From Patescibacteria group bacterium (GTDB lineage Bacteria > Patescibacteriota > Patescibacteriia > UBA1558 > GWA2-36-10): a DNA stretch of 64,000 bases. This document shows, piece after piece, positions 1 through 64,000 of this stretch. Each line of letters begins with the position of its first letter. The first letter of the stretch is position 1. The position numbers and the translations under genes are program-made. The DNA lies in NCBI GenBank assembly GCA_041662585.1, contig JBAZSG010000001.1:2381-66380 (forward strand), read 5' to 3'. The notes below the pieces were generated by a model. That model made no database searches and had not been told where the DNA came from. It saw only the letters and a list, made by a program, of their open reading frames with translations.

Positions 1-1156
1 CTTCAAAACTACAATCAGAACATTCATAAGCCCCTAAAACTTTACGAAAACTGCCAACCTCATGTTCAAAACAGGTACCAAAAGTATTACAAGTGTTCCA
101 ACCTAGCGATCCTACATTTGTACAATCATATTCTTCTATATTCTGTCCTACTGGAATTACACAGCTACTAATATTTTGACAAGTCTCACCCGTATTGCAA
201 TCATCATTATTTATACAACAATCATCTTGACTAAGGGTAAAATCCTCACAGTCCATAGCAGCATTAACATTACCACCTCCATCTTCACACCTACCAGGAT
301 AATAAAAATATTCTAAACAATTGTCACATTTTTTATCAATAGATTTTACAACCGAACAAGTTTGTGACACAAGTACTGGAGGATCTCCAACAAAACGATC
401 TGGACAATCAGTAGCAGCAGTGGCCACGGTACAATCATTGTTGGTGATACTACAACCATAATTATATTGCTCATAACAATTAAAACATCCTTCTATTGGC
501 TTAGCGCTGGTTGGAAAATCAGGATCGGCTGATGCTGATTTTTCAATAGGAAAACCCAATTTCCAAGCTTCATTGTCTGTGTCTGTAAAAGTACAATCAC
601 CGCCATTTTCTACACAAAATATTCCATTAGGAGCACAGCTTAAACCATCTCTATCTACTGTACCAGTACAACGCCAATCTTCTTGATTGAGGATACTAGC
701 AAAAGTATTGGGATTTAAAGCATTGAGATAGTCAGTAGAAGTAGCTACGGAATACAAATTACCACCTCTTTGAATACCAAAAGGATCATCAAAACATACC
801 CAACCCAAAGGACTACCACTAGCACTCAAATTGCTACCAGACCAAGCACAACCAGTAATATTTCCGGTATTGGCTTGTACTTCTAGTCCATAATCTATAC
901 CTAAACATTGACTGTATTCACCTGGTGTATCAAAATCATTATAACAATTTAAACTAAGCCAACCAGCTCCAATAGGATTGGGAGTAGTAGGATCATTGTC
1001 GTGTTGAGGATTCCAAGCCCAGCCACTGATTCTGTATGGATAGGAAGTTATTTGAGCTGTACTAGTGACAGATTTTTGTATCAAAACCAGCGAAATAGCC
1101 AAAACAGCCATGATTATTAGGCGGCTATAAAAATGAAAGTGAAAATCAGATTTCAT
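1..1156 (-). CDS. Secreted Cys-rich protein, partial (N-terminus at 1156, C-terminal part runs off the window start)
   Basis: Reverse-strand reading from ATG (complement of 1154-1156) gives MKSDFHFHFYSRLIIMAVLAISLVLIQ... a signal-like N-terminus followed by a long Cys/Asp/Gly/Asn-rich frame with no stops to position 1. The composition is similar to the Cys-rich C-terminus of the 3640-5136 protein. Confidence 0.55.
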   Translation of the reverse strand, partial: MKSDFHFHFYSRLIIMAVLAISLVLIQKSVTSTAQITSYPYRISGWAWNPQHDNDPTTPNPIGAGWLSLNCYNDFDTPGEYSQCLGIDYGLEVQANTGNITGCAWSGSNLSASGSPLGWVCFDDPFGIQRGGNLYSVATSTDYLNALNPNTFASILNQEDWRCTGTVDRDGLSCAPNGIFCVENGGDCTFTDTDNEAWKLGFPIEKSASADPDFPTSAKPIEGCFNCYEQYNYGCSITNNDCTVATAATDCPDRFVGDPPVLVSQTCSVVKSIDKKCDNCLEYFYYPGRCEDGGGNVNAAMDCEDFTLSQDDCCINNDDCNTGETCQNISSCVIPVGQNIEEYDCTNVGSLGWNTCNTFGTCFEHEVGSFRKVLGAYECSDCSFE

Positions 1157-1236
1157 CTAATATACAATCAATTTAAAATTAATAAAATAAATTATTAGTA
1201 TGTTTATTATACCATAAAATATAATTTACCAACAAG

Positions 1237-1267
1237 AAAACCACCTCCCTAAAAGGAGGTGGTTTTT
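1237..1267. terminator. Rho-independent terminator hairpin (bidirectional A-run/T-run flanks)
   Basis: AAAA-CCACCTCC-CTAAAA-GGAGGTGG-TTTTT immediately after the stop of the 1275-3602 minus-strand gene. Confidence 0.6.
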
Positions 1268-1274
1268 CAAAAAA

Positions 1275-3602
1275 TTATAAAGCTTGAAATGATCGCCAAC
1301 CACCAGTACCACAAATCATTAATCTACTAACTCCATCTTTCCAAAACATTCTGCCAATTTCTGATATTTCATCACAATCAGTAAATGGAGGCTCGGCAGT
1401 ATTATAATCCAACTGAACATAATTATATGTAGCATCATTAGAACTTACTACACCCAAACTATTACTCTTTAAAATTACCTTATTAGCACCATTCCAAAAT
1501 CGAAGCTCATCAGTAGTATCATCTTGATAAATACCCCAATAAGGACTGGCACCACTCTGAATATCTATTTCGGCATTACCACTATTTGATTTGACATGTA
1601 AGGTGCTGTTTGGAGCAGCTGTACCAATACCTACTCTAGGAACACTACCAGTTGGATCAGTTGGAAATACTATAAATGAATTATCTCTAGTAATAGAAAC
1701 CGCTGCATCTGAATAGCCCCAAGCAAAAGTTTTATCAGCAAGAGCTGAGAGTTGCATATTGTGACCACCAGCAAATGAATAATCACCAGCTGCCACATTA
1801 TTTTTACCACCGGCAACCGTAGCATATAGTCCAGAGGCAAGATTAGATCTACCTCCTCCCACTGCTGAATAAGACCCAGAGGCAGTATTTGAATCACCAC
1901 CACCAACAATTGAATATGGCCCAGAGGCTGTATTTAAAGTGCCTCCCAAAACAGCTGAATAAGACCCAGAAGCAGTAGAAGTAGCACCACCACCGATAAC
2001 AGCATATGGACCAATAACCAAATTACTTAAACCACCGCCGATAAAAGCTTCGTTGGCAGTGACATTGGCTTTATTGAGCCAACCACCACCGATAAAAGCT
2101 CTAGTACTAGAGGCAACGTTGGTATCACCACCAGCAACAGTAGAACCATCTCCAGCTGCTTTATTTTTTAAACCACCACCAACAGTAGTCATATTTCCAG
2201 TAGCTTGATTACCACTTTCAGCAGTTACACTACCACCTCCAGATACGGTAGAATAATAACCAGTAGCTATATTACCATTACCACCACCTACTACAGATGC
2301 TAAACCACTAGCCATAGTATCAACACCAAAAGCTACTGAACCGGGGCCAATATTTGCATAACTCCAACGAGTTGCCAAATTGGGCAATGTACCAGCTCTG
2401 ATAGCTCCTGCCTTATCTGGCAACCAAAGAAATCTACTAGTAGTTATACCATTGGGATCAATGCCAGTAACAACAGCACCGGCTGGCAAACTAGTACTAC
2501 TAGTAGCCGATAAAAATGCATTACTTTCTACTCTGGATAAATTCTTACTAGCATCTTCTGTCCAATGACTTACTCCAGTGGCCCCATTAAAACAATTATT
2601 ACCATTAATATCACAAATATTCCCAAAAACATTTATATTCCCATCATCTGTAAAAATTACTCGATTGACTGCGTCTTTCCAAAAGAAAAGATCGTCAGAT
2701 ACAGGCTCATGATAAATTCCCCAATGACCGTTTTGTGTCCAACCAGTTTGAATGTCTAGTTCTGCATTACCAGTATTTGTATTAATGTGCACAAGACCAT
2801 CTGAAGCAGTGTTTGGAGTAGAAGTACCCACACCCACTCTACCATTAGCATCAATTACAAATGGTGTTGGTTCATAATTATTATTAGTTGTCTTAATATA
2901 AACTGTAGGATTGGGACCACCATTAGAAAGCCACAATGAAGCCTTGCCATCTAATACATTTAGATTGGTATCTTGGATTTTCATAGCACCCGATTCACCA
3001 GAATTAATAAGATTAAAAGCAGGATAAGCTAAATTATTAGTTGCAAAAGAAATATCTAATCCTATAAAGTCACTAGCAGCAGAAGTATGAAAAATCTTCA
3101 GTCCAGCATTTTGATCAGTACTTCCCATACTCACCAAACCACCAACTTGCTTTATTATAGAATTTTCTATCTCATTAGTAGTCTCATTAGATGTTGCGTC
3201 TCCATCATTCTTAAATCTTGGTATAAAATATTCTGTTCCACTACCAAGCACACCTCCTGTTACTGTTGGCCAGCCAGATATACAGCCATATTGTGAACCA
3301 GAACCAGATTCATCGCTATTAAGACAAATTTTAGAAAATGTAGCGGTTCCAGGTGCAGTTACATTTATTACATTAGCGCCATTACTATCAATGGTTATAT
3401 TATCGCCTGTAATATCAAAACCATTCAAACTTAAATTTTCTTTTAAGGGATTGACCACAAATCTATTGTTGGCTGTCTGCCCCGGTAAAGCATCTGGTGA
3501 TACCCACTGAGCTGTGGCATATTGCTGTATCAAAGTAATACTCACTATGGATACAATAGCCACCAAAACTGATAAATGCCGATTATTTATTTTTTTGAAC
3601 AT
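1275..3602 (-). CDS. Secreted Gly-rich repeat, fibre/adhesin-like protein (775 aa)
   Basis: N-terminal signal anchor, then a conserved segment QWxSPDALPGQTANNRFVVNPLKENL shared with the 3640-5136 protein. Central tandem repeats of type GGxxNxASGxYSxVxGG (YadA-head-like or tail-fibre-like). Two copies of a module G(V/I)GTxxPNxx...LHxxxxxGNAE(L/I)DIQxGxxxxxWGIYxxxxxDxLxFW. Confidence 0.6.
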   Translation of the reverse strand: MFKKINNRHLSVLVAIVSIVSITLIQQYATAQWVSPDALPGQTANNRFVVNPLKENLSLNGFDITGDNITIDSNGANVINVTAPGTATFSKICLNSDESGSGSQYGCISGWPTVTGGVLGSGTEYFIPRFKNDGDATSNETTNEIENSIIKQVGGLVSMGSTDQNAGLKIFHTSAASDFIGLDISFATNNLAYPAFNLINSGESGAMKIQDTNLNVLDGKASLWLSNGGPNPTVYIKTTNNNYEPTPFVIDANGRVGVGTSTPNTASDGLVHINTNTGNAELDIQTGWTQNGHWGIYHEPVSDDLFFWKDAVNRVIFTDDGNINVFGNICDINGNNCFNGATGVSHWTEDASKNLSRVESNAFLSATSSTSLPAGAVVTGIDPNGITTSRFLWLPDKAGAIRAGTLPNLATRWSYANIGPGSVAFGVDTMASGLASVVGGGNGNIATGYYSTVSGGGSVTAESGNQATGNMTTVGGGLKNKAAGDGSTVAGGDTNVASSTRAFIGGGWLNKANVTANEAFIGGGLSNLVIGPYAVIGGGATSTASGSYSAVLGGTLNTASGPYSIVGGGDSNTASGSYSAVGGGRSNLASGLYATVAGGKNNVAAGDYSFAGGHNMQLSALADKTFAWGYSDAAVSITRDNSFIVFPTDPTGSVPRVGIGTAAPNSTLHVKSNSGNAEIDIQSGASPYWGIYQDDTTDELRFWNGANKVILKSNSLGVVSSNDATYNYVQLDYNTAEPPFTDCDEISEIGRMFWKDGVSRLMICGTGGWRSFQAL

Positions 3603-3639
3603 ACACTTATATTAATTTATTTTATAAATTTTAAAATAT

Positions 3640-5136
3640 TTAAGACCCCCAACCGTTAGCACAAGCAGTTGGCCCTGGAGTAGTACAATTGTCAATGACA
3701 TAATATTCTTCATGAGGCGGCTCTTCAGATATACATCTAAATCTACATTGACATACAGCACTATTTTCTAAACAGGCTGTTTCACAAGCAACTTTTGCGC
3801 GATTAAAGGTGGAATAGGCTGAACAGTTGTACAATCCAGCTTCTGAAATATCATAGCTATATCTAACACTGCCAACTGGATCACATTCTTCTCCATTGGT
3901 TGGTTCTACAATACTGTTACCACAAACATTGGTAGGGGCATAACAGACAATATTGAAATGTCCAGCACCAGAAGTATTGGGGTTTATTCTGTCCGATACA
4001 AGCTCCACAGTGCAAGAATCTCCAGAAGTAGAATTCATAGTAATACTAGGAGTATTTAAAACCAGTCCATCTTCAGCAGTTAAAGTAGAAGCAGTCAATT
4101 CGGTCATAAATCCTTGGTTGGCCAATAAAGTATTGGCTGATATTGAAGAGTTGACTAATAGATTATCAAATCTACCCGTACCCAGCACATCCAATTGAGC
4201 CTGTGGATTGATTGTACCGATACCTACATAGCCATTGTTGGTCAAAGTCAGTTTGTTGCTATCATGCCAAAATCGCAAAGATTGATCATTTATATCTTGA
4301 TAAATGCCCCAATGCTTACTATTCCAACCACTTTGAATATCTAGCTCAGCGTTGGCATATTGCGTTTGGATATGTAAAATACCGTCTGAAGCAGCTGTGG
4401 GATTGGGTGTGCTAGTGCCTAGCCCCATCCTACCTCTAGCAGTAAGTACAAAAGGACTGTCGTCATAATTTTGACCAGTGTCATTGATATAAAGAGAATT
4501 CCCATTGGTACCGTTTCTAATAAAAATAGAACTACGATTGCTAGTAGATGAACCATTGTCACTATCAATGATCCTAATAGCTCCTCCATCACCATCACTG
4601 CTATTGTTTATATTTAAGGCGCTGTAGCTAATATTGGGATTGGCAAAATCAAGACTCAAAGCATTGTAAGGCTGACCAAAGTCTCTAATCCAAAAAGATC
4701 CATCATCCAATTTGTATCTACCAGAAGAAACTTCTTTTATTTTAGAATTACCCAATTCATTGGCACCAATATATTGAGGTATGTAGCCCACATCTCCTGC
4801 TCCGGTCAAACCTCCGGTAACGCTAGGCCAATCTGTCTTGCATGAATATACACCAGTACCATCACCAAAGCACAATTCTCTGTCACCATCTATAATAATA
4901 GCTCTGCTAGCACTAGAACCATCAATGGTAAGATCGGTACCAGTGATACTCTTGATACCCAATTGCAAATTTTCTTTTAAGGGATTGACCACAAATCTAT
5001 TGTTGGCAGTCTCTCCTGGCAAAGCATTTGGGTCTGTCCACTGAGCCATGGCATATTGCTGTATCAAAGCAATGCTCACAACTGAAACAGCTCCAACAAA
5101 AAATAATAAATACCAATTTTTAATTCTAGGATGCAT
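3640..5136 (-). CDS. Secreted fibre/adhesin-like protein, paralog of 1275-3602 (498 aa), with Cys-rich C-terminal domain
   Basis: Same conserved N-terminus (ALIQQYAMAQWTDPNALPGETANNRFVVNPLKENL), same LHIQTQYANAELDIQSGWNSKHWGIYQD...LRFW module, and a C-terminal ~100 aa with about 14 Cys. Confidence 0.6.
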   Translation of the reverse strand: MHPRIKNWYLLFFVGAVSVVSIALIQQYAMAQWTDPNALPGETANNRFVVNPLKENLQLGIKSITGTDLTIDGSSASRAIIIDGDRELCFGDGTGVYSCKTDWPSVTGGLTGAGDVGYIPQYIGANELGNSKIKEVSSGRYKLDDGSFWIRDFGQPYNALSLDFANPNISYSALNINNSSDGDGGAIRIIDSDNGSSTSNRSSIFIRNGTNGNSLYINDTGQNYDDSPFVLTARGRMGLGTSTPNPTAASDGILHIQTQYANAELDIQSGWNSKHWGIYQDINDQSLRFWHDSNKLTLTNNGYVGIGTINPQAQLDVLGTGRFDNLLVNSSISANTLLANQGFMTELTASTLTAEDGLVLNTPSITMNSTSGDSCTVELVSDRINPNTSGAGHFNIVCYAPTNVCGNSIVEPTNGEECDPVGSVRYSYDISEAGLYNCSAYSTFNRAKVACETACLENSAVCQCRFRCISEEPPHEEYYVIDNCTTPGPTACANGWGS

Positions 5137-5241
5137 AATTTATAATTTTAAACTAAATATATTATAACACATTTTATAAAAAATAGTAATACACTATTTA
5201 GTTACCAAAAAATATAAGCCAAATATTCTTATAACAATCTG

Positions 5242-5276
5242 TTGACTAACCCGATACTGCAAGGTAAACTTATAGT
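5242..5276 (+). promoter_or_regulatory. Candidate sigma70-type promoter upstream of lemA
   Basis: TTGACT, 17-nt spacer, TAAACT, with TATAGT just downstream; about 35 nt upstream of the lemA ATG. Confidence 0.3.
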
Positions 5277-5306
5277 ATCAAAATTTAATAATTAAATTTA
5301 AAAACT

Positions 5307-5864
5307 ATGAACAATATTCTTATTGTCATACTAGTAGTAATAGTATTGCTAATTTTATGGCTAATAAACGTCTATAACAGCCTAATAAAACTCAAAAATC
5401 GTGTCAAAGAAGCTTGGTCTGATATAGATGTACAGCTAAAACGTCGCTATGATTTGATTCCAAATCTTATGGAAACTGTCAAAGGCTATATGAAACACGA
5501 AGAAGGTGTGCTAGTAAAAGTCACTGAAGCTAGAACCAGTGCTATGAATGCCAAAGGCATTGAAGAAAAAGGCAAGGCTGAAAATATGCTGTCTGAAACT
5601 CTCAAAAGCTTGTTTGCAGTAGCTGAAAACTATCCAGATTTAAAGGCCAGTCAAAATTTCTTACAATTACAAGATGAAATTTCTGACACCGAAAACAAAA
5701 TTCAAGCATCACGTAGATTTTATAACGGACAAGTTAGAGACTTTAATACCAAGATAGAAGTCTTTCCAAACAACTTAATTGCTGGTATGTTAAAATTTAA
5801 AGCTTGGGATTTCTTTGCTATAGAAAATGACAAAGAAAAAGAAAATGTGCAAGTCAAATTTTAA
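5307..5864 (+). CDS. lemA: LemA family membrane protein
   Basis: N-terminal TM helix followed by [31 protein letters not shown], typical of LemA. Sits upstream of htpX, a common pairing. Confidence 0.85.
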
Positions 5865-5888
5865 ACTAACCCCTCCTATCCTCCCCTG

Positions 5889-5917
5889 TTAAGGGGAGGA
5901 TTTTTTTATTTAATAGT
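5889..5917 (+). terminator. Rho-independent terminator after lemA
   Basis: TCCTCCCCT-GTTA-AGGGGAGGA hairpin followed by TTTTTTT. Confidence 0.65.
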
Positions 5918-5975
5918 CCCCCCTGTCAAGAAAAATTATTGCCTACCGACAAACAGGTAAGGGGTTAATAATAGA

Positions 5976-6005
5976 TTGACAAATAAGTCACTATATTGTT
6001 ATATT
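5976..6005 (+). promoter_or_regulatory. Candidate sigma70-type promoter upstream of htpX
   Basis: TTGACA, 17-nt spacer, TTATAT/TATATT; about 30 nt upstream of the htpX ATG. Confidence 0.3.
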
Positions 6006-6036
6006 AAGCTTACAAAAACTAATAAAATAAAATTAA

Positions 6037-6909
6037 ATGTACAATCAAATTGATAGTAATAAACGCAAAAGTCTAGCCTTAATGATACTGTTTGTTTTGG
6101 TTATTGTTGCTCTAGTATTTGCTTGGGCGCAATATTCTGAAGCAGGCTACTATATGCTGATTCCAGCTACTTTGTTTGCTACTGGTATGAGCTTGATTAG
6201 CTTTTTTGCTGGAGACAAAATAGCCCTAGCTGCTTCAGGAGCCAAAAAAATAAAAAAAGAAGACAATCCTTACTTGTGGCGTATAGTAGAAAACTTGAGT
6301 ATTACTGCTGGCTTATCAATGCCCAAAATACACATCATAGATGATCAAGCTATGAACGCTTTTGCAACTGGTCGTGATCCAGAGCATGCCTCTATCGCTG
6401 TGACTACTGGCCTACTGGCCAATCTAGAAAACGAAGAACTAGAAGGTGTCATTGCTCACGAACTCTCTCATGTCAAAAACTATGACATCAGACTAATGAT
6501 GGTAGTAATTGTTTGTGTGGGTATCATCACACTTTTAGCTGATTGGATGATGCGTAGCTTTATTTTCCGTGGACGAGGTAGTAATGACAATAATAAAGGA
6601 GGTCCACTAATAATAATTGGCATTGTACTAGCCATACTATCTCCTCTCTTTGCCAAACTAATTCAAATGGCCGTATCTAGAAAAAGAGAATTTTTGGCCG
6701 ATGCCTCTGCCTCTTTACTTACTCGCTATCCAGAAGGGCTAGCTAGAGCCTTGGAAAAAATATCGGCACAAAATATACCCCTTAAAAAAGCCAACAAAGC
6801 TACTGCTCACCTCTATATCTCTAGCCCTTTCAAAGGCCAAAGTATATCCAAATTATTTTCTACTCATCCTCCTGTAGAAGAGAGAATAAAAGCTCTAAGA
6901 ACTATGTAA
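6037..6909 (+). CDS. htpX: Zinc metalloprotease HtpX (peptidase M48)
   Basis: HELSHVKNYD (HExxH) zinc motif between TM segments; overall HtpX-like length and topology. Confidence 0.9.
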   Translation: MYNQIDSNKRKSLALMILFVLVIVALVFAWAQYSEAGYYMLIPATLFATGMSLISFFAGDKIALAASGAKKIKKEDNPYLWRIVENLSITAGLSMPKIHIIDDQAMNAFATGRDPEHASIAVTTGLLANLENEELEGVIAHELSHVKNYDIRLMMVVIVCVGIITLLADWMMRSFIFRGRGSNDNNKGGPLIIIGIVLAILSPLFAKLIQMAVSRKREFLADASASLLTRYPEGLARALEKISAQNIPLKKANKATAHLYISSPFKGQSISKLFSTHPPVEERIKALRTM

Positions 6910-6913
6910 AAAT

Positions 6914-9382
6914 ATGATAAATAATAGTGCTCAAAATATATTAAATAAATTTACTCAGCACTTTAAACAAGTGCTCATTGGTGCTCAAAATATAGCTTTT
7001 AGTAAAAAACGTGAATCTATAGAACCAGAAGATCTGTTGATAGCTTTGATAAAAACCAAAGGTTCTTTGGGGTCTGATATTTTGATAAAACAAAATATAG
7101 ATATTAGTTTTTTACAAACCAGTGATTATACTTCTTATCAAAGTGTAGCTATCAATCCCGAACATTTACCCCAACCATCTTTGGAGACTCAAAAAATAAT
7201 AGAAAAAGCCGTAGTGACTGCCTACAAACACAAACACAAATATATTGGTACCGAGCATTTGTTATGGGGTATTAGTCAAAGTGCTGATGAAAAAACTGCA
7301 CAAATATTACATAAGGCCAAAATAAATTCTCAAAGCCTAAAACAACATCTAAATTTGATCTTAAAAAGCACTTCCAAGTTTGGTGACTTGACCGAAGATG
7401 AAGAACTAAAAGAAATTGAAGATTTGCTAGATGATGAACGTATAGAAAACAACAATCTAGAAAGTTTTACTATCAATCTAACTAGCGATGAAGTACAAAA
7501 AAACATAGACCCAGTAATAGGCCGTAGCAAAGAAATAGACAGATTGATAGAAATATTGTCTCGTCGTACCAAAAATAATCCTGTGCTCCTAGGAGACGCC
7601 GGCGTGGGCAAAACAGCCATCATTGAAGGTCTAGCCAAACGAATTACTGAAAACAAAGTGCCAGATGTACTATTAAACAAAACCATACTTAATCTCGATA
7701 TATCTAGCCTCATAGCTGGTACTATGTATAGAGGTGAATTTGAAAATAGACTAAAACAAGTAATATCAAGCATCAAAAATAGCCCAAATACTATACTGTT
7801 TATTGATGAACTACACACTATCATGGGTGCTGGAGCTACCACTGGATCACTAGATGCGGCCAATATCCTAAAACCAGCTCTTTCCCGTGGACAACTAAGA
7901 TGTATTGGGGCAACTACTTTTGAAGAATACAAAAAACATATTGAAAGTGACAAGGCACTTGAGCGAAGATTTCAAACTATAGTAATAGAAGAATCATCAG
8001 ATGACGAAGCTTATCAAATATTACAAGGTTTAAGAGAAAACTACGAAAAATTTCATAATGTCTCTATAGATGATGGAGCTATTAAAGCAGCTGTAGAACT
8101 CAGTAAAAGATTTTTACCTGACAAAAAATTACCTGACAAAGCTATTGATCTGATAGATGAAGCAGCCGCGCGCTTGAGAGTCCAAAAAACTAGACATGGA
8201 TTACTCAAAAAAATAAAAATCTGGCAAGATGAATTGAACAATCATCAAAACAATAAAAAACAAGCTATTTTGGAAGAAAAATATCTAGAGGCTTTGGAAT
8301 ACAAAGAAAAGGAAGAACAAACTATGGAACAATTGTCACTCTTGCAAGCCAAACAAGATAAAATAAAAAACAAACTTCTAGGAAACATAAGCGAAGAGGA
8401 TATCAAAACAGTGCTCGCCAAAATAACTGGCATTCCCCTAACTTCTATCAGCACTAGCGAAAACAAAAAATTGTTAAACTTAGAAAATAAAATTGCACAA
8501 AGCATTTTTGGCCAAGACAAAGCTCTAACCAATATTGCCCATACCATACGCAAAGCCAAAACTGGCTTAAACAACAAAAATAAACCCCTAGCCTCTTTTA
8601 TGTTTCTAGGACCAAGTGGTGTCGGCAAGACAGAAACTGCCAAACAATTGGCCAAAGAAATTTTTGGTGGAGAAAAAAATATGCTGCGTATTGATATGAG
8701 CGAATTTTCAGAAAAATTCAATATTTCCAAACTGATTGGTTCTCCGGCTGGCTATGTTGGCTACCGAGAAGGTAATAAACTGACTGATTTGGTAAAAAAT
8801 AAACCCTATAGTCTGATATTGTTTGATGAAATAGAAAAAGCGCATCCTGATGTTTTCAATCTGCTATTGCCTGTTTTGGAAGAAGGAGAGCTCACTGATG
8901 CTACTGGCAAAACTGTCAATTTTAGAAATTGTGTGATTGTTATGACTTCCAACGTTGGTTTAAATATCTTCAATCAAGAAGCTATTATGGGTTTTGACAC
9001 ACTAGAAAATAAAACTAGCTTCAATAAAAAAAGCGAAGAAATACTAAGCTCTCTTAACAAATATTTTCCTCCAGAATTTTCCAATCGTTTGGACAATATC
9101 ATAGTATTTGAACCATTGAGCATTGATACAGCCAAAAAAATTATCAAAAAAGAATTGATTACTATTGCTGAGCGTCTCAATGAACAGGCTATAGCTATAG
9201 AAATTGATAATAAAATAATCAAGCATCTTCTAAAACAACCCGATGCTATCAAAGAAGGAGCTCGTAGCCTCAAAAGGCTAGTAGATCAACATATATCCAA
9301 TGTTTTGGCCAATAATATATTAAATAAAAATAGTAAAAAAATAAAAATCTCTCTAGAAAAAAACAAAATAGCTATTAGATAA
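6914..9382 (+). CDS. Clp/Hsp100 family AAA+ chaperone ATPase (ClpC/ClpB-like, two NBDs)
   Basis: Clp_N-like N-terminus. NBD1 Walker A GDAGVGKTA and Walker B ILFIDELH; middle coiled-coil segment; NBD2 Walker A GPSGVGKTETAK and Walker B LILFDEIEKAH. Confidence 0.9.
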   Translation: MINNSAQNILNKFTQHFKQVLIGAQNIAFSKKRESIEPEDLLIALIKTKGSLGSDILIKQNIDISFLQTSDYTSYQSVAINPEHLPQPSLETQKIIEKAVVTAYKHKHKYIGTEHLLWGISQSADEKTAQILHKAKINSQSLKQHLNLILKSTSKFGDLTEDEELKEIEDLLDDERIENNNLESFTINLTSDEVQKNIDPVIGRSKEIDRLIEILSRRTKNNPVLLGDAGVGKTAIIEGLAKRITENKVPDVLLNKTILNLDISSLIAGTMYRGEFENRLKQVISSIKNSPNTILFIDELHTIMGAGATTGSLDAANILKPALSRGQLRCIGATTFEEYKKHIESDKALERRFQTIVIEESSDDEAYQILQGLRENYEKFHNVSIDDGAIKAAVELSKRFLPDKKLPDKAIDLIDEAAARLRVQKTRHGLLKKIKIWQDELNNHQNNKKQAILEEKYLEALEYKEKEEQTMEQLSLLQAKQDKIKNKLLGNISEEDIKTVLAKITGIPLTSISTSENKKLLNLENKIAQSIFGQDKALTNIAHTIRKAKTGLNNKNKPLASFMFLGPSGVGKTETAKQLAKEIFGGEKNMLRIDMSEFSEKFNISKLIGSPAGYVGYREGNKLTDLVKNKPYSLILFDEIEKAHPDVFNLLLPVLEEGELTDATGKTVNFRNCVIVMTSNVGLNIFNQEAIMGFDTLENKTSFNKKSEEILSSLNKYFPPEFSNRLDNIIVFEPLSIDTAKKIIKKELITIAERLNEQAIAIEIDNKIIKHLLKQPDAIKEGARSLKRLVDQHISNVLANNILNKNSKKIKISLEKNKIAIR

Positions 9383-9400
9383 TTTTTTAAACAACTAAAT

Positions 9401-10099
9401 ATGAAGAAAAGCGATGTAAAAACTTTTTTGCTTTACATCAAAAAAGTTTTTAATTTATTTTTAGATTTTGTTTGGCCACAATTTTGCCTAGGTTGCCAAC
9501 GAGAAGGATCTCTGTGCTGTGGTTTTTGTCTAAATGATATAATACTGGATGATATAAAAAATATTAGCTGGCCCGATAATCGACAAAGCTATTTTAAGGC
9601 TTGCTATACTTGCTGTGATTATCAAAATAAATTAGTCCAAAAACTAATTAAAAATTATAAATATAATTATCTAGAAAACTTGGGCAATTTATTAACTGAT
9701 ATATTAGAAAAACAAGCTAGACGCCTAAGTCTAGATAAAAATACCATAATCATAAATATTCCTCTGCACAAAAACAAAAAGAAACAAAGAGGCTTTGATC
9801 AAACAGAAATACTAGCCAAAAAACTAGCCAAGCGTTTATCTCTAAACTACTCTCCTCTGCTAATAAGAACCAAAAATAATAAAGCTCAGGCTCAACTCAA
9901 TAAAACAGCTCGTCAAAAAAACGTAACCGATATTTTTGCTATAAACAAAAAAATATTATCTAGTGTACCAGATAATATCAATATATTGCTCATAGATGAT
10001 GTGACAACTACTGGTTCTACTTTAAATCAAGCTGCCAAAGTACTGACAGAAAATAATTTTACAAATATAATTTGCCTAGTTTTAGCCAAAAATAATTAA
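9401..10099 (+). CDS. comF: ComF family protein (phosphoribosyltransferase-fold competence protein ComFC-like)
   Basis: N-terminal Cys cluster CLGCQREGSLCCGFC and C-terminal PRTase motif LLIDDVTTTGSTL. Confidence 0.8.
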   Translation: MKKSDVKTFLLYIKKVFNLFLDFVWPQFCLGCQREGSLCCGFCLNDIILDDIKNISWPDNRQSYFKACYTCCDYQNKLVQKLIKNYKYNYLENLGNLLTDILEKQARRLSLDKNTIIINIPLHKNKKKQRGFDQTEILAKKLAKRLSLNYSPLLIRTKNNKAQAQLNKTARQKNVTDIFAINKKILSSVPDNINILLIDDVTTTGSTLNQAAKVLTENNFTNIICLVLAKNN

Positions 10100-10117
10100 A
10101 ATAACTTGGACTAATAT

Positions 10118-10294
10118 TTACATTTGAAAAAATTCCAATAATTTGTAAATAAGAAAAGCTGGCCAGACTATAGCTTTTAAAAATCCAATGAGTCCAACGA
10201 CAAAAGAATCGGCGTGCTGAATATAATAAACAACTGCCCCGATAAATCCCAAACCATAAATAGCTCCACCAGCTCCACAAGTATTTTTTGACAT
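10118..10294 (-). CDS. Small conserved membrane protein (58 aa), below the ORF-track length cutoff
   Basis: Reverse-strand ORF MSKNTCGAGGAIYGLGFIGAVVYYIQHADSFVVGLIGFLKAIVWPAFLIYKLLEFFQM. The Gly-rich motif GxGGxIYGLGxIGAxVYYIQH resembles a widespread small-protein family. The overlapping 10059-10280 track ORF is in a different frame and is probably spurious. Confidence 0.5.
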   Translation of the reverse strand: MSKNTCGAGGAIYGLGFIGAVVYYIQHADSFVVGLIGFLKAIVWPAFLIYKLLEFFQM

Positions 10295-10468
10295 ATTTTT
10301 AATTAAATAATTATAAGCCTATCTGTATTATATCAAAAAAATAGCTTAAAAGACAGAATTTTATCAACTTTATTACTAATAAACACAAATTAACTATATA
10401 AATATAGCCTACAGTTAGTCTTTACAAAAATCACATAATATATTATTATATAGCAGTCTTAATATTGT

Positions 10469-10556
10469 GGAGAGTTGGCAGAGCGGTCGAATGCGGCGGT
10501 CTTGAAAACCGTTGAGCTGAAAGGCTCCGAGGGTTCGAATCCTTCACTCTCCGCCA
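10469..10556 (+). tRNA. tRNA-Ser (anticodon UGA), type II with long variable arm
   Basis: Cloverleaf: acceptor GGAGAGT/ACTCTCC, anticodon loop CTTGAAA, long variable arm, T-loop GGTTCGAATCC, encoded CCA. Confidence 0.85.
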
Positions 10557-10632
10557 GTCCTCGTAGCTCAGTGGATAGAGCGTTTGGTTGCGGACCAAAA
10601 GGCCGCAGGTCCGATTCCTGCCGGGGACACCA
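10557..10632 (+). tRNA. tRNA-Arg (anticodon read as GCG)
   Basis: Acceptor GTCCTCG/CGGGGAC, D-arm GCTCAGTGGATAGAGC, anticodon stem TTTGG/CCAAA with loop TTGCGGA, T-arm GCAGG-TCCGATT-CCTGC, CCA encoded. The anticodon assignment depends on my manual fold. Confidence 0.75.
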
Positions 10633-10657
10633 TTAAAGACTTATTTTGTATTTATAT

Positions 10658-10747
10658 GGAGAGGTGCCTGAGTGGTTGAAAGGGGCACCCTGCTAAGGTG
10701 TTATTCGGGAAACCGGATCGAGGGTTCGAATCCCTCCCTCTCCGCCA
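10658..10747 (+). tRNA. tRNA-Ser (anticodon GCU), type II
   Basis: Acceptor GGAGAGG/CCTCTCC, anticodon loop CTGCTAA, long variable arm, T-loop GGTTCGAATCC, CCA encoded. Confidence 0.85.
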
Positions 10748-10825
10748 GATAATAAACCCTTTATTTCAGGGATTTTTTGTTTATCAAAAATATGCTATAA
10801 TAAAAATGCTTAGAAATATAAAAAT

Positions 10826-11377
10826 ATGCCAAAAAATACAAAAAAAGAAGCTAACAAAAATGAAAATTTGGAGTCCGAAAAGGCAGAAAATATTGATGAT
10901 AGTGATTATGGTAAAGTTTTTGCTGCTTGGGAATTTCCCGAATTTATAAAGCATGAAAGAGGCAAAATATGGTATGCCAGTTTTACAATAGTCTTTTTGG
11001 CCCTGTTGATTTATGCTTATTTTTCTGACAATCTATTGTTTGCTATTATCTTGGTAATTTTTGCTGTCCTCTATCTCACTTCTGCCAAAAACGATCCTCT
11101 TACTGTAGAAACGGCTATTACAGAAGGTGGTATATTTATTAATAACAAATTTATACCTTATGAAGATTTTGCTAACTTCTATATTATCTATTATCCTCCT
11201 GAAATAAAAAATCTTTACCTTGAACCAAAAAGTATTATCAAACATACAATAGTCATTCCTCTAGAAGATCAAAATCCAATACATTTACGAGAAATACTTT
11301 TAACTTACCTGGATGAAGACTTAGAAAAAGAAGAAATTCCAGCCAACGAAGGCATATCAAGAATACTAAAATTATAA
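10826..11377 (+). CDS. Hypothetical membrane protein (two TM helices plus a PH-like soluble part)
   Basis: ORF with plausible codon usage; hydrophobic segments FTIVFLALLIYAYF and FAIILVIFAVLYL. No recognisable catalytic motif. Confidence 0.5.
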   Translation: MPKNTKKEANKNENLESEKAENIDDSDYGKVFAAWEFPEFIKHERGKIWYASFTIVFLALLIYAYFSDNLLFAIILVIFAVLYLTSAKNDPLTVETAITEGGIFINNKFIPYEDFANFYIIYYPPEIKNLYLEPKSIIKHTIVIPLEDQNPIHLREILLTYLDEDLEKEEIPANEGISRILKL

Positions 11378-11441
11378 ACCAAAAAATAAGCAAATACCTT
11401 TAAGCTGGACCCTATAAGTCCAGCTTATTAAAACATAGCAA

Positions 11442-13571
11442 ATGTCTATAAAAACTTTAAACTTGGATTTGGATATTAAAAAATTGCATAATATTGCCAA
11501 TAAGCTGGCTTCTGATTTAAAAAAAATAAATATAAATACTGTCGGTGACCTGCTCTGGTACTTTCCTCATCGCTATGATGATTTGAGTGAAATAAAACAA
11601 ATCAAAGATATTGCTGAAAATGAAATAAATACAGTGAGAGTCAAGATTACAAATCTAAAAACCTATCGTGCTTGGCGAGCCAAGATGACTATCACTGAAC
11701 TCACAGGAGAAGATGCCAGTGGTCAAGTAGAAGCTATCTGGTTTAGACAAAAATTTGTAGCGCAAATACTAAAAATTGGTGATGAAATATATCTCAGTGG
11801 TAAAGTAAAAAGGAAAAAAGATATTTGGCAATTTGTCAGTCCTAGCTATGAAAAAGAAAAAATAGATCCTATCCATAGTGGTCGTCTAGTGCCTATTTAT
11901 CATCTCAGTGGTAAGCTCACTCAAAAACAATTGCGTTTTTTGATAAATAAGGCGCTCAAAGAAGTAGTCTCTATCAATGATCCTCTGCCAGTAGAAATAT
12001 TAAATAAAGAAAAATATCCATGGCTCCAAAATTCTCTAGAACAAATTCATTTTCCCACAGATAAAACTACTCTAAAAGCAGCTAGTCAAAGACTGAAATT
12101 TCAAGAATTGTTTTATCTACAAATAAAATATCAGCTAGCCAAACAAGACTACCAAACTCAAGCTACTTACAAAATAGCCCTAGATAATAAACTGATAAAC
12201 CAACTACTAAAAAGCCTGCCTTTTAAGCTAACCTTAGACCAACAAAAAGCCCTCTATGATGTCTTGGCTGATCTAAACAAAGATATACCTATGAATAGAC
12301 TAATAGAAGGAGATGTGGGCTCTGGTAAAACAATAGTAGCTATTTTGGCTGCTCTAAACACCATGGCTAGTGACTTACAAGTGGCTCTGATGGCTCCAAC
12401 CGAAATACTAGCTAGTCAACATTTTGCCAATATCAAAACTATACTACCCTCCAAATATCTATCAAGCATAGCCTTGCTGACTAGAAGCAAACAAGAACTA
12501 GGCAATGAAGCAAAAATCAGCAAAAAAATATTGAGTCAAAAAATAGCCAATAACTCTATAAAATTTGTGATTGGTACTCATAGTCTAATTCAAGATAAAA
12601 TATATTTTAAAAAGTTGGCTTTGGTCATTATAGACGAGCAACATCGTTTTGGAGTCAAACAAAGAAAAGCTTTAAAAGACAAGGTGAATGGCGAAGCCAG
12701 AGAAGGTGGCCTGGGCCACAAAAATAATCCGCCAGCTGGCGGAAATAAAGTCCCTCATCTATTATCTATGACTGCCACTCCTATCCCTCGCACTCTAGCT
12801 CTCACTTTGTATGGTGATCTAGATATATCACTCATCAAAGAAAAGCCAGCTGGTCGTCAAGCTATAAAAACTTTTTTGGTGCCTGATCAAAAAAGACAAG
12901 CTGCTTACAAATTTGTGCTTGAAAAAATAAAAAACAAAGAACAAGTTTTTGTGATTTGTCCTTTGATTGATGACAGTGATAAACTGGGTGTCAAATCCGT
13001 CACAGCTGAATACAAAAAATTGAATAAAGAAATATTTCCTGATTTGGAAATACGCATGCTACACGGCAAATTAAAATCAGAAGAAAAATCAAAAATAATG
13101 ACTGATTTTAAAGCCAATAAATTTCCTATTTTGGTAGCTACCTCGGTCATTGAGGTTGGTGTGGACATACCAAAGGCTACTATGATGATTATAGAAAGTG
13201 CTGAAAGATTTGGTCTTAGCCAGCTCCATCAATTTCGTGGTCGAATTGGACGCAACAAATTGGCTAGTTTTTGTCTACTCTTTACTAGTGATAATTCTCA
13301 AATCAATACTACCCGCCTACAAGCTCTCAGCAAAACAAACAATGGCTTTGAATTGGCTGATTTGGATTTAGAATTACGGGGAGCTGGTGAAATGTTTGGT
13401 AACCGTCAAACAGGCCTTATAAAACTAAAAATAGCCAAATTGTCAGAAACAAAGCTAATCAAAAAAGCCCAAAACTGGGCTCAGGATATATTGTCGGATA
13501 AAAAGTATTTGGCTAGACATGACTTGCAAGCCACTATCAAAGCTCTAAAAACTGAAACTCATTTAGAATAA
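11442..13571 (+). CDS. recG: ATP-dependent DNA helicase RecG
   Basis: Wedge/OB N-terminus, Walker A GDVGSGKT, DEQHRFGV, LSMTATPIPRTL, HGKLKSEEK, QLHQFRGRIGR. Carries a ~20-aa insertion after DEQHRFGV. Confidence 0.9.
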   Translation: MSIKTLNLDLDIKKLHNIANKLASDLKKININTVGDLLWYFPHRYDDLSEIKQIKDIAENEINTVRVKITNLKTYRAWRAKMTITELTGEDASGQVEAIWFRQKFVAQILKIGDEIYLSGKVKRKKDIWQFVSPSYEKEKIDPIHSGRLVPIYHLSGKLTQKQLRFLINKALKEVVSINDPLPVEILNKEKYPWLQNSLEQIHFPTDKTTLKAASQRLKFQELFYLQIKYQLAKQDYQTQATYKIALDNKLINQLLKSLPFKLTLDQQKALYDVLADLNKDIPMNRLIEGDVGSGKTIVAILAALNTMASDLQVALMAPTEILASQHFANIKTILPSKYLSSIALLTRSKQELGNEAKISKKILSQKIANNSIKFVIGTHSLIQDKIYFKKLALVIIDEQHRFGVKQRKALKDKVNGEAREGGLGHKNNPPAGGNKVPHLLSMTATPIPRTLALTLYGDLDISLIKEKPAGRQAIKTFLVPDQKRQAAYKFVLEKIKNKEQVFVICPLIDDSDKLGVKSVTAEYKKLNKEIFPDLEIRMLHGKLKSEEKSKIMTDFKANKFPILVATSVIEVGVDIPKATMMIIESAERFGLSQLHQFRGRIGRNKLASFCLLFTSDNSQINTTRLQALSKTNNGFELADLDLELRGAGEMFGNRQTGLIKLKIAKLSETKLIKKAQNWAQDILSDKKYLARHDLQATIKALKTETHLE

Positions 13572-13588
13572 AATTTAAAACTAGTTTA

Positions 13589-14479
13589 TTAAATTGCTGG
13601 TTGTGGAGTACCCCCTCCGCCACCTCCATAAACACCACCTCCATAAACTGGCTCCGTACACCCATCTGGATCCTCAGTTGCACCACCCAAATCATCATTG
13701 TCACAATCACAAGGATCTAATCTCTTATATTCTGCTGTAGAATAAAAACTACAAGAACAATTTCTCCCAACTGGAGACCAAGGGCAATCAATACATTCAT
13801 CAAATTCAAGATTATTATTAACTACTGACCCCTTAAATACTGGCGTGCAAGTATCATCAAAATCACCAACTCCTACCAACTTACAAACATCAAATCTGCA
13901 ACTAGTCTCGTCTTTATAATCTTCGCAATTTTCAACTATTTTGTCCTCGTCTACCACACCATTTTCATCAATACCTTTACAAAATGCTTCTTCTGCCTTA
14001 CTGAGTTCAACAGCTCTTAAAGCTGCTTCGGGTAACTTAATTGTCAAGCTTTGTATTGAATCAAAATCAGAACTAATCTGCCTGAGTAACAATTGTCCAC
14101 CAAACAACAATGCTAAACCAATCAAAACACTAGTAACCATATCTTTGGATTCATTTATTTTTTGAGCGTTGCCAGCGGCCATAAGCCAGCGCCAAGCAGC
14201 AATCACCAACATAAACATAGCTACAATACCGGCAAAGCCAGCACCATAAGTATAAATAGCCACAATATAAGAAGCCAAAAAATCACCACCATGGATAGTA
14301 TTTTCTCCAGCAAAATTGTAGCCATTTATTGTAATTGGTATTGGAACATTTGGCTTATATGTTATATCAACAAAATCTGGTAATCCCAAAGCATCTCCGA
14401 CCTGTGCATTTGCTACAATAGGTAGTATCACAAATAAAGTCACTAATAACCCCAGAATGATTGATTTTTTATTCTTCAT
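13589..14479 (-). CDS. Secreted membrane protein with VirB2/TrbC-like topology (signal peptide plus two TM helices) and a long Cys/Asp-rich C-terminal tail ending in a poly-Gly tract
   Basis: Signal peptide ending PIVANA; hydrophobic hairpin ASYIVAIYTYGAGFAGIVAMFMLVIAAW ... VTSVLIGLALLFGG; tail rich in C/D/E and ending VYGGGVYGGGGGGTPQPAI. Last gene of the T4SS-like operon. Confidence 0.35.
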   Translation of the reverse strand: MKNKKSIILGLLVTLFVILPIVANAQVGDALGLPDFVDITYKPNVPIPITINGYNFAGENTIHGGDFLASYIVAIYTYGAGFAGIVAMFMLVIAAWRWLMAAGNAQKINESKDMVTSVLIGLALLFGGQLLLRQISSDFDSIQSLTIKLPEAALRAVELSKAEEAFCKGIDENGVVDEDKIVENCEDYKDETSCRFDVCKLVGVGDFDDTCTPVFKGSVVNNNLEFDECIDCPWSPVGRNCSCSFYSTAEYKRLDPCDCDNDDLGGATEDPDGCTEPVYGGGVYGGGGGGTPQPAI

Positions 14480-14488
14480 AAAATTTGT

Positions 14489-15712
14489 TTATTTTAATCT
14501 AATGCTTTGTAAATTTCCATAACCATCTGTAAAATATAACAATGATCCATCAGGAGAGGTAAAAAGATTATAAGCCGTATAGGTACCACTATCACCGACT
14601 GGACTAGCAATCAAAGTCTTGGTTCCTGAATTTAAATTTACATAATAAAAATTATCTGGATAACGCTCAGCTATCTCTGGATAAAGACCAGCACCACGAG
14701 GCAGACCTTGTGGCACCGCACAATACATAGCATCTTCCCCAGCAAAAGTACATTTATCTGGCCAAGTAGCAATATTTAATGATACTTTTATATCCCCTAG
14801 TTCACTAGTACGCCCATTGGTCACCCAAATATTTGGATTATAATTTGTACTTTCACTATACACACTATAAACCATACTATTACCTTCTGGAGACCAATCA
14901 TACTCAAAACCAGCTCCATTGACTACAAAAGATTTGAAAGATTCACCGTGTAAACCAATAGGATAAATCTCTTGTCTTTGAGCATCAGCATACTTTCTAT
15001 TGATAATTGCTACTTGATTGTCCGGAGAAAAACCAACAAAAGTATTGTGTGATTGATCGCCTAGTGGTTCTATCAAAGACATACCCGAACCATCATCATT
15101 GGAAGTTATCAACCAATTGTCTTCGTCATTTTGACCGATCCATTTGGCAGCTATCTTACTATTGGAAGTATCAAAAGAAAAATCTTCCAACTCTTGAGGT
15201 AAAGTTACCTGTCTACCTGTTTTAAAATTGTATAAAATATTTGAACCATCAGGATATTCTAAAATAGCTTTTTCAGCATTATTGGCCCAAGTAACATTTT
15301 CAACTTGATAAAATAATTTATCACTCAATTCTTCAAGCTCTCCATTTTCATTGATACGATAAAATTTTTGGCTATTGGTATCATAATATTGCAAGCCACT
15401 TTGACTAGCTGTCAGCCCCTTTATTTCATTGTTTACCAATTCATTGACTCTGGTCAGACCTCCACTAGCTACATCTGAAACTTTGTCTTGGATATAATCT
15501 TGCCAAGGCAAGGATGTGTCATTGGTATTGGTATTATCAACATCAACAATAGATACATTGCCATTACCAATCCCTGGTAAATCACCGGCATTAAAATTGG
15601 CCGGTGGTACAATCGGTGCGCTAGGTTTAAAAAATACATAGTATAAAGCATAGCCTAGTCCAAACACCAAGATAATAAAAGCTATGACTGTAAAAATCTT
15701 TTTTTTATCCAT
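14489..15712 (-). CDS. Membrane-anchored beta-propeller (TolB/PD40-like repeat) protein
   Basis: N-terminal TM anchor FTVIAFIILVFGLGYALYYVFF, then repeated ~40-aa units with W/Y-S-P-D-G patterns (YDWSPEGNSMVYSVYS, FTSPDGSLLYFTD). Confidence 0.45.
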   Translation of the reverse strand: MDKKKIFTVIAFIILVFGLGYALYYVFFKPSAPIVPPANFNAGDLPGIGNGNVSIVDVDNTNTNDTSLPWQDYIQDKVSDVASGGLTRVNELVNNEIKGLTASQSGLQYYDTNSQKFYRINENGELEELSDKLFYQVENVTWANNAEKAILEYPDGSNILYNFKTGRQVTLPQELEDFSFDTSNSKIAAKWIGQNDEDNWLITSNDDGSGMSLIEPLGDQSHNTFVGFSPDNQVAIINRKYADAQRQEIYPIGLHGESFKSFVVNGAGFEYDWSPEGNSMVYSVYSESTNYNPNIWVTNGRTSELGDIKVSLNIATWPDKCTFAGEDAMYCAVPQGLPRGAGLYPEIAERYPDNFYYVNLNSGTKTLIASPVGDSGTYTAYNLFTSPDGSLLYFTDGYGNLQSIRLK

Positions 15713-15744
15713 ATTATATAATATATAAATTCATTTTTAGCTTA

Positions 15745-16209
15745 CTAATCAAACAAACTGGTGATAGTATCCCAAGCAAGATCTAGCCCAAAACCAATTG
15801 GATCAACTAAAATGGTCAATAAAGTCAAGGCTAATAATACAATTGCTGCCAACAAAACACCCAGTATCAACCAAAGAATCAACTCATACAATTCTAGCTT
15901 TGGTATCCACTTTGATCCCATAAGATTGCCACCAATAGCCTGTACAGTCCAAATACCAAAAGTAACCAATAATCCTACACCAGTAGCTCCAGCTCCCCAA
16001 GAAGCTGCTCTAACACTTACTTTTTTGGCCACTTCTTTGACTATCTTATCTCTCCATTCTTTACTGATTTTTTCTCTGGCCTGTCGTTTTATTTGCTCCA
16101 AATCTCTAGCAACAGCTTTGTTAGACGCCCCTTGTAAACTACCAAAGTCTTGCTCTTCTGGTGTTTCCTGAAAATCATCCTGATCTAATGTTGTATCTAG
16201 TGCTGGCAT
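15745..16209 (-). CDS. Small membrane protein of the T4SS-like operon (2-3 TM)
   Basis: Hydrophobic segments GVGLLVTFGIWTVQAIGG and LILWLILGVLLAAIVLLALTLLTILV; charged N-terminus. Confidence 0.4.
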   Translation of the reverse strand: MPALDTTLDQDDFQETPEEQDFGSLQGASNKAVARDLEQIKRQAREKISKEWRDKIVKEVAKKVSVRAASWGAGATGVGLLVTFGIWTVQAIGGNLMGSKWIPKLELYELILWLILGVLLAAIVLLALTLLTILVDPIGFGLDLAWDTITSLFD

Positions 16210-16218
16210 AAAATAAAA

Positions 16219-16773
16219 TTATTTCCAAATTACTTGGTCAACCAACCATTTATCATCTACTTTTAATAAATCTACTTGCGTTTCTTGATAATAAACATTT
16301 TCTTCCAGTTTGGCATTGGTTTCTATTTTTTGGGTATTTACTAATATCTGAGCACTAGTATCATCTATCACTATAATCTGGGCGCTAATACTCTTGGTCG
16401 TCACACCTCTAAATTCTTCAGCACCAAAATTGAGTTTTATATTTTTTAAATAATTTTGCATTTTAACAGTGCTAAGAGACAAGAGCTCACTTAGATTTGC
16501 TCCTTGATTGTCAGTAGACCAAGATCCAAATCTAGCGACATAAGACTTGGCCAAATTGATAGCGGAAAACTCCGTAGGATCCTCTCCAACTACTTTAGTT
16601 GGATCATATTGTAATACTGTGCTAGGTGGTGTAAAAACTGGTGGTGGTGTATTGGTATTTTCATTGACAATTGGAGACTGATCTGAAGTTCTAAGCACCC
16701 AAAGTAAAAAAGCCAAAAGCAGTATAACAATGACTATGGCCAATAATATTTTTTTCCTTTTGTCTTCTTCCAT
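16219..16773 (-). CDS. Bitopic membrane protein, VirB8-like candidate (N-terminal TM plus ~150-aa extracytoplasmic domain)
   Basis: MEEDKRKKILLAIVIVILLLAFLLWVL anchor followed by an alternating beta-rich domain, directly downstream of VirB4. The assignment rests on position and topology only. Confidence 0.3.
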   Translation of the reverse strand: MEEDKRKKILLAIVIVILLLAFLLWVLRTSDQSPIVNENTNTPPPVFTPPSTVLQYDPTKVVGEDPTEFSAINLAKSYVARFGSWSTDNQGANLSELLSLSTVKMQNYLKNIKLNFGAEEFRGVTTKSISAQIIVIDDTSAQILVNTQKIETNAKLEENVYYQETQVDLLKVDDKWLVDQVIWK

Positions 16774-16809
16774 ATTTTTGATTTATTAAATATTGAATTA
16801 AATATTTGT

Positions 16810-18720
16810 CTATGCTTTTTCTGCTTCGGCCATCATTTGTTCTTCAAATTCTTTTTTGGCTTCTTCTATCTCAATCAATTGTCTTGGATCAGAAGTAATG
16901 ATTTGATGTTCTGCATAAGATGCTTGAATCTTTATAGCTGCGTGTTTGGCTCCAGCAAAAAATATCCCCTCTCCCAAACCTGCTTCAAGTAAAAGATATT
17001 TTTCTCCTTCAGTCAACATAAATGTTTTTTGTACTAGATTGACTGCTGCTGGTGTTTGTTTTAAAAGTAATTGTAGAGCACAATTGGTCACAATAGCATT
17101 GCCATAAGTAGAGGTCAAAAAGTCATTGACATCTTGAGTAATGGTAGTAATACCCAAATAATATTTACGACAACGCTTGACCAAGGCATACATAAACTTG
17201 GCACTATCTTCATGTCGCATCATAATCCAAGCTTCATCAACTACTAGCATTCTACGTTTGAGCTCACTTCTGATAATATTCCAGATATAGTTCATGATCA
17301 TATACATAGCAATTGGACGGAGCTCATCTTCTACATCTCTAATACAAAATACTACCAATTGATTATCTACTTTTATATTAGTCGGACTATTAAACAAACC
17401 CGCAAAAGTACCTTCGGTATATTTTTTGATACGTAAAGCCATGTCTTCACCACCCTCCATACTGAGCAATACCTCTTCCAAATCTGACATAACAGGAGCT
17501 TCAATATTGGACAAGTCACTAGCCGCTGTAATATCTTTTTTGGCATAAGTTTCAAGTATTGCCCTATCCAACAAAGAATCTTCTGAATTGGTAATATCGC
17601 CAATCATCAAACGAATCAAACCCTTGAGAGTAATGATAGCACTACGAAGTATATCTTCTGGCTTACTCTCTCCTCCTACTCCTCTTGGCAAATCAAAAGG
17701 ATTGAGCTTGCTCTCAGAATTGAGAGATACATTGATATAAGCTCCACCAACAGATTCAGATAAATGTTGATATTCATTTTCTGGATCAATAATGATAACA
17801 TCTGCTCCCAACATCATAGAACGAAGTATCTCCAACTTGATAGCATAAGACTTACCAGCACCAGAAGTAGCAAAAACTACCATATTGGCATTTTGCAAAG
17901 AAAATCTATCAAACAATATCAAACTATTGTTGTGTCTATTGATGCCATACAAAATACCCTCATCAGAAGTCAGCTCTGATGATACAAAAGGAAATGATGA
18001 AGCAATTGGTGAAGAGTTCATGTTGGTAGAAATGGTGAGTTCGTCATTGCCCAAGGGAAGTGTAGAATTGAATCCTTGTTCAGATTGAAATAATGCCCGA
18101 CGAGAATAGATGAGTTGCATACCCAATAAATTTTCTATCCTATCCGTAGCCAAATCAAGTTCATCTTTGTCTTTGGCATAGATAGTTACATAAAGTGCAA
18201 ATTGAAAAAACTTTTCCGTGCCCTGACTGAGACCATCACGAAGAGCTTCTATATCTTGTAAAGCTGTTTCGGTAATTGGATCACGGGGAGCGCCTTTTTC
18301 ATGATCAGCTATAATCTGAGCCTGCATAGTACCTACTTTATTTTTCAATTGTTTCAGTACTATTTGAATATCCAATGGATAAAAAAACATCGAAATATCC
18401 AAAGTCAAACTTTCATTGATGATAGGAGCAAACCAACCAATGGTAACATAACGAGGATAAGTCATCACAAATAAAGTACGTACAAAAAGATTGTTTAATT
18501 GCAAAAATTTTGGATCTACTTTTAAGGAAGCTGGCGCTATAATATCTCTGACCGAAACAATGCCTTCTCGAAAGACCTTTTCAGCTTCAATCAATTGTTT
18601 ATCTCTGGATATTTGCTCTTCTGGAGATACTTTGGCTCTATCACTAGCCGACAATCTTTCTAGATCTTTATCTACCTTAGTTTCTTTTTGAGCTTGTTTT
18701 ATTTTATTAAAACCAAACAT
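16810..18720 (-). CDS. VirB4/TrbE/CagE-family T4SS ATPase, C-terminal (ATPase) part
   Basis: Walker A VVFATSGAGKSY, Walker B MLVVDEAWIMM, ITQD motif; length and order consistent with the VirB4 NTPase domain. Confidence 0.8.
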   Translation of the reverse strand: MFGFNKIKQAQKETKVDKDLERLSASDRAKVSPEEQISRDKQLIEAEKVFREGIVSVRDIIAPASLKVDPKFLQLNNLFVRTLFVMTYPRYVTIGWFAPIINESLTLDISMFFYPLDIQIVLKQLKNKVGTMQAQIIADHEKGAPRDPITETALQDIEALRDGLSQGTEKFFQFALYVTIYAKDKDELDLATDRIENLLGMQLIYSRRALFQSEQGFNSTLPLGNDELTISTNMNSSPIASSFPFVSSELTSDEGILYGINRHNNSLILFDRFSLQNANMVVFATSGAGKSYAIKLEILRSMMLGADVIIIDPENEYQHLSESVGGAYINVSLNSESKLNPFDLPRGVGGESKPEDILRSAIITLKGLIRLMIGDITNSEDSLLDRAILETYAKKDITAASDLSNIEAPVMSDLEEVLLSMEGGEDMALRIKKYTEGTFAGLFNSPTNIKVDNQLVVFCIRDVEDELRPIAMYMIMNYIWNIIRSELKRRMLVVDEAWIMMRHEDSAKFMYALVKRCRKYYLGITTITQDVNDFLTSTYGNAIVTNCALQLLLKQTPAAVNLVQKTFMLTEGEKYLLLEAGLGEGIFFAGAKHAAIKIQASYAEHQIITSDPRQLIEIEEAKKEFEEQMMAEAEKA

Positions 18721-19400
18721 TATGTTTCGATGGTTAATTTATTTATATTTTCCATTGGTTGTCTTTGAAACAAATCTGGATTATAACTATTATAATACAA
18801 TTCAATCAGAGCCTGTGTACTCAAACGTTGACTCCTGAGTCCTAAACTACCAAGTCCTGAGGCAATAAAATTGCATCTTTTTTCCAATTGAGCACTAAAT
18901 TCTTCAAAACGCTTACGTCCCAAAGTAACTACCTTGGCTGAAGAAAATACGGAAGCAAATCTACTCTTAAAGCCCTTTCGTTTGTCAGTGAGCGAACTAT
19001 AAGGAACTATGACATAAAATTTCTTGCTCATTATCTTTTCTAATGTAAGTAGCTCATTTACAAAGCCTCTATAATCAGCTGTTTGAATACGTAACAATTC
19101 ATTGGTCTGCTCTCGCTCCACTTTTTTTAATCTATCCATATAATCATCAATATTTAGTGGTCTAGAATGTATAACTACTTGTAATGGATAATCTAGGGTA
19201 TTTAAAAAATTTACATAATTGCCAATTATAGCCCGTTGTTCATCTTCTGATTTTAAATCAAAGTTTACAGAAGATACCAATAGTACTCCTCTCACTGTTC
19301 CATCATTTAAAACTACTAGATCATCCCTGATCTCAGCAATATCCAAATATTTTTGTGTCGAAGTCAATACTTTTTTTCCAGCCAATTTTTTATTTTTCAT
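18720..19400 (-). CDS. VirB4-family N-terminal domain encoded as a separate ORF (split VirB4)
   Basis: YLDIAEIRDDLVVLNDGTVRGVLLVSSVNFDLKSEDEQ resembles the conserved start of VirB4/TrbE proteins. The stop overlaps the ATG of the ATPase ORF (TAATG). Confidence 0.55.
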   Translation of the reverse strand: MKNKKLAGKKVLTSTQKYLDIAEIRDDLVVLNDGTVRGVLLVSSVNFDLKSEDEQRAIIGNYVNFLNTLDYPLQVVIHSRPLNIDDYMDRLKKVEREQTNELLRIQTADYRGFVNELLTLEKIMSKKFYVIVPYSSLTDKRKGFKSRFASVFSSAKVVTLGRKRFEEFSAQLEKRCNFIASGLGSLGLRSQRLSTQALIELYYNSYNPDLFQRQPMENINKLTIET

Positions 19401-19416
19401 ACTACTTTATAATATA

Positions 19417-19893
19417 TTAAATATTATCCTCTGAAAAACTAACATTGTTTTCCCTATTTACTTGTTTTTCTCCTTTATACATACCACCAGTATCAATGAT
19501 CAAAGAAAGCTCTGATAACTTTCTACTGGAACTGAGTCTTTTGGGAACAAAAATTTCTTCTTTTGTTTCTTTGTCTTCTTTTGATTTGTATTCTTCTACT
19601 TTTATATGTTCTTTGCGCCAAATACGAAGGGCTGGTTTTTTGAAAGTTGTTTCAATAAAATTAAGAGCAAAGGTATGAAAAGGAGCTCCGTTTACTTTAT
19701 AAAAAGCAAATATACTCACTAAAATCACAATAATTACTGCCCAAAAAATAAATAATGAAAAATCTGAAAGTTTATAGGCAATAAAACCAAAAAGTAAACC
19801 AGCTAAAATAATGATAAACTGACGGACTGTAATCGGTCCCCAAATCCTATCTTCTATGTCTATAAATTGTGGTACTATAAATCTTTCTGGCAT
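19417..19893 (-). CDS. PrgI/VirB3-like small membrane protein (two TM helices)
   Basis: RQFIIILAGLLFGFIAY and LFIFWAVIIVILVSIFAFY hairpin near the N-terminus, lying immediately upstream of VirB4 as is typical for VirB3 analogs. Confidence 0.45.
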   Translation of the reverse strand: MPERFIVPQFIDIEDRIWGPITVRQFIIILAGLLFGFIAYKLSDFSLFIFWAVIIVILVSIFAFYKVNGAPFHTFALNFIETTFKKPALRIWRKEHIKVEEYKSKEDKETKEEIFVPKRLSSSRKLSELSLIIDTGGMYKGEKQVNRENNVSFSEDNI

Positions 19894-19896
19894 AAA

Positions 19897-21300
19897 TTAA
19901 AATCTTAATTGCTTGTTCAAGTCAGATATAGCCGAAAATTCTTCTATAGTAAAAGTAGCTTTGTTATTTCTTTCACTTTCTTGTATAAATTCAGCAACTT
20001 CTTTACCAGCTATCATACTATCAGCGCCCAATTGTAAATACAGCTTATAAGCTTGACTACTTCTCCAAGCAGCAATGCCTTGGGCTTTTTTGGTATATGA
20101 CTCTTGTTCCAATAAATTAATTTTATCAAAAATCTTTTGAATTCTTTCTTTGGGTGTATTGCCCAAACGACGAAACCCAACCAAATCAAAAGATTTTAAT
20201 TCTTGTATTGGGCCAGTCAAAGCATCTTTTAAAGCAAAAGACTCATCTGCTTGCTTTTGTATTTCTTTTTTTGGTATTACTACATCACTAATCGGCTTTT
20301 TAAAACTTTGAGCGACTGTTGCTCTAGATACTTTTGGTAAAAATGTTTCTGTATTTTTTTGATTATCTGTGTCTTCAATTTTAGCTGCCGCTTCTTTTAT
20401 AGCCGCTTGCTTTTTCATCAAAGTTTCTGCAGATAACTCATGGATTGAGGCTTTTTTGATGGGTATTTCTTGATGGATATCTTCAGAAATAGCTGGAATA
20501 GAAAATCCTTCAGCTGGCTTGGATGTTTTTCCTAAACTTGATTTTAAATTGGCAGTATTTTTGATAGCCGCTTGCAAAACTGGATCAGTCTTTGTTTCCA
20601 AAATAGGTAATTCTCCTAAGGCTGCTTTTATCTCATCTTGAGCTGACAGTTGTTGGCTAGCTGAAGACTCCAACATAACCGCTGTTTTTTCTGATTTTGG
20701 TTTTTCAATTTTTAGTTCTTTCAAATCAGCTTGATTGACCACTAGTCCTCCGGCTAAATCAATTTTATTTTTAATACCTTTGATGATAGATAAAATATTA
20801 TCAATTACATTGGCTGATAATTTTTTATTATTTGATAAAACACTATTTACCAAAAGCTCCCGAATAATCACTGCACTTTTTCTGCTTCTAAAAAAATTAT
20901 ATAAAATATTAGAAAAAATCTTTTTATTTTTTTCATCAAATACTAAATTTTGTTTTTCAATAATACGATCAACTATCTTTTCTACACTATATTTTTTGCT
21001 ATCGTCTTGTGGTATATTTTTGGCAAAAAAATCAAGTTCTTCTTTGTCTTCAGGATGAAAAACAAGTTCTGCTTTATCTTGAGAGCCAGCATTAATATTT
21101 GGTATAGATAAAAAACTATCGTCCTTTGGTGCTAAATTTCCTTCAGAAACATGATTAATTTGAGAACCAATATCAACAGAATCAGTCTTTTTATTGGAAT
21201 TTAAATGCCCAAAATTGCCTTTTTCATCTTTAATCAAAAGAGCATCAGACCAATTATTAGTACTCAAAACATTTGCTACTTTATTATTTGAAAAATCCAT
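19897..21300 (-). CDS. Hypothetical Lys-rich soluble protein, first gene of the T4SS-like operon
   Basis: 467-aa ORF with no TM segment or signal peptide and a coiled-coil-like composition. It is 3 nt upstream of the VirB3-like gene. Confidence 0.4.
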   Translation of the reverse strand: MDFSNNKVANVLSTNNWSDALLIKDEKGNFGHLNSNKKTDSVDIGSQINHVSEGNLAPKDDSFLSIPNINAGSQDKAELVFHPEDKEELDFFAKNIPQDDSKKYSVEKIVDRIIEKQNLVFDEKNKKIFSNILYNFFRSRKSAVIIRELLVNSVLSNNKKLSANVIDNILSIIKGIKNKIDLAGGLVVNQADLKELKIEKPKSEKTAVMLESSASQQLSAQDEIKAALGELPILETKTDPVLQAAIKNTANLKSSLGKTSKPAEGFSIPAISEDIHQEIPIKKASIHELSAETLMKKQAAIKEAAAKIEDTDNQKNTETFLPKVSRATVAQSFKKPISDVVIPKKEIQKQADESFALKDALTGPIQELKSFDLVGFRRLGNTPKERIQKIFDKINLLEQESYTKKAQGIAAWRSSQAYKLYLQLGADSMIAGKEVAEFIQESERNNKATFTIEEFSAISDLNKQLRF

Positions 21301-21335
21301 GAATTATTATGTGTATATTTATTTTATTTGACTAT

Positions 21336-21365
21336 ATTATAACATATTTATCTCTTTATAGCCAA
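21336..21365 (-). promoter_or_regulatory. Candidate sigma70-type promoter for the T4SS-like operon
   Basis: On the minus strand: TTGGCT, 17-nt spacer, TTATAAT, about 30 nt upstream of the 19897-21300 start codon. Confidence 0.35.
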
Positions 21366-21382
21366 CAAAAAATACCCAACAA

Positions 21383-21451
21383 AAAATACCCTCTCTTTTT
21401 TCTCCTCCTAATTTAGGGGGAGATGTCCGTAAAGGACAGAGGGGGTATTTT
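21383..21451 (-). terminator. Structured element or terminator downstream of efp
   Basis: AAAATACCCTCTC ... GAGGGGGTATTTT long-range inverted repeat with an inner CTCCTCC/GGGGGAG hairpin, flanked by T-runs on the minus strand. Confidence 0.4.
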
Positions 21452-21461
21452 AAATAATAAA

Positions 21462-22019
21462 TTAAGCTCTTTCTACATATTCACCAGTCTCAGTATTGAT
21501 AATAATTTTTTCTCCTGATTTTATAAATAAAGGAGTCCTTATTTCTAAATCATTTTCCAATATTACTGTTTTGGTAATTGATCCAGCACTATTGCCCTTT
21601 ACTCCCTCGGGGGCTGATTTGACTTCTAGAGTAATTTTGGTCGGCAAAGCAATGGACACTGGATTATTGTTGAAAACCAAAACATCCACTTCTTGACCAT
21701 CTATAAGATATTTTACCAAATCGCCCAAACTATCTTCAGAAAATTGAAACTGCTCAAAACTTTCATTATCCATAAAATGAAAATCATTGTCTTGCTTATA
21801 AAGAAAATTGGCTTTGCGACGAGTAATATCTGCTTCAGCTATACTATCTGCACCGGAAAATGTCTTTTCCAAAGTATTGCCAGAGATCAAATTTTTGAGC
21901 TTGGTTTTCATCACTGCTCCACCTCTAGCAACTTTGATATGTTGGTTCCAAACTACTTGATAAGGCTCATCATTGACAGAGATTACTCTGCCTAATTTTA
22001 AATCATTTAATCCTAACAT
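21462..22019 (-). CDS. efp: Elongation factor P
   Basis: MLGLNDLKLGRVISVNDEPYQVVWNQHIKVARGGAVMKTKLKNL... The track ORF (to 22139) extends 40 codons upstream over rpsR, so the internal ATG at 22017-22019 is the likely start. The residue equivalent to E. coli K34 is Arg (ARGG). Confidence 0.88.
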   Translation of the reverse strand: MLGLNDLKLGRVISVNDEPYQVVWNQHIKVARGGAVMKTKLKNLISGNTLEKTFSGADSIAEADITRRKANFLYKQDNDFHFMDNESFEQFQFSEDSLGDLVKYLIDGQEVDVLVFNNNPVSIALPTKITLEVKSAPEGVKGNSAGSITKTVILENDLEIRTPLFIKSGEKIIINTETGEYVERA

Positions 22020-22023
22020 AATA

Positions 22024-22242
22024 TTATTTTGATGCGTAAGGAAGTAAGGCCATAAAACGAGCTCGTTTGATAGCTTGAGCCAATATTCTTTGGTGTTTTG
22101 AACAAACGCCACTTCTTCTCTTTGGCACAATCTTACCATAAGAGGATGTAAAACGTTTTAATTGTTGCCAATTTTTATAATCAATATCTGAGATATTATT
22201 TACACAAAAATGACAATATTTACTAGTTTGTTTTGTATGCAT
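22024..22242 (-). CDS. rpsR: 30S ribosomal protein S18
   Basis: CHFCVNNISDIDYKNWQQLKRFTSSYGKIVPKRRSGVCSKHQRILAQAIKRARFMALLPY. Confidence 0.9.
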   Translation of the reverse strand: MHTKQTSKYCHFCVNNISDIDYKNWQQLKRFTSSYGKIVPKRRSGVCSKHQRILAQAIKRARFMALLPYASK

Positions 22243-22261
22243 ATTAAATTTAAATTAATCT

Positions 22262-22729
22262 TTAAAATGGTATATCCTCAATACTAATTTCTTCTTCGCT
22301 GTCACTTACATTGTTTGAAGAACTTTGATTTATATCCACTGTTGGTGTTTTGTCCATTGATGGCTGTGCTGTACTAAAATCTCCACCACTTGGAGCATTG
22401 CCTGCTCGATCAAGCATAATCATATTTTCAACAATGATTTCTGTACGATACTTTTTGACGCCATTTGGATCATCCCATGATCTAGTTTGAAGTCTACCTT
22501 CAATATATACTTTAGCTCCCTTTTTGAGATATTGATTGGCTATTTCAGCCAATCTGCGCCAAGCTACTATATTGTGAAATTCTACTTTTTCTTGTTTTTG
22601 ACCATTGTTATCATTCCATACTCTATTGGTGGCTATTGAAAAAGAAGTAACATTTTGACCACTAGGAGTAGTGCGCATTTCTGGATCACGCACCATATTG
22701 CCAATTAGCATTACTTTGTTTAGATTCAT
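22262..22729 (-). CDS. ssb: Single-stranded DNA-binding protein
   Basis: OB-fold N-terminus MNLNKVMLIGNMVRDPEMRTTPSGQNVTSFSIATNR, acidic C-terminal tail ending DIPF. Confidence 0.9.
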   Translation of the reverse strand: MNLNKVMLIGNMVRDPEMRTTPSGQNVTSFSIATNRVWNDNNGQKQEKVEFHNIVAWRRLAEIANQYLKKGAKVYIEGRLQTRSWDDPNGVKKYRTEIIVENMIMLDRAGNAPSGGDFSTAQPSMDKTPTVDINQSSSNNVSDSEEEISIEDIPF

Positions 22730-22747
22730 ATAATTGTATTAATAAAA

Positions 22748-23275
22748 TTAATCAAGTTTTGGTTCTTCTAAAATTGCATCTAATTTCTTATCAATATCTT
22801 CCAATTTTATTGTTCCCTTATCTTTATTTTTATCAATATCCTTACTTGGTTCTCGTCTGACATCTGCAGCTTTTTTGAAAAAAGGCTTGGCAGATGTTGT
22901 TTTTGTTTTGCGAGATGTCTTGGCATTATCTTTGTTCATATCTCTTTCTACCATTTTAGAAAAATCAACATCCACACTCTTGGAACGATTTTCTAATCTA
23001 ATAACTAAATAACGAAGCAAAGAATTATTGTGCTTCAATTTGGTATCCACTTCTTTTAGAGATTTGCTGTCTTCTGTTTCAAATTCTAGAGAAACATAAA
23101 AACCTTGTTTTTGTTTGGCTATTGGATAAGCCAATTTTCTACGACCCATAAAATATGGCTCGCGAGTAATCTTGGCCTCAATGCCCTTTAAGTAGCCCAA
23201 AACTTGCTGATTAACAGCTAGATGCTCTGTTTCGGCAATAGCTGGACTAATAATAAAAGATAGTTCGTATTTCAT
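22748..23275 (-). CDS. rpsF: 30S ribosomal protein S6 with a long charged C-terminal extension
   Basis: MKYELSFIISP...GFYVSLEFETEDSKSLKEVDTKLKHNNSLLRYLVIRLE; canonical S6-SSB-S18 gene order. Confidence 0.9.
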   Translation of the reverse strand: MKYELSFIISPAIAETEHLAVNQQVLGYLKGIEAKITREPYFMGRRKLAYPIAKQKQGFYVSLEFETEDSKSLKEVDTKLKHNNSLLRYLVIRLENRSKSVDVDFSKMVERDMNKDNAKTSRKTKTTSAKPFFKKAADVRREPSKDIDKNKDKGTIKLEDIDKKLDAILEEPKLD

Positions 23276-23439
23276 TTTTCTATCTAATTACCTTGATCTT
23301 ACAATCAAGGGCCCCCGATGGTTAATACTGGGGCACGGTTAATTAAGATATATTAACTGCACGCAATTTACCATAATCATGAGCATAAGTCAATACTTAT
23401 TATATTGCACAAAAACACTATTTACACTATCATATAGCT

Positions 23440-24609
23440 ATGAATAAATATTTATTTATGCTTGGTCAGTCTCCTGACTTGGCTCAAGAAGAATTAAAAG
23501 CTATTTTAAGCTCCAAAAACGACCAAATAGAGCTGTATAACTCTGATTTTGTACTGGCCAATACTGACCAAGCAGCTAGTGACTTGATCAATGTTTTGGG
23601 TGGTACTATCAAAATTGCTCGTTATCTTCAAGCTATTGATAATCTCCATGATTTGAACGCTGATCTTTGGTATAGTTTTTTAGCCAAAAACCTTAACCCA
23701 AACCTTAAAAATTGCTTTGGTTTTAGCTTGTATAATGATACTAATGCCAATTATAATACAATACTAAAAATAGCTTTTAAATTAAAAAGAACATTAAAAA
23801 ACAATAATTATAAATGTCGCTTAGTCACTGGCCAAGACCCTGTACTCTCCTCGGTCATAGTAGCAAAAAATAAATTGATCGGCAGTGAACTATTGATTAT
23901 AAAATACCAAGAAAAATATATTTTGGCTCTGACAGAGGCTGTGCAAGATTTTGTGGCCTATGGTTTTAGAGATATGAAGCGTCCTCATCGTGATGACCGG
24001 AGTGGCATGTTGGCTCCCAAAGTAGCTCAAATGATGGTCAACTTGGCTGGAAATGATAAAAACAAAAACATTTTGGATCCTTTTTGTGGCTCTGGTACAA
24101 TACTACAAGAAGCTATGCTCTTGGGTTACAAAAAAATATATGGTTCTGATATTAGTCCCAAAGCCGTCAAAGAAACAAGTGAAAATCTTGACTGGCTTAG
24201 TAAAAATTTTCATCTAAAAGCTAATATCAAAATATTGGAATCAAGTATAGAAAATTTAGCCAATAATTTTGCTAAAAATTCTATAGACCTGATAGTCACT
24301 GAGCCATTTATGGGTGATGCACGCATCATCATTCGTCAAAATAATAGTCAGGATATAATCAAAATAAAAGACGAACTGCAAATGCTATATAAATCTGCTT
24401 TTACCAAATTCAAAAAAATAATATCTTCTGACAGTCTCATAATATTTATATTTCCTATTTTTCATATTTCCAATCAAGACATCTATACTCTAGATAAACA
24501 AATTATTTCCCAACTTGGCTTTAAATATCAACTAGACAAAGATATAATCTATAGTCGCGCCAATCAAAAAGTAGCCAGACAAATCACTGTCTGGAAACTA
24601 AAAAAATAA
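23440..24609 (+). CDS. THUMP-domain RNA methyltransferase (UPF0020/Trm14/RlmL-like, SAM-dependent)
   Basis: SAM motif I ILDPFCGSGTILQEA and motif IV-like DLIVTEPFMG, with an N-terminal THUMP-like region. Confidence 0.7.
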   Translation: MNKYLFMLGQSPDLAQEELKAILSSKNDQIELYNSDFVLANTDQAASDLINVLGGTIKIARYLQAIDNLHDLNADLWYSFLAKNLNPNLKNCFGFSLYNDTNANYNTILKIAFKLKRTLKNNNYKCRLVTGQDPVLSSVIVAKNKLIGSELLIIKYQEKYILALTEAVQDFVAYGFRDMKRPHRDDRSGMLAPKVAQMMVNLAGNDKNKNILDPFCGSGTILQEAMLLGYKKIYGSDISPKAVKETSENLDWLSKNFHLKANIKILESSIENLANNFAKNSIDLIVTEPFMGDARIIIRQNNSQDIIKIKDELQMLYKSAFTKFKKIISSDSLIIFIFPIFHISNQDIYTLDKQIISQLGFKYQLDKDIIYSRANQKVARQITVWKLKK

Positions 24610-24610
24610 T

Positions 24611-25867
24611 TTATATTTTATCTACCCAAGCAAATTTATTGGCTAATACTTGTATAGTACACCATTTAAATTTTTGATCTTGCTTATCCAAATACATCAC
24701 TTGCCCAGAATCTGCTCCTGTATTGGTCAGATAATAAATAGCGGCGTATAATTCATCAGCCGAAAATTTTAATTTTTCTACCAAAAGCATCTCCAAAAAA
24801 AGACGCAAAACTATAAGTTTTTCTATATTTTCATCCAAAGATCTCTCCATACTCTGACCAAACTTTATACCAATAAATCTCTTGAGTATGCTTTTATACC
24901 TAGAATCTTCTTTGATCATAAAATCAAAGGATTTTTTTTCTAGCAAAATTTTGAGACAAGAAATTGCCTTATATTTGTCTTCTACGCCAATAGCTTGCCA
25001 GAGTATATCCCTGACTTTATTTATATCATTATTAGCTTCAGAAAGTATCATATCACTAGAAGGCAAATTTTCTTGAAATAGATCTAAAGTATTTTTAAAA
25101 TTTGTCAAAACTTTTTCAAAAGACAACTCATAGTCATCATTATCTTCTTCTCTGGATTTTTTTTCTACTTGCTCTTTGACTATCAAAAGCCCATCTGATC
25201 TATCAAAATAAAGCTCTATATCTTCATCATAAGATAACAATAAAAAACGTAAACTATCCTTATATTTATCCTCTAGTTGTAAAGCATTTTTATTTTTGGC
25301 AATATATCTTGTCCTCTCCAAAGAGCTATGTTGGCCGGCACCCAAAAAATGTACATAATCCTTAATCCAATTTTGTACACTAGGGTTTGTTATCCTTCCT
25401 CTTTCATCTAATATCTTATTGGGTGTTAAACGAAAATCTTTGAATTCTTCATATTTTTTTAAGAGTTCTTTTACTTTTCCTTGAAAAATTTCTGGTAAAA
25501 CATCAGGTTCTACCACTTGTTTTTTCTTTAAAAAAACTGGCCTGGGCACTTTGCCTCCCAAACGCAAAATTAATCTATCCACTCCTCCGATATATTCTTG
25601 GAGTGGCCAAAATATTTCCATTGCCATTTGCAGAGCCAATTCTCTAAGATCTCCTTTAAATTCTCCCGGTATTTTTTCCAAATCTTTGGGCAGATCAAGG
25701 ATATTTCTTTTTTTGAGAATAATATCATCTTCCAATTTATTTACAAAATCAAATTGCTCAAAATTAAAAGAAAATTTATCATCTATAGCATAATTGACAT
25801 CTGCTACCTCAGTCCAAATAAAATCTTGTACTTCCTCTGGTAAAATATTTAAATCATTTATATTCAT
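24611..25867 (-). CDS. Hypothetical soluble protein, last gene of the giant-protein operon
   Basis: 418-aa ORF lying 10 nt downstream of the VirB6-like gene. No recognisable motif. Confidence 0.45.
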   Translation of the reverse strand: MNINDLNILPEEVQDFIWTEVADVNYAIDDKFSFNFEQFDFVNKLEDDIILKKRNILDLPKDLEKIPGEFKGDLRELALQMAMEIFWPLQEYIGGVDRLILRLGGKVPRPVFLKKKQVVEPDVLPEIFQGKVKELLKKYEEFKDFRLTPNKILDERGRITNPSVQNWIKDYVHFLGAGQHSSLERTRYIAKNKNALQLEDKYKDSLRFLLLSYDEDIELYFDRSDGLLIVKEQVEKKSREEDNDDYELSFEKVLTNFKNTLDLFQENLPSSDMILSEANNDINKVRDILWQAIGVEDKYKAISCLKILLEKKSFDFMIKEDSRYKSILKRFIGIKFGQSMERSLDENIEKLIVLRLFLEMLLVEKLKFSADELYAAIYYLTNTGADSGQVMYLDKQDQKFKWCTIQVLANKFAWVDKI

Positions 25868-25877
25868 TTACAATATA

Positions 25878-28800
25878 TTATTTAATCTTACTTAGGCTAC
25901 CTTTATCTACTGCGGCTGCTTTTTTCTTTGCTTCCCTTATAGTTATACCAGGTATTTCTTGCATAAACTTTTGTACATGCATCTGTACATACAATTCATT
26001 TCTGATGGTATCTGCCAAATTATCTGTAACGACTTTACCTAGTTTACCTCCTCCACCCACGATAGATTGAGCTAGAAGTTTTATTTGGTCTGAATTACCA
26101 GCTTGAAGAATTTGTCTTTGTTGATCAACTGTAGCTACTTTAGCCAATTCTTCAAACAAATGACGAGTATTTGGATGCTTAATATCCATTTCTTCTAGCC
26201 TTGAATAATCTGATCCATCTGTACCATTTTTTAATATAGCCCTAGAATAAAGATTCTTATTATTAGGATTGGTTAATCCAAGCTCTCTTCTCTTCAAAGT
26301 ATTTTGTAAACGTATTAAACTATTTTGCTCTGATAATAATTTTGAAACAAGCTTTTTATCAGGGTCTGGTTTAGCTTTTTCTGTAGCTATATCTTGCTTC
26401 AATTCTTCTATTCTAAGATTATTTTTATTATTTGGATCATTCAAGTCTTTTAATTTACTAGTAATAGCTTTTCGTAAAGCTTCAGCTTCTTTATCATAAT
26501 TTGCCTGATCAAAAACAAATCTATCGTTTTCTTTCTTCTGATCTCTCTTATGGTCTTTTTCTGCCTGTTTTTCCATTCTTTCTCTAATCTCGTTTCTGAC
26601 TCTTTCTTCTGCCTTTTCTCTTGACTCTGGTGGAGTGCCATCAAAACCAGCTTGTGTCTTTGGAGACCAAGCTTTCATCGCTTCTTCAACCTTTTCATCT
26701 AATTCATCTTCATCTATTTCTTGTCTTTGTACTGTTTTTGCCCGCTCTGGTCTTGGCCCTAAATTGGCCAAAATAGCAGCTTCCATATCAGCTATTATAT
26801 CTTCTTCCATGACCTTAAATACAGGTGATTCACGCAAACCTAATTTGGATTTTTCTACATAAGCCAATTCTTCTTCTAACCCTTTTCTTTCCTCTTTACT
26901 TAAACCAGTATTAGTTAATTTTACTTTTAATTCTGTTGCCTGTTCTTCTAATTTAACTTCCTCTTCTTTTATTTCATCATTGGTATAATGCCCCATGAGA
27001 TTTCTTCTGGTCTTATACAATTTGTCAGTCGCTTCTTTACCTTTGTCACTGTTTTGCCATTCTTCGTTATTTTTGTCCCATGCTTCTTTTGTTTTGGCTT
27101 TTCTTATTTCAAAATCTTTTTCAGACTCAAAAGAATTTTTAGCAAGATGATTTATTGAATCATTATCAAAATTGACTTCTCCACTATTAAATCCTTGTTC
27201 TAAGGCCCCTACTATAGCTTCGTGCAAAGCTTCGGCTTGTTCTGGATAAACTTGAAGAAGAGCTTCAAATAATTTTATAGCTTCATTTTGATCATTTGTA
27301 GAAAGAACTCCTTTGTTGTTATGTTTAGTCTCTTGACGCTTGGTTTCTAAATTTACTTCAGTAGCCAACATACCAAGATCTTTTTTGTCTTTAGCGGTTC
27401 CTCTGATACCATCTTTATCTTTTTTACCATATTTAATATCTGCTCCCTTCTCTGTATCATTATTTATATCTACCAAAACCTCCTCTCCTTCTTGACGAAA
27501 TGCTTCTGATTCAGCTTGCCTTGTCTTTTTAAATTGATTTAATACATCCCTACCAATACCTCCACCTTCATAATTTGGATCTTCCAAAAGAGCCCTGATA
27601 ATATTACGCATACCTGCTGTTGTTTTACCATCTTCGTCTAAAACACCATCAGCTTCCTTATCAAGCAATTTTCTAGAGCCAACATCATTTAGATCTTTTT
27701 TAACAGCCGCTAAATCTGTATTGGTATTTGCATATCGAGCATGTAAGGCATCAATCCTAGGTTGATCATTTATTCTCTCTAAAGCTTCAATATCCTCAGC
27801 TGCTTGTTTTGCATCGTGTTGTTCTTTTCTATCGGTTCTTATGATGGCTGCTTTTGTTTTTGCTTCATCATGTCCACCTCCCCAAGAAGTAATAAGCTGT
27901 GTCGCCCTCGCTACTTTAGAACTCTCTCCAATAGCCTTAGGTAAAAATTTACCAATTAACGGAATATCTTTTAATTTATCAGGTGTAGATGATTGAGTTC
28001 TATAAAATTCTTCTTTTTGTTTAGGATTAATATATTTGGTATCTTCCGCGTGTTCAGCAAGAATCCTAGCTGTGTTTCTACCTTGCATTTCCATAGCTCC
28101 TCTTTGCAGTTTACCTCCATAAAAAGGTACTTTGGTAGCAACTCCTGTAAATTTACCCAAAAGTGTATCCTTCTTTGGTTTTCCTTTATCATCTACCATA
28201 CGCTCAGCAATAGCAGTGCCGGCTCTCATAGCCAAAGCTTTTGGATAACGTCTAGCAATATGTCCAGCTGTGCTCTGAATTTTGGCCATACCCTTGGCTG
28301 CCACACTAGCTCCAGCCGCACCAGAAGCAGCTGCCATCTTAATACCCATCATAAGTAAGGCAATAGCAATGATATAATTCATCATATTACTGCTATCCAA
28401 AAATTCAGTTGCTCCTTGTGCCCCTCCTCCGGTCATAAAAGTACTATAGGCATTTCCATTGCCAACAATACTAAAAGTAAGCCACAAGAAAAAAGCCAAC
28501 ATCGGACCAGTTACCAGATTGGTACCTAGCTGTTTTGTCCAAGTATTATAAAAACTATTGGTAGCTGGAAAAATACTAGCCATAAAAGCCAAAGGAGCCA
28601 TAATAATAGCTATCCACAAAGCTACAATTCTCATCATCAACATCATAACCATTACGCCCACAATTACCACAAGTATTGCTACTAGAGCTGCTCCTAAAAC
28701 CATAGATACTACATAATCCCCAAAACCAGTAACAGGAGCATCGGGATTAATAGTGGTAAATTTATGCAAACCAATGGCGACCACCACTCCTCCTGACATT

Positions 28801-29264
28801 ATTTCATTGATAGCTGAAATAAAAGTAAGCATTATTACTTGTACCACATCAATAAAAAATCCCACAATGGTCTTGGAAAAATTTATCAAAATAGCCACAA
28901 GTATTGTACGTTTTAAAAGTTGTTGGTAACCATAACTGGAAATTCTCAGTATAGTCGCAAAAGAAATAACCAATAATATTAAAATAAAAAACATATTGGA
29001 CAAATCACGAAGTGCTATCCAACCCAATGTCACGCCTGCTTCATGAGTAAAACCATTGTAACTAGCCACAAGTTTCAAAAGTTCCAATTCCAATTCAAGA
29101 ATCCAAACAAAAGGTTGCATAAAAAATGTCCAGATTACACCACCTACTAGCTGTATAACAGCCTCTACAAGTGCCAAAGATTTCATGGGAGCCAAAGAAA
29201 ACAAACTCAAGGCAAGTACAAAATATTGCCATCTGATAGCTAGTTTATGTTTTTTAAACTTCAT
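25878..29264 (-). CDS. VirB6/TrbL-like polytopic membrane protein with ~700-aa charged coiled-coil C-terminal extension
   Basis: Residues 1-340 contain 7-9 hydrophobic helices with Gly/Ala-rich loops, as in TrbL/VirB6. The remainder is K/E/D-rich with heptad-like character and no Cys. Confidence 0.45.
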   Translation of the reverse strand: MKFKKHKLAIRWQYFVLALSLFSLAPMKSLALVEAVIQLVGGVIWTFFMQPFVWILELELELLKLVASYNGFTHEAGVTLGWIALRDLSNMFFILILLVISFATILRISSYGYQQLLKRTILVAILINFSKTIVGFFIDVVQVIMLTFISAINEIMSGGVVVAIGLHKFTTINPDAPVTGFGDYVVSMVLGAALVAILVVIVGVMVMMLMMRIVALWIAIIMAPLAFMASIFPATNSFYNTWTKQLGTNLVTGPMLAFFLWLTFSIVGNGNAYSTFMTGGGAQGATEFLDSSNMMNYIIAIALLMMGIKMAAASGAAGASVAAKGMAKIQSTAGHIARRYPKALAMRAGTAIAERMVDDKGKPKKDTLLGKFTGVATKVPFYGGKLQRGAMEMQGRNTARILAEHAEDTKYINPKQKEEFYRTQSSTPDKLKDIPLIGKFLPKAIGESSKVARATQLITSWGGGHDEAKTKAAIIRTDRKEQHDAKQAAEDIEALERINDQPRIDALHARYANTNTDLAAVKKDLNDVGSRKLLDKEADGVLDEDGKTTAGMRNIIRALLEDPNYEGGGIGRDVLNQFKKTRQAESEAFRQEGEEVLVDINNDTEKGADIKYGKKDKDGIRGTAKDKKDLGMLATEVNLETKRQETKHNNKGVLSTNDQNEAIKLFEALLQVYPEQAEALHEAIVGALEQGFNSGEVNFDNDSINHLAKNSFESEKDFEIRKAKTKEAWDKNNEEWQNSDKGKEATDKLYKTRRNLMGHYTNDEIKEEEVKLEEQATELKVKLTNTGLSKEERKGLEEELAYVEKSKLGLRESPVFKVMEEDIIADMEAAILANLGPRPERAKTVQRQEIDEDELDEKVEEAMKAWSPKTQAGFDGTPPESREKAEERVRNEIRERMEKQAEKDHKRDQKKENDRFVFDQANYDKEAEALRKAITSKLKDLNDPNNKNNLRIEELKQDIATEKAKPDPDKKLVSKLLSEQNSLIRLQNTLKRRELGLTNPNNKNLYSRAILKNGTDGSDYSRLEEMDIKHPNTRHLFEELAKVATVDQQRQILQAGNSDQIKLLAQSIVGGGGKLGKVVTDNLADTIRNELYVQMHVQKFMQEIPGITIREAKKKAAAVDKGSLSKIK

Positions 29265-29299
29265 ATTTATATAAGTTATTTAAAAACTATTTTTTAAAT

Positions 29300-32200
29300 T
29301 TATTCATCATAGACAACTATCCAGCCATTGAATGGCATGACTCGATACCAATACCAATTGTCCATCACTGTAATACTAGGTTGATAACATGAAGCATTTG
29401 GTATATTTGGTTTGAGTGGTGTACCAGGAGCTCCTCCAGCAGCACCATTGCAATCATGTTGTCTGCTAGCATCATAGGTATAGTCATGATAAAATATTTT
29501 ATAACCTGGACGACAAGCATCTTCTGTGCCAGCAAAACCCATTTTCTGAATTTCTTTGCCAATGGTTGTTGGATTGGCATCTCCTGGAGCATCTTTTTCA
29601 GGATTACAATATTCAGCTGGTAAAGAATTTTGATATTTACCTGGATTTGGAAGATTGTTGTCAATATCATCCCCCCAATTGGCCGTAATACTGTAAACTG
29701 GCATATGATCTGGATGGGCATGATAAAAGAATTTAACATTTACAAACAATGAGCCATCAAGACCAGTCAAAGTAGCACCTACAGTATTGACATCATTTAC
29801 CGTGATACCTTCTTTTACGCCTACTACATTACCAGCGGCATCTACTGTTTCACATAATGAATCACCACAGGTAGCCAAAATACGTGGTCTATAATCTGGA
29901 CCAGCATAAGGATTGGAATGATTACCAGCATTTAACTCAGGGGCATCAAGATATTGATAAGTACTAGAAGCGGCTATCCATTCAAAATTGTAAACTCTAA
30001 AAAATATACCTTTCATTTCCAATTGAGCAGCATTTAAAGCCTCGTCCAAAGTATTTACCAATGGATCGTAATTTCCAAAAAAAGTACCAGCAGTAATATT
30101 ATCATTACTTACTTTATAGTAAGGTACCCTAGTAGCCACCACTCTATTTTTAATAAAAGTATCTAAACCAGCACCAAAATGTGAAAAATTGGCTGGATAA
30201 CCGGAATCACTTGGATAACCAGTCAAACCAGATATCTGATTATACAACACTTCATCATCTATAGCATTTGGGTTGGAAGCGATATAACCATTTGTTGAAT
30301 TCCAATACCAAGAAGACCAAGGTGGCACTACAACTCTTTTGCCATCTTCTTTGTTTCTCCACCAAATATCAGTACGTAAAGCTGATTTCAATCCTTCACT
30401 GTCTAGCTGAGTAACTACACGACACTGTTGATAACAATCTAGAGAATTAATAACATCACAATTAATCCCTATGCTTATACTAGCATGTGTTATTGGAGAA
30501 TCTACTAAACTACAAGATTTACAAAATTTTTCTAAACCAGCTTCATCAACCTCCGTACCCCCTCCAAATGATCGTCTTGTAAAATTATCTTCATTATCAG
30601 TAAGGCACTTATCATAGACACTGGCATCATATATCCCCGCTGGTCCAAATGTATCATTGATATCACCAGCAACTATCCTAGCTGTAGCTGGATCATCATC
30701 ATGATCTTTGTTACTAAAACAAGCTATTGATTCAGCATACATTGCTTGACTAGATATATAACCATATAGATTAATTGGATCGTCTATATACTGAAAACAA
30801 TTATCGTAAAGACTACAAAAATGTGATTCATTTTGATTGCTAATAGTCAAACTTTCTATACAATCTACAAATAAACAATCGTTAACATTTTCGCTTGCCT
30901 GACATGTGGCTAAAGCAAAACCATTGGCTGCTGTAGCACTTGGATAGGAAGCTAAAATGCCAGAGTAAGTAGGTGATAAATTATCATCCTGCAAACAACC
31001 ACGACCATGATTGTAATCAAAGACAGAAACATTTATAAATTTGCAATCATCAGCACAACTACCTACATAACTTGGCTCTACTGGCTCAAATGTTTGTGGA
31101 CCACTATTTAAATCAACATAATAATTTTGACGGTACGGGTTATAATATGCTACTGTGTGTCTCCACTTATGCGTACCACACCAACCTCCCTTTTTACAAT
31201 ATTGATAAACAAGATGACCGTCATCATAAGCTATTGGTGCCGGACAATTACCACAGTCACTACTTGTAAGTCGCACTGTTGCATCTGGGATATTGACAAA
31301 AGCCGAACCACCGCTAGCTCCACTTGGTGCAACACCATCATCAAAATAAAAACGATGGATACCTGGACTAGCCAAATGCGTAGTATCAAACATAGTGTCA
31401 ATTATACCTACAAAATCCAATGTTGTTGGATAAACATTATTAAAATATGAAAATCTATCAAATTTTGAACCATAACCTTCGTAGGGAGTCAAAATAAGAT
31501 CTCTACCAACATTATTATCAGCGGCTGCCCAGATTGAAAAATCTTTGTCTTTTTCTATCCAAGTTCCTTCATCTAATAAATCACTATAATTAGCTGCTAC
31601 TTCAAGATTTATTTTAGAGCCAGCCGGGACTCTCATCAAAAGATTACACTGTCCTTCTTCGCTAGCTCGGTCAAAACGACCACAATAGTATCTATCTTTA
31701 GTAGTTACATATGGTTCGGATACTGCACAAAACAAAGCATCATATCCAGATGGTTCAAAATAACCAGCGGCTCTATAATTGTCATAAAGACTAGCTGTTC
31801 CTTGAATTTTTTGAGCTGGATACCATTGGTTACAATAATATGAACTTTCTATATCTTTTACTACTGACCGGCTAAGATCATGTTCCAAACAAATACCTGG
31901 CCAATTTTGATAGGTTATTTCTTCAGTTTTAAGGGCACAAAAACCATCATTTCTAGAGGTATTATCTGGATTTCTAGAATCACAATCTGAATTTTCTTCA
32001 CAAAAATTTGGATCCAATTTTTCCTGAGTATTAGGATCAACTCCAATAAGTTTTCCTGAAGTACAAATACCTTTTGGTATAGCATCACTATCTATATTGG
32101 CTGGATAATAGAAAGTTTTTTGACCAGCCCCATAAGTGACTTTTTTAAAGGAGTCTTCACAAGAATTTGGATTATCTAGGTCACTATTACAAATATTACC

Positions 32201-35200
32201 TTGATCATATTTGGATAATCTTTGTATGCCATCTGGCTCTATAGCAGCTGGAAAAGGTGCGTCAGCTACAGAATAAGCTCTGGTCTCTAAAGCAAAAGTA
32301 CTGGTAGTATTTTCATTGACTTTTGGGCTAACCCAACAAACTCGCTGTTGACATTCCCCCCTGAAAGTATAGGCTCCTTCTGTATTGATAACAGCTGTAC
32401 AAGATTGACCATCTAAAGAATTTCCAAACTCGTCAACACAAGCTTCATAATAACTACCCTCGTTGTCGGCACTATCAGTAACATCATAAACCAAGCGCTT
32501 GCCTTCTTTACCAGCTTCTCCAAAATCATAAACCAACAGATCACTAACTGGTAAAGTGTTTGGGATTGAATAACCAGTATACTCTTTGTCGCTCCAAGAA
32601 ATATGATTTTTTAAACCTGTATCACGAGATTGATATTTTTCAATAGTAAGAGCTTCTATGTCTTCGTCATAAGATCCCCATTTTTTACATTTGGTAGTAT
32701 TGCTGTCTGGATTATACTGAAATTCTAAACAAGTATCCAAATCATCACAAATTATTTTGTAATTACCGTCAGCATCTTTAACGGCCGTTGAAGATTTACA
32801 AGCCAACCACTCAGAACATTGTCTGTCTTTGTTTACTTTTATCAGTCTGTTGGCATTTAAATTGCAAGTAGGATCAAAACTAGGATCACAAGTCACTGGA
32901 CTATTGGCTTTGTTGTCTACTTCTACATTTTCATAAGTTTCATCTGCATCATACACAGTGCCAACTTGACTATGCTCTCCGTTCCAATTGTTGGCATCAT
33001 AAAACAACACACAACCATTTTGCCTATCTACTAGACCATTACAAGATGTTTCGTCAATATTATCTTTGTCATAATAGTAATAATCTTTACAATATGCTGT
33101 CCATGACCAACCAGCATTAGTACAATCTCGTTCATTGTTAAATATATCTGACGCACAATAACCATCACGACTAGGGAAAACCCAAGTCTGTCCTGGATTG
33201 GCCTGACAATTTACTTGATTTACGGAAATTTTATTTTTGGATATATTATCAATACAAAAACCATCATAATCTATAAAATCTATATTTCTTCCCTTTGGAT
33301 CACAGCCTATTGGATCAACTGGATCTTTAAATGAAGTACACAAATCTTCACTAGCTGGACATTGAGCTGCTTTTAAATAATTGTTCCAATAAGGAGTGGT
33401 CCAAGTATAAGCGGCATTGGCCTCACAATCCGCTTGGTTTTCAAATACTTGATTTTGACTTACATTTTCTATACATATATTGGTTGATTCGCAATCATCT
33501 TTGGTAAACAAAGGTAGTTGTATAGGATTTGTAGCTGAAACACTACAATAATCTCTAGGCAATATCAATTCTTCTACATCATACAAACCGTCACCATTGC
33601 TATCAGGATTATTGTCTGTATCTATACAACCAAGCGGTATCTCGTCACCCAAAGAAGTGGTTTTGAACCAGCCTGATAATAGACTATTGCCATCTACCAA
33701 AACATTTTGTTGATAAGTACACGTATTTAATCCTGGATCTTTGAGATAAAAAATACCTTTGGCTGTGTTGTATTCAGAACAACCCAGACCCTCTGAACTA
33801 CACAATATAGCACTATATTTATCTGGGTCATTTATTTTATAAACTGTATCAAATTTTGTATTATCCAATCTATCTGGTAAACCAAGCTCTGTACAACCCT
33901 TGAGATCTTTGGAACAATAATTGTTTGGATCTGGTACTAGATAAGTAAGGCTATCAGCAGCTACAATAGTCTCTGCATAGTCACCAGCATTAAATGTTTC
34001 GGCAAAAGGATTGCTAGAATTGTGTGTATCTATAGCTGGCATACAACCAATCACTTCTTCTCGACACAAATGATCAAAAGATTTCAAATCAAAGTCTTGA
34101 CCATTCAAATCTCGATATGACTGACAACCCAAGTGATAACCAGTATAAGGAGTATCACAAGACAATGGTGTATTCCAAGAATTTCTAATAACAGAGAAAT
34201 TATTGGCTACTTCCTTGATTATAAAATTGTCTATATACAATCCCTGATCAGGCAAAGGAGAACTGGTATCAAGTTGAAATTCTAATTGATTAATCTTGCC
34301 TATAACTAATGAATCTAGATTATCTAAATAAGTAGAAGTTTTATAATAATGCCAACGACCTGGCTCAATATTTTGAAAAGTACTATCTATAGCTGGATCA
34401 ACAAAAGCTTTTATGAGTGTGTGTCCCTCTGTATCACTACCCCATAAGTTTAAAGAAAAAGTATCAACCACCGCATCACTCTTCATCCACCAACTTATGG
34501 TATATTCTTTATTATTTTGTAATAACACATCCAACACATCTCTGACAAACAAACGTCCTGTTTCGGCTCGCAAAGAATGTCCGTTGTTATTTAAAGACTC
34601 GTTGGACAAATCTAGGCTACCAGCCCCCGCTGGACGCCAAGGAGAGTAAGTGCCATTTTCAAAATTATCACTTAAGACCAAGCGCACATTATTGGCATTA
34701 TTGCCATTATAGGCACTGCAACCATTGTTGGCTTCGGCACAATGTATACTTTCTTCTGGTACTGCTTTATATATTTGATCAGTAGCTGTCCGACGATAAT
34801 CATGACAATTGTCTGTAGCAAAAATCACTCTATCTTGGAATCTATAATGAGCATCACCATCCACATCAAAAAATTCTCTACAATTTGGATCATTTTCAGG
34901 ATCATCACTAATATCTGCTGTATCTGCTCCACAAGCCGCTACTTCATGCTCTTCACTAATACCATTGTCTGTAAAAGCTACATCCAAACAAGTACTACCA
35001 GCCGTATTCATATTGGTACATGGCGCATCACTTAAATTACTACTGAGTGAATACCAAGTTTTGATTTGATAGCCAGCTACTTCTGTACCTTCCCAAGTAT
35101 AGTAAACCGTGCCCAAAGATTCCTCTACGCATTGTCTGAGATAAGTAAAATATTCTTTACCTTCTCCGCCCTGAGCCACCACATCAAGATTGGTAAATTC

Positions 35201-38065
35201 TTCACAGCCCACTTCTTGAACAGGACATTGTGTAGCAGTATCATTTATAAAATTATAATATTTAGCTGAATTGTTGCCTTCTATAATATCAAAAATATTT
35301 AGCTGTTCGGCAAAAGTATCATAGCCCACGCATTCAGCTGGACATAAGTCACCTTGGGTGATGACTGCTGGAATCATTGGGTCGCCATTGTCTGGAAGAT
35401 ATCCCTGACAGCCGACTTCATCAGCTGAGCACATCACTTTGCCACTATCCATATATATTTTTGCTCCTTGACCATAATCAGAATAATCACTAAGAGTCGT
35501 ATCATCTAAAGAAGCTATCACCTCTAACTTGAGATTATCAAACCAGTTTGCCGCTGTAAGAGAATTATTGCTAAGAACCGCTACTTTGCCAAAAGCAGCT
35601 CTACCATTGGTCATAAATGTACAAGACCTTCTTTCCATATCAATGCTAGCTGGAAAGAAATTGGCTATAGCTACCATATTGGGATTTCCGCCTGAAGTTA
35701 AATCACAAGTACCGGCAGTAGCAGCTGCCTGGGAAGTGGTATTGGCACAGTTGCCATTATCATCACACATTTGTAAGGCTATACGAGCCTCATCATTTCT
35801 AGTATCGTCATATTGAGCCGCCTCACCAGACAACCTATACATAGTATTTGGTCGTAAAGTCACCTGTATATCCACTGCCTCTCTAGTTGGATAACCCTGG
35901 GCAGCAGTACCAAAAGAATAACCATTGGGTAGCCTATTACCATCATAATCCAAAGGCACATTATTTATATTATTAGCTCCCGTCGGATCATCAATACCAT
36001 CTCCCTTCCAACCATCGGGAAAATTGTCTCCATTTAAATCATCAAAACTACCATTGGGTATTAGATTGGCTCCTGTATTGGGTGCTAAAACAATATATTC
36101 CGAGCAACCAGCAGCATCAGCTTTACAATCTACGGCTTGATTGTTTAAAAATAAATCATTGACATCGTTGGCTATCTCTCCCAAAATCCAATCTCCAGTT
36201 CCATCCTTATCTCGAGAATAACGACTACAACCAGCTTGATTGGCACTACAATATTCTAAAGTATCTTGAATATAAGAATTGTTGCCAAAATCTTTATTGA
36301 CAAAAGTAAGACAACCAGCATATATCTCACCAGCTGCACAAGCTTGATCTGAAAAATTCCAAGTATTTTCACTACGAGTACAATAATTAAACTGATCATC
36401 CAAACAATTACCCTCAGCATCTTCAATTAAACATATTTTTGGATCAGCACAATATTTTTGACGAGTACTGCTATCTGGTGATTCCAACAACGAAGAAAAA
36501 GCATAGGCTTCACAGCGTACATCTGGTGCTTTTAAGACCCAATTTGGATCCACCAAATGATAAAATGGATTATGATCATTACCATCTACAGCAAAAGAGG
36601 CTGAACGATCAAAATCACAATTTGATTCACTTTCCTCAAAACAATCAATAGCTTGTTGCAAACTCACTGGTGCTCTGAGTGCCGCCAACTCCCAGCCAAC
36701 TGGAATAATATTGGCTTTTCTTAATTTGACCAAATTAGAATAGCAAAGCCCATCTCGATAACATTTATCAACTGTATGATTAATGGCATCATTGGCATTT
36801 ACAAATTTTGTATCACCCTTGATCATGCCTTTATCAATGGCTTGCTGAATAGTTATTTTACTATTTACGGCTTGTAAAAAAGCTGGACTCATCACACAAT
36901 TTTCTGGACCTCTAAACTCATTTGTACAAATAGCAAAATCATTGATATAATCAAAATCTTCTATTGATTCAACACTAACTGTTTTAAAACCTTTAAAAAT
37001 GTCTTTGCCTCTTGGTTGTCGAGTATCAGAACCACCTCTTAATTTATCCAGTAAAGTAGCTCTAGTATTTTGATAAAGATCATCATCCTCGCCATTGCCA
37101 AATAAAGACCACATACCTTTCTTGATCCAACCACTCATCAGCTTGGAAGTAAAAGTATTGACAAATCTATTACCAGCGTCTTTTAAAATTTGAGATAAAT
37201 TTTTTTGCGTAGCCGCTTCTCTGGCTGCTATTTTTTTGTCTTCTTCTGCTTTGGTAGCATTGGTAAATAAATCTCTAGCCAAACCATAAGTGACTACACA
37301 ATGAGTAATGACTTCTTCTGAAACAGTAGTTTTTTTATCTTTAAAACCTTGACATTCTGCAGCCGAAATTTGTTCAATTTGCAAAGCTACTTGTTTTCTA
37401 CGATTTATTTCAGCGGCCAATTCCATAGCTATACCCACATCTGAGCCTTTTTTGGAGACTATACCATCAAAAAAATCAGATGTACTAGTAACACCACTTC
37501 TTCTGGTATCCAGTTGAAATTTTACAATATTGGCTTGCATAGTATCTCCAAAGTCTACCCAGTTTTTTCTCAAAGTACTCCAAGTACATTTTGATGCAGC
37601 TGTCTTTTTTGGTGGAGCATCTTCATCAAGTAAATTTAAAGTCAAAGAAAGTTTCAATTCTACTGAAGGATCACAAAGATCAATGCCTAGTTGATCAAAA
37701 CCCTTACTGGTTAAATCACCAACAAATTCACCCAAAGCTTTGTCGCCAGCATTCTCCAAAGTCTTTTTTAAAGACACTGTTCTAAACATAGGTTTGCCAC
37801 CAGTGGCACCAGCAGCCAATTCACTAGCTACATCATAAGCCAAATTATCTAAATATTGATCAATAGCTTTTTTGGAAAGTTGGTCTGAGATTGATTCTTT
37901 AGTAACTTCATAAACATCCTTAATTCTTTCCCAGATAAATTTTACTACTGTTGTTGGACCTCCAATAATATCAGAAAAAGCATTGGCTGGCCGTGGAACA
38001 AATATTGCTCCAAAAACAAAAACGGCTAGGCAAAGGGTAAAAATAACTTTTTTGTAATTAGTCAT
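29300..38065 (-). CDS. Giant secreted Cys-rich protein (2921 aa) with signal peptide, jelly-roll/CBM-like segments, a TSP3-like Ca-binding motif and internal Cys-module duplication
   Basis: Uninterrupted 8.7-kb ORF. Signal peptide MTNYKKVIFTLCLAVFVFGAIFVPRPANA. More than 150 Cys spread throughout. DTDNNPDSNGDGLYDVEEL at about 33600-33660. Duplicated ~35-aa Cys module at about 33180-33500. Confidence 0.75.
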   Translation of the reverse strand: MTNYKKVIFTLCLAVFVFGAIFVPRPANAFSDIIGGPTTVVKFIWERIKDVYEVTKESISDQLSKKAIDQYLDNLAYDVASELAAGATGGKPMFRTVSLKKTLENAGDKALGEFVGDLTSKGFDQLGIDLCDPSVELKLSLTLNLLDEDAPPKKTAASKCTWSTLRKNWVDFGDTMQANIVKFQLDTRRSGVTSTSDFFDGIVSKKGSDVGIAMELAAEINRRKQVALQIEQISAAECQGFKDKKTTVSEEVITHCVVTYGLARDLFTNATKAEEDKKIAAREAATQKNLSQILKDAGNRFVNTFTSKLMSGWIKKGMWSLFGNGEDDDLYQNTRATLLDKLRGGSDTRQPRGKDIFKGFKTVSVESIEDFDYINDFAICTNEFRGPENCVMSPAFLQAVNSKITIQQAIDKGMIKGDTKFVNANDAINHTVDKCYRDGLCYSNLVKLRKANIIPVGWELAALRAPVSLQQAIDCFEESESNCDFDRSASFAVDGNDHNPFYHLVDPNWVLKAPDVRCEAYAFSSLLESPDSSTRQKYCADPKICLIEDAEGNCLDDQFNYCTRSENTWNFSDQACAAGEIYAGCLTFVNKDFGNNSYIQDTLEYCSANQAGCSRYSRDKDGTGDWILGEIANDVNDLFLNNQAVDCKADAAGCSEYIVLAPNTGANLIPNGSFDDLNGDNFPDGWKGDGIDDPTGANNINNVPLDYDGNRLPNGYSFGTAAQGYPTREAVDIQVTLRPNTMYRLSGEAAQYDDTRNDEARIALQMCDDNGNCANTTSQAAATAGTCDLTSGGNPNMVAIANFFPASIDMERRSCTFMTNGRAAFGKVAVLSNNSLTAANWFDNLKLEVIASLDDTTLSDYSDYGQGAKIYMDSGKVMCSADEVGCQGYLPDNGDPMIPAVITQGDLCPAECVGYDTFAEQLNIFDIIEGNNSAKYYNFINDTATQCPVQEVGCEEFTNLDVVAQGGEGKEYFTYLRQCVEESLGTVYYTWEGTEVAGYQIKTWYSLSSNLSDAPCTNMNTAGSTCLDVAFTDNGISEEHEVAACGADTADISDDPENDPNCREFFDVDGDAHYRFQDRVIFATDNCHDYRRTATDQIYKAVPEESIHCAEANNGCSAYNGNNANNVRLVLSDNFENGTYSPWRPAGAGSLDLSNESLNNNGHSLRAETGRLFVRDVLDVLLQNNKEYTISWWMKSDAVVDTFSLNLWGSDTEGHTLIKAFVDPAIDSTFQNIEPGRWHYYKTSTYLDNLDSLVIGKINQLEFQLDTSSPLPDQGLYIDNFIIKEVANNFSVIRNSWNTPLSCDTPYTGYHLGCQSYRDLNGQDFDLKSFDHLCREEVIGCMPAIDTHNSSNPFAETFNAGDYAETIVAADSLTYLVPDPNNYCSKDLKGCTELGLPDRLDNTKFDTVYKINDPDKYSAILCSSEGLGCSEYNTAKGIFYLKDPGLNTCTYQQNVLVDGNSLLSGWFKTTSLGDEIPLGCIDTDNNPDSNGDGLYDVEELILPRDYCSVSATNPIQLPLFTKDDCESTNICIENVSQNQVFENQADCEANAAYTWTTPYWNNYLKAAQCPASEDLCTSFKDPVDPIGCDPKGRNIDFIDYDGFCIDNISKNKISVNQVNCQANPGQTWVFPSRDGYCASDIFNNERDCTNAGWSWTAYCKDYYYYDKDNIDETSCNGLVDRQNGCVLFYDANNWNGEHSQVGTVYDADETYENVEVDNKANSPVTCDPSFDPTCNLNANRLIKVNKDRQCSEWLACKSSTAVKDADGNYKIICDDLDTCLEFQYNPDSNTTKCKKWGSYDEDIEALTIEKYQSRDTGLKNHISWSDKEYTGYSIPNTLPVSDLLVYDFGEAGKEGKRLVYDVTDSADNEGSYYEACVDEFGNSLDGQSCTAVINTEGAYTFRGECQQRVCWVSPKVNENTTSTFALETRAYSVADAPFPAAIEPDGIQRLSKYDQGNICNSDLDNPNSCEDSFKKVTYGAGQKTFYYPANIDSDAIPKGICTSGKLIGVDPNTQEKLDPNFCEENSDCDSRNPDNTSRNDGFCALKTEEITYQNWPGICLEHDLSRSVVKDIESSYYCNQWYPAQKIQGTASLYDNYRAAGYFEPSGYDALFCAVSEPYVTTKDRYYCGRFDRASEEGQCNLLMRVPAGSKINLEVAANYSDLLDEGTWIEKDKDFSIWAAADNNVGRDLILTPYEGYGSKFDRFSYFNNVYPTTLDFVGIIDTMFDTTHLASPGIHRFYFDDGVAPSGASGGSAFVNIPDATVRLTSSDCGNCPAPIAYDDGHLVYQYCKKGGWCGTHKWRHTVAYYNPYRQNYYVDLNSGPQTFEPVEPSYVGSCADDCKFINVSVFDYNHGRGCLQDDNLSPTYSGILASYPSATAANGFALATCQASENVNDCLFVDCIESLTISNQNESHFCSLYDNCFQYIDDPINLYGYISSQAMYAESIACFSNKDHDDDPATARIVAGDINDTFGPAGIYDASVYDKCLTDNEDNFTRRSFGGGTEVDEAGLEKFCKSCSLVDSPITHASISIGINCDVINSLDCYQQCRVVTQLDSEGLKSALRTDIWWRNKEDGKRVVVPPWSSWYWNSTNGYIASNPNAIDDEVLYNQISGLTGYPSDSGYPANFSHFGAGLDTFIKNRVVATRVPYYKVSNDNITAGTFFGNYDPLVNTLDEALNAAQLEMKGIFFRVYNFEWIAASSTYQYLDAPELNAGNHSNPYAGPDYRPRILATCGDSLCETVDAAGNVVGVKEGITVNDVNTVGATLTGLDGSLFVNVKFFYHAHPDHMPVYSITANWGDDIDNNLPNPGKYQNSLPAEYCNPEKDAPGDANPTTIGKEIQKMGFAGTEDACRPGYKIFYHDYTYDASRQHDCNGAAGGAPGTPLKPNIPNASCYQPSITVMDNWYWYRVMPFNGWIVVYDE

Positions 38066-38081
38066 ATGATATATTAGCTTT

Positions 38082-38903
38082 TTATTGTTTTGTTAAGTCT
38101 TCAGCAACCATCATCAATTCTTCATCTGACATAGCATTTATTTCTGCCGTATCAATGCCTGGTAATAATAATAAAAACTCTCTAATTTGATCTGGAGTAG
38201 TGCTAGCATTTAGCTGAGTATTATCCAAAATAGCACTCTCATCTACTATTCTAAAAATAGTCAAAAGATCTTGATCACTTAAAGCATCTAAGTCTTCTTT
38301 TGCCATACCATTGGCTTCCAAAAACTTCCTAAATTCTACCACGGCTGCTTGTTGAATAGTGAGGTTAGGATCAAGAGTAATATCTTCAATAATACTAGAT
38401 AATTTTGTATTGGGAGTGATAAGCCTTAATAAATTACATGACTCACCAATGGGACAAATAGGATCTTCGCCTAGGCCCACTTCTTCAGCATCTGTAAAAC
38501 CATCACTATCTGTATCTGGCAAAAATATACTAGTATAATATTGATAAATTTCTTGATAATCTGTAAGACCATCTTGATCTGTGTCACTCTCTTTTAGTTG
38601 AGCAATAGTCCTAGCCACTTGTTCTTCTGTATCCAATTGATTTTGTAAAAACTCAGGCACTTCATATTTTAAGGGATCAAATATATTACTATAAAATCTA
38701 AATCCAGCTAAAACCAATATAAACATCCCCAAAATTAAAAAAGACCAAAATTTTATGTAGCGATGGCTTTGTGAATTTTTATAATCATCATTAGCTATAT
38801 AATTATGACTAACTAGAGCATCTTGCTCTAGTGTTTCCAAATCATTATTTTTATCAAATTTTTCAATCATTGAGTTTATTAATGTGTATATATTATAACA
38901 CAA
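38082..38903 (-). CDS. Membrane-anchored protein with two thrombospondin-type-3-like Ca-binding motifs
   Basis: TM segment FWSFLILGMFILVLAGF followed by DTDQDGLTDYQEI and DTDSDGFTDAEEV (DxDxDGxxDxxE). First gene of the giant-protein operon. Confidence 0.55.
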   Translation of the reverse strand: MCYNIYTLINSMIEKFDKNNDLETLEQDALVSHNYIANDDYKNSQSHRYIKFWSFLILGMFILVLAGFRFYSNIFDPLKYEVPEFLQNQLDTEEQVARTIAQLKESDTDQDGLTDYQEIYQYYTSIFLPDTDSDGFTDAEEVGLGEDPICPIGESCNLLRLITPNTKLSSIIEDITLDPNLTIQQAAVVEFRKFLEANGMAKEDLDALSDQDLLTIFRIVDESAILDNTQLNASTTPDQIREFLLLLPGIDTAEINAMSDEELMMVAEDLTKQ

Positions 38904-38958
38904 AATTATAAAATACCCAAAGGATAAAAAATCCTGATCAGCTTATATTCAATAATTT

Positions 38959-39789
38959 TTATAAATACTTTGCTATAGCCAACCAATCGTCTATTTTCAA
39001 CTTTTCAGCCCTAATATTGGTATCTAAACCTATTTTATCAAAAACTATTTTCAACTTTTCTTTATTTATAGTCTGATCACTAAGTAAATTATTAAAAAGT
39101 TTTTTGCGCTTATAGGCAAAACCTCTTTTGACAATCTGCCAAGTCTTTTTTTCATCCTCATCATAATCCCAAGCGTGTATATCATAAATATATAATATTG
39201 CTGAATCTACTTTTGGCTGAGGATAAAAATTTTCTTTGCTGACCAAACTAGCCAATTTACTTTTAGCATAAAAAGCTACCGACAAAGATAATAGACTTTG
39301 TTTTTTATTGTCCACTACTCTTTGAGCTACTTCCTTTTGTATCATTAAAGTCATGCTCAATGGCTTTTTGTCAGCCACTACAAATTTTTGCACAAATTTG
39401 CCAGTCAAATAATACGGAATATTGGCCACTATTTTATAATCATCAACACCATAGCTATTTAAAATTTCTCGCCATTGTACGCCAGTCAAAGACAAGATAT
39501 CTTGCCAAATAATTTTTAAATTTTTATTTAACTTTACTAATGTATTCAATATTTCTTGTAAATTTTTATCAATCTCCAAAGCTACTACCTGTTTGCTAGT
39601 AGCTACCAATCTTTGTGTCAAAGCTCCTAGACCTGGACCAACTTCTAAAATCAAATCGTGCTTATCAATTTTTGCTGTCGCAATAATATCATCCAATACT
39701 TCGTCTGAAATCAAAAAATTTTGTCCTCGTATTTTATTGGGGCTTAAATTATATTTTTTCAACAAAAATTTTAATTCATCTATTTTCAT
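38959..39789 (-). CDS. ksgA: 16S rRNA (adenine1518/1519-N6)-dimethyltransferase
   Basis: GQNFLISDEVLDDII and SAM motif LEVGPGLGALT; KsgA/RsmA-like length. Confidence 0.9.
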   Translation of the reverse strand: MKIDELKFLLKKYNLSPNKIRGQNFLISDEVLDDIIATAKIDKHDLILEVGPGLGALTQRLVATSKQVVALEIDKNLQEILNTLVKLNKNLKIIWQDILSLTGVQWREILNSYGVDDYKIVANIPYYLTGKFVQKFVVADKKPLSMTLMIQKEVAQRVVDNKKQSLLSLSVAFYAKSKLASLVSKENFYPQPKVDSAILYIYDIHAWDYDEDEKKTWQIVKRGFAYKRKKLFNNLLSDQTINKEKLKIVFDKIGLDTNIRAEKLKIDDWLAIAKYL

Positions 39790-39792
39790 AAT

Positions 39793-40968
39793 CTACAGCA
39801 ACATATAGAGCAAAGTCATAGCTCCACCTAGTATAAAAGTTATCTTAAAAGCCAAGGCTTCATCAGCAATAAATAAAGTCAGAGCATAAACAGCTATTAT
39901 AGCCAATATTTTACCCACCACCAAAGACATTTCAAAAAATAAAACCCTGCTCATCACCACTCTTTTATGACTAGCTTCTTGTTCTTTGGCTTTTTCATAA
40001 GCCAAGGCAACTAATGGTACTGATATTACATTTTTACCCAATCTAGAAAGAGTATCAACAAAAAATACACCAGCGATATTGACAATAAAAATTCTAAAAA
40101 ACCAAGCCAACGCATAAATGTATGCCCCTAAAGACAAAATTTTTCTTTTATTTTTTGAATCCGTCAATTTGCCAATATAAAAAATTACCAAAGTGGTAAT
40201 AAATGTAGCCAAAGTAACAACTAATCCCAAATCAAAAATGTTTGATATAACAATAGAAATAAATACCGGCCAGATTATCATCACTATCAACTCTTCACCA
40301 AAACCAATATAACCCAAAAGGCTTTGACGATTTTCTTTGTTAAAAAGATCTTGATAAGCCTCTTTATAAGAAAAACCACTGGGTGTAAATTTTTCTCTGG
40401 TCATAAGAGTTGGTATATTTGAAGCCAAAAATATAATAGAGGCAATTGTAAATAATGCTCCATAACCCCATTCCAAAATAATAAAACCAGCCAAAACTGG
40501 CCCCATAATAAAAACCAAAGAGGTTGCTACATTCATAGTGGAGATCTCTCTGCCATCCTCTTTTTGATCAGAAAATCTAGCAAAATTGGCATGATAGGCT
40601 GGCCAGTAAAACATTTTTTGAACAGCAAAAATAAGTGGAGTAATATAAAATAAAATTGGATAATCAACAATAAAAAATAAAGCGATATAAAAAAATATAA
40701 AAAATACAGAGCCAACAAATATGCCCAGCTCATAGCCAAAATAGCGAGCAAACTTGGCACCTAAAGGTACAATAAAAAAATATAAGCCATAAACAATAAA
40801 ATAAAACAACATCAGCTCATGTAGTTTGTAGCCAATCTGATAAAGATAAATCGGTTCAAAAATTGTTACTAGTGCTAAAGCTAAATTTATCAAAGTAGTA
40901 GAGATAAACAATTCTTTGACTTGACGCCTCATATGTTGAGGTAAAAAGCTTTTGACAAAATGTAACAT
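39793..40968 (-). CDS. Polytopic membrane transporter-like protein (MFS-like, ~12 TM)
   Basis: Hydropathy only: about 12 hydrophobic helices and no diagnostic motif. Confidence 0.45.
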   Translation of the reverse strand: MLHFVKSFLPQHMRRQVKELFISTTLINLALALVTIFEPIYLYQIGYKLHELMLFYFIVYGLYFFIVPLGAKFARYFGYELGIFVGSVFFIFFYIALFFIVDYPILFYITPLIFAVQKMFYWPAYHANFARFSDQKEDGREISTMNVATSLVFIMGPVLAGFIILEWGYGALFTIASIIFLASNIPTLMTREKFTPSGFSYKEAYQDLFNKENRQSLLGYIGFGEELIVMIIWPVFISIVISNIFDLGLVVTLATFITTLVIFYIGKLTDSKNKRKILSLGAYIYALAWFFRIFIVNIAGVFFVDTLSRLGKNVISVPLVALAYEKAKEQEASHKRVVMSRVLFFEMSLVVGKILAIIAVYALTLFIADEALAFKITFILGGAMTLLYMLL

Positions 40969-40992
40969 AAATATTATTTTTTAATCTTTAAT

Positions 40993-41604
40993 TTAATCTA
41001 AAGATATTTTTATATCACCTTGACGAAGAATCTCACCTTTATCATCCACAAATTTTATAATGGTCGAAGCATTTCTTCTGGGCAATCTACCAGCATTGAT
41101 AAACAAATCTGGTTGTATTTTTGAATCTTTTAATTGTTTATAAATTTCTGCTGCTGTATAACAACTAGGATTGTTTGATATATTGGCTGAAGTAGCCACT
41201 ATTGGCTTGGCAAAATTTGTCACCAAATCCATAGCAAATACATGATCTGAAACTCTAAGCGCTAGATAATCATCACCATGCTCTTGTATTTTATAATATT
41301 TGTATGGCAAAACCAAAGTAAGTGGTCCTGGCCAATAATGTGAAGCTAGGCGTTTTGCTTTTTCTGAAAACCTGACCAAAGAATTAGCTGTTATCATATC
41401 TGGTATGAGTACTGATAAAGGATTTTTTTTATTGCGTTTTTTTATTTTATAAATTTTATTACACGCTTTCTTGTCATAAAAATCACAACCCATACCATAA
41501 GAAGTTTCCGTAGGATAAATAATTATTCCTCCTCTATTTAAAACTTCCATCGCTTCTTGCAAAACCTTTATTTTATTATTTTTATTTAATTTTATTTCTT
41601 TCAT
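40993..41604 (-). CDS. tsaC: L-threonylcarbamoyladenylate synthase (YrdC/TsaC/Sua5 family)
   Basis: GGIIIYPTETSYGMGCD and ATSANISNNPSCYTAAE, typical of YrdC. Confidence 0.85.
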   Translation of the reverse strand: MKEIKLNKNNKIKVLQEAMEVLNRGGIIIYPTETSYGMGCDFYDKKACNKIYKIKKRNKKNPLSVLIPDMITANSLVRFSEKAKRLASHYWPGPLTLVLPYKYYKIQEHGDDYLALRVSDHVFAMDLVTNFAKPIVATSANISNNPSCYTAAEIYKQLKDSKIQPDLFINAGRLPRRNASTIIKFVDDKGEILRQGDIKISLD

Positions 41605-41624
41605 AATATTATATAGCTCTAATT

Positions 41625-44048
41625 TTATTTTAACACTATAGAAATTATTTTATTTTTAATATGTATAAATTTTACAAGCTCTTTGCCTGCAAGGTGCTTG
41701 GCTACTTTACTTCTAGCTAATATTTCTTTTTTCAAATCATCTGATGGCTCAACATCAAAATCCAGTTCTATCTCATCACGAACTTTACCATTTATTTGAA
41801 TACCAATCACTATTTTTTCATCTCTAGCCAAGTCTGAGTCATACTCTGGCCAAGCTTGTCTGGTCAAACTTTCTGGATTACCCAAAATTTGCCACATCTC
41901 TTCAGCTATATGTGGAGCAAAAGGAGATAATATTAATACAAACTTTTCAAAAACATCTTTGGCAATATTTTTTTGTTTATCTAAATGATTTATCAAAATC
42001 ATCATCTGAGCAACAGCCGTATTAAAACGCATATTATCAATATCCTCTCCTACTTTTTTAATACTTTTATGAAGCAAGCTCTGACTGTCTTTATCAGCTG
42101 CTACTTCAGATACTTTGTCTTGTAAATCCCAAACTTTATTTAAAAATCTATACACACCACTAACCCCTTTATCATCCCAAGCAATAGACTGATCAAATGG
42201 TCCCATAAACATTTCATAGGTTCTGACTGTATCTGCTCCATATTTTTCCAAATAACTATCAGGATTTATGACATTGCCTTTTGACTTAGACATCTTGATA
42301 CCACCCTCACCCAGTATCATACCTTGAGCTGTGCGTTTATAATATGGCTCATCACCAATATCTTTGTGACTAGGTACTACATTTATATCAGCCAAAAATT
42401 TGTATACAAATCTAGAATAAAGTAAATGCAAGGTAGTATGCTCCATACCACCGTTGTACCAATCAACTGGTAACCAGTAATCTGCTTTTTTTATAGCTAT
42501 GAGTTCTTTATCATTATGTGGATCAATATAGCGCAAAAAATACCAATTTGATCCTGCCCAGTTAGGCATGACGTCTGTTTCTCTTTTGGCTGCTTGTCCG
42601 CATTTTGGACAAGTAGTATTGACCCATGCCGTTACTTTGGCTAGTGGTGACTCACCATTGTCACCGGGTTGAAAATCATCAATATTTGGTAAAGTGACTG
42701 GCAATTCATCTTCTGCAACTGGCAACCAGCCACACTCTTTACAATTTATCATTGGTATTGGCTCTCCCCAATAACGTTGACGAGAAAATATCCAATCGTG
42801 TAATTTATAATTTACAGTGGCCCTGCCCAGTTTATTACCTTCCAGCCATTTGACTATCTTTTTTTGAAAATCACTAACCAACAAACCATTATATTCTCCT
42901 GAGTTTATCATCTGACCTGTTTTGGTATCTGTATATGCCTCTTGACTAATATCGCCTCCACTGATTACTGCCCGTATCTCTATATTATATTTTTTGGCAA
43001 AAGCAAAATCACGCGTATCATGAGCCGGTACAGCCATAATAGAACCAGTACCATAATTCATCATAACATAGTCAGCTATAAACACTGGTATCTCTTCATT
43101 GTTTACTGGATTGACAGCTTTGATACCTTTGAGTTCTATACCAGTTTTGACTTTGTTTTCACCAGATCTTTCTATATCAGTTTTTTTGGCTGTAGCCTCT
43201 ATATACTCTTTGACTTCTGTAATATTAAAAATATTTTTTGCCAATTCATTCAAAATTGGATGTTCTGGAGCAACAACCATAAAAGTGACTCCAAACAAAG
43301 TGTCTGGTCTAGTGGTAAATACTTTTAATGTCTGCGTACTATTTTTGATGACAAAATCAAGCTCAGCTCCCTGACTTTTTCCTATCCAATCGCTTTGTTG
43401 TTTTTTGATAGTGTCTAAAAAATTTATTTTGTCCAGCCCAGCAATCAAGCGATCAGCATAGTCCGTAATCTTCAATATCCATTGTTCTTTTTGTTTTTTG
43501 ATTATTTCTCCTCCACACCTTTCACAAAAACCATTTATCACTTCTTCATTGGCCAAACCAATTTTACATGAAATACACCAGTTGATATTTTCACTAGCTT
43601 TGTAAGCCAGACCTTTTTTAAACATTTGAATAAATATCCATTGTGTCCATTTATAATATTTTGGATCTGTGGTTTCTACAAACCTAGACCAATCAAAAGA
43701 AAAACCAGTACCTTTGAGTTGTCTGACAAAGTTGTCTATATTTTTACGAGTAGTAATTTGTGGATGAGTATTTGTTTTGATAGCATAATTTTCTGCTGGA
43801 AGACCAAAGGCATCCATACCCATTGGAAATAAAGTATTAAAACCTTCCATTCTTTTCTTACGACAAATAATATCCATGGCCGTATAAGACCGCAAATGAC
43901 CCGTGTGCAAACCTTCTCCAGATGGATAAGGAAATTCTACTAGCCCATAAAATTTTTTGTTCTTAGTATCATCCTGAGCAGCAAAACTATGCTTATCTTC
44001 CCAATACTTTTGCCACTTTTTTTCTATTTTATTTGCCTGATATTTCAT
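41625..44048 (-). CDS. leuS: Leucyl-tRNA synthetase
   Basis: HIGH-class motif PYPSGEGLHTGHLRSY, KMSKSKGN, editing (CP1) domain and Zn-binding Cys pairs. Confidence 0.95.
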   Translation of the reverse strand: MKYQANKIEKKWQKYWEDKHSFAAQDDTKNKKFYGLVEFPYPSGEGLHTGHLRSYTAMDIICRKKRMEGFNTLFPMGMDAFGLPAENYAIKTNTHPQITTRKNIDNFVRQLKGTGFSFDWSRFVETTDPKYYKWTQWIFIQMFKKGLAYKASENINWCISCKIGLANEEVINGFCERCGGEIIKKQKEQWILKITDYADRLIAGLDKINFLDTIKKQQSDWIGKSQGAELDFVIKNSTQTLKVFTTRPDTLFGVTFMVVAPEHPILNELAKNIFNITEVKEYIEATAKKTDIERSGENKVKTGIELKGIKAVNPVNNEEIPVFIADYVMMNYGTGSIMAVPAHDTRDFAFAKKYNIEIRAVISGGDISQEAYTDTKTGQMINSGEYNGLLVSDFQKKIVKWLEGNKLGRATVNYKLHDWIFSRQRYWGEPIPMINCKECGWLPVAEDELPVTLPNIDDFQPGDNGESPLAKVTAWVNTTCPKCGQAAKRETDVMPNWAGSNWYFLRYIDPHNDKELIAIKKADYWLPVDWYNGGMEHTTLHLLYSRFVYKFLADINVVPSHKDIGDEPYYKRTAQGMILGEGGIKMSKSKGNVINPDSYLEKYGADTVRTYEMFMGPFDQSIAWDDKGVSGVYRFLNKVWDLQDKVSEVAADKDSQSLLHKSIKKVGEDIDNMRFNTAVAQMMILINHLDKQKNIAKDVFEKFVLILSPFAPHIAEEMWQILGNPESLTRQAWPEYDSDLARDEKIVIGIQINGKVRDEIELDFDVEPSDDLKKEILARSKVAKHLAGKELVKFIHIKNKIISIVLK

Positions 44049-44413
44049 ATTTATTTTACAATTTGTAATGAAATTTTATCATTTACTAGCCAAAAAATCA
44101 AACAAACAATATTGGCAAATATTGATCTTGACTGTTAAAATATGTTCTGATATGTTATTATTTCTATTATAAAAAATACTTAAATATTAAGTACAACTAT
44201 ATTTCACTTTTTATTAAAAAAATACTGAATAAATTAGCTATCCGTTCCATAGACGGACTTATTTATTTATACAAAAAATCTCTAATATTAGCACATTTTT
44301 TTGGTATTGCACTACTTTGGGTAGGTAAATATACAGTTTTACCAAGTATATTATTTGTCTATAAAAATATACTAAAATCTAAAATAAAACTAAAAAATAT
44401 CAGATTATCTGAT

Positions 44414-45547
44414 ATGAATTATATAATACTTATTAAAAAATATTTACCAAGTGCTATTATAATAATTATTATTATAGTCGTTACTACCAATAATATATTT
44501 GCCCAAAACTATAGTGCCGATGAATATGCTACTCGTACTCTTCTGTCAAATATAATACCAAAAAGTGAAGATGAGGTTGGTTGGAGTGAATTGATAGAAG
44601 AAACTGGCCCAGCTACCAATCAGGCTCCTATGGCCAATTATCTAGACGATCAAGGCACTTTACAACAATTGGTAGTAAATACTCCTTTTGCAGAAACAGA
44701 AAATATCTATGCTGATACATCGCCAGACTCATCTAGCTTAGTATTGTTAAGTCCTGAAGACACAGGTTCTGATACACCAGTAGAAATATCCAGAACCAAG
44801 CTAGTAGAATACACTATTCAACCAGGTGATGTCATAGGTGCTATTGCTGAAAAATTTGGTGTTTCGGCCAATACAATTCTTTGGGAAAATAACTTAACTT
44901 GGAATAGTACTATCAGACCAGGACAAAAAATAAATATCTTACAAGACTCTGGTATAAGTCACAAGGTGGTATCGGGTGATACAATACTAGCCATTGCCAA
45001 AAAATATCAAGCCGATGCCGAAAATATTGTGGCTGCCAACAAACTAGCTGATTCCTCTGATATTAGCATTGGTGAATTGTTATTTATCCCCGATGGTGTG
45101 CGCCCTACTAGAGTAGTATCCTCATATACTCCTCCATCTGCCAGCAACTTTGATGATGTGCCATCATCAGCTAGTGTAGACAGTGGCAGTAAATTACTAT
45201 GGCCAGTACTCAGTCATCGTATTACTCAATATTATACTTGGCGTCATTCTGGTTTGGATATTGGTGATAAAACTGGCAACCCTATTTATGCTGCAGAAGC
45301 TGGTAAAGTAGAAAAGGCTGGTTGGAATAGCGGTGGTTATGGAAATTATGTAATCATAAATCATGGTAATGGGCTACAAACTCTTTATGGCCATGCCAGC
45401 AAAGTGCTAGTATCAGCTGGCGACTCGGTATCTAGAGGCGAAACTATAGCCTTGGTGGGATCAACTGGCCGTTCAACTGGCCCACACTTACACTTGGAGG
45501 TCAAAGTCAATGGTGTTAGACAAAATCCTATAAACTACATTAAATAA
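44414..45547 (+). CDS. LysM-domain M23 family metallo-endopeptidase
   Basis: Two LysM repeats (YTIQPGDVIGAIAEKFGVS, HKVVSGDTILAIAKKYQ) plus M23 motifs HSGLDIG and GSTGRSTGPHLHLEV. Confidence 0.85.
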   Translation: MNYIILIKKYLPSAIIIIIIIVVTTNNIFAQNYSADEYATRTLLSNIIPKSEDEVGWSELIEETGPATNQAPMANYLDDQGTLQQLVVNTPFAETENIYADTSPDSSSLVLLSPEDTGSDTPVEISRTKLVEYTIQPGDVIGAIAEKFGVSANTILWENNLTWNSTIRPGQKINILQDSGISHKVVSGDTILAIAKKYQADAENIVAANKLADSSDISIGELLFIPDGVRPTRVVSSYTPPSASNFDDVPSSASVDSGSKLLWPVLSHRITQYYTWRHSGLDIGDKTGNPIYAAEAGKVEKAGWNSGGYGNYVIINHGNGLQTLYGHASKVLVSAGDSVSRGETIALVGSTGRSTGPHLHLEVKVNGVRQNPINYIK

Positions 45548-45560
45548 TTTGATTAAGATA

Positions 45561-45604
45561 AAACCGCCGCCCATAGCTTACGCGAAGAGCGGCGGTTTTA
45601 ATTT
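45561..45604. terminator. Bidirectional Rho-independent terminator between convergent genes
   Basis: AAACCGCCGC ... GCGGCGGTTTT hairpin flanked by T-runs on both strands. Confidence 0.6.
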
Positions 45605-45620
45605 TATAACTAATAAATCA

Positions 45621-47120
45621 CTACCAACAACCACTAGCTTCATTAAACACTAAACTATCTGGGCACTGACAATTATTATTTGACCAAGTACCTCCAGTAA
45701 ACTCACAAATTTCTTGTGGATTAACCTCCCAATCAGATGGCTTATAAAGAGTATCTAAGTTTAATTGACCCTCGCCAATTGGATTATAACCACTTAATAC
45801 TTCCTGCCCATCTAAGTAAGTATCCCCATCGCTATCGGGATTATTAATATCAGTACCATAAAAACTCTCATACATATCGGATAAACCATCTTGATCTGTG
45901 TCTAATTCCGTATCCATATTAGCATCTAATAAAGTATCATTGTTCATTTGCTCAGCATTCATTAAAATATCACTAATATTTTCAATATTTTGTACCTTAT
46001 CTGGTTTATTTATATCATAATAATCAATAGCTTTAATAAGCTGCTTTATATTGCCGTTTATAACAACAGAGCTTGAATCATCACCCAATATCAAATCATT
46101 AATATGAATTTCAAAACCTTGAATATTTTTGGTTTTAGAATTTATCAAAACTATAAAATCTAAACTTTCAAACATTTTTTTAAATTTGACAAAATCTTCT
46201 GGTTTTTCTGTCTTCATTTTTTCAAAGCCCTCCATATATTCTTTTCTATAATCTACATAAACAGGAGAATTTTTATCTACTTCTAGTATTGTTTCGTAAG
46301 TATTGGCAATATGATCAATAAATAATTTTACTAGCGTATCTATTTTTTCCTCTTTAACGTTTAATTGAATTTTTCTAAAACCATTGGCATCCTTTTTTAA
46401 ATCTGTAACAATAAAAACCTTTTCTTCTTTCAATTTATCTAAAAAATTATTAACTTGTATATTTATTTTAGCCAAATTATCTTTATTTATAGTTACATTA
46501 TAATTAATATCTGCATCTTTATAAATATTATCTATATTCATCTCCAACCAAGTATCACCAAAATCTGGTATTGGTACAAATCCTCCTAATAATTCCGACA
46601 ATGTGCCAGAATCAATCAAAAAATATAACTTATCATCAACTTTTTTTATTTTTGTTCCAATGTTTAAATCAAAACTTTCTGTCTTTGATGCCAAGTTTAT
46701 ATCTGATTCAAAATTTGAGCCTATATTTTTTTGCTGACTAGTTATATTTAAATTAAATTTCTGACCACCAAAAAACATGGCATAGAGACCTTCTTGTTTG
46801 TTATCTATAAAATTTATATCCAAAAATACACTAGCGTCATTTTGATAATTTTCTATATTTTCTAAACCCCAATCCCACTTGGCTTGTTTGAGTAGCATCA
46901 AAGCTTGTCCTTTGGCATAATACCACCAACCACCAACACCAATAATAATAAGCAATACAACTGCCAAGACAATAAAAAATATACGCTTATTAGAACGTCC
47001 AGCTTTGGGATTTTGACTAGTCATCCTATCCTGTAAACCAGCTGGAGACACTACATTAAAAGTCGGATTGACTGGTACATAAGTTTTATTAATTTGATTA
47101 TTATTTTCCAAATTTTCCAT
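45621..47120 (-). CDS. Membrane-anchored protein with TSP3-like Ca-binding repeats and Cys-containing C-terminus
   Basis: TM anchor IFFIVLAVVLLIIIGVGGWWYY, DTDQDGLSDMYESFYGTDINNPDSDGDTYLDGQEV, C-terminal CEFTGGTWSNNNCQCPDSLVFNEASGCW. The start is 4 nt downstream of the CaCA antiporter gene. Confidence 0.5.
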   Translation of the reverse strand: MENLENNNQINKTYVPVNPTFNVVSPAGLQDRMTSQNPKAGRSNKRIFFIVLAVVLLIIIGVGGWWYYAKGQALMLLKQAKWDWGLENIENYQNDASVFLDINFIDNKQEGLYAMFFGGQKFNLNITSQQKNIGSNFESDINLASKTESFDLNIGTKIKKVDDKLYFLIDSGTLSELLGGFVPIPDFGDTWLEMNIDNIYKDADINYNVTINKDNLAKINIQVNNFLDKLKEEKVFIVTDLKKDANGFRKIQLNVKEEKIDTLVKLFIDHIANTYETILEVDKNSPVYVDYRKEYMEGFEKMKTEKPEDFVKFKKMFESLDFIVLINSKTKNIQGFEIHINDLILGDDSSSVVINGNIKQLIKAIDYYDINKPDKVQNIENISDILMNAEQMNNDTLLDANMDTELDTDQDGLSDMYESFYGTDINNPDSDGDTYLDGQEVLSGYNPIGEGQLNLDTLYKPSDWEVNPQEICEFTGGTWSNNNCQCPDSLVFNEASGCW

Positions 47121-47124
47121 AAAA

Positions 47125-48075
47125 TTATCCTCTATTAATTAGATAAATTATATAAATAATATAAGTTCCCACCATGGTCATGCCTTGCCATTTCTGCAAA
47201 ACATTTTTTTTACCAATAAACATAAAAATAAATAATAACATCATGGCAATAATCATAAAATAAATGTCAAAATTTAAGACTGGCGAAAAATCAATCGGAC
47301 GAATAATAGCGCTAACTCCCAAAATATAAAAAATATTAAAAATGTTGGAACCCACCACATTACCAATAGCAATATCAGCCTTGTGTTTGTAAGCAGCCAT
47401 AGCACTAGCTGCCAACTCAGGCAAAGATGTACCAACAGCTACAATAGTCAAACCAATAAGTGATTCACTCATACCAAATTTATAAGCTATTTTAATAGCT
47501 CCATCAACTATCCATTGGCCACCCAAAGTCAAAGCTACTATGCCAGCTAAGACCATAAGTATAGATTTCCAAGTGCTATATTCTTGTATATCATCTGATT
47601 CACCTTCTACTTTGGTAAGGCCAAAAGTATAATACAAAAATATAATAAAAAAGGCCAAAAGAATGCTACCGTCTATTCTGGTCAAGGCAGAAAAATCAAA
47701 ACCGTCTATCATCATATCATTGACCAAAAACCACAAAACAAAACTAGCCAAAAGATTTAATGGGATTTCTTTGCTAACTGTGCCTTTTTTTACTGCCAAT
47801 GGGAAAATAATCGTAGCTACTCCCAAAATAAGCAAAACATTGGCAATATTTGAACCAACGATATTACCAATAGCCAAATCTCCACTACCTTTAAAAGAAG
47901 CAAACAAATTTACCACCAGTTCTGGAGCAGAAGTACCAAAAGCCACAATAGTCAGACCAATCATCAGATTGGACATCTTAAATCTTTTGGCTATTGAAGA
48001 TGCACCATCTACTAGCCAATCAGCACCTTTGATCAGAAAATAAAATCCAGCAATAAATAATGTATAAGTAAGCAT
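47125..48075 (-). CDS. Ca2+/cation antiporter (CaCA family, YrbG-like)
   Basis: Two alpha-repeat motifs GTSAPELVVNLFASFKG and GTSLPELAASAMAAYKHKADIAIGNVVGSNIFNI. Confidence 0.8.
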   Translation of the reverse strand: MLTYTLFIAGFYFLIKGADWLVDGASSIAKRFKMSNLMIGLTIVAFGTSAPELVVNLFASFKGSGDLAIGNIVGSNIANVLLILGVATIIFPLAVKKGTVSKEIPLNLLASFVLWFLVNDMMIDGFDFSALTRIDGSILLAFFIIFLYYTFGLTKVEGESDDIQEYSTWKSILMVLAGIVALTLGGQWIVDGAIKIAYKFGMSESLIGLTIVAVGTSLPELAASAMAAYKHKADIAIGNVVGSNIFNIFYILGVSAIIRPIDFSPVLNFDIYFMIIAMMLLFIFMFIGKKNVLQKWQGMTMVGTYIIYIIYLINRG

Positions 48076-48168
48076 AAATATTTTTATTATGAATATATTT
48101 TAGCATAAATTAGACAAAATAAAAAACATCCAGCCTCTTGTGAGAGACTGGATGATATATATAAGTGG

Positions 48169-49515
48169 TTACGCTTCTATCGGTTCCACTTTAGTGGAAA
48201 TTTCTGCGTTAGCTTGTTTTGTGACAGCCTTTTCAAATAAGATTGCTCCTATTACCGTCACCAATATCACTGCTAAAAGAGACGCTGAGGCCATGGTTTC
48301 ATCTAAAGCACGATTGGCCAAAGCGACAGCCACAAAGACTAGGCCAACTTCGCCACGAATAGACATGGCTAGACCCACAAGTTTTCCTTCTTGTTTGTCT
48401 TTAAAAAGATATTTAACGGCATATTTACCGAAAAAGGCCAGAATAGTGAACAATATTGCCCACAACCAAACCTTGATATCTATCAAAGCAGCTCTTGGCA
48501 ACATAGTACCAATGCTGACCAAAAATCCTCCTACAAAAATGTGGATATAGCCTTCGATTTTGTTCCAAGCATCATGCTTGATTGCATTGTCAACTTTGGA
48601 CAATACTACACCAATGCCGAAGGCACCGAGAACCGGCTCCAATCCCAAAAGAGCAGCCAATGATGCCCCAATCATAAGCATGCCAAAGAAAAATCTGGTA
48701 AAAACACCCGTACTGTGTTGGTTGTAGTTTTTGTTGAGATAAGTTGCTATCTTATCAGCCACACCCATATTCCATAACACATAAGTGCCTATCAAAAATA
48801 CCAATACACCAATCCCCAACATGACATAAGGATTGAGCATACTTTCTTCAGCACCATGACTAGCTCCAGAAGCAGACATCTTGGCCAATATGGTCAAAAT
48901 AATAACGCCGAGGATGTCGTCAATGACAGCTGCACCTACGATCTGATTACCCAGATTGGTTTCCAGCTTACCAACTTTCTTTAGAGCCTCTACCGAAAGA
49001 CCCACTGAAGTAGCGGTAAATATACCTCCCAAGAAAATAGCTGGCATCCATTCTAGGCCTATCCAATAGTGACCTAAGGCCGCAAAAGACACAAGCGGAA
49101 TCAATACACCCAAAAAGGCCACAGCTGTAGCAATGACAATATTCTTTTTGAGCAACTCCATATCAAAATGAAGTCCAGCCTCAAACAGAATAAACAATAC
49201 TCCTAGCAATCTAGCCAACTCAACACCTTCAGCGTCAGGTTGTAATACTGACAAAATAGCTGGTCCAGCAATAATACCCATGATAATGGTACCAGCCATT
49301 GGAGCTATACCCAAAGCCTTGGCCATCCGATCGCCATAGGTAGCAAAAAGTGCTAAAAAAGCGATGTCGATTAAAATAGGCATATAGTGACTGACATCAT
49401 GATGGTGACTTTCAACTAAAGCCCCCCTCACAAAATACAAAAAGACTGCCATCACAGCTACTTCTAGGGTGAAAAAAATCAATCCCTTGATTCTTTTGTT
49501 CATATTGTTCTCCAC
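48169..49515 (-). CDS. Monovalent cation:proton antiporter (CPA1/CPA2-like Na+/H+ or K+/H+ exchanger)
   Basis: About 12 TM helices and Na_H_exchanger-like conserved segments (LFILFEAGLHFD, GAAVIDDILGVIIL). Confidence 0.75.
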   Translation of the reverse strand: MENNMNKRIKGLIFFTLEVAVMAVFLYFVRGALVESHHHDVSHYMPILIDIAFLALFATYGDRMAKALGIAPMAGTIIMGIIAGPAILSVLQPDAEGVELARLLGVLFILFEAGLHFDMELLKKNIVIATAVAFLGVLIPLVSFAALGHYWIGLEWMPAIFLGGIFTATSVGLSVEALKKVGKLETNLGNQIVGAAVIDDILGVIILTILAKMSASGASHGAEESMLNPYVMLGIGVLVFLIGTYVLWNMGVADKIATYLNKNYNQHSTGVFTRFFFGMLMIGASLAALLGLEPVLGAFGIGVVLSKVDNAIKHDAWNKIEGYIHIFVGGFLVSIGTMLPRAALIDIKVWLWAILFTILAFFGKYAVKYLFKDKQEGKLVGLAMSIRGEVGLVFVAVALANRALDETMASASLLAVILVTVIGAILFEKAVTKQANAEISTKVEPIEA

Positions 49516-49648
49516 ATTTAAATTAATTAAGTAAATAACAAAAATCAGGAACAGTATACACTAACATTAGAAAAAAATCAAGACCTTTTTTCATAATCAA
49601 AAAACCTATTTAGTATCAAATAGGTTTTATTTTAAGTATTTTTAAATA

Positions 49649-50008
49649 TTATTGAAGATTATTTTTATTTGGCATCACTGGTTTTGGTGTATATATTGAA
49701 ACTGGCTGAGGCCATAAAAATAATATACCTATCAATATAGCTGGTCCAGCAATTATTAAATAAGCAAGCCAATCCACATCGCCCCAAGCCATTACTACAT
49801 AAGCCAACCCGGCCAATATCCACAAAATACCACCGATTTTTTCCTGTACCCAAGAAATACCCAAAATTATTACTAATACCAAAGTTGGTAAAAGATGCAT
49901 CAATAAACCAAGCCAAGAAAATTTGCCTAAATCAAAAACAAATAAAACAGTCAGCAGTATAAATAAAATTGCAAAGCCTCTAGATACCCAATAAATTGTT
50001 TTGTTCAT
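49649..50008 (-). CDS. Small membrane protein (4 TM)
   Basis: Hydrophobic 119-aa ORF with no recognisable motif. Confidence 0.4.
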   Translation of the reverse strand: MNKTIYWVSRGFAILFILLTVLFVFDLGKFSWLGLLMHLLPTLVLVIILGISWVQEKIGGILWILAGLAYVVMAWGDVDWLAYLIIAGPAILIGILFLWPQPVSIYTPKPVMPNKNNLQ

Positions 50009-50048
50009 ATGTTTTTATATATTCTACTTATATAATATACTATTAAAA

Positions 50049-53000
50049 TTATTTTGTATACTCCAACCCCCTGCTACCTTCTTTGGATTTTATGCCCTTA
50101 AGCGGTATGGTCACAAAAAAAGTACTGCCCTTGTGTTCTACCGATTTAAACCATATTTTACCATCAAATTGATCTATAATTGATTTTACTATATAAAGCC
50201 CCAAACCAGTGCCATCGGTTTCTCGTTCTTTAGCATTGTCGGCTCTAAATAATTTGGTAAATATCTTATTTTGCTGAGCTTTGGGAATACCAATGCCACT
50301 ATCAGCTACCTCTATCTTTATGTTATTTTTATTTTTTTCAATACTAATACTGATCTGTCCTTTGACCGGAGTATATTTTAAAGCATTGGAAAGTAAATTT
50401 TGCCAAACTATACGCATCAACTTATCATCCAAATTTATCTTGGGTATATTTTTACCAATTTTTTTATTAACCTTTAATTGTTTTTTATTGAGCAATGGCT
50501 TGATTTCATTTAAAACACTTTCTACTTGATCAATCAAATTAGTTGGTTTGGGGTCAATAGCCAGTTTGCCTAGCTCAATTCTACTGACATTTAAAAGAGC
50601 GTTCACTAAATCAATCATCCTTTGATTACCATTATACACTTCAGACACAAATTCCTTCTGCTCTTTATTTAATTTACCCATTTCTCCAGATAAAAGCATT
50701 TCCGCATACCAATTGATAGTGGCCAGTGGTGTTCTCAACTGATGAGAAGCCAGAGACACAAACTCTGATTTGGCTCTGTCTATATTTTTTTCTTCGGTCA
50801 TGTCCCTTTCAATACCCACAAAAAATTTCACATGCCCATGCTCATCTAAAATTGGGGAAATACTGCTCAAAGAGTCATAAGCCGTGCCATCTTTACGTTT
50901 ATTTTTTAAATAACCAATAAAAACATTTTTATCTTTTTTAATAGTGTCCCACAGCTTATCATAAATATCTATAGACATAAGACCACCCCAATTCTTTTTG
51001 GTACCTACTTTTTTGCCCAAAACTTCTTTTAGAGAAAAACCAGTTATTTTCTCTACGGCCTTATTAGCATAAAGACAATTACCATTTTCATCAGTTATGA
51101 CAATATGATCTGAAGCATTGTCTACAGCTAATTTAAATTTTTCTAAATCTTTGGCCAGATTATCAACTTTTATTTTTTCTGCTTCCACATCTTCTAAGAT
51201 ATTTAAAACCGCCGATTGCTTTTTATTTAACTCCTGATTTTTTATCCTAATTTCTTTGGTCTGCAGGGCAACTTTTTTATCTACCTCTGATCTAGATTGT
51301 TTAATGGTGGAAATCATTATATTAAAACTTTCAGCCAAATCTCTTAACTCATCTTTGGTTTCAATATATACTTTATTATCCAAATTACCTCCAGTTACTA
51401 TATTAATACTTTCTTTTAGCTTATCGATTGGTTTGGATATAAATTTGCTAAGTAAAAGACTAAAAATTATGGTTATAATTAAAATTACTAAAATTATCAA
51501 GTATATATAAAACAAACCAGCTTGCGTGATATCATCTAAAATATGTTTATCCACCTTAGAAAACAAAACCCAATAATAATCCTGACCCTGGACTTTTGTG
51601 GTTTTACTAGTATAAACCTGATTTGAGCCAACACTACTTATGTCTTCTTTCCCACTCGGATATATAAATTGATAGCTAATATAACAATCCTCAATTGGAC
51701 AAAAAAACTGATCAATCTGGTCATTGGGATTTTTTATTTTCTCATAAATACTCGGATAAACATTACTTAAATTATTTTCAGTTTTATCAAACATAAAACC
51801 CCACTCCATATTATCGTCGGGGTGACTCAAAAAATAACCTTCTTTATTGATCAGATAATTCTGCCGAAAATTATTTGGATTAGAATCTATTATATCCAAT
51901 AATTGTCTAGCATCTATATTCGTAATGATAATACCCCTGATTTTTCCATCAACATCAAAAACCGGCGTGCTATATCTTATCACTGGCTTATAAGGGACTT
52001 CTACTGTCTCTTGCTCTATATTCAAATCTAGTGGCGAAACAAAGACCGTACCGCGTTGAGTAATAATGGCATCTTCAAAATAATATCTACCTTTTTTATT
52101 TTGCAACTTATCTTCTGAGACAGCAAAAATCTCTGTGCCACTATTATCAACTCGAACAATTTCTTGTCCAGTTTCGTCTATATATCTTATTTGATAATAA
52201 ATTTTCCTTTGCTTAGAAAAATTTAAAAAGCTATCTTTTAAATTATTTTTGTATAAATCACTATTACCATCCTCCCGATTCAAAAGATTATTTAAACTAG
52301 ATAATTGACTCAAAAATAAAATGTCCTCTCGCCCCAGTCTCAAAAAATATTCAATAGATTCTTTTTTAATTTCCAGATCCCTTAATTCTTCTTGCAAATA
52401 TTCTGCTTCTAAAACCCGCGCTGTATTACTGTAAAAATAAGCTGAAATAGCCAAAATTGGGATTAGGGCTACCAAAATCATAGTAATGGTGATTTTATAT
52501 CTGATATTAAAACTTTTCACTTCGAAGTCAAAAATACCCCATTTATAAATTATATAAAGAGTAATTATTAATAAAGATAAAATTCCTAAAAAGGCCAATC
52601 GAGGGAAATCTATATTTAAAATTGGAAATAAAATATTAGATATAGCCACTAATATAAAAACAAAAATCAGACCAGAAACAAAATATTTTAAAGCTATTTT
52701 TTCATCCAAATCTCTTGAGGTCATAATTTTTTTAATAACAAGAAATATTGAAAATAATAATATCACACCCATTAAAGCTCCCCAATAGACAAATCCCCCA
52801 CCAACTATAAAATTGGAATCGCCGGTAAATCTAAGTGGCCTTAGATCACTAATTATATAGCTGGTAAATAATATTAAATAAGCTACTAAAAAGAATAATG
52901 GGTATGAAATGTAAATTAAAAATTTTGATAACTTTAAATCTACTTTTATAACAATTGTCCTAAATAATAAAGTAGCTAATAAAAATGAAGCAAAGACGCT

Positions 53001-53210
53001 CAATCGCCAAAAAAATAAATTTAAATTATTATTAAAAAAACCTTCTAGAGTAAAAAAATCAGCTGCAAACCAAAAAGCAGAAGTTGCAAAAGTAAACAAA
53101 ACCGCCTGATCCAGTCTAGTTCTTTTTCTGTACCTAAATAAAGCTACAAAAAACCAAATAGTAGCTACAAAAGATAATAAATAAAGAATCGAGTATATAA
53201 AAAATATCAT
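50049..53210 (-). CDS. Sensor histidine kinase (N-terminal multi-TM domain, Cache-like periplasmic domain, HAMP, PAS, HisKA, HATPase)
   Basis: H-box SHQLRTPLATINWYAEML, N-box QNLLSNALKYT, G-boxes ADSGIGIP and GTGLGLYIV. About 7 N-terminal TM helices, then an extracytoplasmic region and a second TM/HAMP. Confidence 0.85.
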   Translation of the reverse strand: MIFFIYSILYLLSFVATIWFFVALFRYRKRTRLDQAVLFTFATSAFWFAADFFTLEGFFNNNLNLFFWRLSVFASFLLATLLFRTIVIKVDLKLSKFLIYISYPLFFLVAYLILFTSYIISDLRPLRFTGDSNFIVGGGFVYWGALMGVILLFSIFLVIKKIMTSRDLDEKIALKYFVSGLIFVFILVAISNILFPILNIDFPRLAFLGILSLLIITLYIIYKWGIFDFEVKSFNIRYKITITMILVALIPILAISAYFYSNTARVLEAEYLQEELRDLEIKKESIEYFLRLGREDILFLSQLSSLNNLLNREDGNSDLYKNNLKDSFLNFSKQRKIYYQIRYIDETGQEIVRVDNSGTEIFAVSEDKLQNKKGRYYFEDAIITQRGTVFVSPLDLNIEQETVEVPYKPVIRYSTPVFDVDGKIRGIIITNIDARQLLDIIDSNPNNFRQNYLINKEGYFLSHPDDNMEWGFMFDKTENNLSNVYPSIYEKIKNPNDQIDQFFCPIEDCYISYQFIYPSGKEDISSVGSNQVYTSKTTKVQGQDYYWVLFSKVDKHILDDITQAGLFYIYLIILVILIITIIFSLLLSKFISKPIDKLKESINIVTGGNLDNKVYIETKDELRDLAESFNIMISTIKQSRSEVDKKVALQTKEIRIKNQELNKKQSAVLNILEDVEAEKIKVDNLAKDLEKFKLAVDNASDHIVITDENGNCLYANKAVEKITGFSLKEVLGKKVGTKKNWGGLMSIDIYDKLWDTIKKDKNVFIGYLKNKRKDGTAYDSLSSISPILDEHGHVKFFVGIERDMTEEKNIDRAKSEFVSLASHQLRTPLATINWYAEMLLSGEMGKLNKEQKEFVSEVYNGNQRMIDLVNALLNVSRIELGKLAIDPKPTNLIDQVESVLNEIKPLLNKKQLKVNKKIGKNIPKINLDDKLMRIVWQNLLSNALKYTPVKGQISISIEKNKNNIKIEVADSGIGIPKAQQNKIFTKLFRADNAKERETDGTGLGLYIVKSIIDQFDGKIWFKSVEHKGSTFFVTIPLKGIKSKEGSRGLEYTK

Positions 53211-53701
53211 ATCTTACTCTTTAATTTATTTTTCAGCTCGATCATTTTGAGTTCACGATTAATCATCAGTTTATTGATCCTTTCTAATTCCTTGACTTTA
53301 TTCTTTAAATCTTCATTAATCTTTTTGTTAGTTGTGACATCCAAAATCATAATCAAATCTTCTGTATTATTACCAGCCTCATCTTTAATCGGTCTAGCCA
53401 TGATCAAACCAACTTTTTTCTCTCCTGATTTGGAAATAAAATCTAGCTCATAGGGAGCGACATCTTTACCAGCCATACGGTAAGTAAAATTTTTAAGAGC
53501 TTTTGCTTTGCCAATTTTTGTTAAGTAGGGAAGCTGCAGTAAATTTTTACCTAAAACCTCTTCTTTTTTATACCCCAGCCAATCGTATAAACGATTGTTA
53601 ACATCAATCAAGGTTCCCTTTTTATCTAAAATAACAATAGCTTCTGGCGATAACTCAAAAATCAACTTATATCTATTTTTATTTTCTTTTTTAAATAGCA
53701 T
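53207..53701 (-). CDS. Stand-alone PAS-domain protein with C-terminal coiled coil
   Basis: PAS S-box-like ILDKKGTLIDVNNRLYDWLGYKKEEVLGKNLLQL. Its stop overlaps the HK start by 4 nt (ATGA). Confidence 0.55.
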   Translation of the reverse strand: MLFKKENKNRYKLIFELSPEAIVILDKKGTLIDVNNRLYDWLGYKKEEVLGKNLLQLPYLTKIGKAKALKNFTYRMAGKDVAPYELDFISKSGEKKVGLIMARPIKDEAGNNTEDLIMILDVTTNKKINEDLKNKVKELERINKLMINRELKMIELKNKLKSKI

Positions 53702-53722
53702 ATAAAAAATATTAATTTTTAT

Positions 53723-54142
53723 TTAAAAATCGGCTACTTCTTGCCAAGAACTCAAAATAATCTGTGGTTTTATTTTGGTTACATCAATTTCCAGCTTACG
53801 CACCACTACTCCCACTGTAGAAGATGCTTGAATATTTCTGGTTTGTCCACCGGTATTGGTAACAAAATACCCGCAAGTCCCCAGACTAAAATTTAAACTA
53901 CCATAGCCAACAAAAGGAAGAGAACCTTTCATCTGCTGCAAAGCCTCTTCGGCACAAGCATTGGTCAAGTGCCTAGCCTGATAAGATTGCTGTAAAAGCA
54001 AACTGTTTTTTGATAAATTGGCCCCCACTAAAAGCAAAGATGTAGCAATGGCTACCGCTATAGCACCCACTATTACCAAAACTAGCAAGATAGAATATCC
54101 TTGATCTTTATTATAACATATTTTATCAACTACTCTGAACAT
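53723..54142 (-). CDS. Pilin-like/pilus-associated small protein lacking canonical prepilin cleavage motif
   Basis: N-terminal hydrophobic helix YSILLVLVIVGAIAVAIATSLLLVG without the G-F-T-L-x-E signature. Positioned at the end of the pilin gene run. Confidence 0.4.
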   Translation of the reverse strand: MFRVVDKICYNKDQGYSILLVLVIVGAIAVAIATSLLLVGANLSKNSLLLQQSYQARHLTNACAEEALQQMKGSLPFVGYGSLNFSLGTCGYFVTNTGGQTRNIQASSTVGVVVRKLEIDVTKIKPQIILSSWQEVADF

Positions 54143-54146
54143 AAAA

Positions 54147-54653
54147 TTATCTCAAGCTAACAGACGTATAAAAAGTCTTAGACCATTTAAATTCTGGTCG
54201 ACTAGAATTACTTACATAATCCAAGGTAAATTCTACTCTAATAATCCCTGGCGTGTTGCTTTTTGAAAGATTAGTAAAATTAATGTTTGTAATCTCCACC
54301 GAAGAAGAATTTAAAACTACTGGCGAAGAGGCCCCTTCTGTAATATATAAATTACCCCCACTAAAACTAAAAATTGTCGGATTACTAGCTACTGTCGGCA
54401 TCTGTAAAGAAAGATTGGAGCTACTCACCCCCGTGGCTGGAGAATCAATAGCCGAAGCGTTAACGACATATTGACTAATCAAATTTAAAATTTGTACACC
54501 CTGCTGTTCCACTTCAGTGATAGTTTTATTTTTTACCCGAGAAGCTATATGAAGCTGAAAAAAACCAGTTATCGCCAATAATATTAAAGAAGCCAAGCTA
54601 ATATATATTATCAACTCTACCAATGTAAAACCCTTTTTATTTAAAATACTCAT
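54147..54653 (-). CDS. Type IV pilin/pseudopilin (prepilin N-terminus)
   Basis: MSILNKKGFTLVELIIYISLASLILLAITGFF: class III signal with G-1, F+1, E+5. Confidence 0.75.
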   Translation of the reverse strand: MSILNKKGFTLVELIIYISLASLILLAITGFFQLHIASRVKNKTITEVEQQGVQILNLISQYVVNASAIDSPATGVSSSNLSLQMPTVASNPTIFSFSGGNLYITEGASSPVVLNSSSVEITNINFTNLSKSNTPGIIRVEFTLDYVSNSSRPEFKWSKTFYTSVSLR

Positions 54654-54662
54654 ATAATGATA

Positions 54663-55295
54663 TTACAAACAACAACAGGTGTCCGTGTTTGGGTTTATTG
54701 GGCAATATATATCACCCCCCGTTTCATAAATTTCATTGTTATTTAAACACTGCTGAGGATTCTGACGACAGGTTCCGGAAATATAATTAATGGAGACACA
54801 ATACTCAGCACAATCTACAAATACTAGTGGTATTGACTCTGCCCAATTATTTAAATAAGTGGTTAAAGCTATTGTACCAACACGCTGTGGTGTTTGCTGC
54901 CAACTTACTTCGGCTATTACTTGCTTGCTATCAATAGATATAGTGCTAATAGTAAGTTCCCTAGTAAAAATGCCAACATTGTCAGAGCTGCCACTAAAGA
55001 TCCACTCATTACTAGAAGTAGCCAAACCATAAGTACCATCTACTAAATTGGAAAAATTATTATCCCGAATATTTCTAGTAGCTTCTAGACCCTCGGCAGC
55101 CAAAAATATAGCCCTACTCCTATCACCAGACAAACGAGCCGCTTCTCGACCGTAAACTAAGCTACCGCCTAAAGCTGTTACTAACAAAACAAATAAAGCG
55201 CTGGATAGAATTACTTCAACCAAAGAAATACCTCGATTATCAGTAACTGATAATCCCTCGGCTATTGATGGTGATTGTTTTATTGGTATTGGCAT
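54663..55295 (-). CDS. Type IV pilin-like protein (minor pilin candidate)
   Basis: ...DNRGISLVEVILSSALFVLLVTALGG prepilin-like N-terminus, with a Cys-rich C-terminus. The track ORF extends to 55349 and overlaps the upstream pilin by 110 nt, so I placed the start at the internal Met (MPIPIKQ). A non-ATG start is also possible. Confidence 0.55.
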   Translation of the reverse strand: MPIPIKQSPSIAEGLSVTDNRGISLVEVILSSALFVLLVTALGGSLVYGREAARLSGDRSRAIFLAAEGLEATRNIRDNNFSNLVDGTYGLATSSNEWIFSGSSDNVGIFTRELTISTISIDSKQVIAEVSWQQTPQRVGTIALTTYLNNWAESIPLVFVDCAEYCVSINYISGTCRQNPQQCLNNNEIYETGGDIYCPINPNTDTCCCL

Positions 55296-55692
55296 TGATA
55301 CTAAAATTAATTGTGCCCGTACTTTGAGGACTGGCTGAAAATTTAGCAAAAACTACTTCCGATAAACCAGAGATTTGTATAATATCACTGATATTATAGT
55401 TCTCATCATAATTAATGTCTCGAGACAAATAACTACTACCTTTAAAAAGAGTGATTTGTCCAGAAGATAAAAAAACTCCCCAACTACTATCACGGCTACT
55501 GGCCAATGATAAGAGATTGGCTCTTCTTAAAGCTTGGACTAATTCCATGGTAGCCAGCTCCAAATTATTAGAATTCTGAAATTTATTATAAGACGGTAAA
55601 GTAATGCCAGACAAAATACCAATAACGGCTATAACCAAAATCATTTCTAGTAATGTGAATCCAACGGTTTTTATATTTTTTAATCCTGACAT
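55240..55692 (-). CDS. Type IV pilin/pseudopilin
   Basis: MSGLKNIKTVGFTLLEMILVIAVIGILSGITLPSY: canonical prepilin signature. Confidence 0.75.
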   Translation of the reverse strand: MSGLKNIKTVGFTLLEMILVIAVIGILSGITLPSYNKFQNSNNLELATMELVQALRRANLLSLASSRDSSWGVFLSSGQITLFKGSSYLSRDINYDENYNISDIIQISGLSEVVFAKFSASPQSTGTINFSINANTNKTITINSRGIISY

Positions 55693-55708
55693 ATTAAATC
55701 AAAAATAT

Positions 55709-56914
55709 CTAAAAACCATTTTTATCGGCATAATAAATTACTAAATTCTGACTACTATTAGATTGGTGTGACTCCTGTCTAGAAACACTTTCAGCATTAT
55801 TAATATTGTCCATCAATGTATAAACGGGCAATATTATTCCAATAGCTATAGCCGCTACTCCCAGACCGACCAATATCAAAAGAATCGGTTCTATCATTAC
55901 AGCGACATTCTTGGTAGTACCATCCATCTTGGATTCATAATTTTCTCCCAGCCTAATAAGTGTATCTGACAGCCGTCCAGATTGTTCTCCGGTCACAATA
56001 ATTTGCTGAATAGGTGCTGGCATTATTTTTCTCATCTTTGGATACTCTTTAAAACTTTTTTGAAATGAGTTGCCGTCATCAATGCTCTTGTGTAAATAAT
56101 TATAAAACTTTTTATATTTATTAGAGGTGGTAGAAGAAATCAATGAGTCCAAGGAATCATTGATGGACAAACCAGCCTCCAAAAGAGTACCTAAGATAAA
56201 ACCAAAACGAGACAATTGTGCTTGTTTTATAAAATCCCTTATTACTGGCAGGTTGAATAATAAAACTTCACCGATAAATCTAGTTTTACGAAAGAAAAAT
56301 ATAAAATAAATTAAAACAAAAAATAATAATATAATTAAGGGAATAACATTAAAACTATTGGCACTAACAAAATTTCCAGCTTTAATAATCAGCCTAGTCA
56401 TAAAGGGCAATTCTACATTAAGACTAGAAAAAACTGAAGATAATCTTGGCAGGACAAACCAAGATATAAAAATTCCGACTATAAAAGTAAAAAATAAAAC
56501 AAAAACCGGATAAAGCATAGCCGAACGAACTTTGGAACGAAGTGCATCTTCTTTTTTTTGTTGAGAATTGATAATCTTTAGATTTTCCGCTAAACGACCA
56601 GATTTTTCGCCAATATCAACCAAAGAAATAATATAAGGTGAAAATAATTTTGTACTAGCCAAAGCTTTGGATAAATTAGCTCCGTTGTTTATATCCTCTG
56701 CTATACCATCGACCAAACGCTTCATAACCAAAGATTTTAGTTCTACTTTGATAGATTTGAGAGCATCTAAAACACTTATACCAGATGATAAAAGCATGGA
56801 TAAATTTTCCACCAAATACTGTTTTTCTTCTTTTAAACCAAAACGATATAACCAGCTGACTCGTTTATAGCTAAGCTGCTGGTTACTTTTTTTTATGGAG
56901 TTTGAACTAATCAT
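55709..56914 (-). CDS. pilC: Type IV pilus assembly platform protein PilC (GspF family)
   Basis: Two T2SSF repeats (LSSGISVLDALKSI; LEAGLSINDSLDSL) and three TM segments. Confidence 0.85.
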   Translation of the reverse strand: MISSNSIKKSNQQLSYKRVSWLYRFGLKEEKQYLVENLSMLLSSGISVLDALKSIKVELKSLVMKRLVDGIAEDINNGANLSKALASTKLFSPYIISLVDIGEKSGRLAENLKIINSQQKKEDALRSKVRSAMLYPVFVLFFTFIVGIFISWFVLPRLSSVFSSLNVELPFMTRLIIKAGNFVSANSFNVIPLIILLFFVLIYFIFFFRKTRFIGEVLLFNLPVIRDFIKQAQLSRFGFILGTLLEAGLSINDSLDSLISSTTSNKYKKFYNYLHKSIDDGNSFQKSFKEYPKMRKIMPAPIQQIIVTGEQSGRLSDTLIRLGENYESKMDGTTKNVAVMIEPILLILVGLGVAAIAIGIILPVYTLMDNINNAESVSRQESHQSNSSQNLVIYYADKNGF

Positions 56915-56917
56915 CTT

Positions 56918-58570
56918 CTAATAATTATTAAATGGAGAAACTCGCATCAATTCTTCCAAAGTGGTAACGCCATTTTTTATCTTATCCAAGCCATCTTCAA
57001 ATAAAGATTGACTGCCTTGTTTTTTGGCCAAAGCCCATATTTTTTGTTTGGAAGGATTTTCTAATATCAAATCTTGTAGCTCGGGGGTGATTTTAATAAT
57101 TTCATAAATAGCTGTCCGACCAGTATAACCAGTATAGCCACAGACACTACAACCCTTCCCTCGATAAATAGTACGAAGTTTGTCAATTGATGGTTGATCT
57201 AAATTTTTCATCAATTTTTGAATGACTTCATCATTTTTATCTACGCTAACTCGACATTTTTCACAAATACGCCGTACCAATCTTTGAGCTATTATTAATT
57301 CTAAAGTAGAGGCTAATAAAAACGGCTCTATACCCATATTTAAAATCCTAGGTATAGCTGTGGCCGCATCATTAGAGTGAAAAGTAGATATCAGTAAATG
57401 CCCGGTCAAAGCGGCATTAACAGAAATCTCTGCCGTTTCTTTGTCTCTTATCTCCCCTACCAATATGATATCCGGATCTTGCCTAACAATAGCTCTCAAA
57501 CCTTTGGAAAAAGTCAGATTGGTTTGTTCATTAATCTGAATTTGATTAATACCAGGTATTTTATATTCAGCCGGATCTTCAATGGTGGTGATATTTACTT
57601 CCGGTTTATTCAACAATTTTAACAAAGCGTACAGTGTAGTTGTTTTACCAGAGCCTGTCGGACCGGTCACAATGATCATACCAAATGGTTTGCTAGCCGC
57701 TGTCTGTAGAATCTCTTGGTCTTTTAAAGATAGGCCCAAATTACCAAAATTCAAATTTTTTACATACTCCGCCAAAATACGAATAACTATTTTTTCTCCG
57801 TTTAAAGTCGGAGCAACTGATACTCTTAAGTCTATTTTATTAGTCTCACTAATCTGATAGCGTATAGCCCCATCTTGAGCAGCAAAATGCTCATCGATAC
57901 GCATCCTAGCCTGAACTTTTACTCTATTTAAAATATTTTCATAATACGTTTTGGGTATAACGCCAGCTTCATGCAAAACTCCGTCTACTCGAAAACGAAT
58001 ATTGACAGAGTCTTCCTCTGGTTCAAAATGAATATCCGATGCCTTATAACCCAAAGCATCCTCTATAATCTCATTAATAATTTCTGGAGCAACTCGACCC
58101 TTTTCTTCTATAATTCTGGCAAAACGAGTAGCCAAAGGTTTACGATAATAGCCCAGAGCCTTATCTATATCATCAGCAATAGAAAAATTAATTTTTATTT
58201 TTTTATTGGGGAAAATAGCCTGCAAACTAATCTCCAATTCTGGTTGCTGAGGATCATCGCTGGTGACAGTTATAGAATCTTTGTCTTCAGCAAATAAAAC
58301 TACTCTAAATTTCTTGGCAATTTTTTCTGGTATTTTTAATACCTGCTCCTTCGGTGGTTCATGAGTGTTCAAATCAGCATAAACCACCCCTAAAGATTCG
58401 GCAATGGCCTGCCCCAACAGATCTTTGGTAATAATGCCAGCAGACAAAAGATAGTCTGTAATCAAAACATTATTATTTTTTATATATTCTTTAGCCACCT
58501 CCAAGTCTTGCTGTTCTACATAATTTTCACTAGCCAAGATATCAATAATTTTCTTGCTATCCAGCCTCAT
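56918..58570 (-). CDS. pilB: Type IV pilus assembly ATPase PilB (GspE family)
   Basis: Walker A GPTGSGKTTTL, Asp box and Walker B IILVGEIRD, His box, tetracysteine CEKC...CSVC. Confidence 0.9.
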   Translation of the reverse strand: MRLDSKKIIDILASENYVEQQDLEVAKEYIKNNNVLITDYLLSAGIITKDLLGQAIAESLGVVYADLNTHEPPKEQVLKIPEKIAKKFRVVLFAEDKDSITVTSDDPQQPELEISLQAIFPNKKIKINFSIADDIDKALGYYRKPLATRFARIIEEKGRVAPEIINEIIEDALGYKASDIHFEPEEDSVNIRFRVDGVLHEAGVIPKTYYENILNRVKVQARMRIDEHFAAQDGAIRYQISETNKIDLRVSVAPTLNGEKIVIRILAEYVKNLNFGNLGLSLKDQEILQTAASKPFGMIIVTGPTGSGKTTTLYALLKLLNKPEVNITTIEDPAEYKIPGINQIQINEQTNLTFSKGLRAIVRQDPDIILVGEIRDKETAEISVNAALTGHLLISTFHSNDAATAIPRILNMGIEPFLLASTLELIIAQRLVRRICEKCRVSVDKNDEVIQKLMKNLDQPSIDKLRTIYRGKGCSVCGYTGYTGRTAIYEIIKITPELQDLILENPSKQKIWALAKKQGSQSLFEDGLDKIKNGVTTLEELMRVSPFNNY

Positions 58571-58622
58571 ATATTTTTATTTTTAATTTTATTTTAAAAA
58601 CAGCCTAAAACAACTACTTTAT

Positions 58623-58985
58623 TTACATCCTTTTGATGTTTTCTACAATCTCAGATAAAGAAGTATCTGATTTTACAAAATAATCGCTAGCACCCAAAGA
58701 CTTGGCTTTTTCAAAATCTTCAGGCTGACCCAAATTTGAAGTAACGATTACTTTGGTTTTAATGCCGCCTTCTTTAATTTTAGCCAAAACAGAAAATCCA
58801 TCCATCCGAGGCATGATCATGTCCAACAAAAGTAAATCATAAGACTCTTTTTCTAGCTCAGCTAAAGCATCTTCACCATTAAAAACCGCCTTAGCCTCAA
58901 AACCAGCATTATTTAATTTCAAAACCAAGGCCTTGGACATCGGCTTCTCGTCTTCGGCTACTAAAATCTTTTTTATTGTTGCCAT
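58623..58985 (-). CDS. Single-domain response regulator (CheY-like receiver)
   Basis: ILVAEDE, phospho-acceptor D in LLLLDMIMP, T in TKVIVTS, and K near the C-terminus. Confidence 0.85.
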   Translation of the reverse strand: MATIKKILVAEDEKPMSKALVLKLNNAGFEAKAVFNGEDALAELEKESYDLLLLDMIMPRMDGFSVLAKIKEGGIKTKVIVTSNLGQPEDFEKAKSLGASDYFVKSDTSLSEIVENIKRM

Positions 58986-59202
58986 ATTTTTAATATTAAT
59001 CTTATTACTTAATAGTTATATTATACCATATTTATAAGACTTATCCTAAAAATTAAAATTAAAAAAAATATCCACAAGATTAGGCTTTTTAAATTTTTTA
59101 AAATGCGCTATACTAATAAAAATATCTTATGAATATACTATCAAAAAAATACCGACTGCCGTCAGATCTACAACCAAAACTTTTATTTTTAATAATAACA
59201 TC

Positions 59203-59237
59203 AAAAAAATAATCCTAATCTAAGGATTATTTTTTTA
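59203..59237. terminator. Hairpin with A/T flanks (bidirectional terminator candidate)
   Basis: AAAAAAATAATCCT-AATCT-AAGGATTATTTTTTT. Confidence 0.4.
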
Positions 59238-59530
59238 ATAAGCATAATGAATTTAAAACATAAATGAAATGGAGAGCTTTTATGCAAGTACAAGTAGTTC
59301 TTTTTCACTATCAGGCTTCGCTTAGAGGACTTACCTTTGAAGCTAATAAAATGTATGTTTTTAAAATAAAAAAATTGTGGGGAGAACAATTTCTCTGCTA
59401 CCAAGATATATACCTATTATGTATTGATACTTTCCAAAATCAATACGTTGAAACACACTTAATTTCTTGGGTCGACGACCCAGAAATAATAGCTAAATTG
59501 GTGGCCTAGAAACGCCTAAAACATACAAAA

Positions 59531-59568
59531 ACAAAAACCCCTGATTAAGGCAGGGGTTTTATATTTTA
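59531..59568. terminator. Bidirectional Rho-independent terminator
   Basis: AAAAACCCCTG-ATTAAGG-CAGGGGTTTTATATTTT; a GC-rich stem in AT-rich context. Confidence 0.6.
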
Positions 59569-59583
59569 TACGAATCAAAAAAT

Positions 59584-59673
59584 TATTTCTTTTTCTGATT
59601 ATTTCTTCTTTTGAGTTTTTTTCTACGTCTTCTTTTGACGGAAAGTCTTTTGTTTTTTAATTTTGTTCCCATA
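59584..59673 (-). CDS. Possible micro-ORF encoding a 29-aa highly basic peptide
   Basis: Reverse-strand MGTKLKNKRLSVKRRRRKKLKRRNNQKKK, located between tRNA-Ile and a strong terminator. It could be a real basic micropeptide or a chance ORF in an A-rich spacer. Confidence 0.2.
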
Positions 59674-59735
59674 TATTATTTACATTTAACGCTCAAAATA
59701 TATCAAATATTAATCTTTGTGTCAATAATAAAAAG

Positions 59736-59812
59736 TGGTCGTCCTGCTGGGACTTGAACCCAGGACCCCCACTTTATAAGAGTGGTGCTCTAACCAGCTG
59801 AGCTACAGGACG
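59736..59812 (-). tRNA. tRNA with anticodon UAU (tRNA-Ile, AUA-decoding type) as folded by hand
   Basis: Reverse complement folds as acceptor CGTCCTG/CAGGACG, D-arm GCTCAGCTGGTTAGAGC, anticodon stem CCACT/AGTGG with loop CTTATAA, T-arm CTGGG-TTCAAGT-CCCAG, discriminator A, CCA encoded. Confidence 0.75.
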
Positions 59813-59881
59813 TAAATATTAGTCCGCCTCTGACGGAAAACATAAATATTATAAACTAGTTACCATGTTTTGTGAAGCCTT

Positions 59882-60991
59882 CTATCTAGCATTTATGATA
59901 TTTAATTTTTTAGCTATATTATCTATAAGCTGTTTGCTAGCTACTTCCAAATCTTTATCAATGACCACTTTGGCTAAATGTCTACTACCACTCGCTCCCA
60001 TATCTTTTATCAGCTCCGCTGCATTGATATTGTTTATACTATAAATCCAAGCTTCTGTAGAATACAACTCCAATTGATAAAATATAATGGCTACCTGAGA
60101 GCCTGGAGTAGCCAATATTAAATCTTGTACCATATCAGCAAAATCTTTTGGTAAATTTTCTATTTCTTCATGATTCAAATAAGAACTGATAATATTACCC
60201 TGCTTTTTAAGTCTAGACAGAACTTTACCCCAAGATTTTAAAGTATCAATATCTTTGGTTCGATAAAGACCTTCTATTATTTGTTCACGATTGGCTCCTT
60301 TGATAATCAATTGTGATGCCAAATCTAATGTATCGGGAGTGACTTTGGGAGATTGAAAACTGCTAGTTGCCATTATCATACCAGCCAAAAGACAAGTGGC
60401 TATCTCCCTATCAATATCTTGTCGTAAAACTTGATAAGATACTTCGGCGATAGAAGTAATATTTGCTTCTACTATATTTACTTGTCCATAATTTTCATTG
60501 AGCACTGAAGTATCAATATTTACAATTGCTCTATTGTGAAAAAAGTGTCTGTTCTCAGAAAATATATTTCCCAAAGATTCTAAATCATTAGCGCCCAAAA
60601 CAATAATCAAATCATACTTATATTCTCCTCTATCTGTTTTGACATCTTGCGAACTAAAAATACCATTGTCTGGAACAATATCAATAATCAATTCGCTATC
60701 TTCCATATCATAGCTAAGTTGTTTTACTTTTGTTTTGGAAGTATCAAGAATAATTTTAAACTTATTCAAATTACCCAAATTATTTGAAATATTTATATGC
60801 CCTGGCAAAAAATTATATTTGGCAATTTTGCCATCAAAACATATATCAGCTTTCTTTTTTTGCTTGGACAAAAAAATCTGCCAAGCCATAGCTGAACCTA
60901 AAACATCTAAACTTGGATTATTTGGACCAGTAATGAGTATATTAGTAGCTGAATCCAAAACTTTTTTTAATTCTTTATTTAATAAATCCAT
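59882..60991 (-). CDS. DHH/DHHA1-family phosphoesterase-like protein with degenerate catalytic motifs (NrnA paralog)
   Basis: Overall NrnA-like layout, but the Asp motif reads GPNNPSLDVLGS (not DxD) and the DHH motif reads NIDTSV (not DHH). Compare the canonical copy that begins at 63534. Confidence 0.5.
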   Translation of the reverse strand: MDLLNKELKKVLDSATNILITGPNNPSLDVLGSAMAWQIFLSKQKKKADICFDGKIAKYNFLPGHINISNNLGNLNKFKIILDTSKTKVKQLSYDMEDSELIIDIVPDNGIFSSQDVKTDRGEYKYDLIIVLGANDLESLGNIFSENRHFFHNRAIVNIDTSVLNENYGQVNIVEANITSIAEVSYQVLRQDIDREIATCLLAGMIMATSSFQSPKVTPDTLDLASQLIIKGANREQIIEGLYRTKDIDTLKSWGKVLSRLKKQGNIISSYLNHEEIENLPKDFADMVQDLILATPGSQVAIIFYQLELYSTEAWIYSINNINAAELIKDMGASGSRHLAKVVIDKDLEVASKQLIDNIAKKLNIINAR

Positions 60992-61163
60992 TATATTTTT
61001 AATTTTGACTGTTAAATCTACACCAAATTACCCCTAACTGTCAATAGCCCTATCTTCTTCAATGGTTGACTTTTTTGTCAATTTTTAGTAAAGTAAGCAC
61101 GAAATATATAATTTTTACTCAAAATACACCAAATTATCTCGTGTATTTAATTTATTTAAAACT

Positions 61164-63146
61164 ATGAATGTAAGCACTCTAGCTCGACAATTAAAGGTAA
61201 CTACTAGCGAATTACTAGAAAAGCTCCCTGAGCTAGGTTTTGATATTGGTGCTAGAGCAATCAAAGTTGATGATAAATTGGTTCCCAAAATAACCAATGC
61301 TTGGAAAAAAGCTATCAAAAAAGAAAAATTTAAAACTGATTTATCTAAAATAGAAGAACGTGGTAAAGAGGATTTAAGTCCAAAAGTCACTAGTGAAAAT
61401 AAACAAATATCAATAAACGATACTATCATAGTCAAAGACTTTGCTGAAGCAATGAAATTGCCAATAGCCAAGTTAATGGCCGAGCTAATGAGAAATGGCA
61501 TCATGGTATCGCTAAATGAAAGAATTGATTTTGATACAGCTACTATCATAGCTGAAGATCTAGGATTTAAAGTGATTAAATCCAATGAAGAAATACTAGA
61601 AGAACAAAGTAAACGTGAAAAATTGGAAAAACTTTTGATCAATAGAAAAAATAAAACTGCCAAAGCCCCAGTAGTAGTGGTCATGGGTCATGTTGATCAT
61701 GGCAAAACAAAACTGCTAGATGCTATCCGAGAAACAAATGTCGTTGATCAAGAAGCTGGTGGTATTACTCAACATATTGGTGCTTATCAAGTAACTACCA
61801 AAGGTAGACTGATTACTTTTTTAGATACTCCAGGACATGAAGCCTTCAAGGCTATGCGCAGTCGTGGTGGACAAATCGCTGATGTAGCAGTACTCGTTGT
61901 AGCAGCTGACGATGGCCTCCAACCCCAAACACTAGAAAGTATTTCTGTTATTCAAAAAGAAAAACTTCCTTATGTAGTAGCTATAAACAAGATTGATAAA
62001 GAAGAAGCTGATGTTGATAAAGTAAAAAATGAATTGTCAGAATTAAACCTTGTTCCAGAAGATTGGGGTGGTAAAACTATTTGCCAACCTATATCTGCTA
62101 AATTCAAAAAAAATATTCCCGAGTTGCTAGAAACTATTCTTTTGATAGCTGATTTGGAAGAGCTCAAAGCTGATTTGGATGGTAATGCTGTGGGTACTAT
62201 TATAGAATCACATATCGACAAAAGTGCTGGACCAGTAGCAACCATATTGGTACAAGTTGGAACGCTCAAAATAGGTGATATGTTTTTAGTTGGTAGTGTT
62301 CCGGGCAAAATAAAAATAATGGAAGATTGGTTAGGCAAAGGCATCCAAAGTGCTGGACCAGCTACCCCTGTCAAAATACTAGGTCTAAAAGAACTACCTA
62401 GTGTCGGCGAAATATTGGAAGTTATTACTGATAAAAAAGAATACAAAGCCCGATTAAAACAAGTAGGTTCTCAAAGTAAAGCTATGAGAAATTCTTCTAG
62501 TGTCCATAAAAATGGCAATGGCTCTGATGAAGAAAATCCAGATATAGCTATTTTGAACTTGATTATCAAATCAGATGTACTGGGTTCTGCTGAAGCTATT
62601 GAAGAATCATTATCAAAAATAAAAGTTGAAAATACAGCTATCAAAATACTCAAAAAAGGCTTGGGTCAAATCACCGAAGATGATGTTGCCAATGCTGAAG
62701 CGACCAATGCTTTCATTCTTGGTTTTCATATCAAAGAAAACAAAAGCGTCAATGCTCTAGCCAATGAAAAACATGTTACTATCCTCCACTTCGATATTAT
62801 CTACAAACTACTTGAAGAAATAGAAAAGATTTTGATTGGTATCAAAGCTAAAAAAACTATTCACAAATTCATGGGTAAGCTAGAAGTACTGGCGATATTT
62901 AAATCTACTCCAAAATCTATGATTGTTGGTGGTAAGGTTATTGAAGGTAAGATCACTAAAAATAGTAAAATAAAAGTATTAAAAAATGGTCAAGTAGAAA
63001 GTATTGGCGAATTGCTCAGTTTGCAATCTGCCAAAGAAAATGTCTCTGAAGTAGTAGCTGGAAATGAAACTGGCTTGGAATATAAAGGAGAGCCAATTAT
63101 AGAGGTCGGAGATATATTAGAATTTTTTGAAGAAATATATGAATAA
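61164..63146 (+). CDS. infB: Translation initiation factor IF-2 (short N-terminal form)
   Basis: G domain G1 GHVDHGKT, G3 DTPGH, G4 NKID, followed by the beta-barrel domains. Confidence 0.95.
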
Positions 63147-63465
63147 ACGTAGCGCACAAGTAGCTGAGCTTTTGCGCAGTGAAATAAATAAAATAATTAT
63201 CAAAGATTTTGAATCACCAATGGGTACACTGATTAGTATTTCTGAAGTCACTATTTCAGATGATCTCAAAAATGCTACAGCCTATATTAGTATTATCCCT
63301 CATAACAAACTAGGCACCGGACTAGAAGCTATCAAAAGATTTTCTGGACATATCCAAAAAAACATTGGCAAACATATCGCCATCCATACCACTCCTAGAA
63401 TAAGTTGGCAATTAGATGAACGAGATCTCAAATATAGTGCCATAGACGAAGCTTTAAAAGACTAA
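63127..63465 (+). CDS. rbfA: Ribosome-binding factor A
   Basis: RSAQVAELLRSEINKIII...ISISEVTISDDLKNATAYISII. Overlaps the infB end by 20 nt; an alternative start lies at 63139. Confidence 0.85.
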   Translation: MKKYMNKRSAQVAELLRSEINKIIIKDFESPMGTLISISEVTISDDLKNATAYISIIPHNKLGTGLEAIKRFSGHIQKNIGKHIAIHTTPRISWQLDERDLKYSAIDEALKD

Positions 63466-63495
63466 AAACCTCCATAATCACACGGAGGTTTTTTC
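63465..63495 (+). terminator. Rho-independent terminator after rbfA
   Basis: AAAACCTCC-ATAATCACAC-GGAGGTTTTTTC. Confidence 0.65.
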
Positions 63496-63496
63496 A

Positions 63497-63525
63497 TTGA
63501 CTAAAATATATTTTTAAGCTATATT
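63497..63525 (+). promoter_or_regulatory. Candidate sigma70-type promoter for nrnA
   Basis: TTGACT, 17-nt spacer, TATATT; 8 nt upstream of the ATG at 63534 (possibly leaderless or a very short leader). Confidence 0.35.
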
Positions 63526-63533
63526 GTTTAGCT

Positions 63534-64000
63534 ATGGAAAATCACAAAACTAGCAGTGAAAATATAAGACAAGAGATAAATAAGGCCAAAGATATTTTGC
63601 TCCTTTCTCACAAAAAACCCGATGGAGATACTCTGGGAGCAAATTTGGCTATGCTCACTTATTTGAAAGCGCAAAATAAAAATGTGACTAGTTTTTGTTT
63701 GGATCCATTACCAAGTATTTTTGAATTTTTGCCAAATAGTCATTTTATAACCAATGATCACAGAGTTTTTAGTAAAAAATATGATCTGGTTATAGTACTA
63801 GACTCTGGTTCCTTGGAATATGCTGGTATAGACAAACTACTAACTGCTCTACCACCAGTTTATATATTAATAAATATAGATCATCATATTAGCAATCCAA
63901 ACTATGGCGACATCAACCTCGTCATTCACGAAGCATCTTCAACTTGTGAAGTAATTTATAGATTATTAAAAGATTGGAATATTAATTGGACTAGCGATAT
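63534..64000 (+). CDS. nrnA: Bifunctional oligoribonuclease/pAp phosphatase NrnA (DHH family), partial at window end
   Basis: Canonical motifs HKKPDGDTLGANLA, VLDSG and NIDHH; the ORF continues past position 64000. Confidence 0.75.
   Translation, partial: MENHKTSSENIRQEINKAKDILLLSHKKPDGDTLGANLAMLTYLKAQNKNVTSFCLDPLPSIFEFLPNSHFITNDHRVFSKKYDLVIVLDSGSLEYAGIDKLLTALPPVYILINIDHHISNPNYGDINLVIHEASSTCEVIYRLLKDWNINWTSD

Follow-up and report, generated by a model that had tools for sequence, protein, structure and literature searches.

A chromosomal type IV secretion locus in ABY1-class Patescibacteria with an extended VirB6-type subunit, adjoined by a conserved TSP3-giant protein pair

The region at 24611-38903 of the window (the whole 64,000-nucleotide stretch of Patescibacteria DNA that was analysed) is the upstream half of a chromosomal, monoderm-type (probably MPF-FATA-derived) type IV secretion system (T4SS) locus of ABY1-class, Komeilibacteria-like Patescibacteria, an assignment carried by a VirB6-type subunit and by its PrgI/VirB3, TrsD-like and VirB4 partners. 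Upstream of the VirB6-type gene lie genes for a TSP3-motif membrane protein and for a giant secreted protein, and, taking the region as a whole, we lean towards the view that these two proteins form a surface module that is exported by Sec, binds host glycans and acts together with the T4SS. The core of this secretion system is already known, and the TSP3-giant pair is a widespread and conserved one that is undescribed in the literature searched.

Organization of the locus

The four minus-strand reading frames of the region are intact and are separated, in transcription order, by 16, 35 and 10 nt, as the first-pass annotation had described with its spacing of 10-35 nt (Table 1). For the first of them, ATG 38870 (262 aa) is most likely the start rather than TTG 38903, because the latter codon falls within a perfect match to the extended -10 consensus (TGnTATAAT, 38900-38892); public annotation also takes the 262-aa form, which NCBI names thrombospondin type 3 repeat-containing protein. 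The promoter-like element that follows ksgA is only suggestive of an operon start and the hairpin with its T-run possibly marks the operon end; overall, a scan for the promoter consensus gave no enrichment relative to shuffles, and terminator-like sites were no more numerous than in shuffled sequence.

Table 1. Genes and candidate signals of the T4SS locus, in window coordinates
Feature	Coordinates	Strand	Remarks
Promoter-like TTGGGT-17 nt-TATAAT with TG extension	38892..38920	-	Sequence reading; 22 nt upstream of ATG 38870
TSP3-type single-pass membrane protein, 262 aa	38082..38870	-	Mechanical ORF extends to TTG 38903
Giant secreted protein, 2921 aa	29300..38065	-	Sec signal peptide, CBM-like jelly rolls
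Extended VirB6/TrbL-like T4SS membrane subunit, 1128 aa	25878..29264	-	Homology, fold, context
F0a soluble protein, 418 aa	24611..25867	-	Conserved family; N-domain common to F0b
Terminator-like hairpin and T-run	24575..24594	-	17 nt beyond the F0a stop codon
F0b soluble protein, 467 aa	19897..21300	-	Opens the second T4SS operon
PrgI/VirB3-like membrane protein, 158 aa	19417..19893	-	Pfam PrgI, 43.1 bits (cut-off 27)
TrsD/TraC-N-like protein, 226 aa	18720..19400	-	Weak TraC_F_IV match, E = 0.035
VirB4-type ATPase, 636 aa	16810..18720	-	Pfam P-loop_TraG, E = 6.8e-28, and AAA_10
Four membrane/exported proteins, 184, 154, 407 and 296 aa	13589..16773	-	Downstream of VirB4

The VirB6-type subunit and the T4SS core

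The 1128-aa product is a VirB6-type polytopic subunit of a T4SS, and the VirB6/TrbL-like character proposed for its N-terminal domain is borne out by several lines of evidence. Eight hydrophobic segments lie between residues 14 and 313, within a polytopic domain of approximately residues 1-340. Comparison with Pfam TrbL (PF04610) was divided in outcome, as the protein of the window has no match even at E <= 10 and its homologues P0030 and P0038 score 26.9 and 27.2 bits, above the cut-off of 25.9. About 50 homologues were identified in Patescibacteria, many of them with a precomputed assignment to PF19590 (TrbL_3). When the family profile was compared with the whole PDB, TrwI/VirB6 was the sole match (E = 0.026, which is marginal), and the N-terminal domain, modelled by AlphaFold2 at pLDDT 85-97, returned TrwI chains as the top seven Foldseek matches in the PDB (best probability 0.98, TM-score 0.53), with the sequence and fold E-values both in the marginal range of 0.02-0.03.

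The partners expected of such a subunit are encoded in the window, and the proposed T4SS link is thereby upheld: PrgI/VirB3, TrsD-like and VirB4 genes lie 5-8 kb downstream, past a block of housekeeping genes inserted inside the T4SS locus, and in 43 of 50 related loci, too, VirB4 comes after the VirB6-like gene. The 226-aa TrsD-like protein is conserved in 51 loci, and its homologue in L001/L002 carries the PF26593 TraC-like domain. Beyond VirB4, the 184-aa protein is conserved in 35 loci, and the 296-aa protein (13589-14479), with a signal segment and two transmembrane segments, gives a weak T4SS_pilin score of 17.6 bits against a cut-off of 26.6. Among the ORFs scanned, which were a part of those in the window, no Pfam match to a relaxase or coupling protein was obtained.

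The polytopic domain is followed by a tail of about 790 aa that was predicted by AlphaFold2 to be all-helical and that is, as described in the first-pass annotation, free of cysteine and rich in lysine (11.9%) and glutamate (10.9%). A K/R-rich stretch directly after the last transmembrane segment, together with the absence of cysteine, suggests that the tail probably lies in the cytoplasm. It is therefore unlikely to span the envelope or to reach a partner cell, as had been envisaged; its length is also standard for the family, in which the median protein length is 900 aa (66 complete proteins), and the essential VirB6 homologue of Saccharibacteria, SEML1_0013, is 1088 aa long and has a helical-repeat domain at its C-terminus.

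The 418-aa F0a, rightly set down earlier as a soluble protein of no recognised kind, has no transmembrane segment, no signal peptide and no match in Pfam, NCBIfam or the PDB. Its family is nevertheless conserved, being always encoded after the VirB6-like gene, and it has in common with F0b, encoded upstream of PrgI, an N-terminal domain of about 90 aa; in three related loci the two are fused into one protein. The VirB6-like tail may act in the cytoplasm as a docking scaffold, possibly for F0a and F0b, which flank this part of the locus without exception and in some cases form a single protein.

The TSP3 protein and the giant secreted protein

The first gene of the region encodes, as had been noted, a membrane-anchored protein with two exact DxDxDGxxDxxE motifs, DTDQDGLTDYQE and DTDSDGFTDAEE, which are of the calcium-binding type by sequence. 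One transmembrane segment spans residues 48-75 when numbered from the TTG, and the predicted topology consists of a short N-terminal cytoplasmic part, this segment and an extracellular domain that bears both motifs. The score with Pfam TSP3_bac (PF18884), 24.6 bits, falls just below the cut-off of 25.

The giant, at 2921 aa, contains 111 cysteines (3.8%), not the more than 150 of the earlier count, and these are invariant across 65 homologues. The signal peptide and jelly-roll segments reported for it were both recovered: a canonical, cleavable Sec signal, kept in the homologues (PxPAxA), and two CBM4/9/16/22-like jelly rolls, at about 660-860 and 1129-1290, where sequence and fold agree on a CBM_4_9/galactose-binding-like beta-sandwich and which are flanked by a recurring C-x5-6-G-C-x2-[YF] motif. 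Of the calcium-binding motif claimed for it only a partial one is present, DSNGDGLYD at 1488. The protein was scanned for a transmembrane anchor, a C-terminal transmembrane segment, an LPXTG-like motif and internal repeats, and none was found; nor did it show a sequence or fold match to PrgB-type adhesin domains. Residues 1-1450 and 1700-2100 are conserved, and residues 1500-1650 and 2150-2550 are variable. The structure model is poor (mean pLDDT 55.9), so that most of the 2,900 residues carry no assigned fold. The reading frame is intact rather than that of a pseudogene, given that two independent MAG assemblies contain the same 2921-aa protein with one residue different and that 84 homologues are close to it in length. 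The family is large and, at 50% identity, divides into at least 1,351 clusters. The L001/L002 locus carries an annotated DsbA-like gene, and the ORF cluster that holds it recurs in 14 T4SS loci.

Conservation of gene order and the possible role of the giant

The gene order recurs across related loci, as the first-pass annotation had anticipated. In 70 of 72 related loci the gene immediately preceding the giant encodes a TSP3 homologue, and in 58 of 62 KsgA and the giant are syntenic. Of 52 VirB6-centred loci, 39 have the giant on the strand of the VirB6-like gene and upstream of it; seen from the other side, a VirB6-like gene is within reach in only 21 of the 45 giant-centred loci that have at least 2.5 kb of sequence downstream. 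The compact locus L163 carries KsgA, TSP3-like, giant, VirB6-like, F0a, F0b, PrgI, TraC-like and VirB4 genes, and in distant lineages the series giant, (F6), VirB6-like, F0a, F0b, PrgI, TrsD and VirB4 is still contiguous. That the giant works together with the T4SS is suggested by this synteny only; of the dedicated surface or host-attachment system proposed earlier, membership of the VirB6-type protein in a T4SS and co-conservation of the genes are supported, and the part of the giant in it is read from gene order.

The same counts bear on another explanation, which we regard as a credible, if rather doubtful, one: that the TSP3 protein and the giant constitute an independent surface module, such as a general adhesin, a structural protein of the envelope resembling an S-layer or a scaffold for harvesting glycans, and that they neighbour the T4SS genes only through the inherited gene order of these small genomes. 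The KsgA-TSP3-giant order is indeed stricter than the giant-VirB6 order, and KsgA, whose function is certainly unrelated, shows synteny with the giant to the same extent. The locus is broken up by housekeeping genes of unrelated function, and the giants of L164 and L165 precede unrelated genes, with no VirB6-like gene within 5 kb of the giant in L164. Moreover, Saccharibacteria run an essential T4SS without a giant, and large Cys-rich extracellular proteins occur in other CPR lineages with no T4SS link (PMC4736985). Against this, the window and many relatives have the four genes closely packed on a single strand, at spacings of 10-35 nt, with a promoter-like site ahead of them and a terminator-like site behind; the order from the giant to VirB4 is contiguous even in distant lineages; and L165 still has a VirB6-like gene after the giant, at 9.5 kb.

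It is unlikely that the giant is instead part of the conduit, that is, an extracellular stalk or tip on the VirB6 ring that replaces VirB5, VirB2 or VirB9/10 and leads substrates through the cell wall towards the host. Such an arrangement would recall R388, where VirB6 is the stalk base with Sec-exported VirB5 as a cap and whose 7o3v chains are the best fold matches of the VirB6-type N-terminal domain, and it would suit both the position of the giant gene just upstream of virB6 and the character of the family, which has no repeats, is conserved over most of the protein and so resembles a component of a machine more than a typical repeat adhesin. The N-terminal region of about 330 aa is also helical and Cys-poor, but it was modelled at pLDDT < 50, below what a fold comparison with VirB5 requires; no similarity in sequence or fold to VirB5, VirB2, VirB9 or VirB10 was detected in the giant, whose recognisable domains are lectin-type jelly rolls only; the Saccharibacteria T4SS, besides, functions without it. 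That the T4SS itself secretes the giant, as a substrate, which had also been suggested, or as an effector, has only the adjacency to T4SS genes in its favour and is very improbable. The protein carries its own conserved, cleavable Sec signal peptide, which alone puts it outside a monoderm cell; its 111 invariant cysteines imply that it folds oxidatively outside the cell, and effectors are unlike it in that its architecture is strongly conserved.

If the TSP3 protein and the giant are a surface module that works with the T4SS, as we prefer to think, they would be exported independently, the former by membrane insertion and the latter by the Sec pathway, and would form a disulfide-stabilised, calcium-dependent surface assembly in which the single-pass TSP3 protein may hold the anchorless giant at the membrane. 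The CBM-type lectin modules of the giant and its variable segments may then bind glycans of the host envelope and so position the T4SS against the host cell, a role that would be analogous to that of PrgB-type adhesins in Gram-positive conjugation or of the VirB5 tip on VirB6 in R388.

Comparison with known systems

Patescibacteria T4SSs that include VirB6, VirB4, PrgI and TrsD, with KsgA nearby, were published in 2023 and 2025 (PMC10633639, Wang et al.; PMC12102498, Quinonero-Coronel et al.), and the present locus resembles them in its core of VirB4, TrsD-like, PrgI/VirB3, VirB6-like and a possible VirB2-like pilin, in its chromosomal location with KsgA nearby and in the RecG gene that adjoins it, as reported for class ABY1. 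The earlier view of an uncharacterised gene combination thus requires division: the T4SS is published, and the TSP3 protein, the Cys-rich giant of ~2,900 aa and F0a/F0b are not mentioned in PMC12102498 or PMC10633639. The 2025 survey detected no adhesins such as PrgB in Patescibacteria T4SS loci (PMC12102498). The TSP3-giant pair may be the missing host-binding part of the T4SS. The essential T4SS of S. epibionticum likewise has VirB6 homologues of ~1000 aa with helical C-terminal domains (SEML1_0013), whereas peptidoglycan hydrolases and a pilin array take the place of the giant in the Saccharibacteria locus.

R388 TrwI/VirB6 (7o3v, 8rt9, 8rtd) has the same polytopic helical membrane fold and is likewise encoded by a gene linked to virB3/virB4, but its identity to the protein of the window is ~15% with marginal E-values, and at 342 aa it is without the 790-aa C-terminal extension; in addition, the present system belongs to a monoderm and is without a VirB7/9/10 outer-membrane complex. 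Another extended VirB6 protein, with its polytopic domain followed by a large hydrophilic one, is TcpH, encoded by Clostridium perfringens pCW3. VirB6 paralogues of Rickettsiales also combine a VirB6-like polytopic domain with a large hydrophilic domain at the C-terminus (PMC12857230). The tails of these extended proteins have no detectable sequence similarity to that of the window protein, and here, in contrast, the tail is the rule across a phylum-level group.

On pCF10 of Enterococcus, PrgB, PrgA and PrgC are encoded upstream of prgH (VirB6), prgI (VirB3) and prgJ (VirB4). The likeness to the present locus lies in the gene for a large surface protein, exported by Sec, that immediately precedes the monoderm VirB6-VirB3-VirB4 genes and, by analogy, in a presumed role in cell-to-cell contact. 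The comparison is functional only, as the giant has neither sequence similarity to PrgB nor an LPXTG sortase anchor, is more than twice as large, and is disulfide-rich with CBM jelly rolls in place of PrgB-type domains. Large Cys-rich extracellular proteins averaging 1,655 aa have been described in a 14-gene cluster of Peribacteria, with no T4SS link reported (PMC4736985, Anantharaman et al. 2016); although they belong to a different lineage, they may be likened to the giant, by description, as large CPR proteins with a signal peptide, a high cysteine content and a proposed role in attachment (PMC4736985).

Gene calls and boundaries of the operon

The four minus-strand ORFs proposed in the first-pass annotation are present as described, with intergenic gaps of 16, 35 and 10 nt. 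Their products match exactly proteins in two "Patescibacteria group bacterium" MAGs, where they are annotated as hypothetical proteins except for the first gene product, a thrombospondin type 3 repeat-containing protein. Among named relatives, a Candidatus Komeilibacteria MAG (class ABY1) carries the closest locus. The G+C content of the window is ~33%, and its housekeeping genes (LeuRS, KsgA, S6, SSB, EF-P, IF-2, ClpB-like and RecG) are a set typical of a reduced genome. For the first gene, the start initially placed at TTG 38903 gives way to ATG 38870 as the probable start (262 aa, the form in public annotation), because the TTG sits within a perfect extended -10 element. The operon boundaries are suggestions only, since the sites returned by a promoter/terminator scan were not enriched relative to shuffled sequence. 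Scanned against Pfam and NCBIfam, the operon's proteins yielded only CBM_4_9 and a near-threshold TSP3_bac match. Elsewhere in the window, one part of a 499-aa protein clusters with the TSP3 protein family, a 775-aa protein has faint beta-roll and adhesin-repeat matches, and several small ORFs downstream of PilB/PilC may encode pilins.

Features of the window discussed in the text
Feature	Position	Strand	Remarks
Two neighbouring proteins, 775 and 498 aa	1275-5136	-	No Pfam match at E <= 0.001
Four small membrane/exported proteins	13589-16773	-	After VirB4
VirB4	16810-18720	-	
TrsD/TraC-N-like protein	18720-19400	-	
PrgI/VirB3	19417-19893	-	Pfam 43 bits, cut-off 27
F0b, 467 aa	19897-21300	-	
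Housekeeping block	21462-24609		Methyltransferase (+), then S6, SSB, EF-P
F0a, 418 aa	24611-25867	-	
VirB6-like protein, 1128 aa	25878-29264	-	
Giant, 2921 aa	29300-38065	-	
TSP3 protein	38082-38870	-	
Promoter-like site with a perfect extended -10 element (TGnTATAAT)	38892-38920	-	TTGGGT and the -10 element spaced by 17 nt; ATG 38870 follows shortly after
LysM-LysM-Peptidase_M23 cell-wall hydrolase	44414-45547	+	Near T4SS locus
499-aa protein	45621-47120	-	Weak TSP3_bac match, 18.1 bits
Type IV pilus assembly PilB and PilC	55709-58570	-	T2SSE, E = 1e-125; T2SSF

A VirB6-type subunit with a long tail

The VirB6/TrbL identity suggested at first reading for the N-terminal domain of the third gene product was upheld. 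The 1128-aa window protein itself has no Pfam TrbL match. Its N-domain has about 50 homologues, every one from Patescibacteria; many of them carry a precomputed PF19590 (TrbL_3) assignment, and two score above the curated PF04610 threshold. When a 20-sequence N-domain profile was compared with the whole PDB, a single protein was matched, namely the VirB6 protein TrwI from plasmid R388 (E = 0.026). The AlphaFold2 model of residues 40-340 has a pLDDT of 85-97, and in a Foldseek search of the PDB with this domain the first seven places all went to TrwI chains from the R388 stalk (the best with probability 0.98 and TM-score 0.53). As three individually marginal lines agree on one protein, the homology is accepted, and the 1128-aa protein is a VirB6-type subunit of a T4SS.

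The tail (about residues 340-1128) is indeed devoid of Cys and rich in K (11.9%) and E (10.9%), and is predicted by AlphaFold2 to be all-helical, including one 64-residue helix. A K/R-rich stretch opens it immediately past the last TM segment and, by the positive-inside rule, the tail would therefore lie in the cytoplasm. Long tails are the norm for the family, with 66 complete VirB6-like proteins having a median length of 900 aa (range 589-1475).

Organization of the T4SS locus

The genes for PrgI/VirB3, a TrsD/TraC-N-like protein and VirB4 lie on the same strand as the operon, 5-8 kb downstream. Among 80 loci from GTDB genomes retrieved with the VirB6 profile (the VirB6-centred set), the consensus order is KsgA - TSP3 - giant - (F6) - VirB6-like - F0a - housekeeping inserts - F0b - PrgI - TrsD - VirB4 - p184 - (F10) - RadA, and VirB4 is found downstream of VirB6 in 43 of the 50 loci with enough sequence. 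In a fully compact locus, whose giant is only ~28% identical to that of the window, the order is KsgA, TSP3-like, giant, VirB6-like, F0a, F0b, PrgI, TraC-like and VirB4. The region represents half of a Patescibacteria T4SS locus, which in the window's lineage is divided into two operons by the housekeeping block. The same insertion occurs in the closest relatives (comparison loci L003-L012 and L083-L096), and more distant lineages have different inserts at that site, one product of which starts with the S-adenosylmethionine synthetase signature GHPDK.

Several smaller genes accompany these loci. The 184-aa protein (p184; an N-terminal TM segment and ~150 aa), a possible VirB8 analogue, is conserved downstream of VirB4 in 35 loci, and a 296-aa protein has VirB2-like topology with a T4SS_pilin match below threshold. 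F6 is a family of ~200-aa proteins with a charged N-terminus and without Pfam annotation. Its gene separates the giant from the VirB6-like gene in 48 loci within the range L001 and L013-L082 (e.g. L024:9279-9896), but the window's lineage lacks it. F10 follows VirB4 and p184 in 14 T4SS loci (L001:18989-19729 and 13 others). Its member in L001/L002 is annotated as DsbA/thioredoxin-like, which would fit the giant's need for disulfide formation; no member was recognised at the F10 position in the window.

F0a, the family of the 418-aa product, is always encoded after the VirB6-like gene; a separate family, F0b, includes the 467-aa protein encoded upstream of PrgI. BLASTP found no similarity between the two proteins; profile-profile comparison alone revealed a common N-terminal domain of ~90 residues (hhalign probability 95%, E = 4e-8), and F0a-F0b fusions of ~600-640 aa occur in three loci. 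Neither family has a TM segment, and their profiles gave no meaningful match in PDB or Pfam. Both appear to be accessory factors peculiar to this T4SS, acting presumably in the cytoplasm, and they might partner with the VirB6-like tail.

The giant secreted protein

The giant is exported by the Sec pathway, is rich in disulfides and contains lectin-type modules. Its ORF is unbroken in two independent assemblies, one residue apart, which rules out the pseudogene status considered at the outset. The more than 150 cysteines first attributed to it were an overestimate, the count being 111; the cysteines are invariant in an alignment of 65 homologues. A single CBM_4_9 domain scores above the Pfam threshold, and the jelly rolls are bracketed by the motif C-x5-6-G-C-x2-[YF], which occurs 8 times compared with 0.35 expected from shuffles. 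Conservation is high at residues 1-1450 and 1700-2100 and low at 1500-1650 and 2150-2550. There is no LPXTG motif, and the signal peptide is the sole TM segment. A repeat adhesin was also considered and rejected, as self-BLAST found no internal repeats. phmmer returned no match in the PDB, where a full-length profile built from 16 sequences found nothing beyond two weak CBM matches (E = 0.5-0.7). The AlphaFold2 model of residues 1-1200 is mostly of low confidence (mean pLDDT 55.9), with no fold assignable outside the jelly rolls.

The family has at least 1,351 representatives at 50% identity (E <= 1e-3), 1,099 of them at E <= 1e-30. Among the 150 best-scoring representatives, most are 2,500-3,300 aa long, and shorter ones may be fragments. 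The 8.7-kb gene makes up ~1.2% of the 702-kb contig carrying it.

Association of the TSP3-giant pair with the T4SS

The genes for the TSP3 protein and the giant almost always occur as a pair: in a giant-centred set of 80 metagenome loci, a TSP3-protein homologue is immediately upstream of the giant in 70 of 72 loci, and KsgA is at most 6 kb away in 58 of 62. In 39 of 52 VirB6-centred loci, the giant is encoded upstream of VirB6 and in the same orientation. Conversely, a VirB6-like gene was detected downstream in 21 of 45 giant-centred loci. The true number may be higher, as the flanking sequence available stops 4-5 kb past the giant; in locus L165, the VirB6-like gene is 9.5 kb away. An M23 peptidase gene lies between the two genes in L165.

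It is somewhat probable that the pair works together with the T4SS as a host-binding surface module, with the TSP3 protein tethering the giant. That the pair is an independent surface module is a less likely but serious alternative. All genes of the locus, KsgA included, track the species tree, and the main caution on the giant-T4SS link is twofold: synteny here also joins unrelated genes, KsgA being the clearest case, and Saccharibacteria possess the T4SS without a giant.

The host-binding module acting with the T4SS can be given a more specific and rather doubtful form, in which the pair is the missing extracellular part of a monoderm-type T4SS in Patescibacteria of the classes ABY1 and Paceibacteria, a calcium- and disulfide-stabilised host-recognition organelle docked on the VirB6 ring. 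The pair would then stand in for VirB5 or PrgB. Through its lectin modules and variable segments it would fix host range and position the channel to take macromolecules from the host cell or deliver them there. It is improbable that the giant is a true conduit or stalk component, and very improbable that it is a T4SS substrate, one of the roles first suggested for it, as its conserved Sec signal peptide contradicts this.

The giant family is very large and unnamed, and lies beside VirB6 in many non-Saccharibacteria lineages. Its size and VirB6 adjacency therefore make it a concrete candidate for the host-touching part and, as such, a candidate determinant of host specificity in an uncultured radiation. 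Even if the link is merely syntenic, the family remains one of the costliest conserved features of such tiny genomes, and it merits a name and a structure.

Comparison with known systems

The Patescibacteria T4SS was already known and is essential in a Saccharibacterium, the one species tested (PMC10633639); its role in the phylum has been called completely unknown (PMC11665869). A 2025 phylum-wide survey placed VirB6 homologues close to virB4, reported KsgA nearby and, for ABY1 loci, recG/radA, and found no extracellular component, stating that "no adhesins ... were detected" (PMC12102498). A 2016 study of Peribacteria had pointed out large Cys-rich proteins in these CPR bacteria, without connecting them to a T4SS. 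The view of the first-pass annotation that the gene combination was uncharacterised thus does not hold for the T4SS and the extended VirB6, which are of known kinds, but does for the TSP3-giant pair. This pair and F0a/F0b are absent from PMC10633639 and PMC12102498, where "giant" and "TSP3" have 0 occurrences, and from the reviews and other literature searched.

"Extended VirB6" proteins are an already recognised class, and Southlakia epibionticum has an essential VirB6 homologue that is likewise long (1088 aa), with a C-terminal helical-repeat domain. Hydrolases similar in kind to the LysM-M23 protein near the window's locus serve as VirB1 substitutes in the Saccharibacteria T4SS (PMC12102498).
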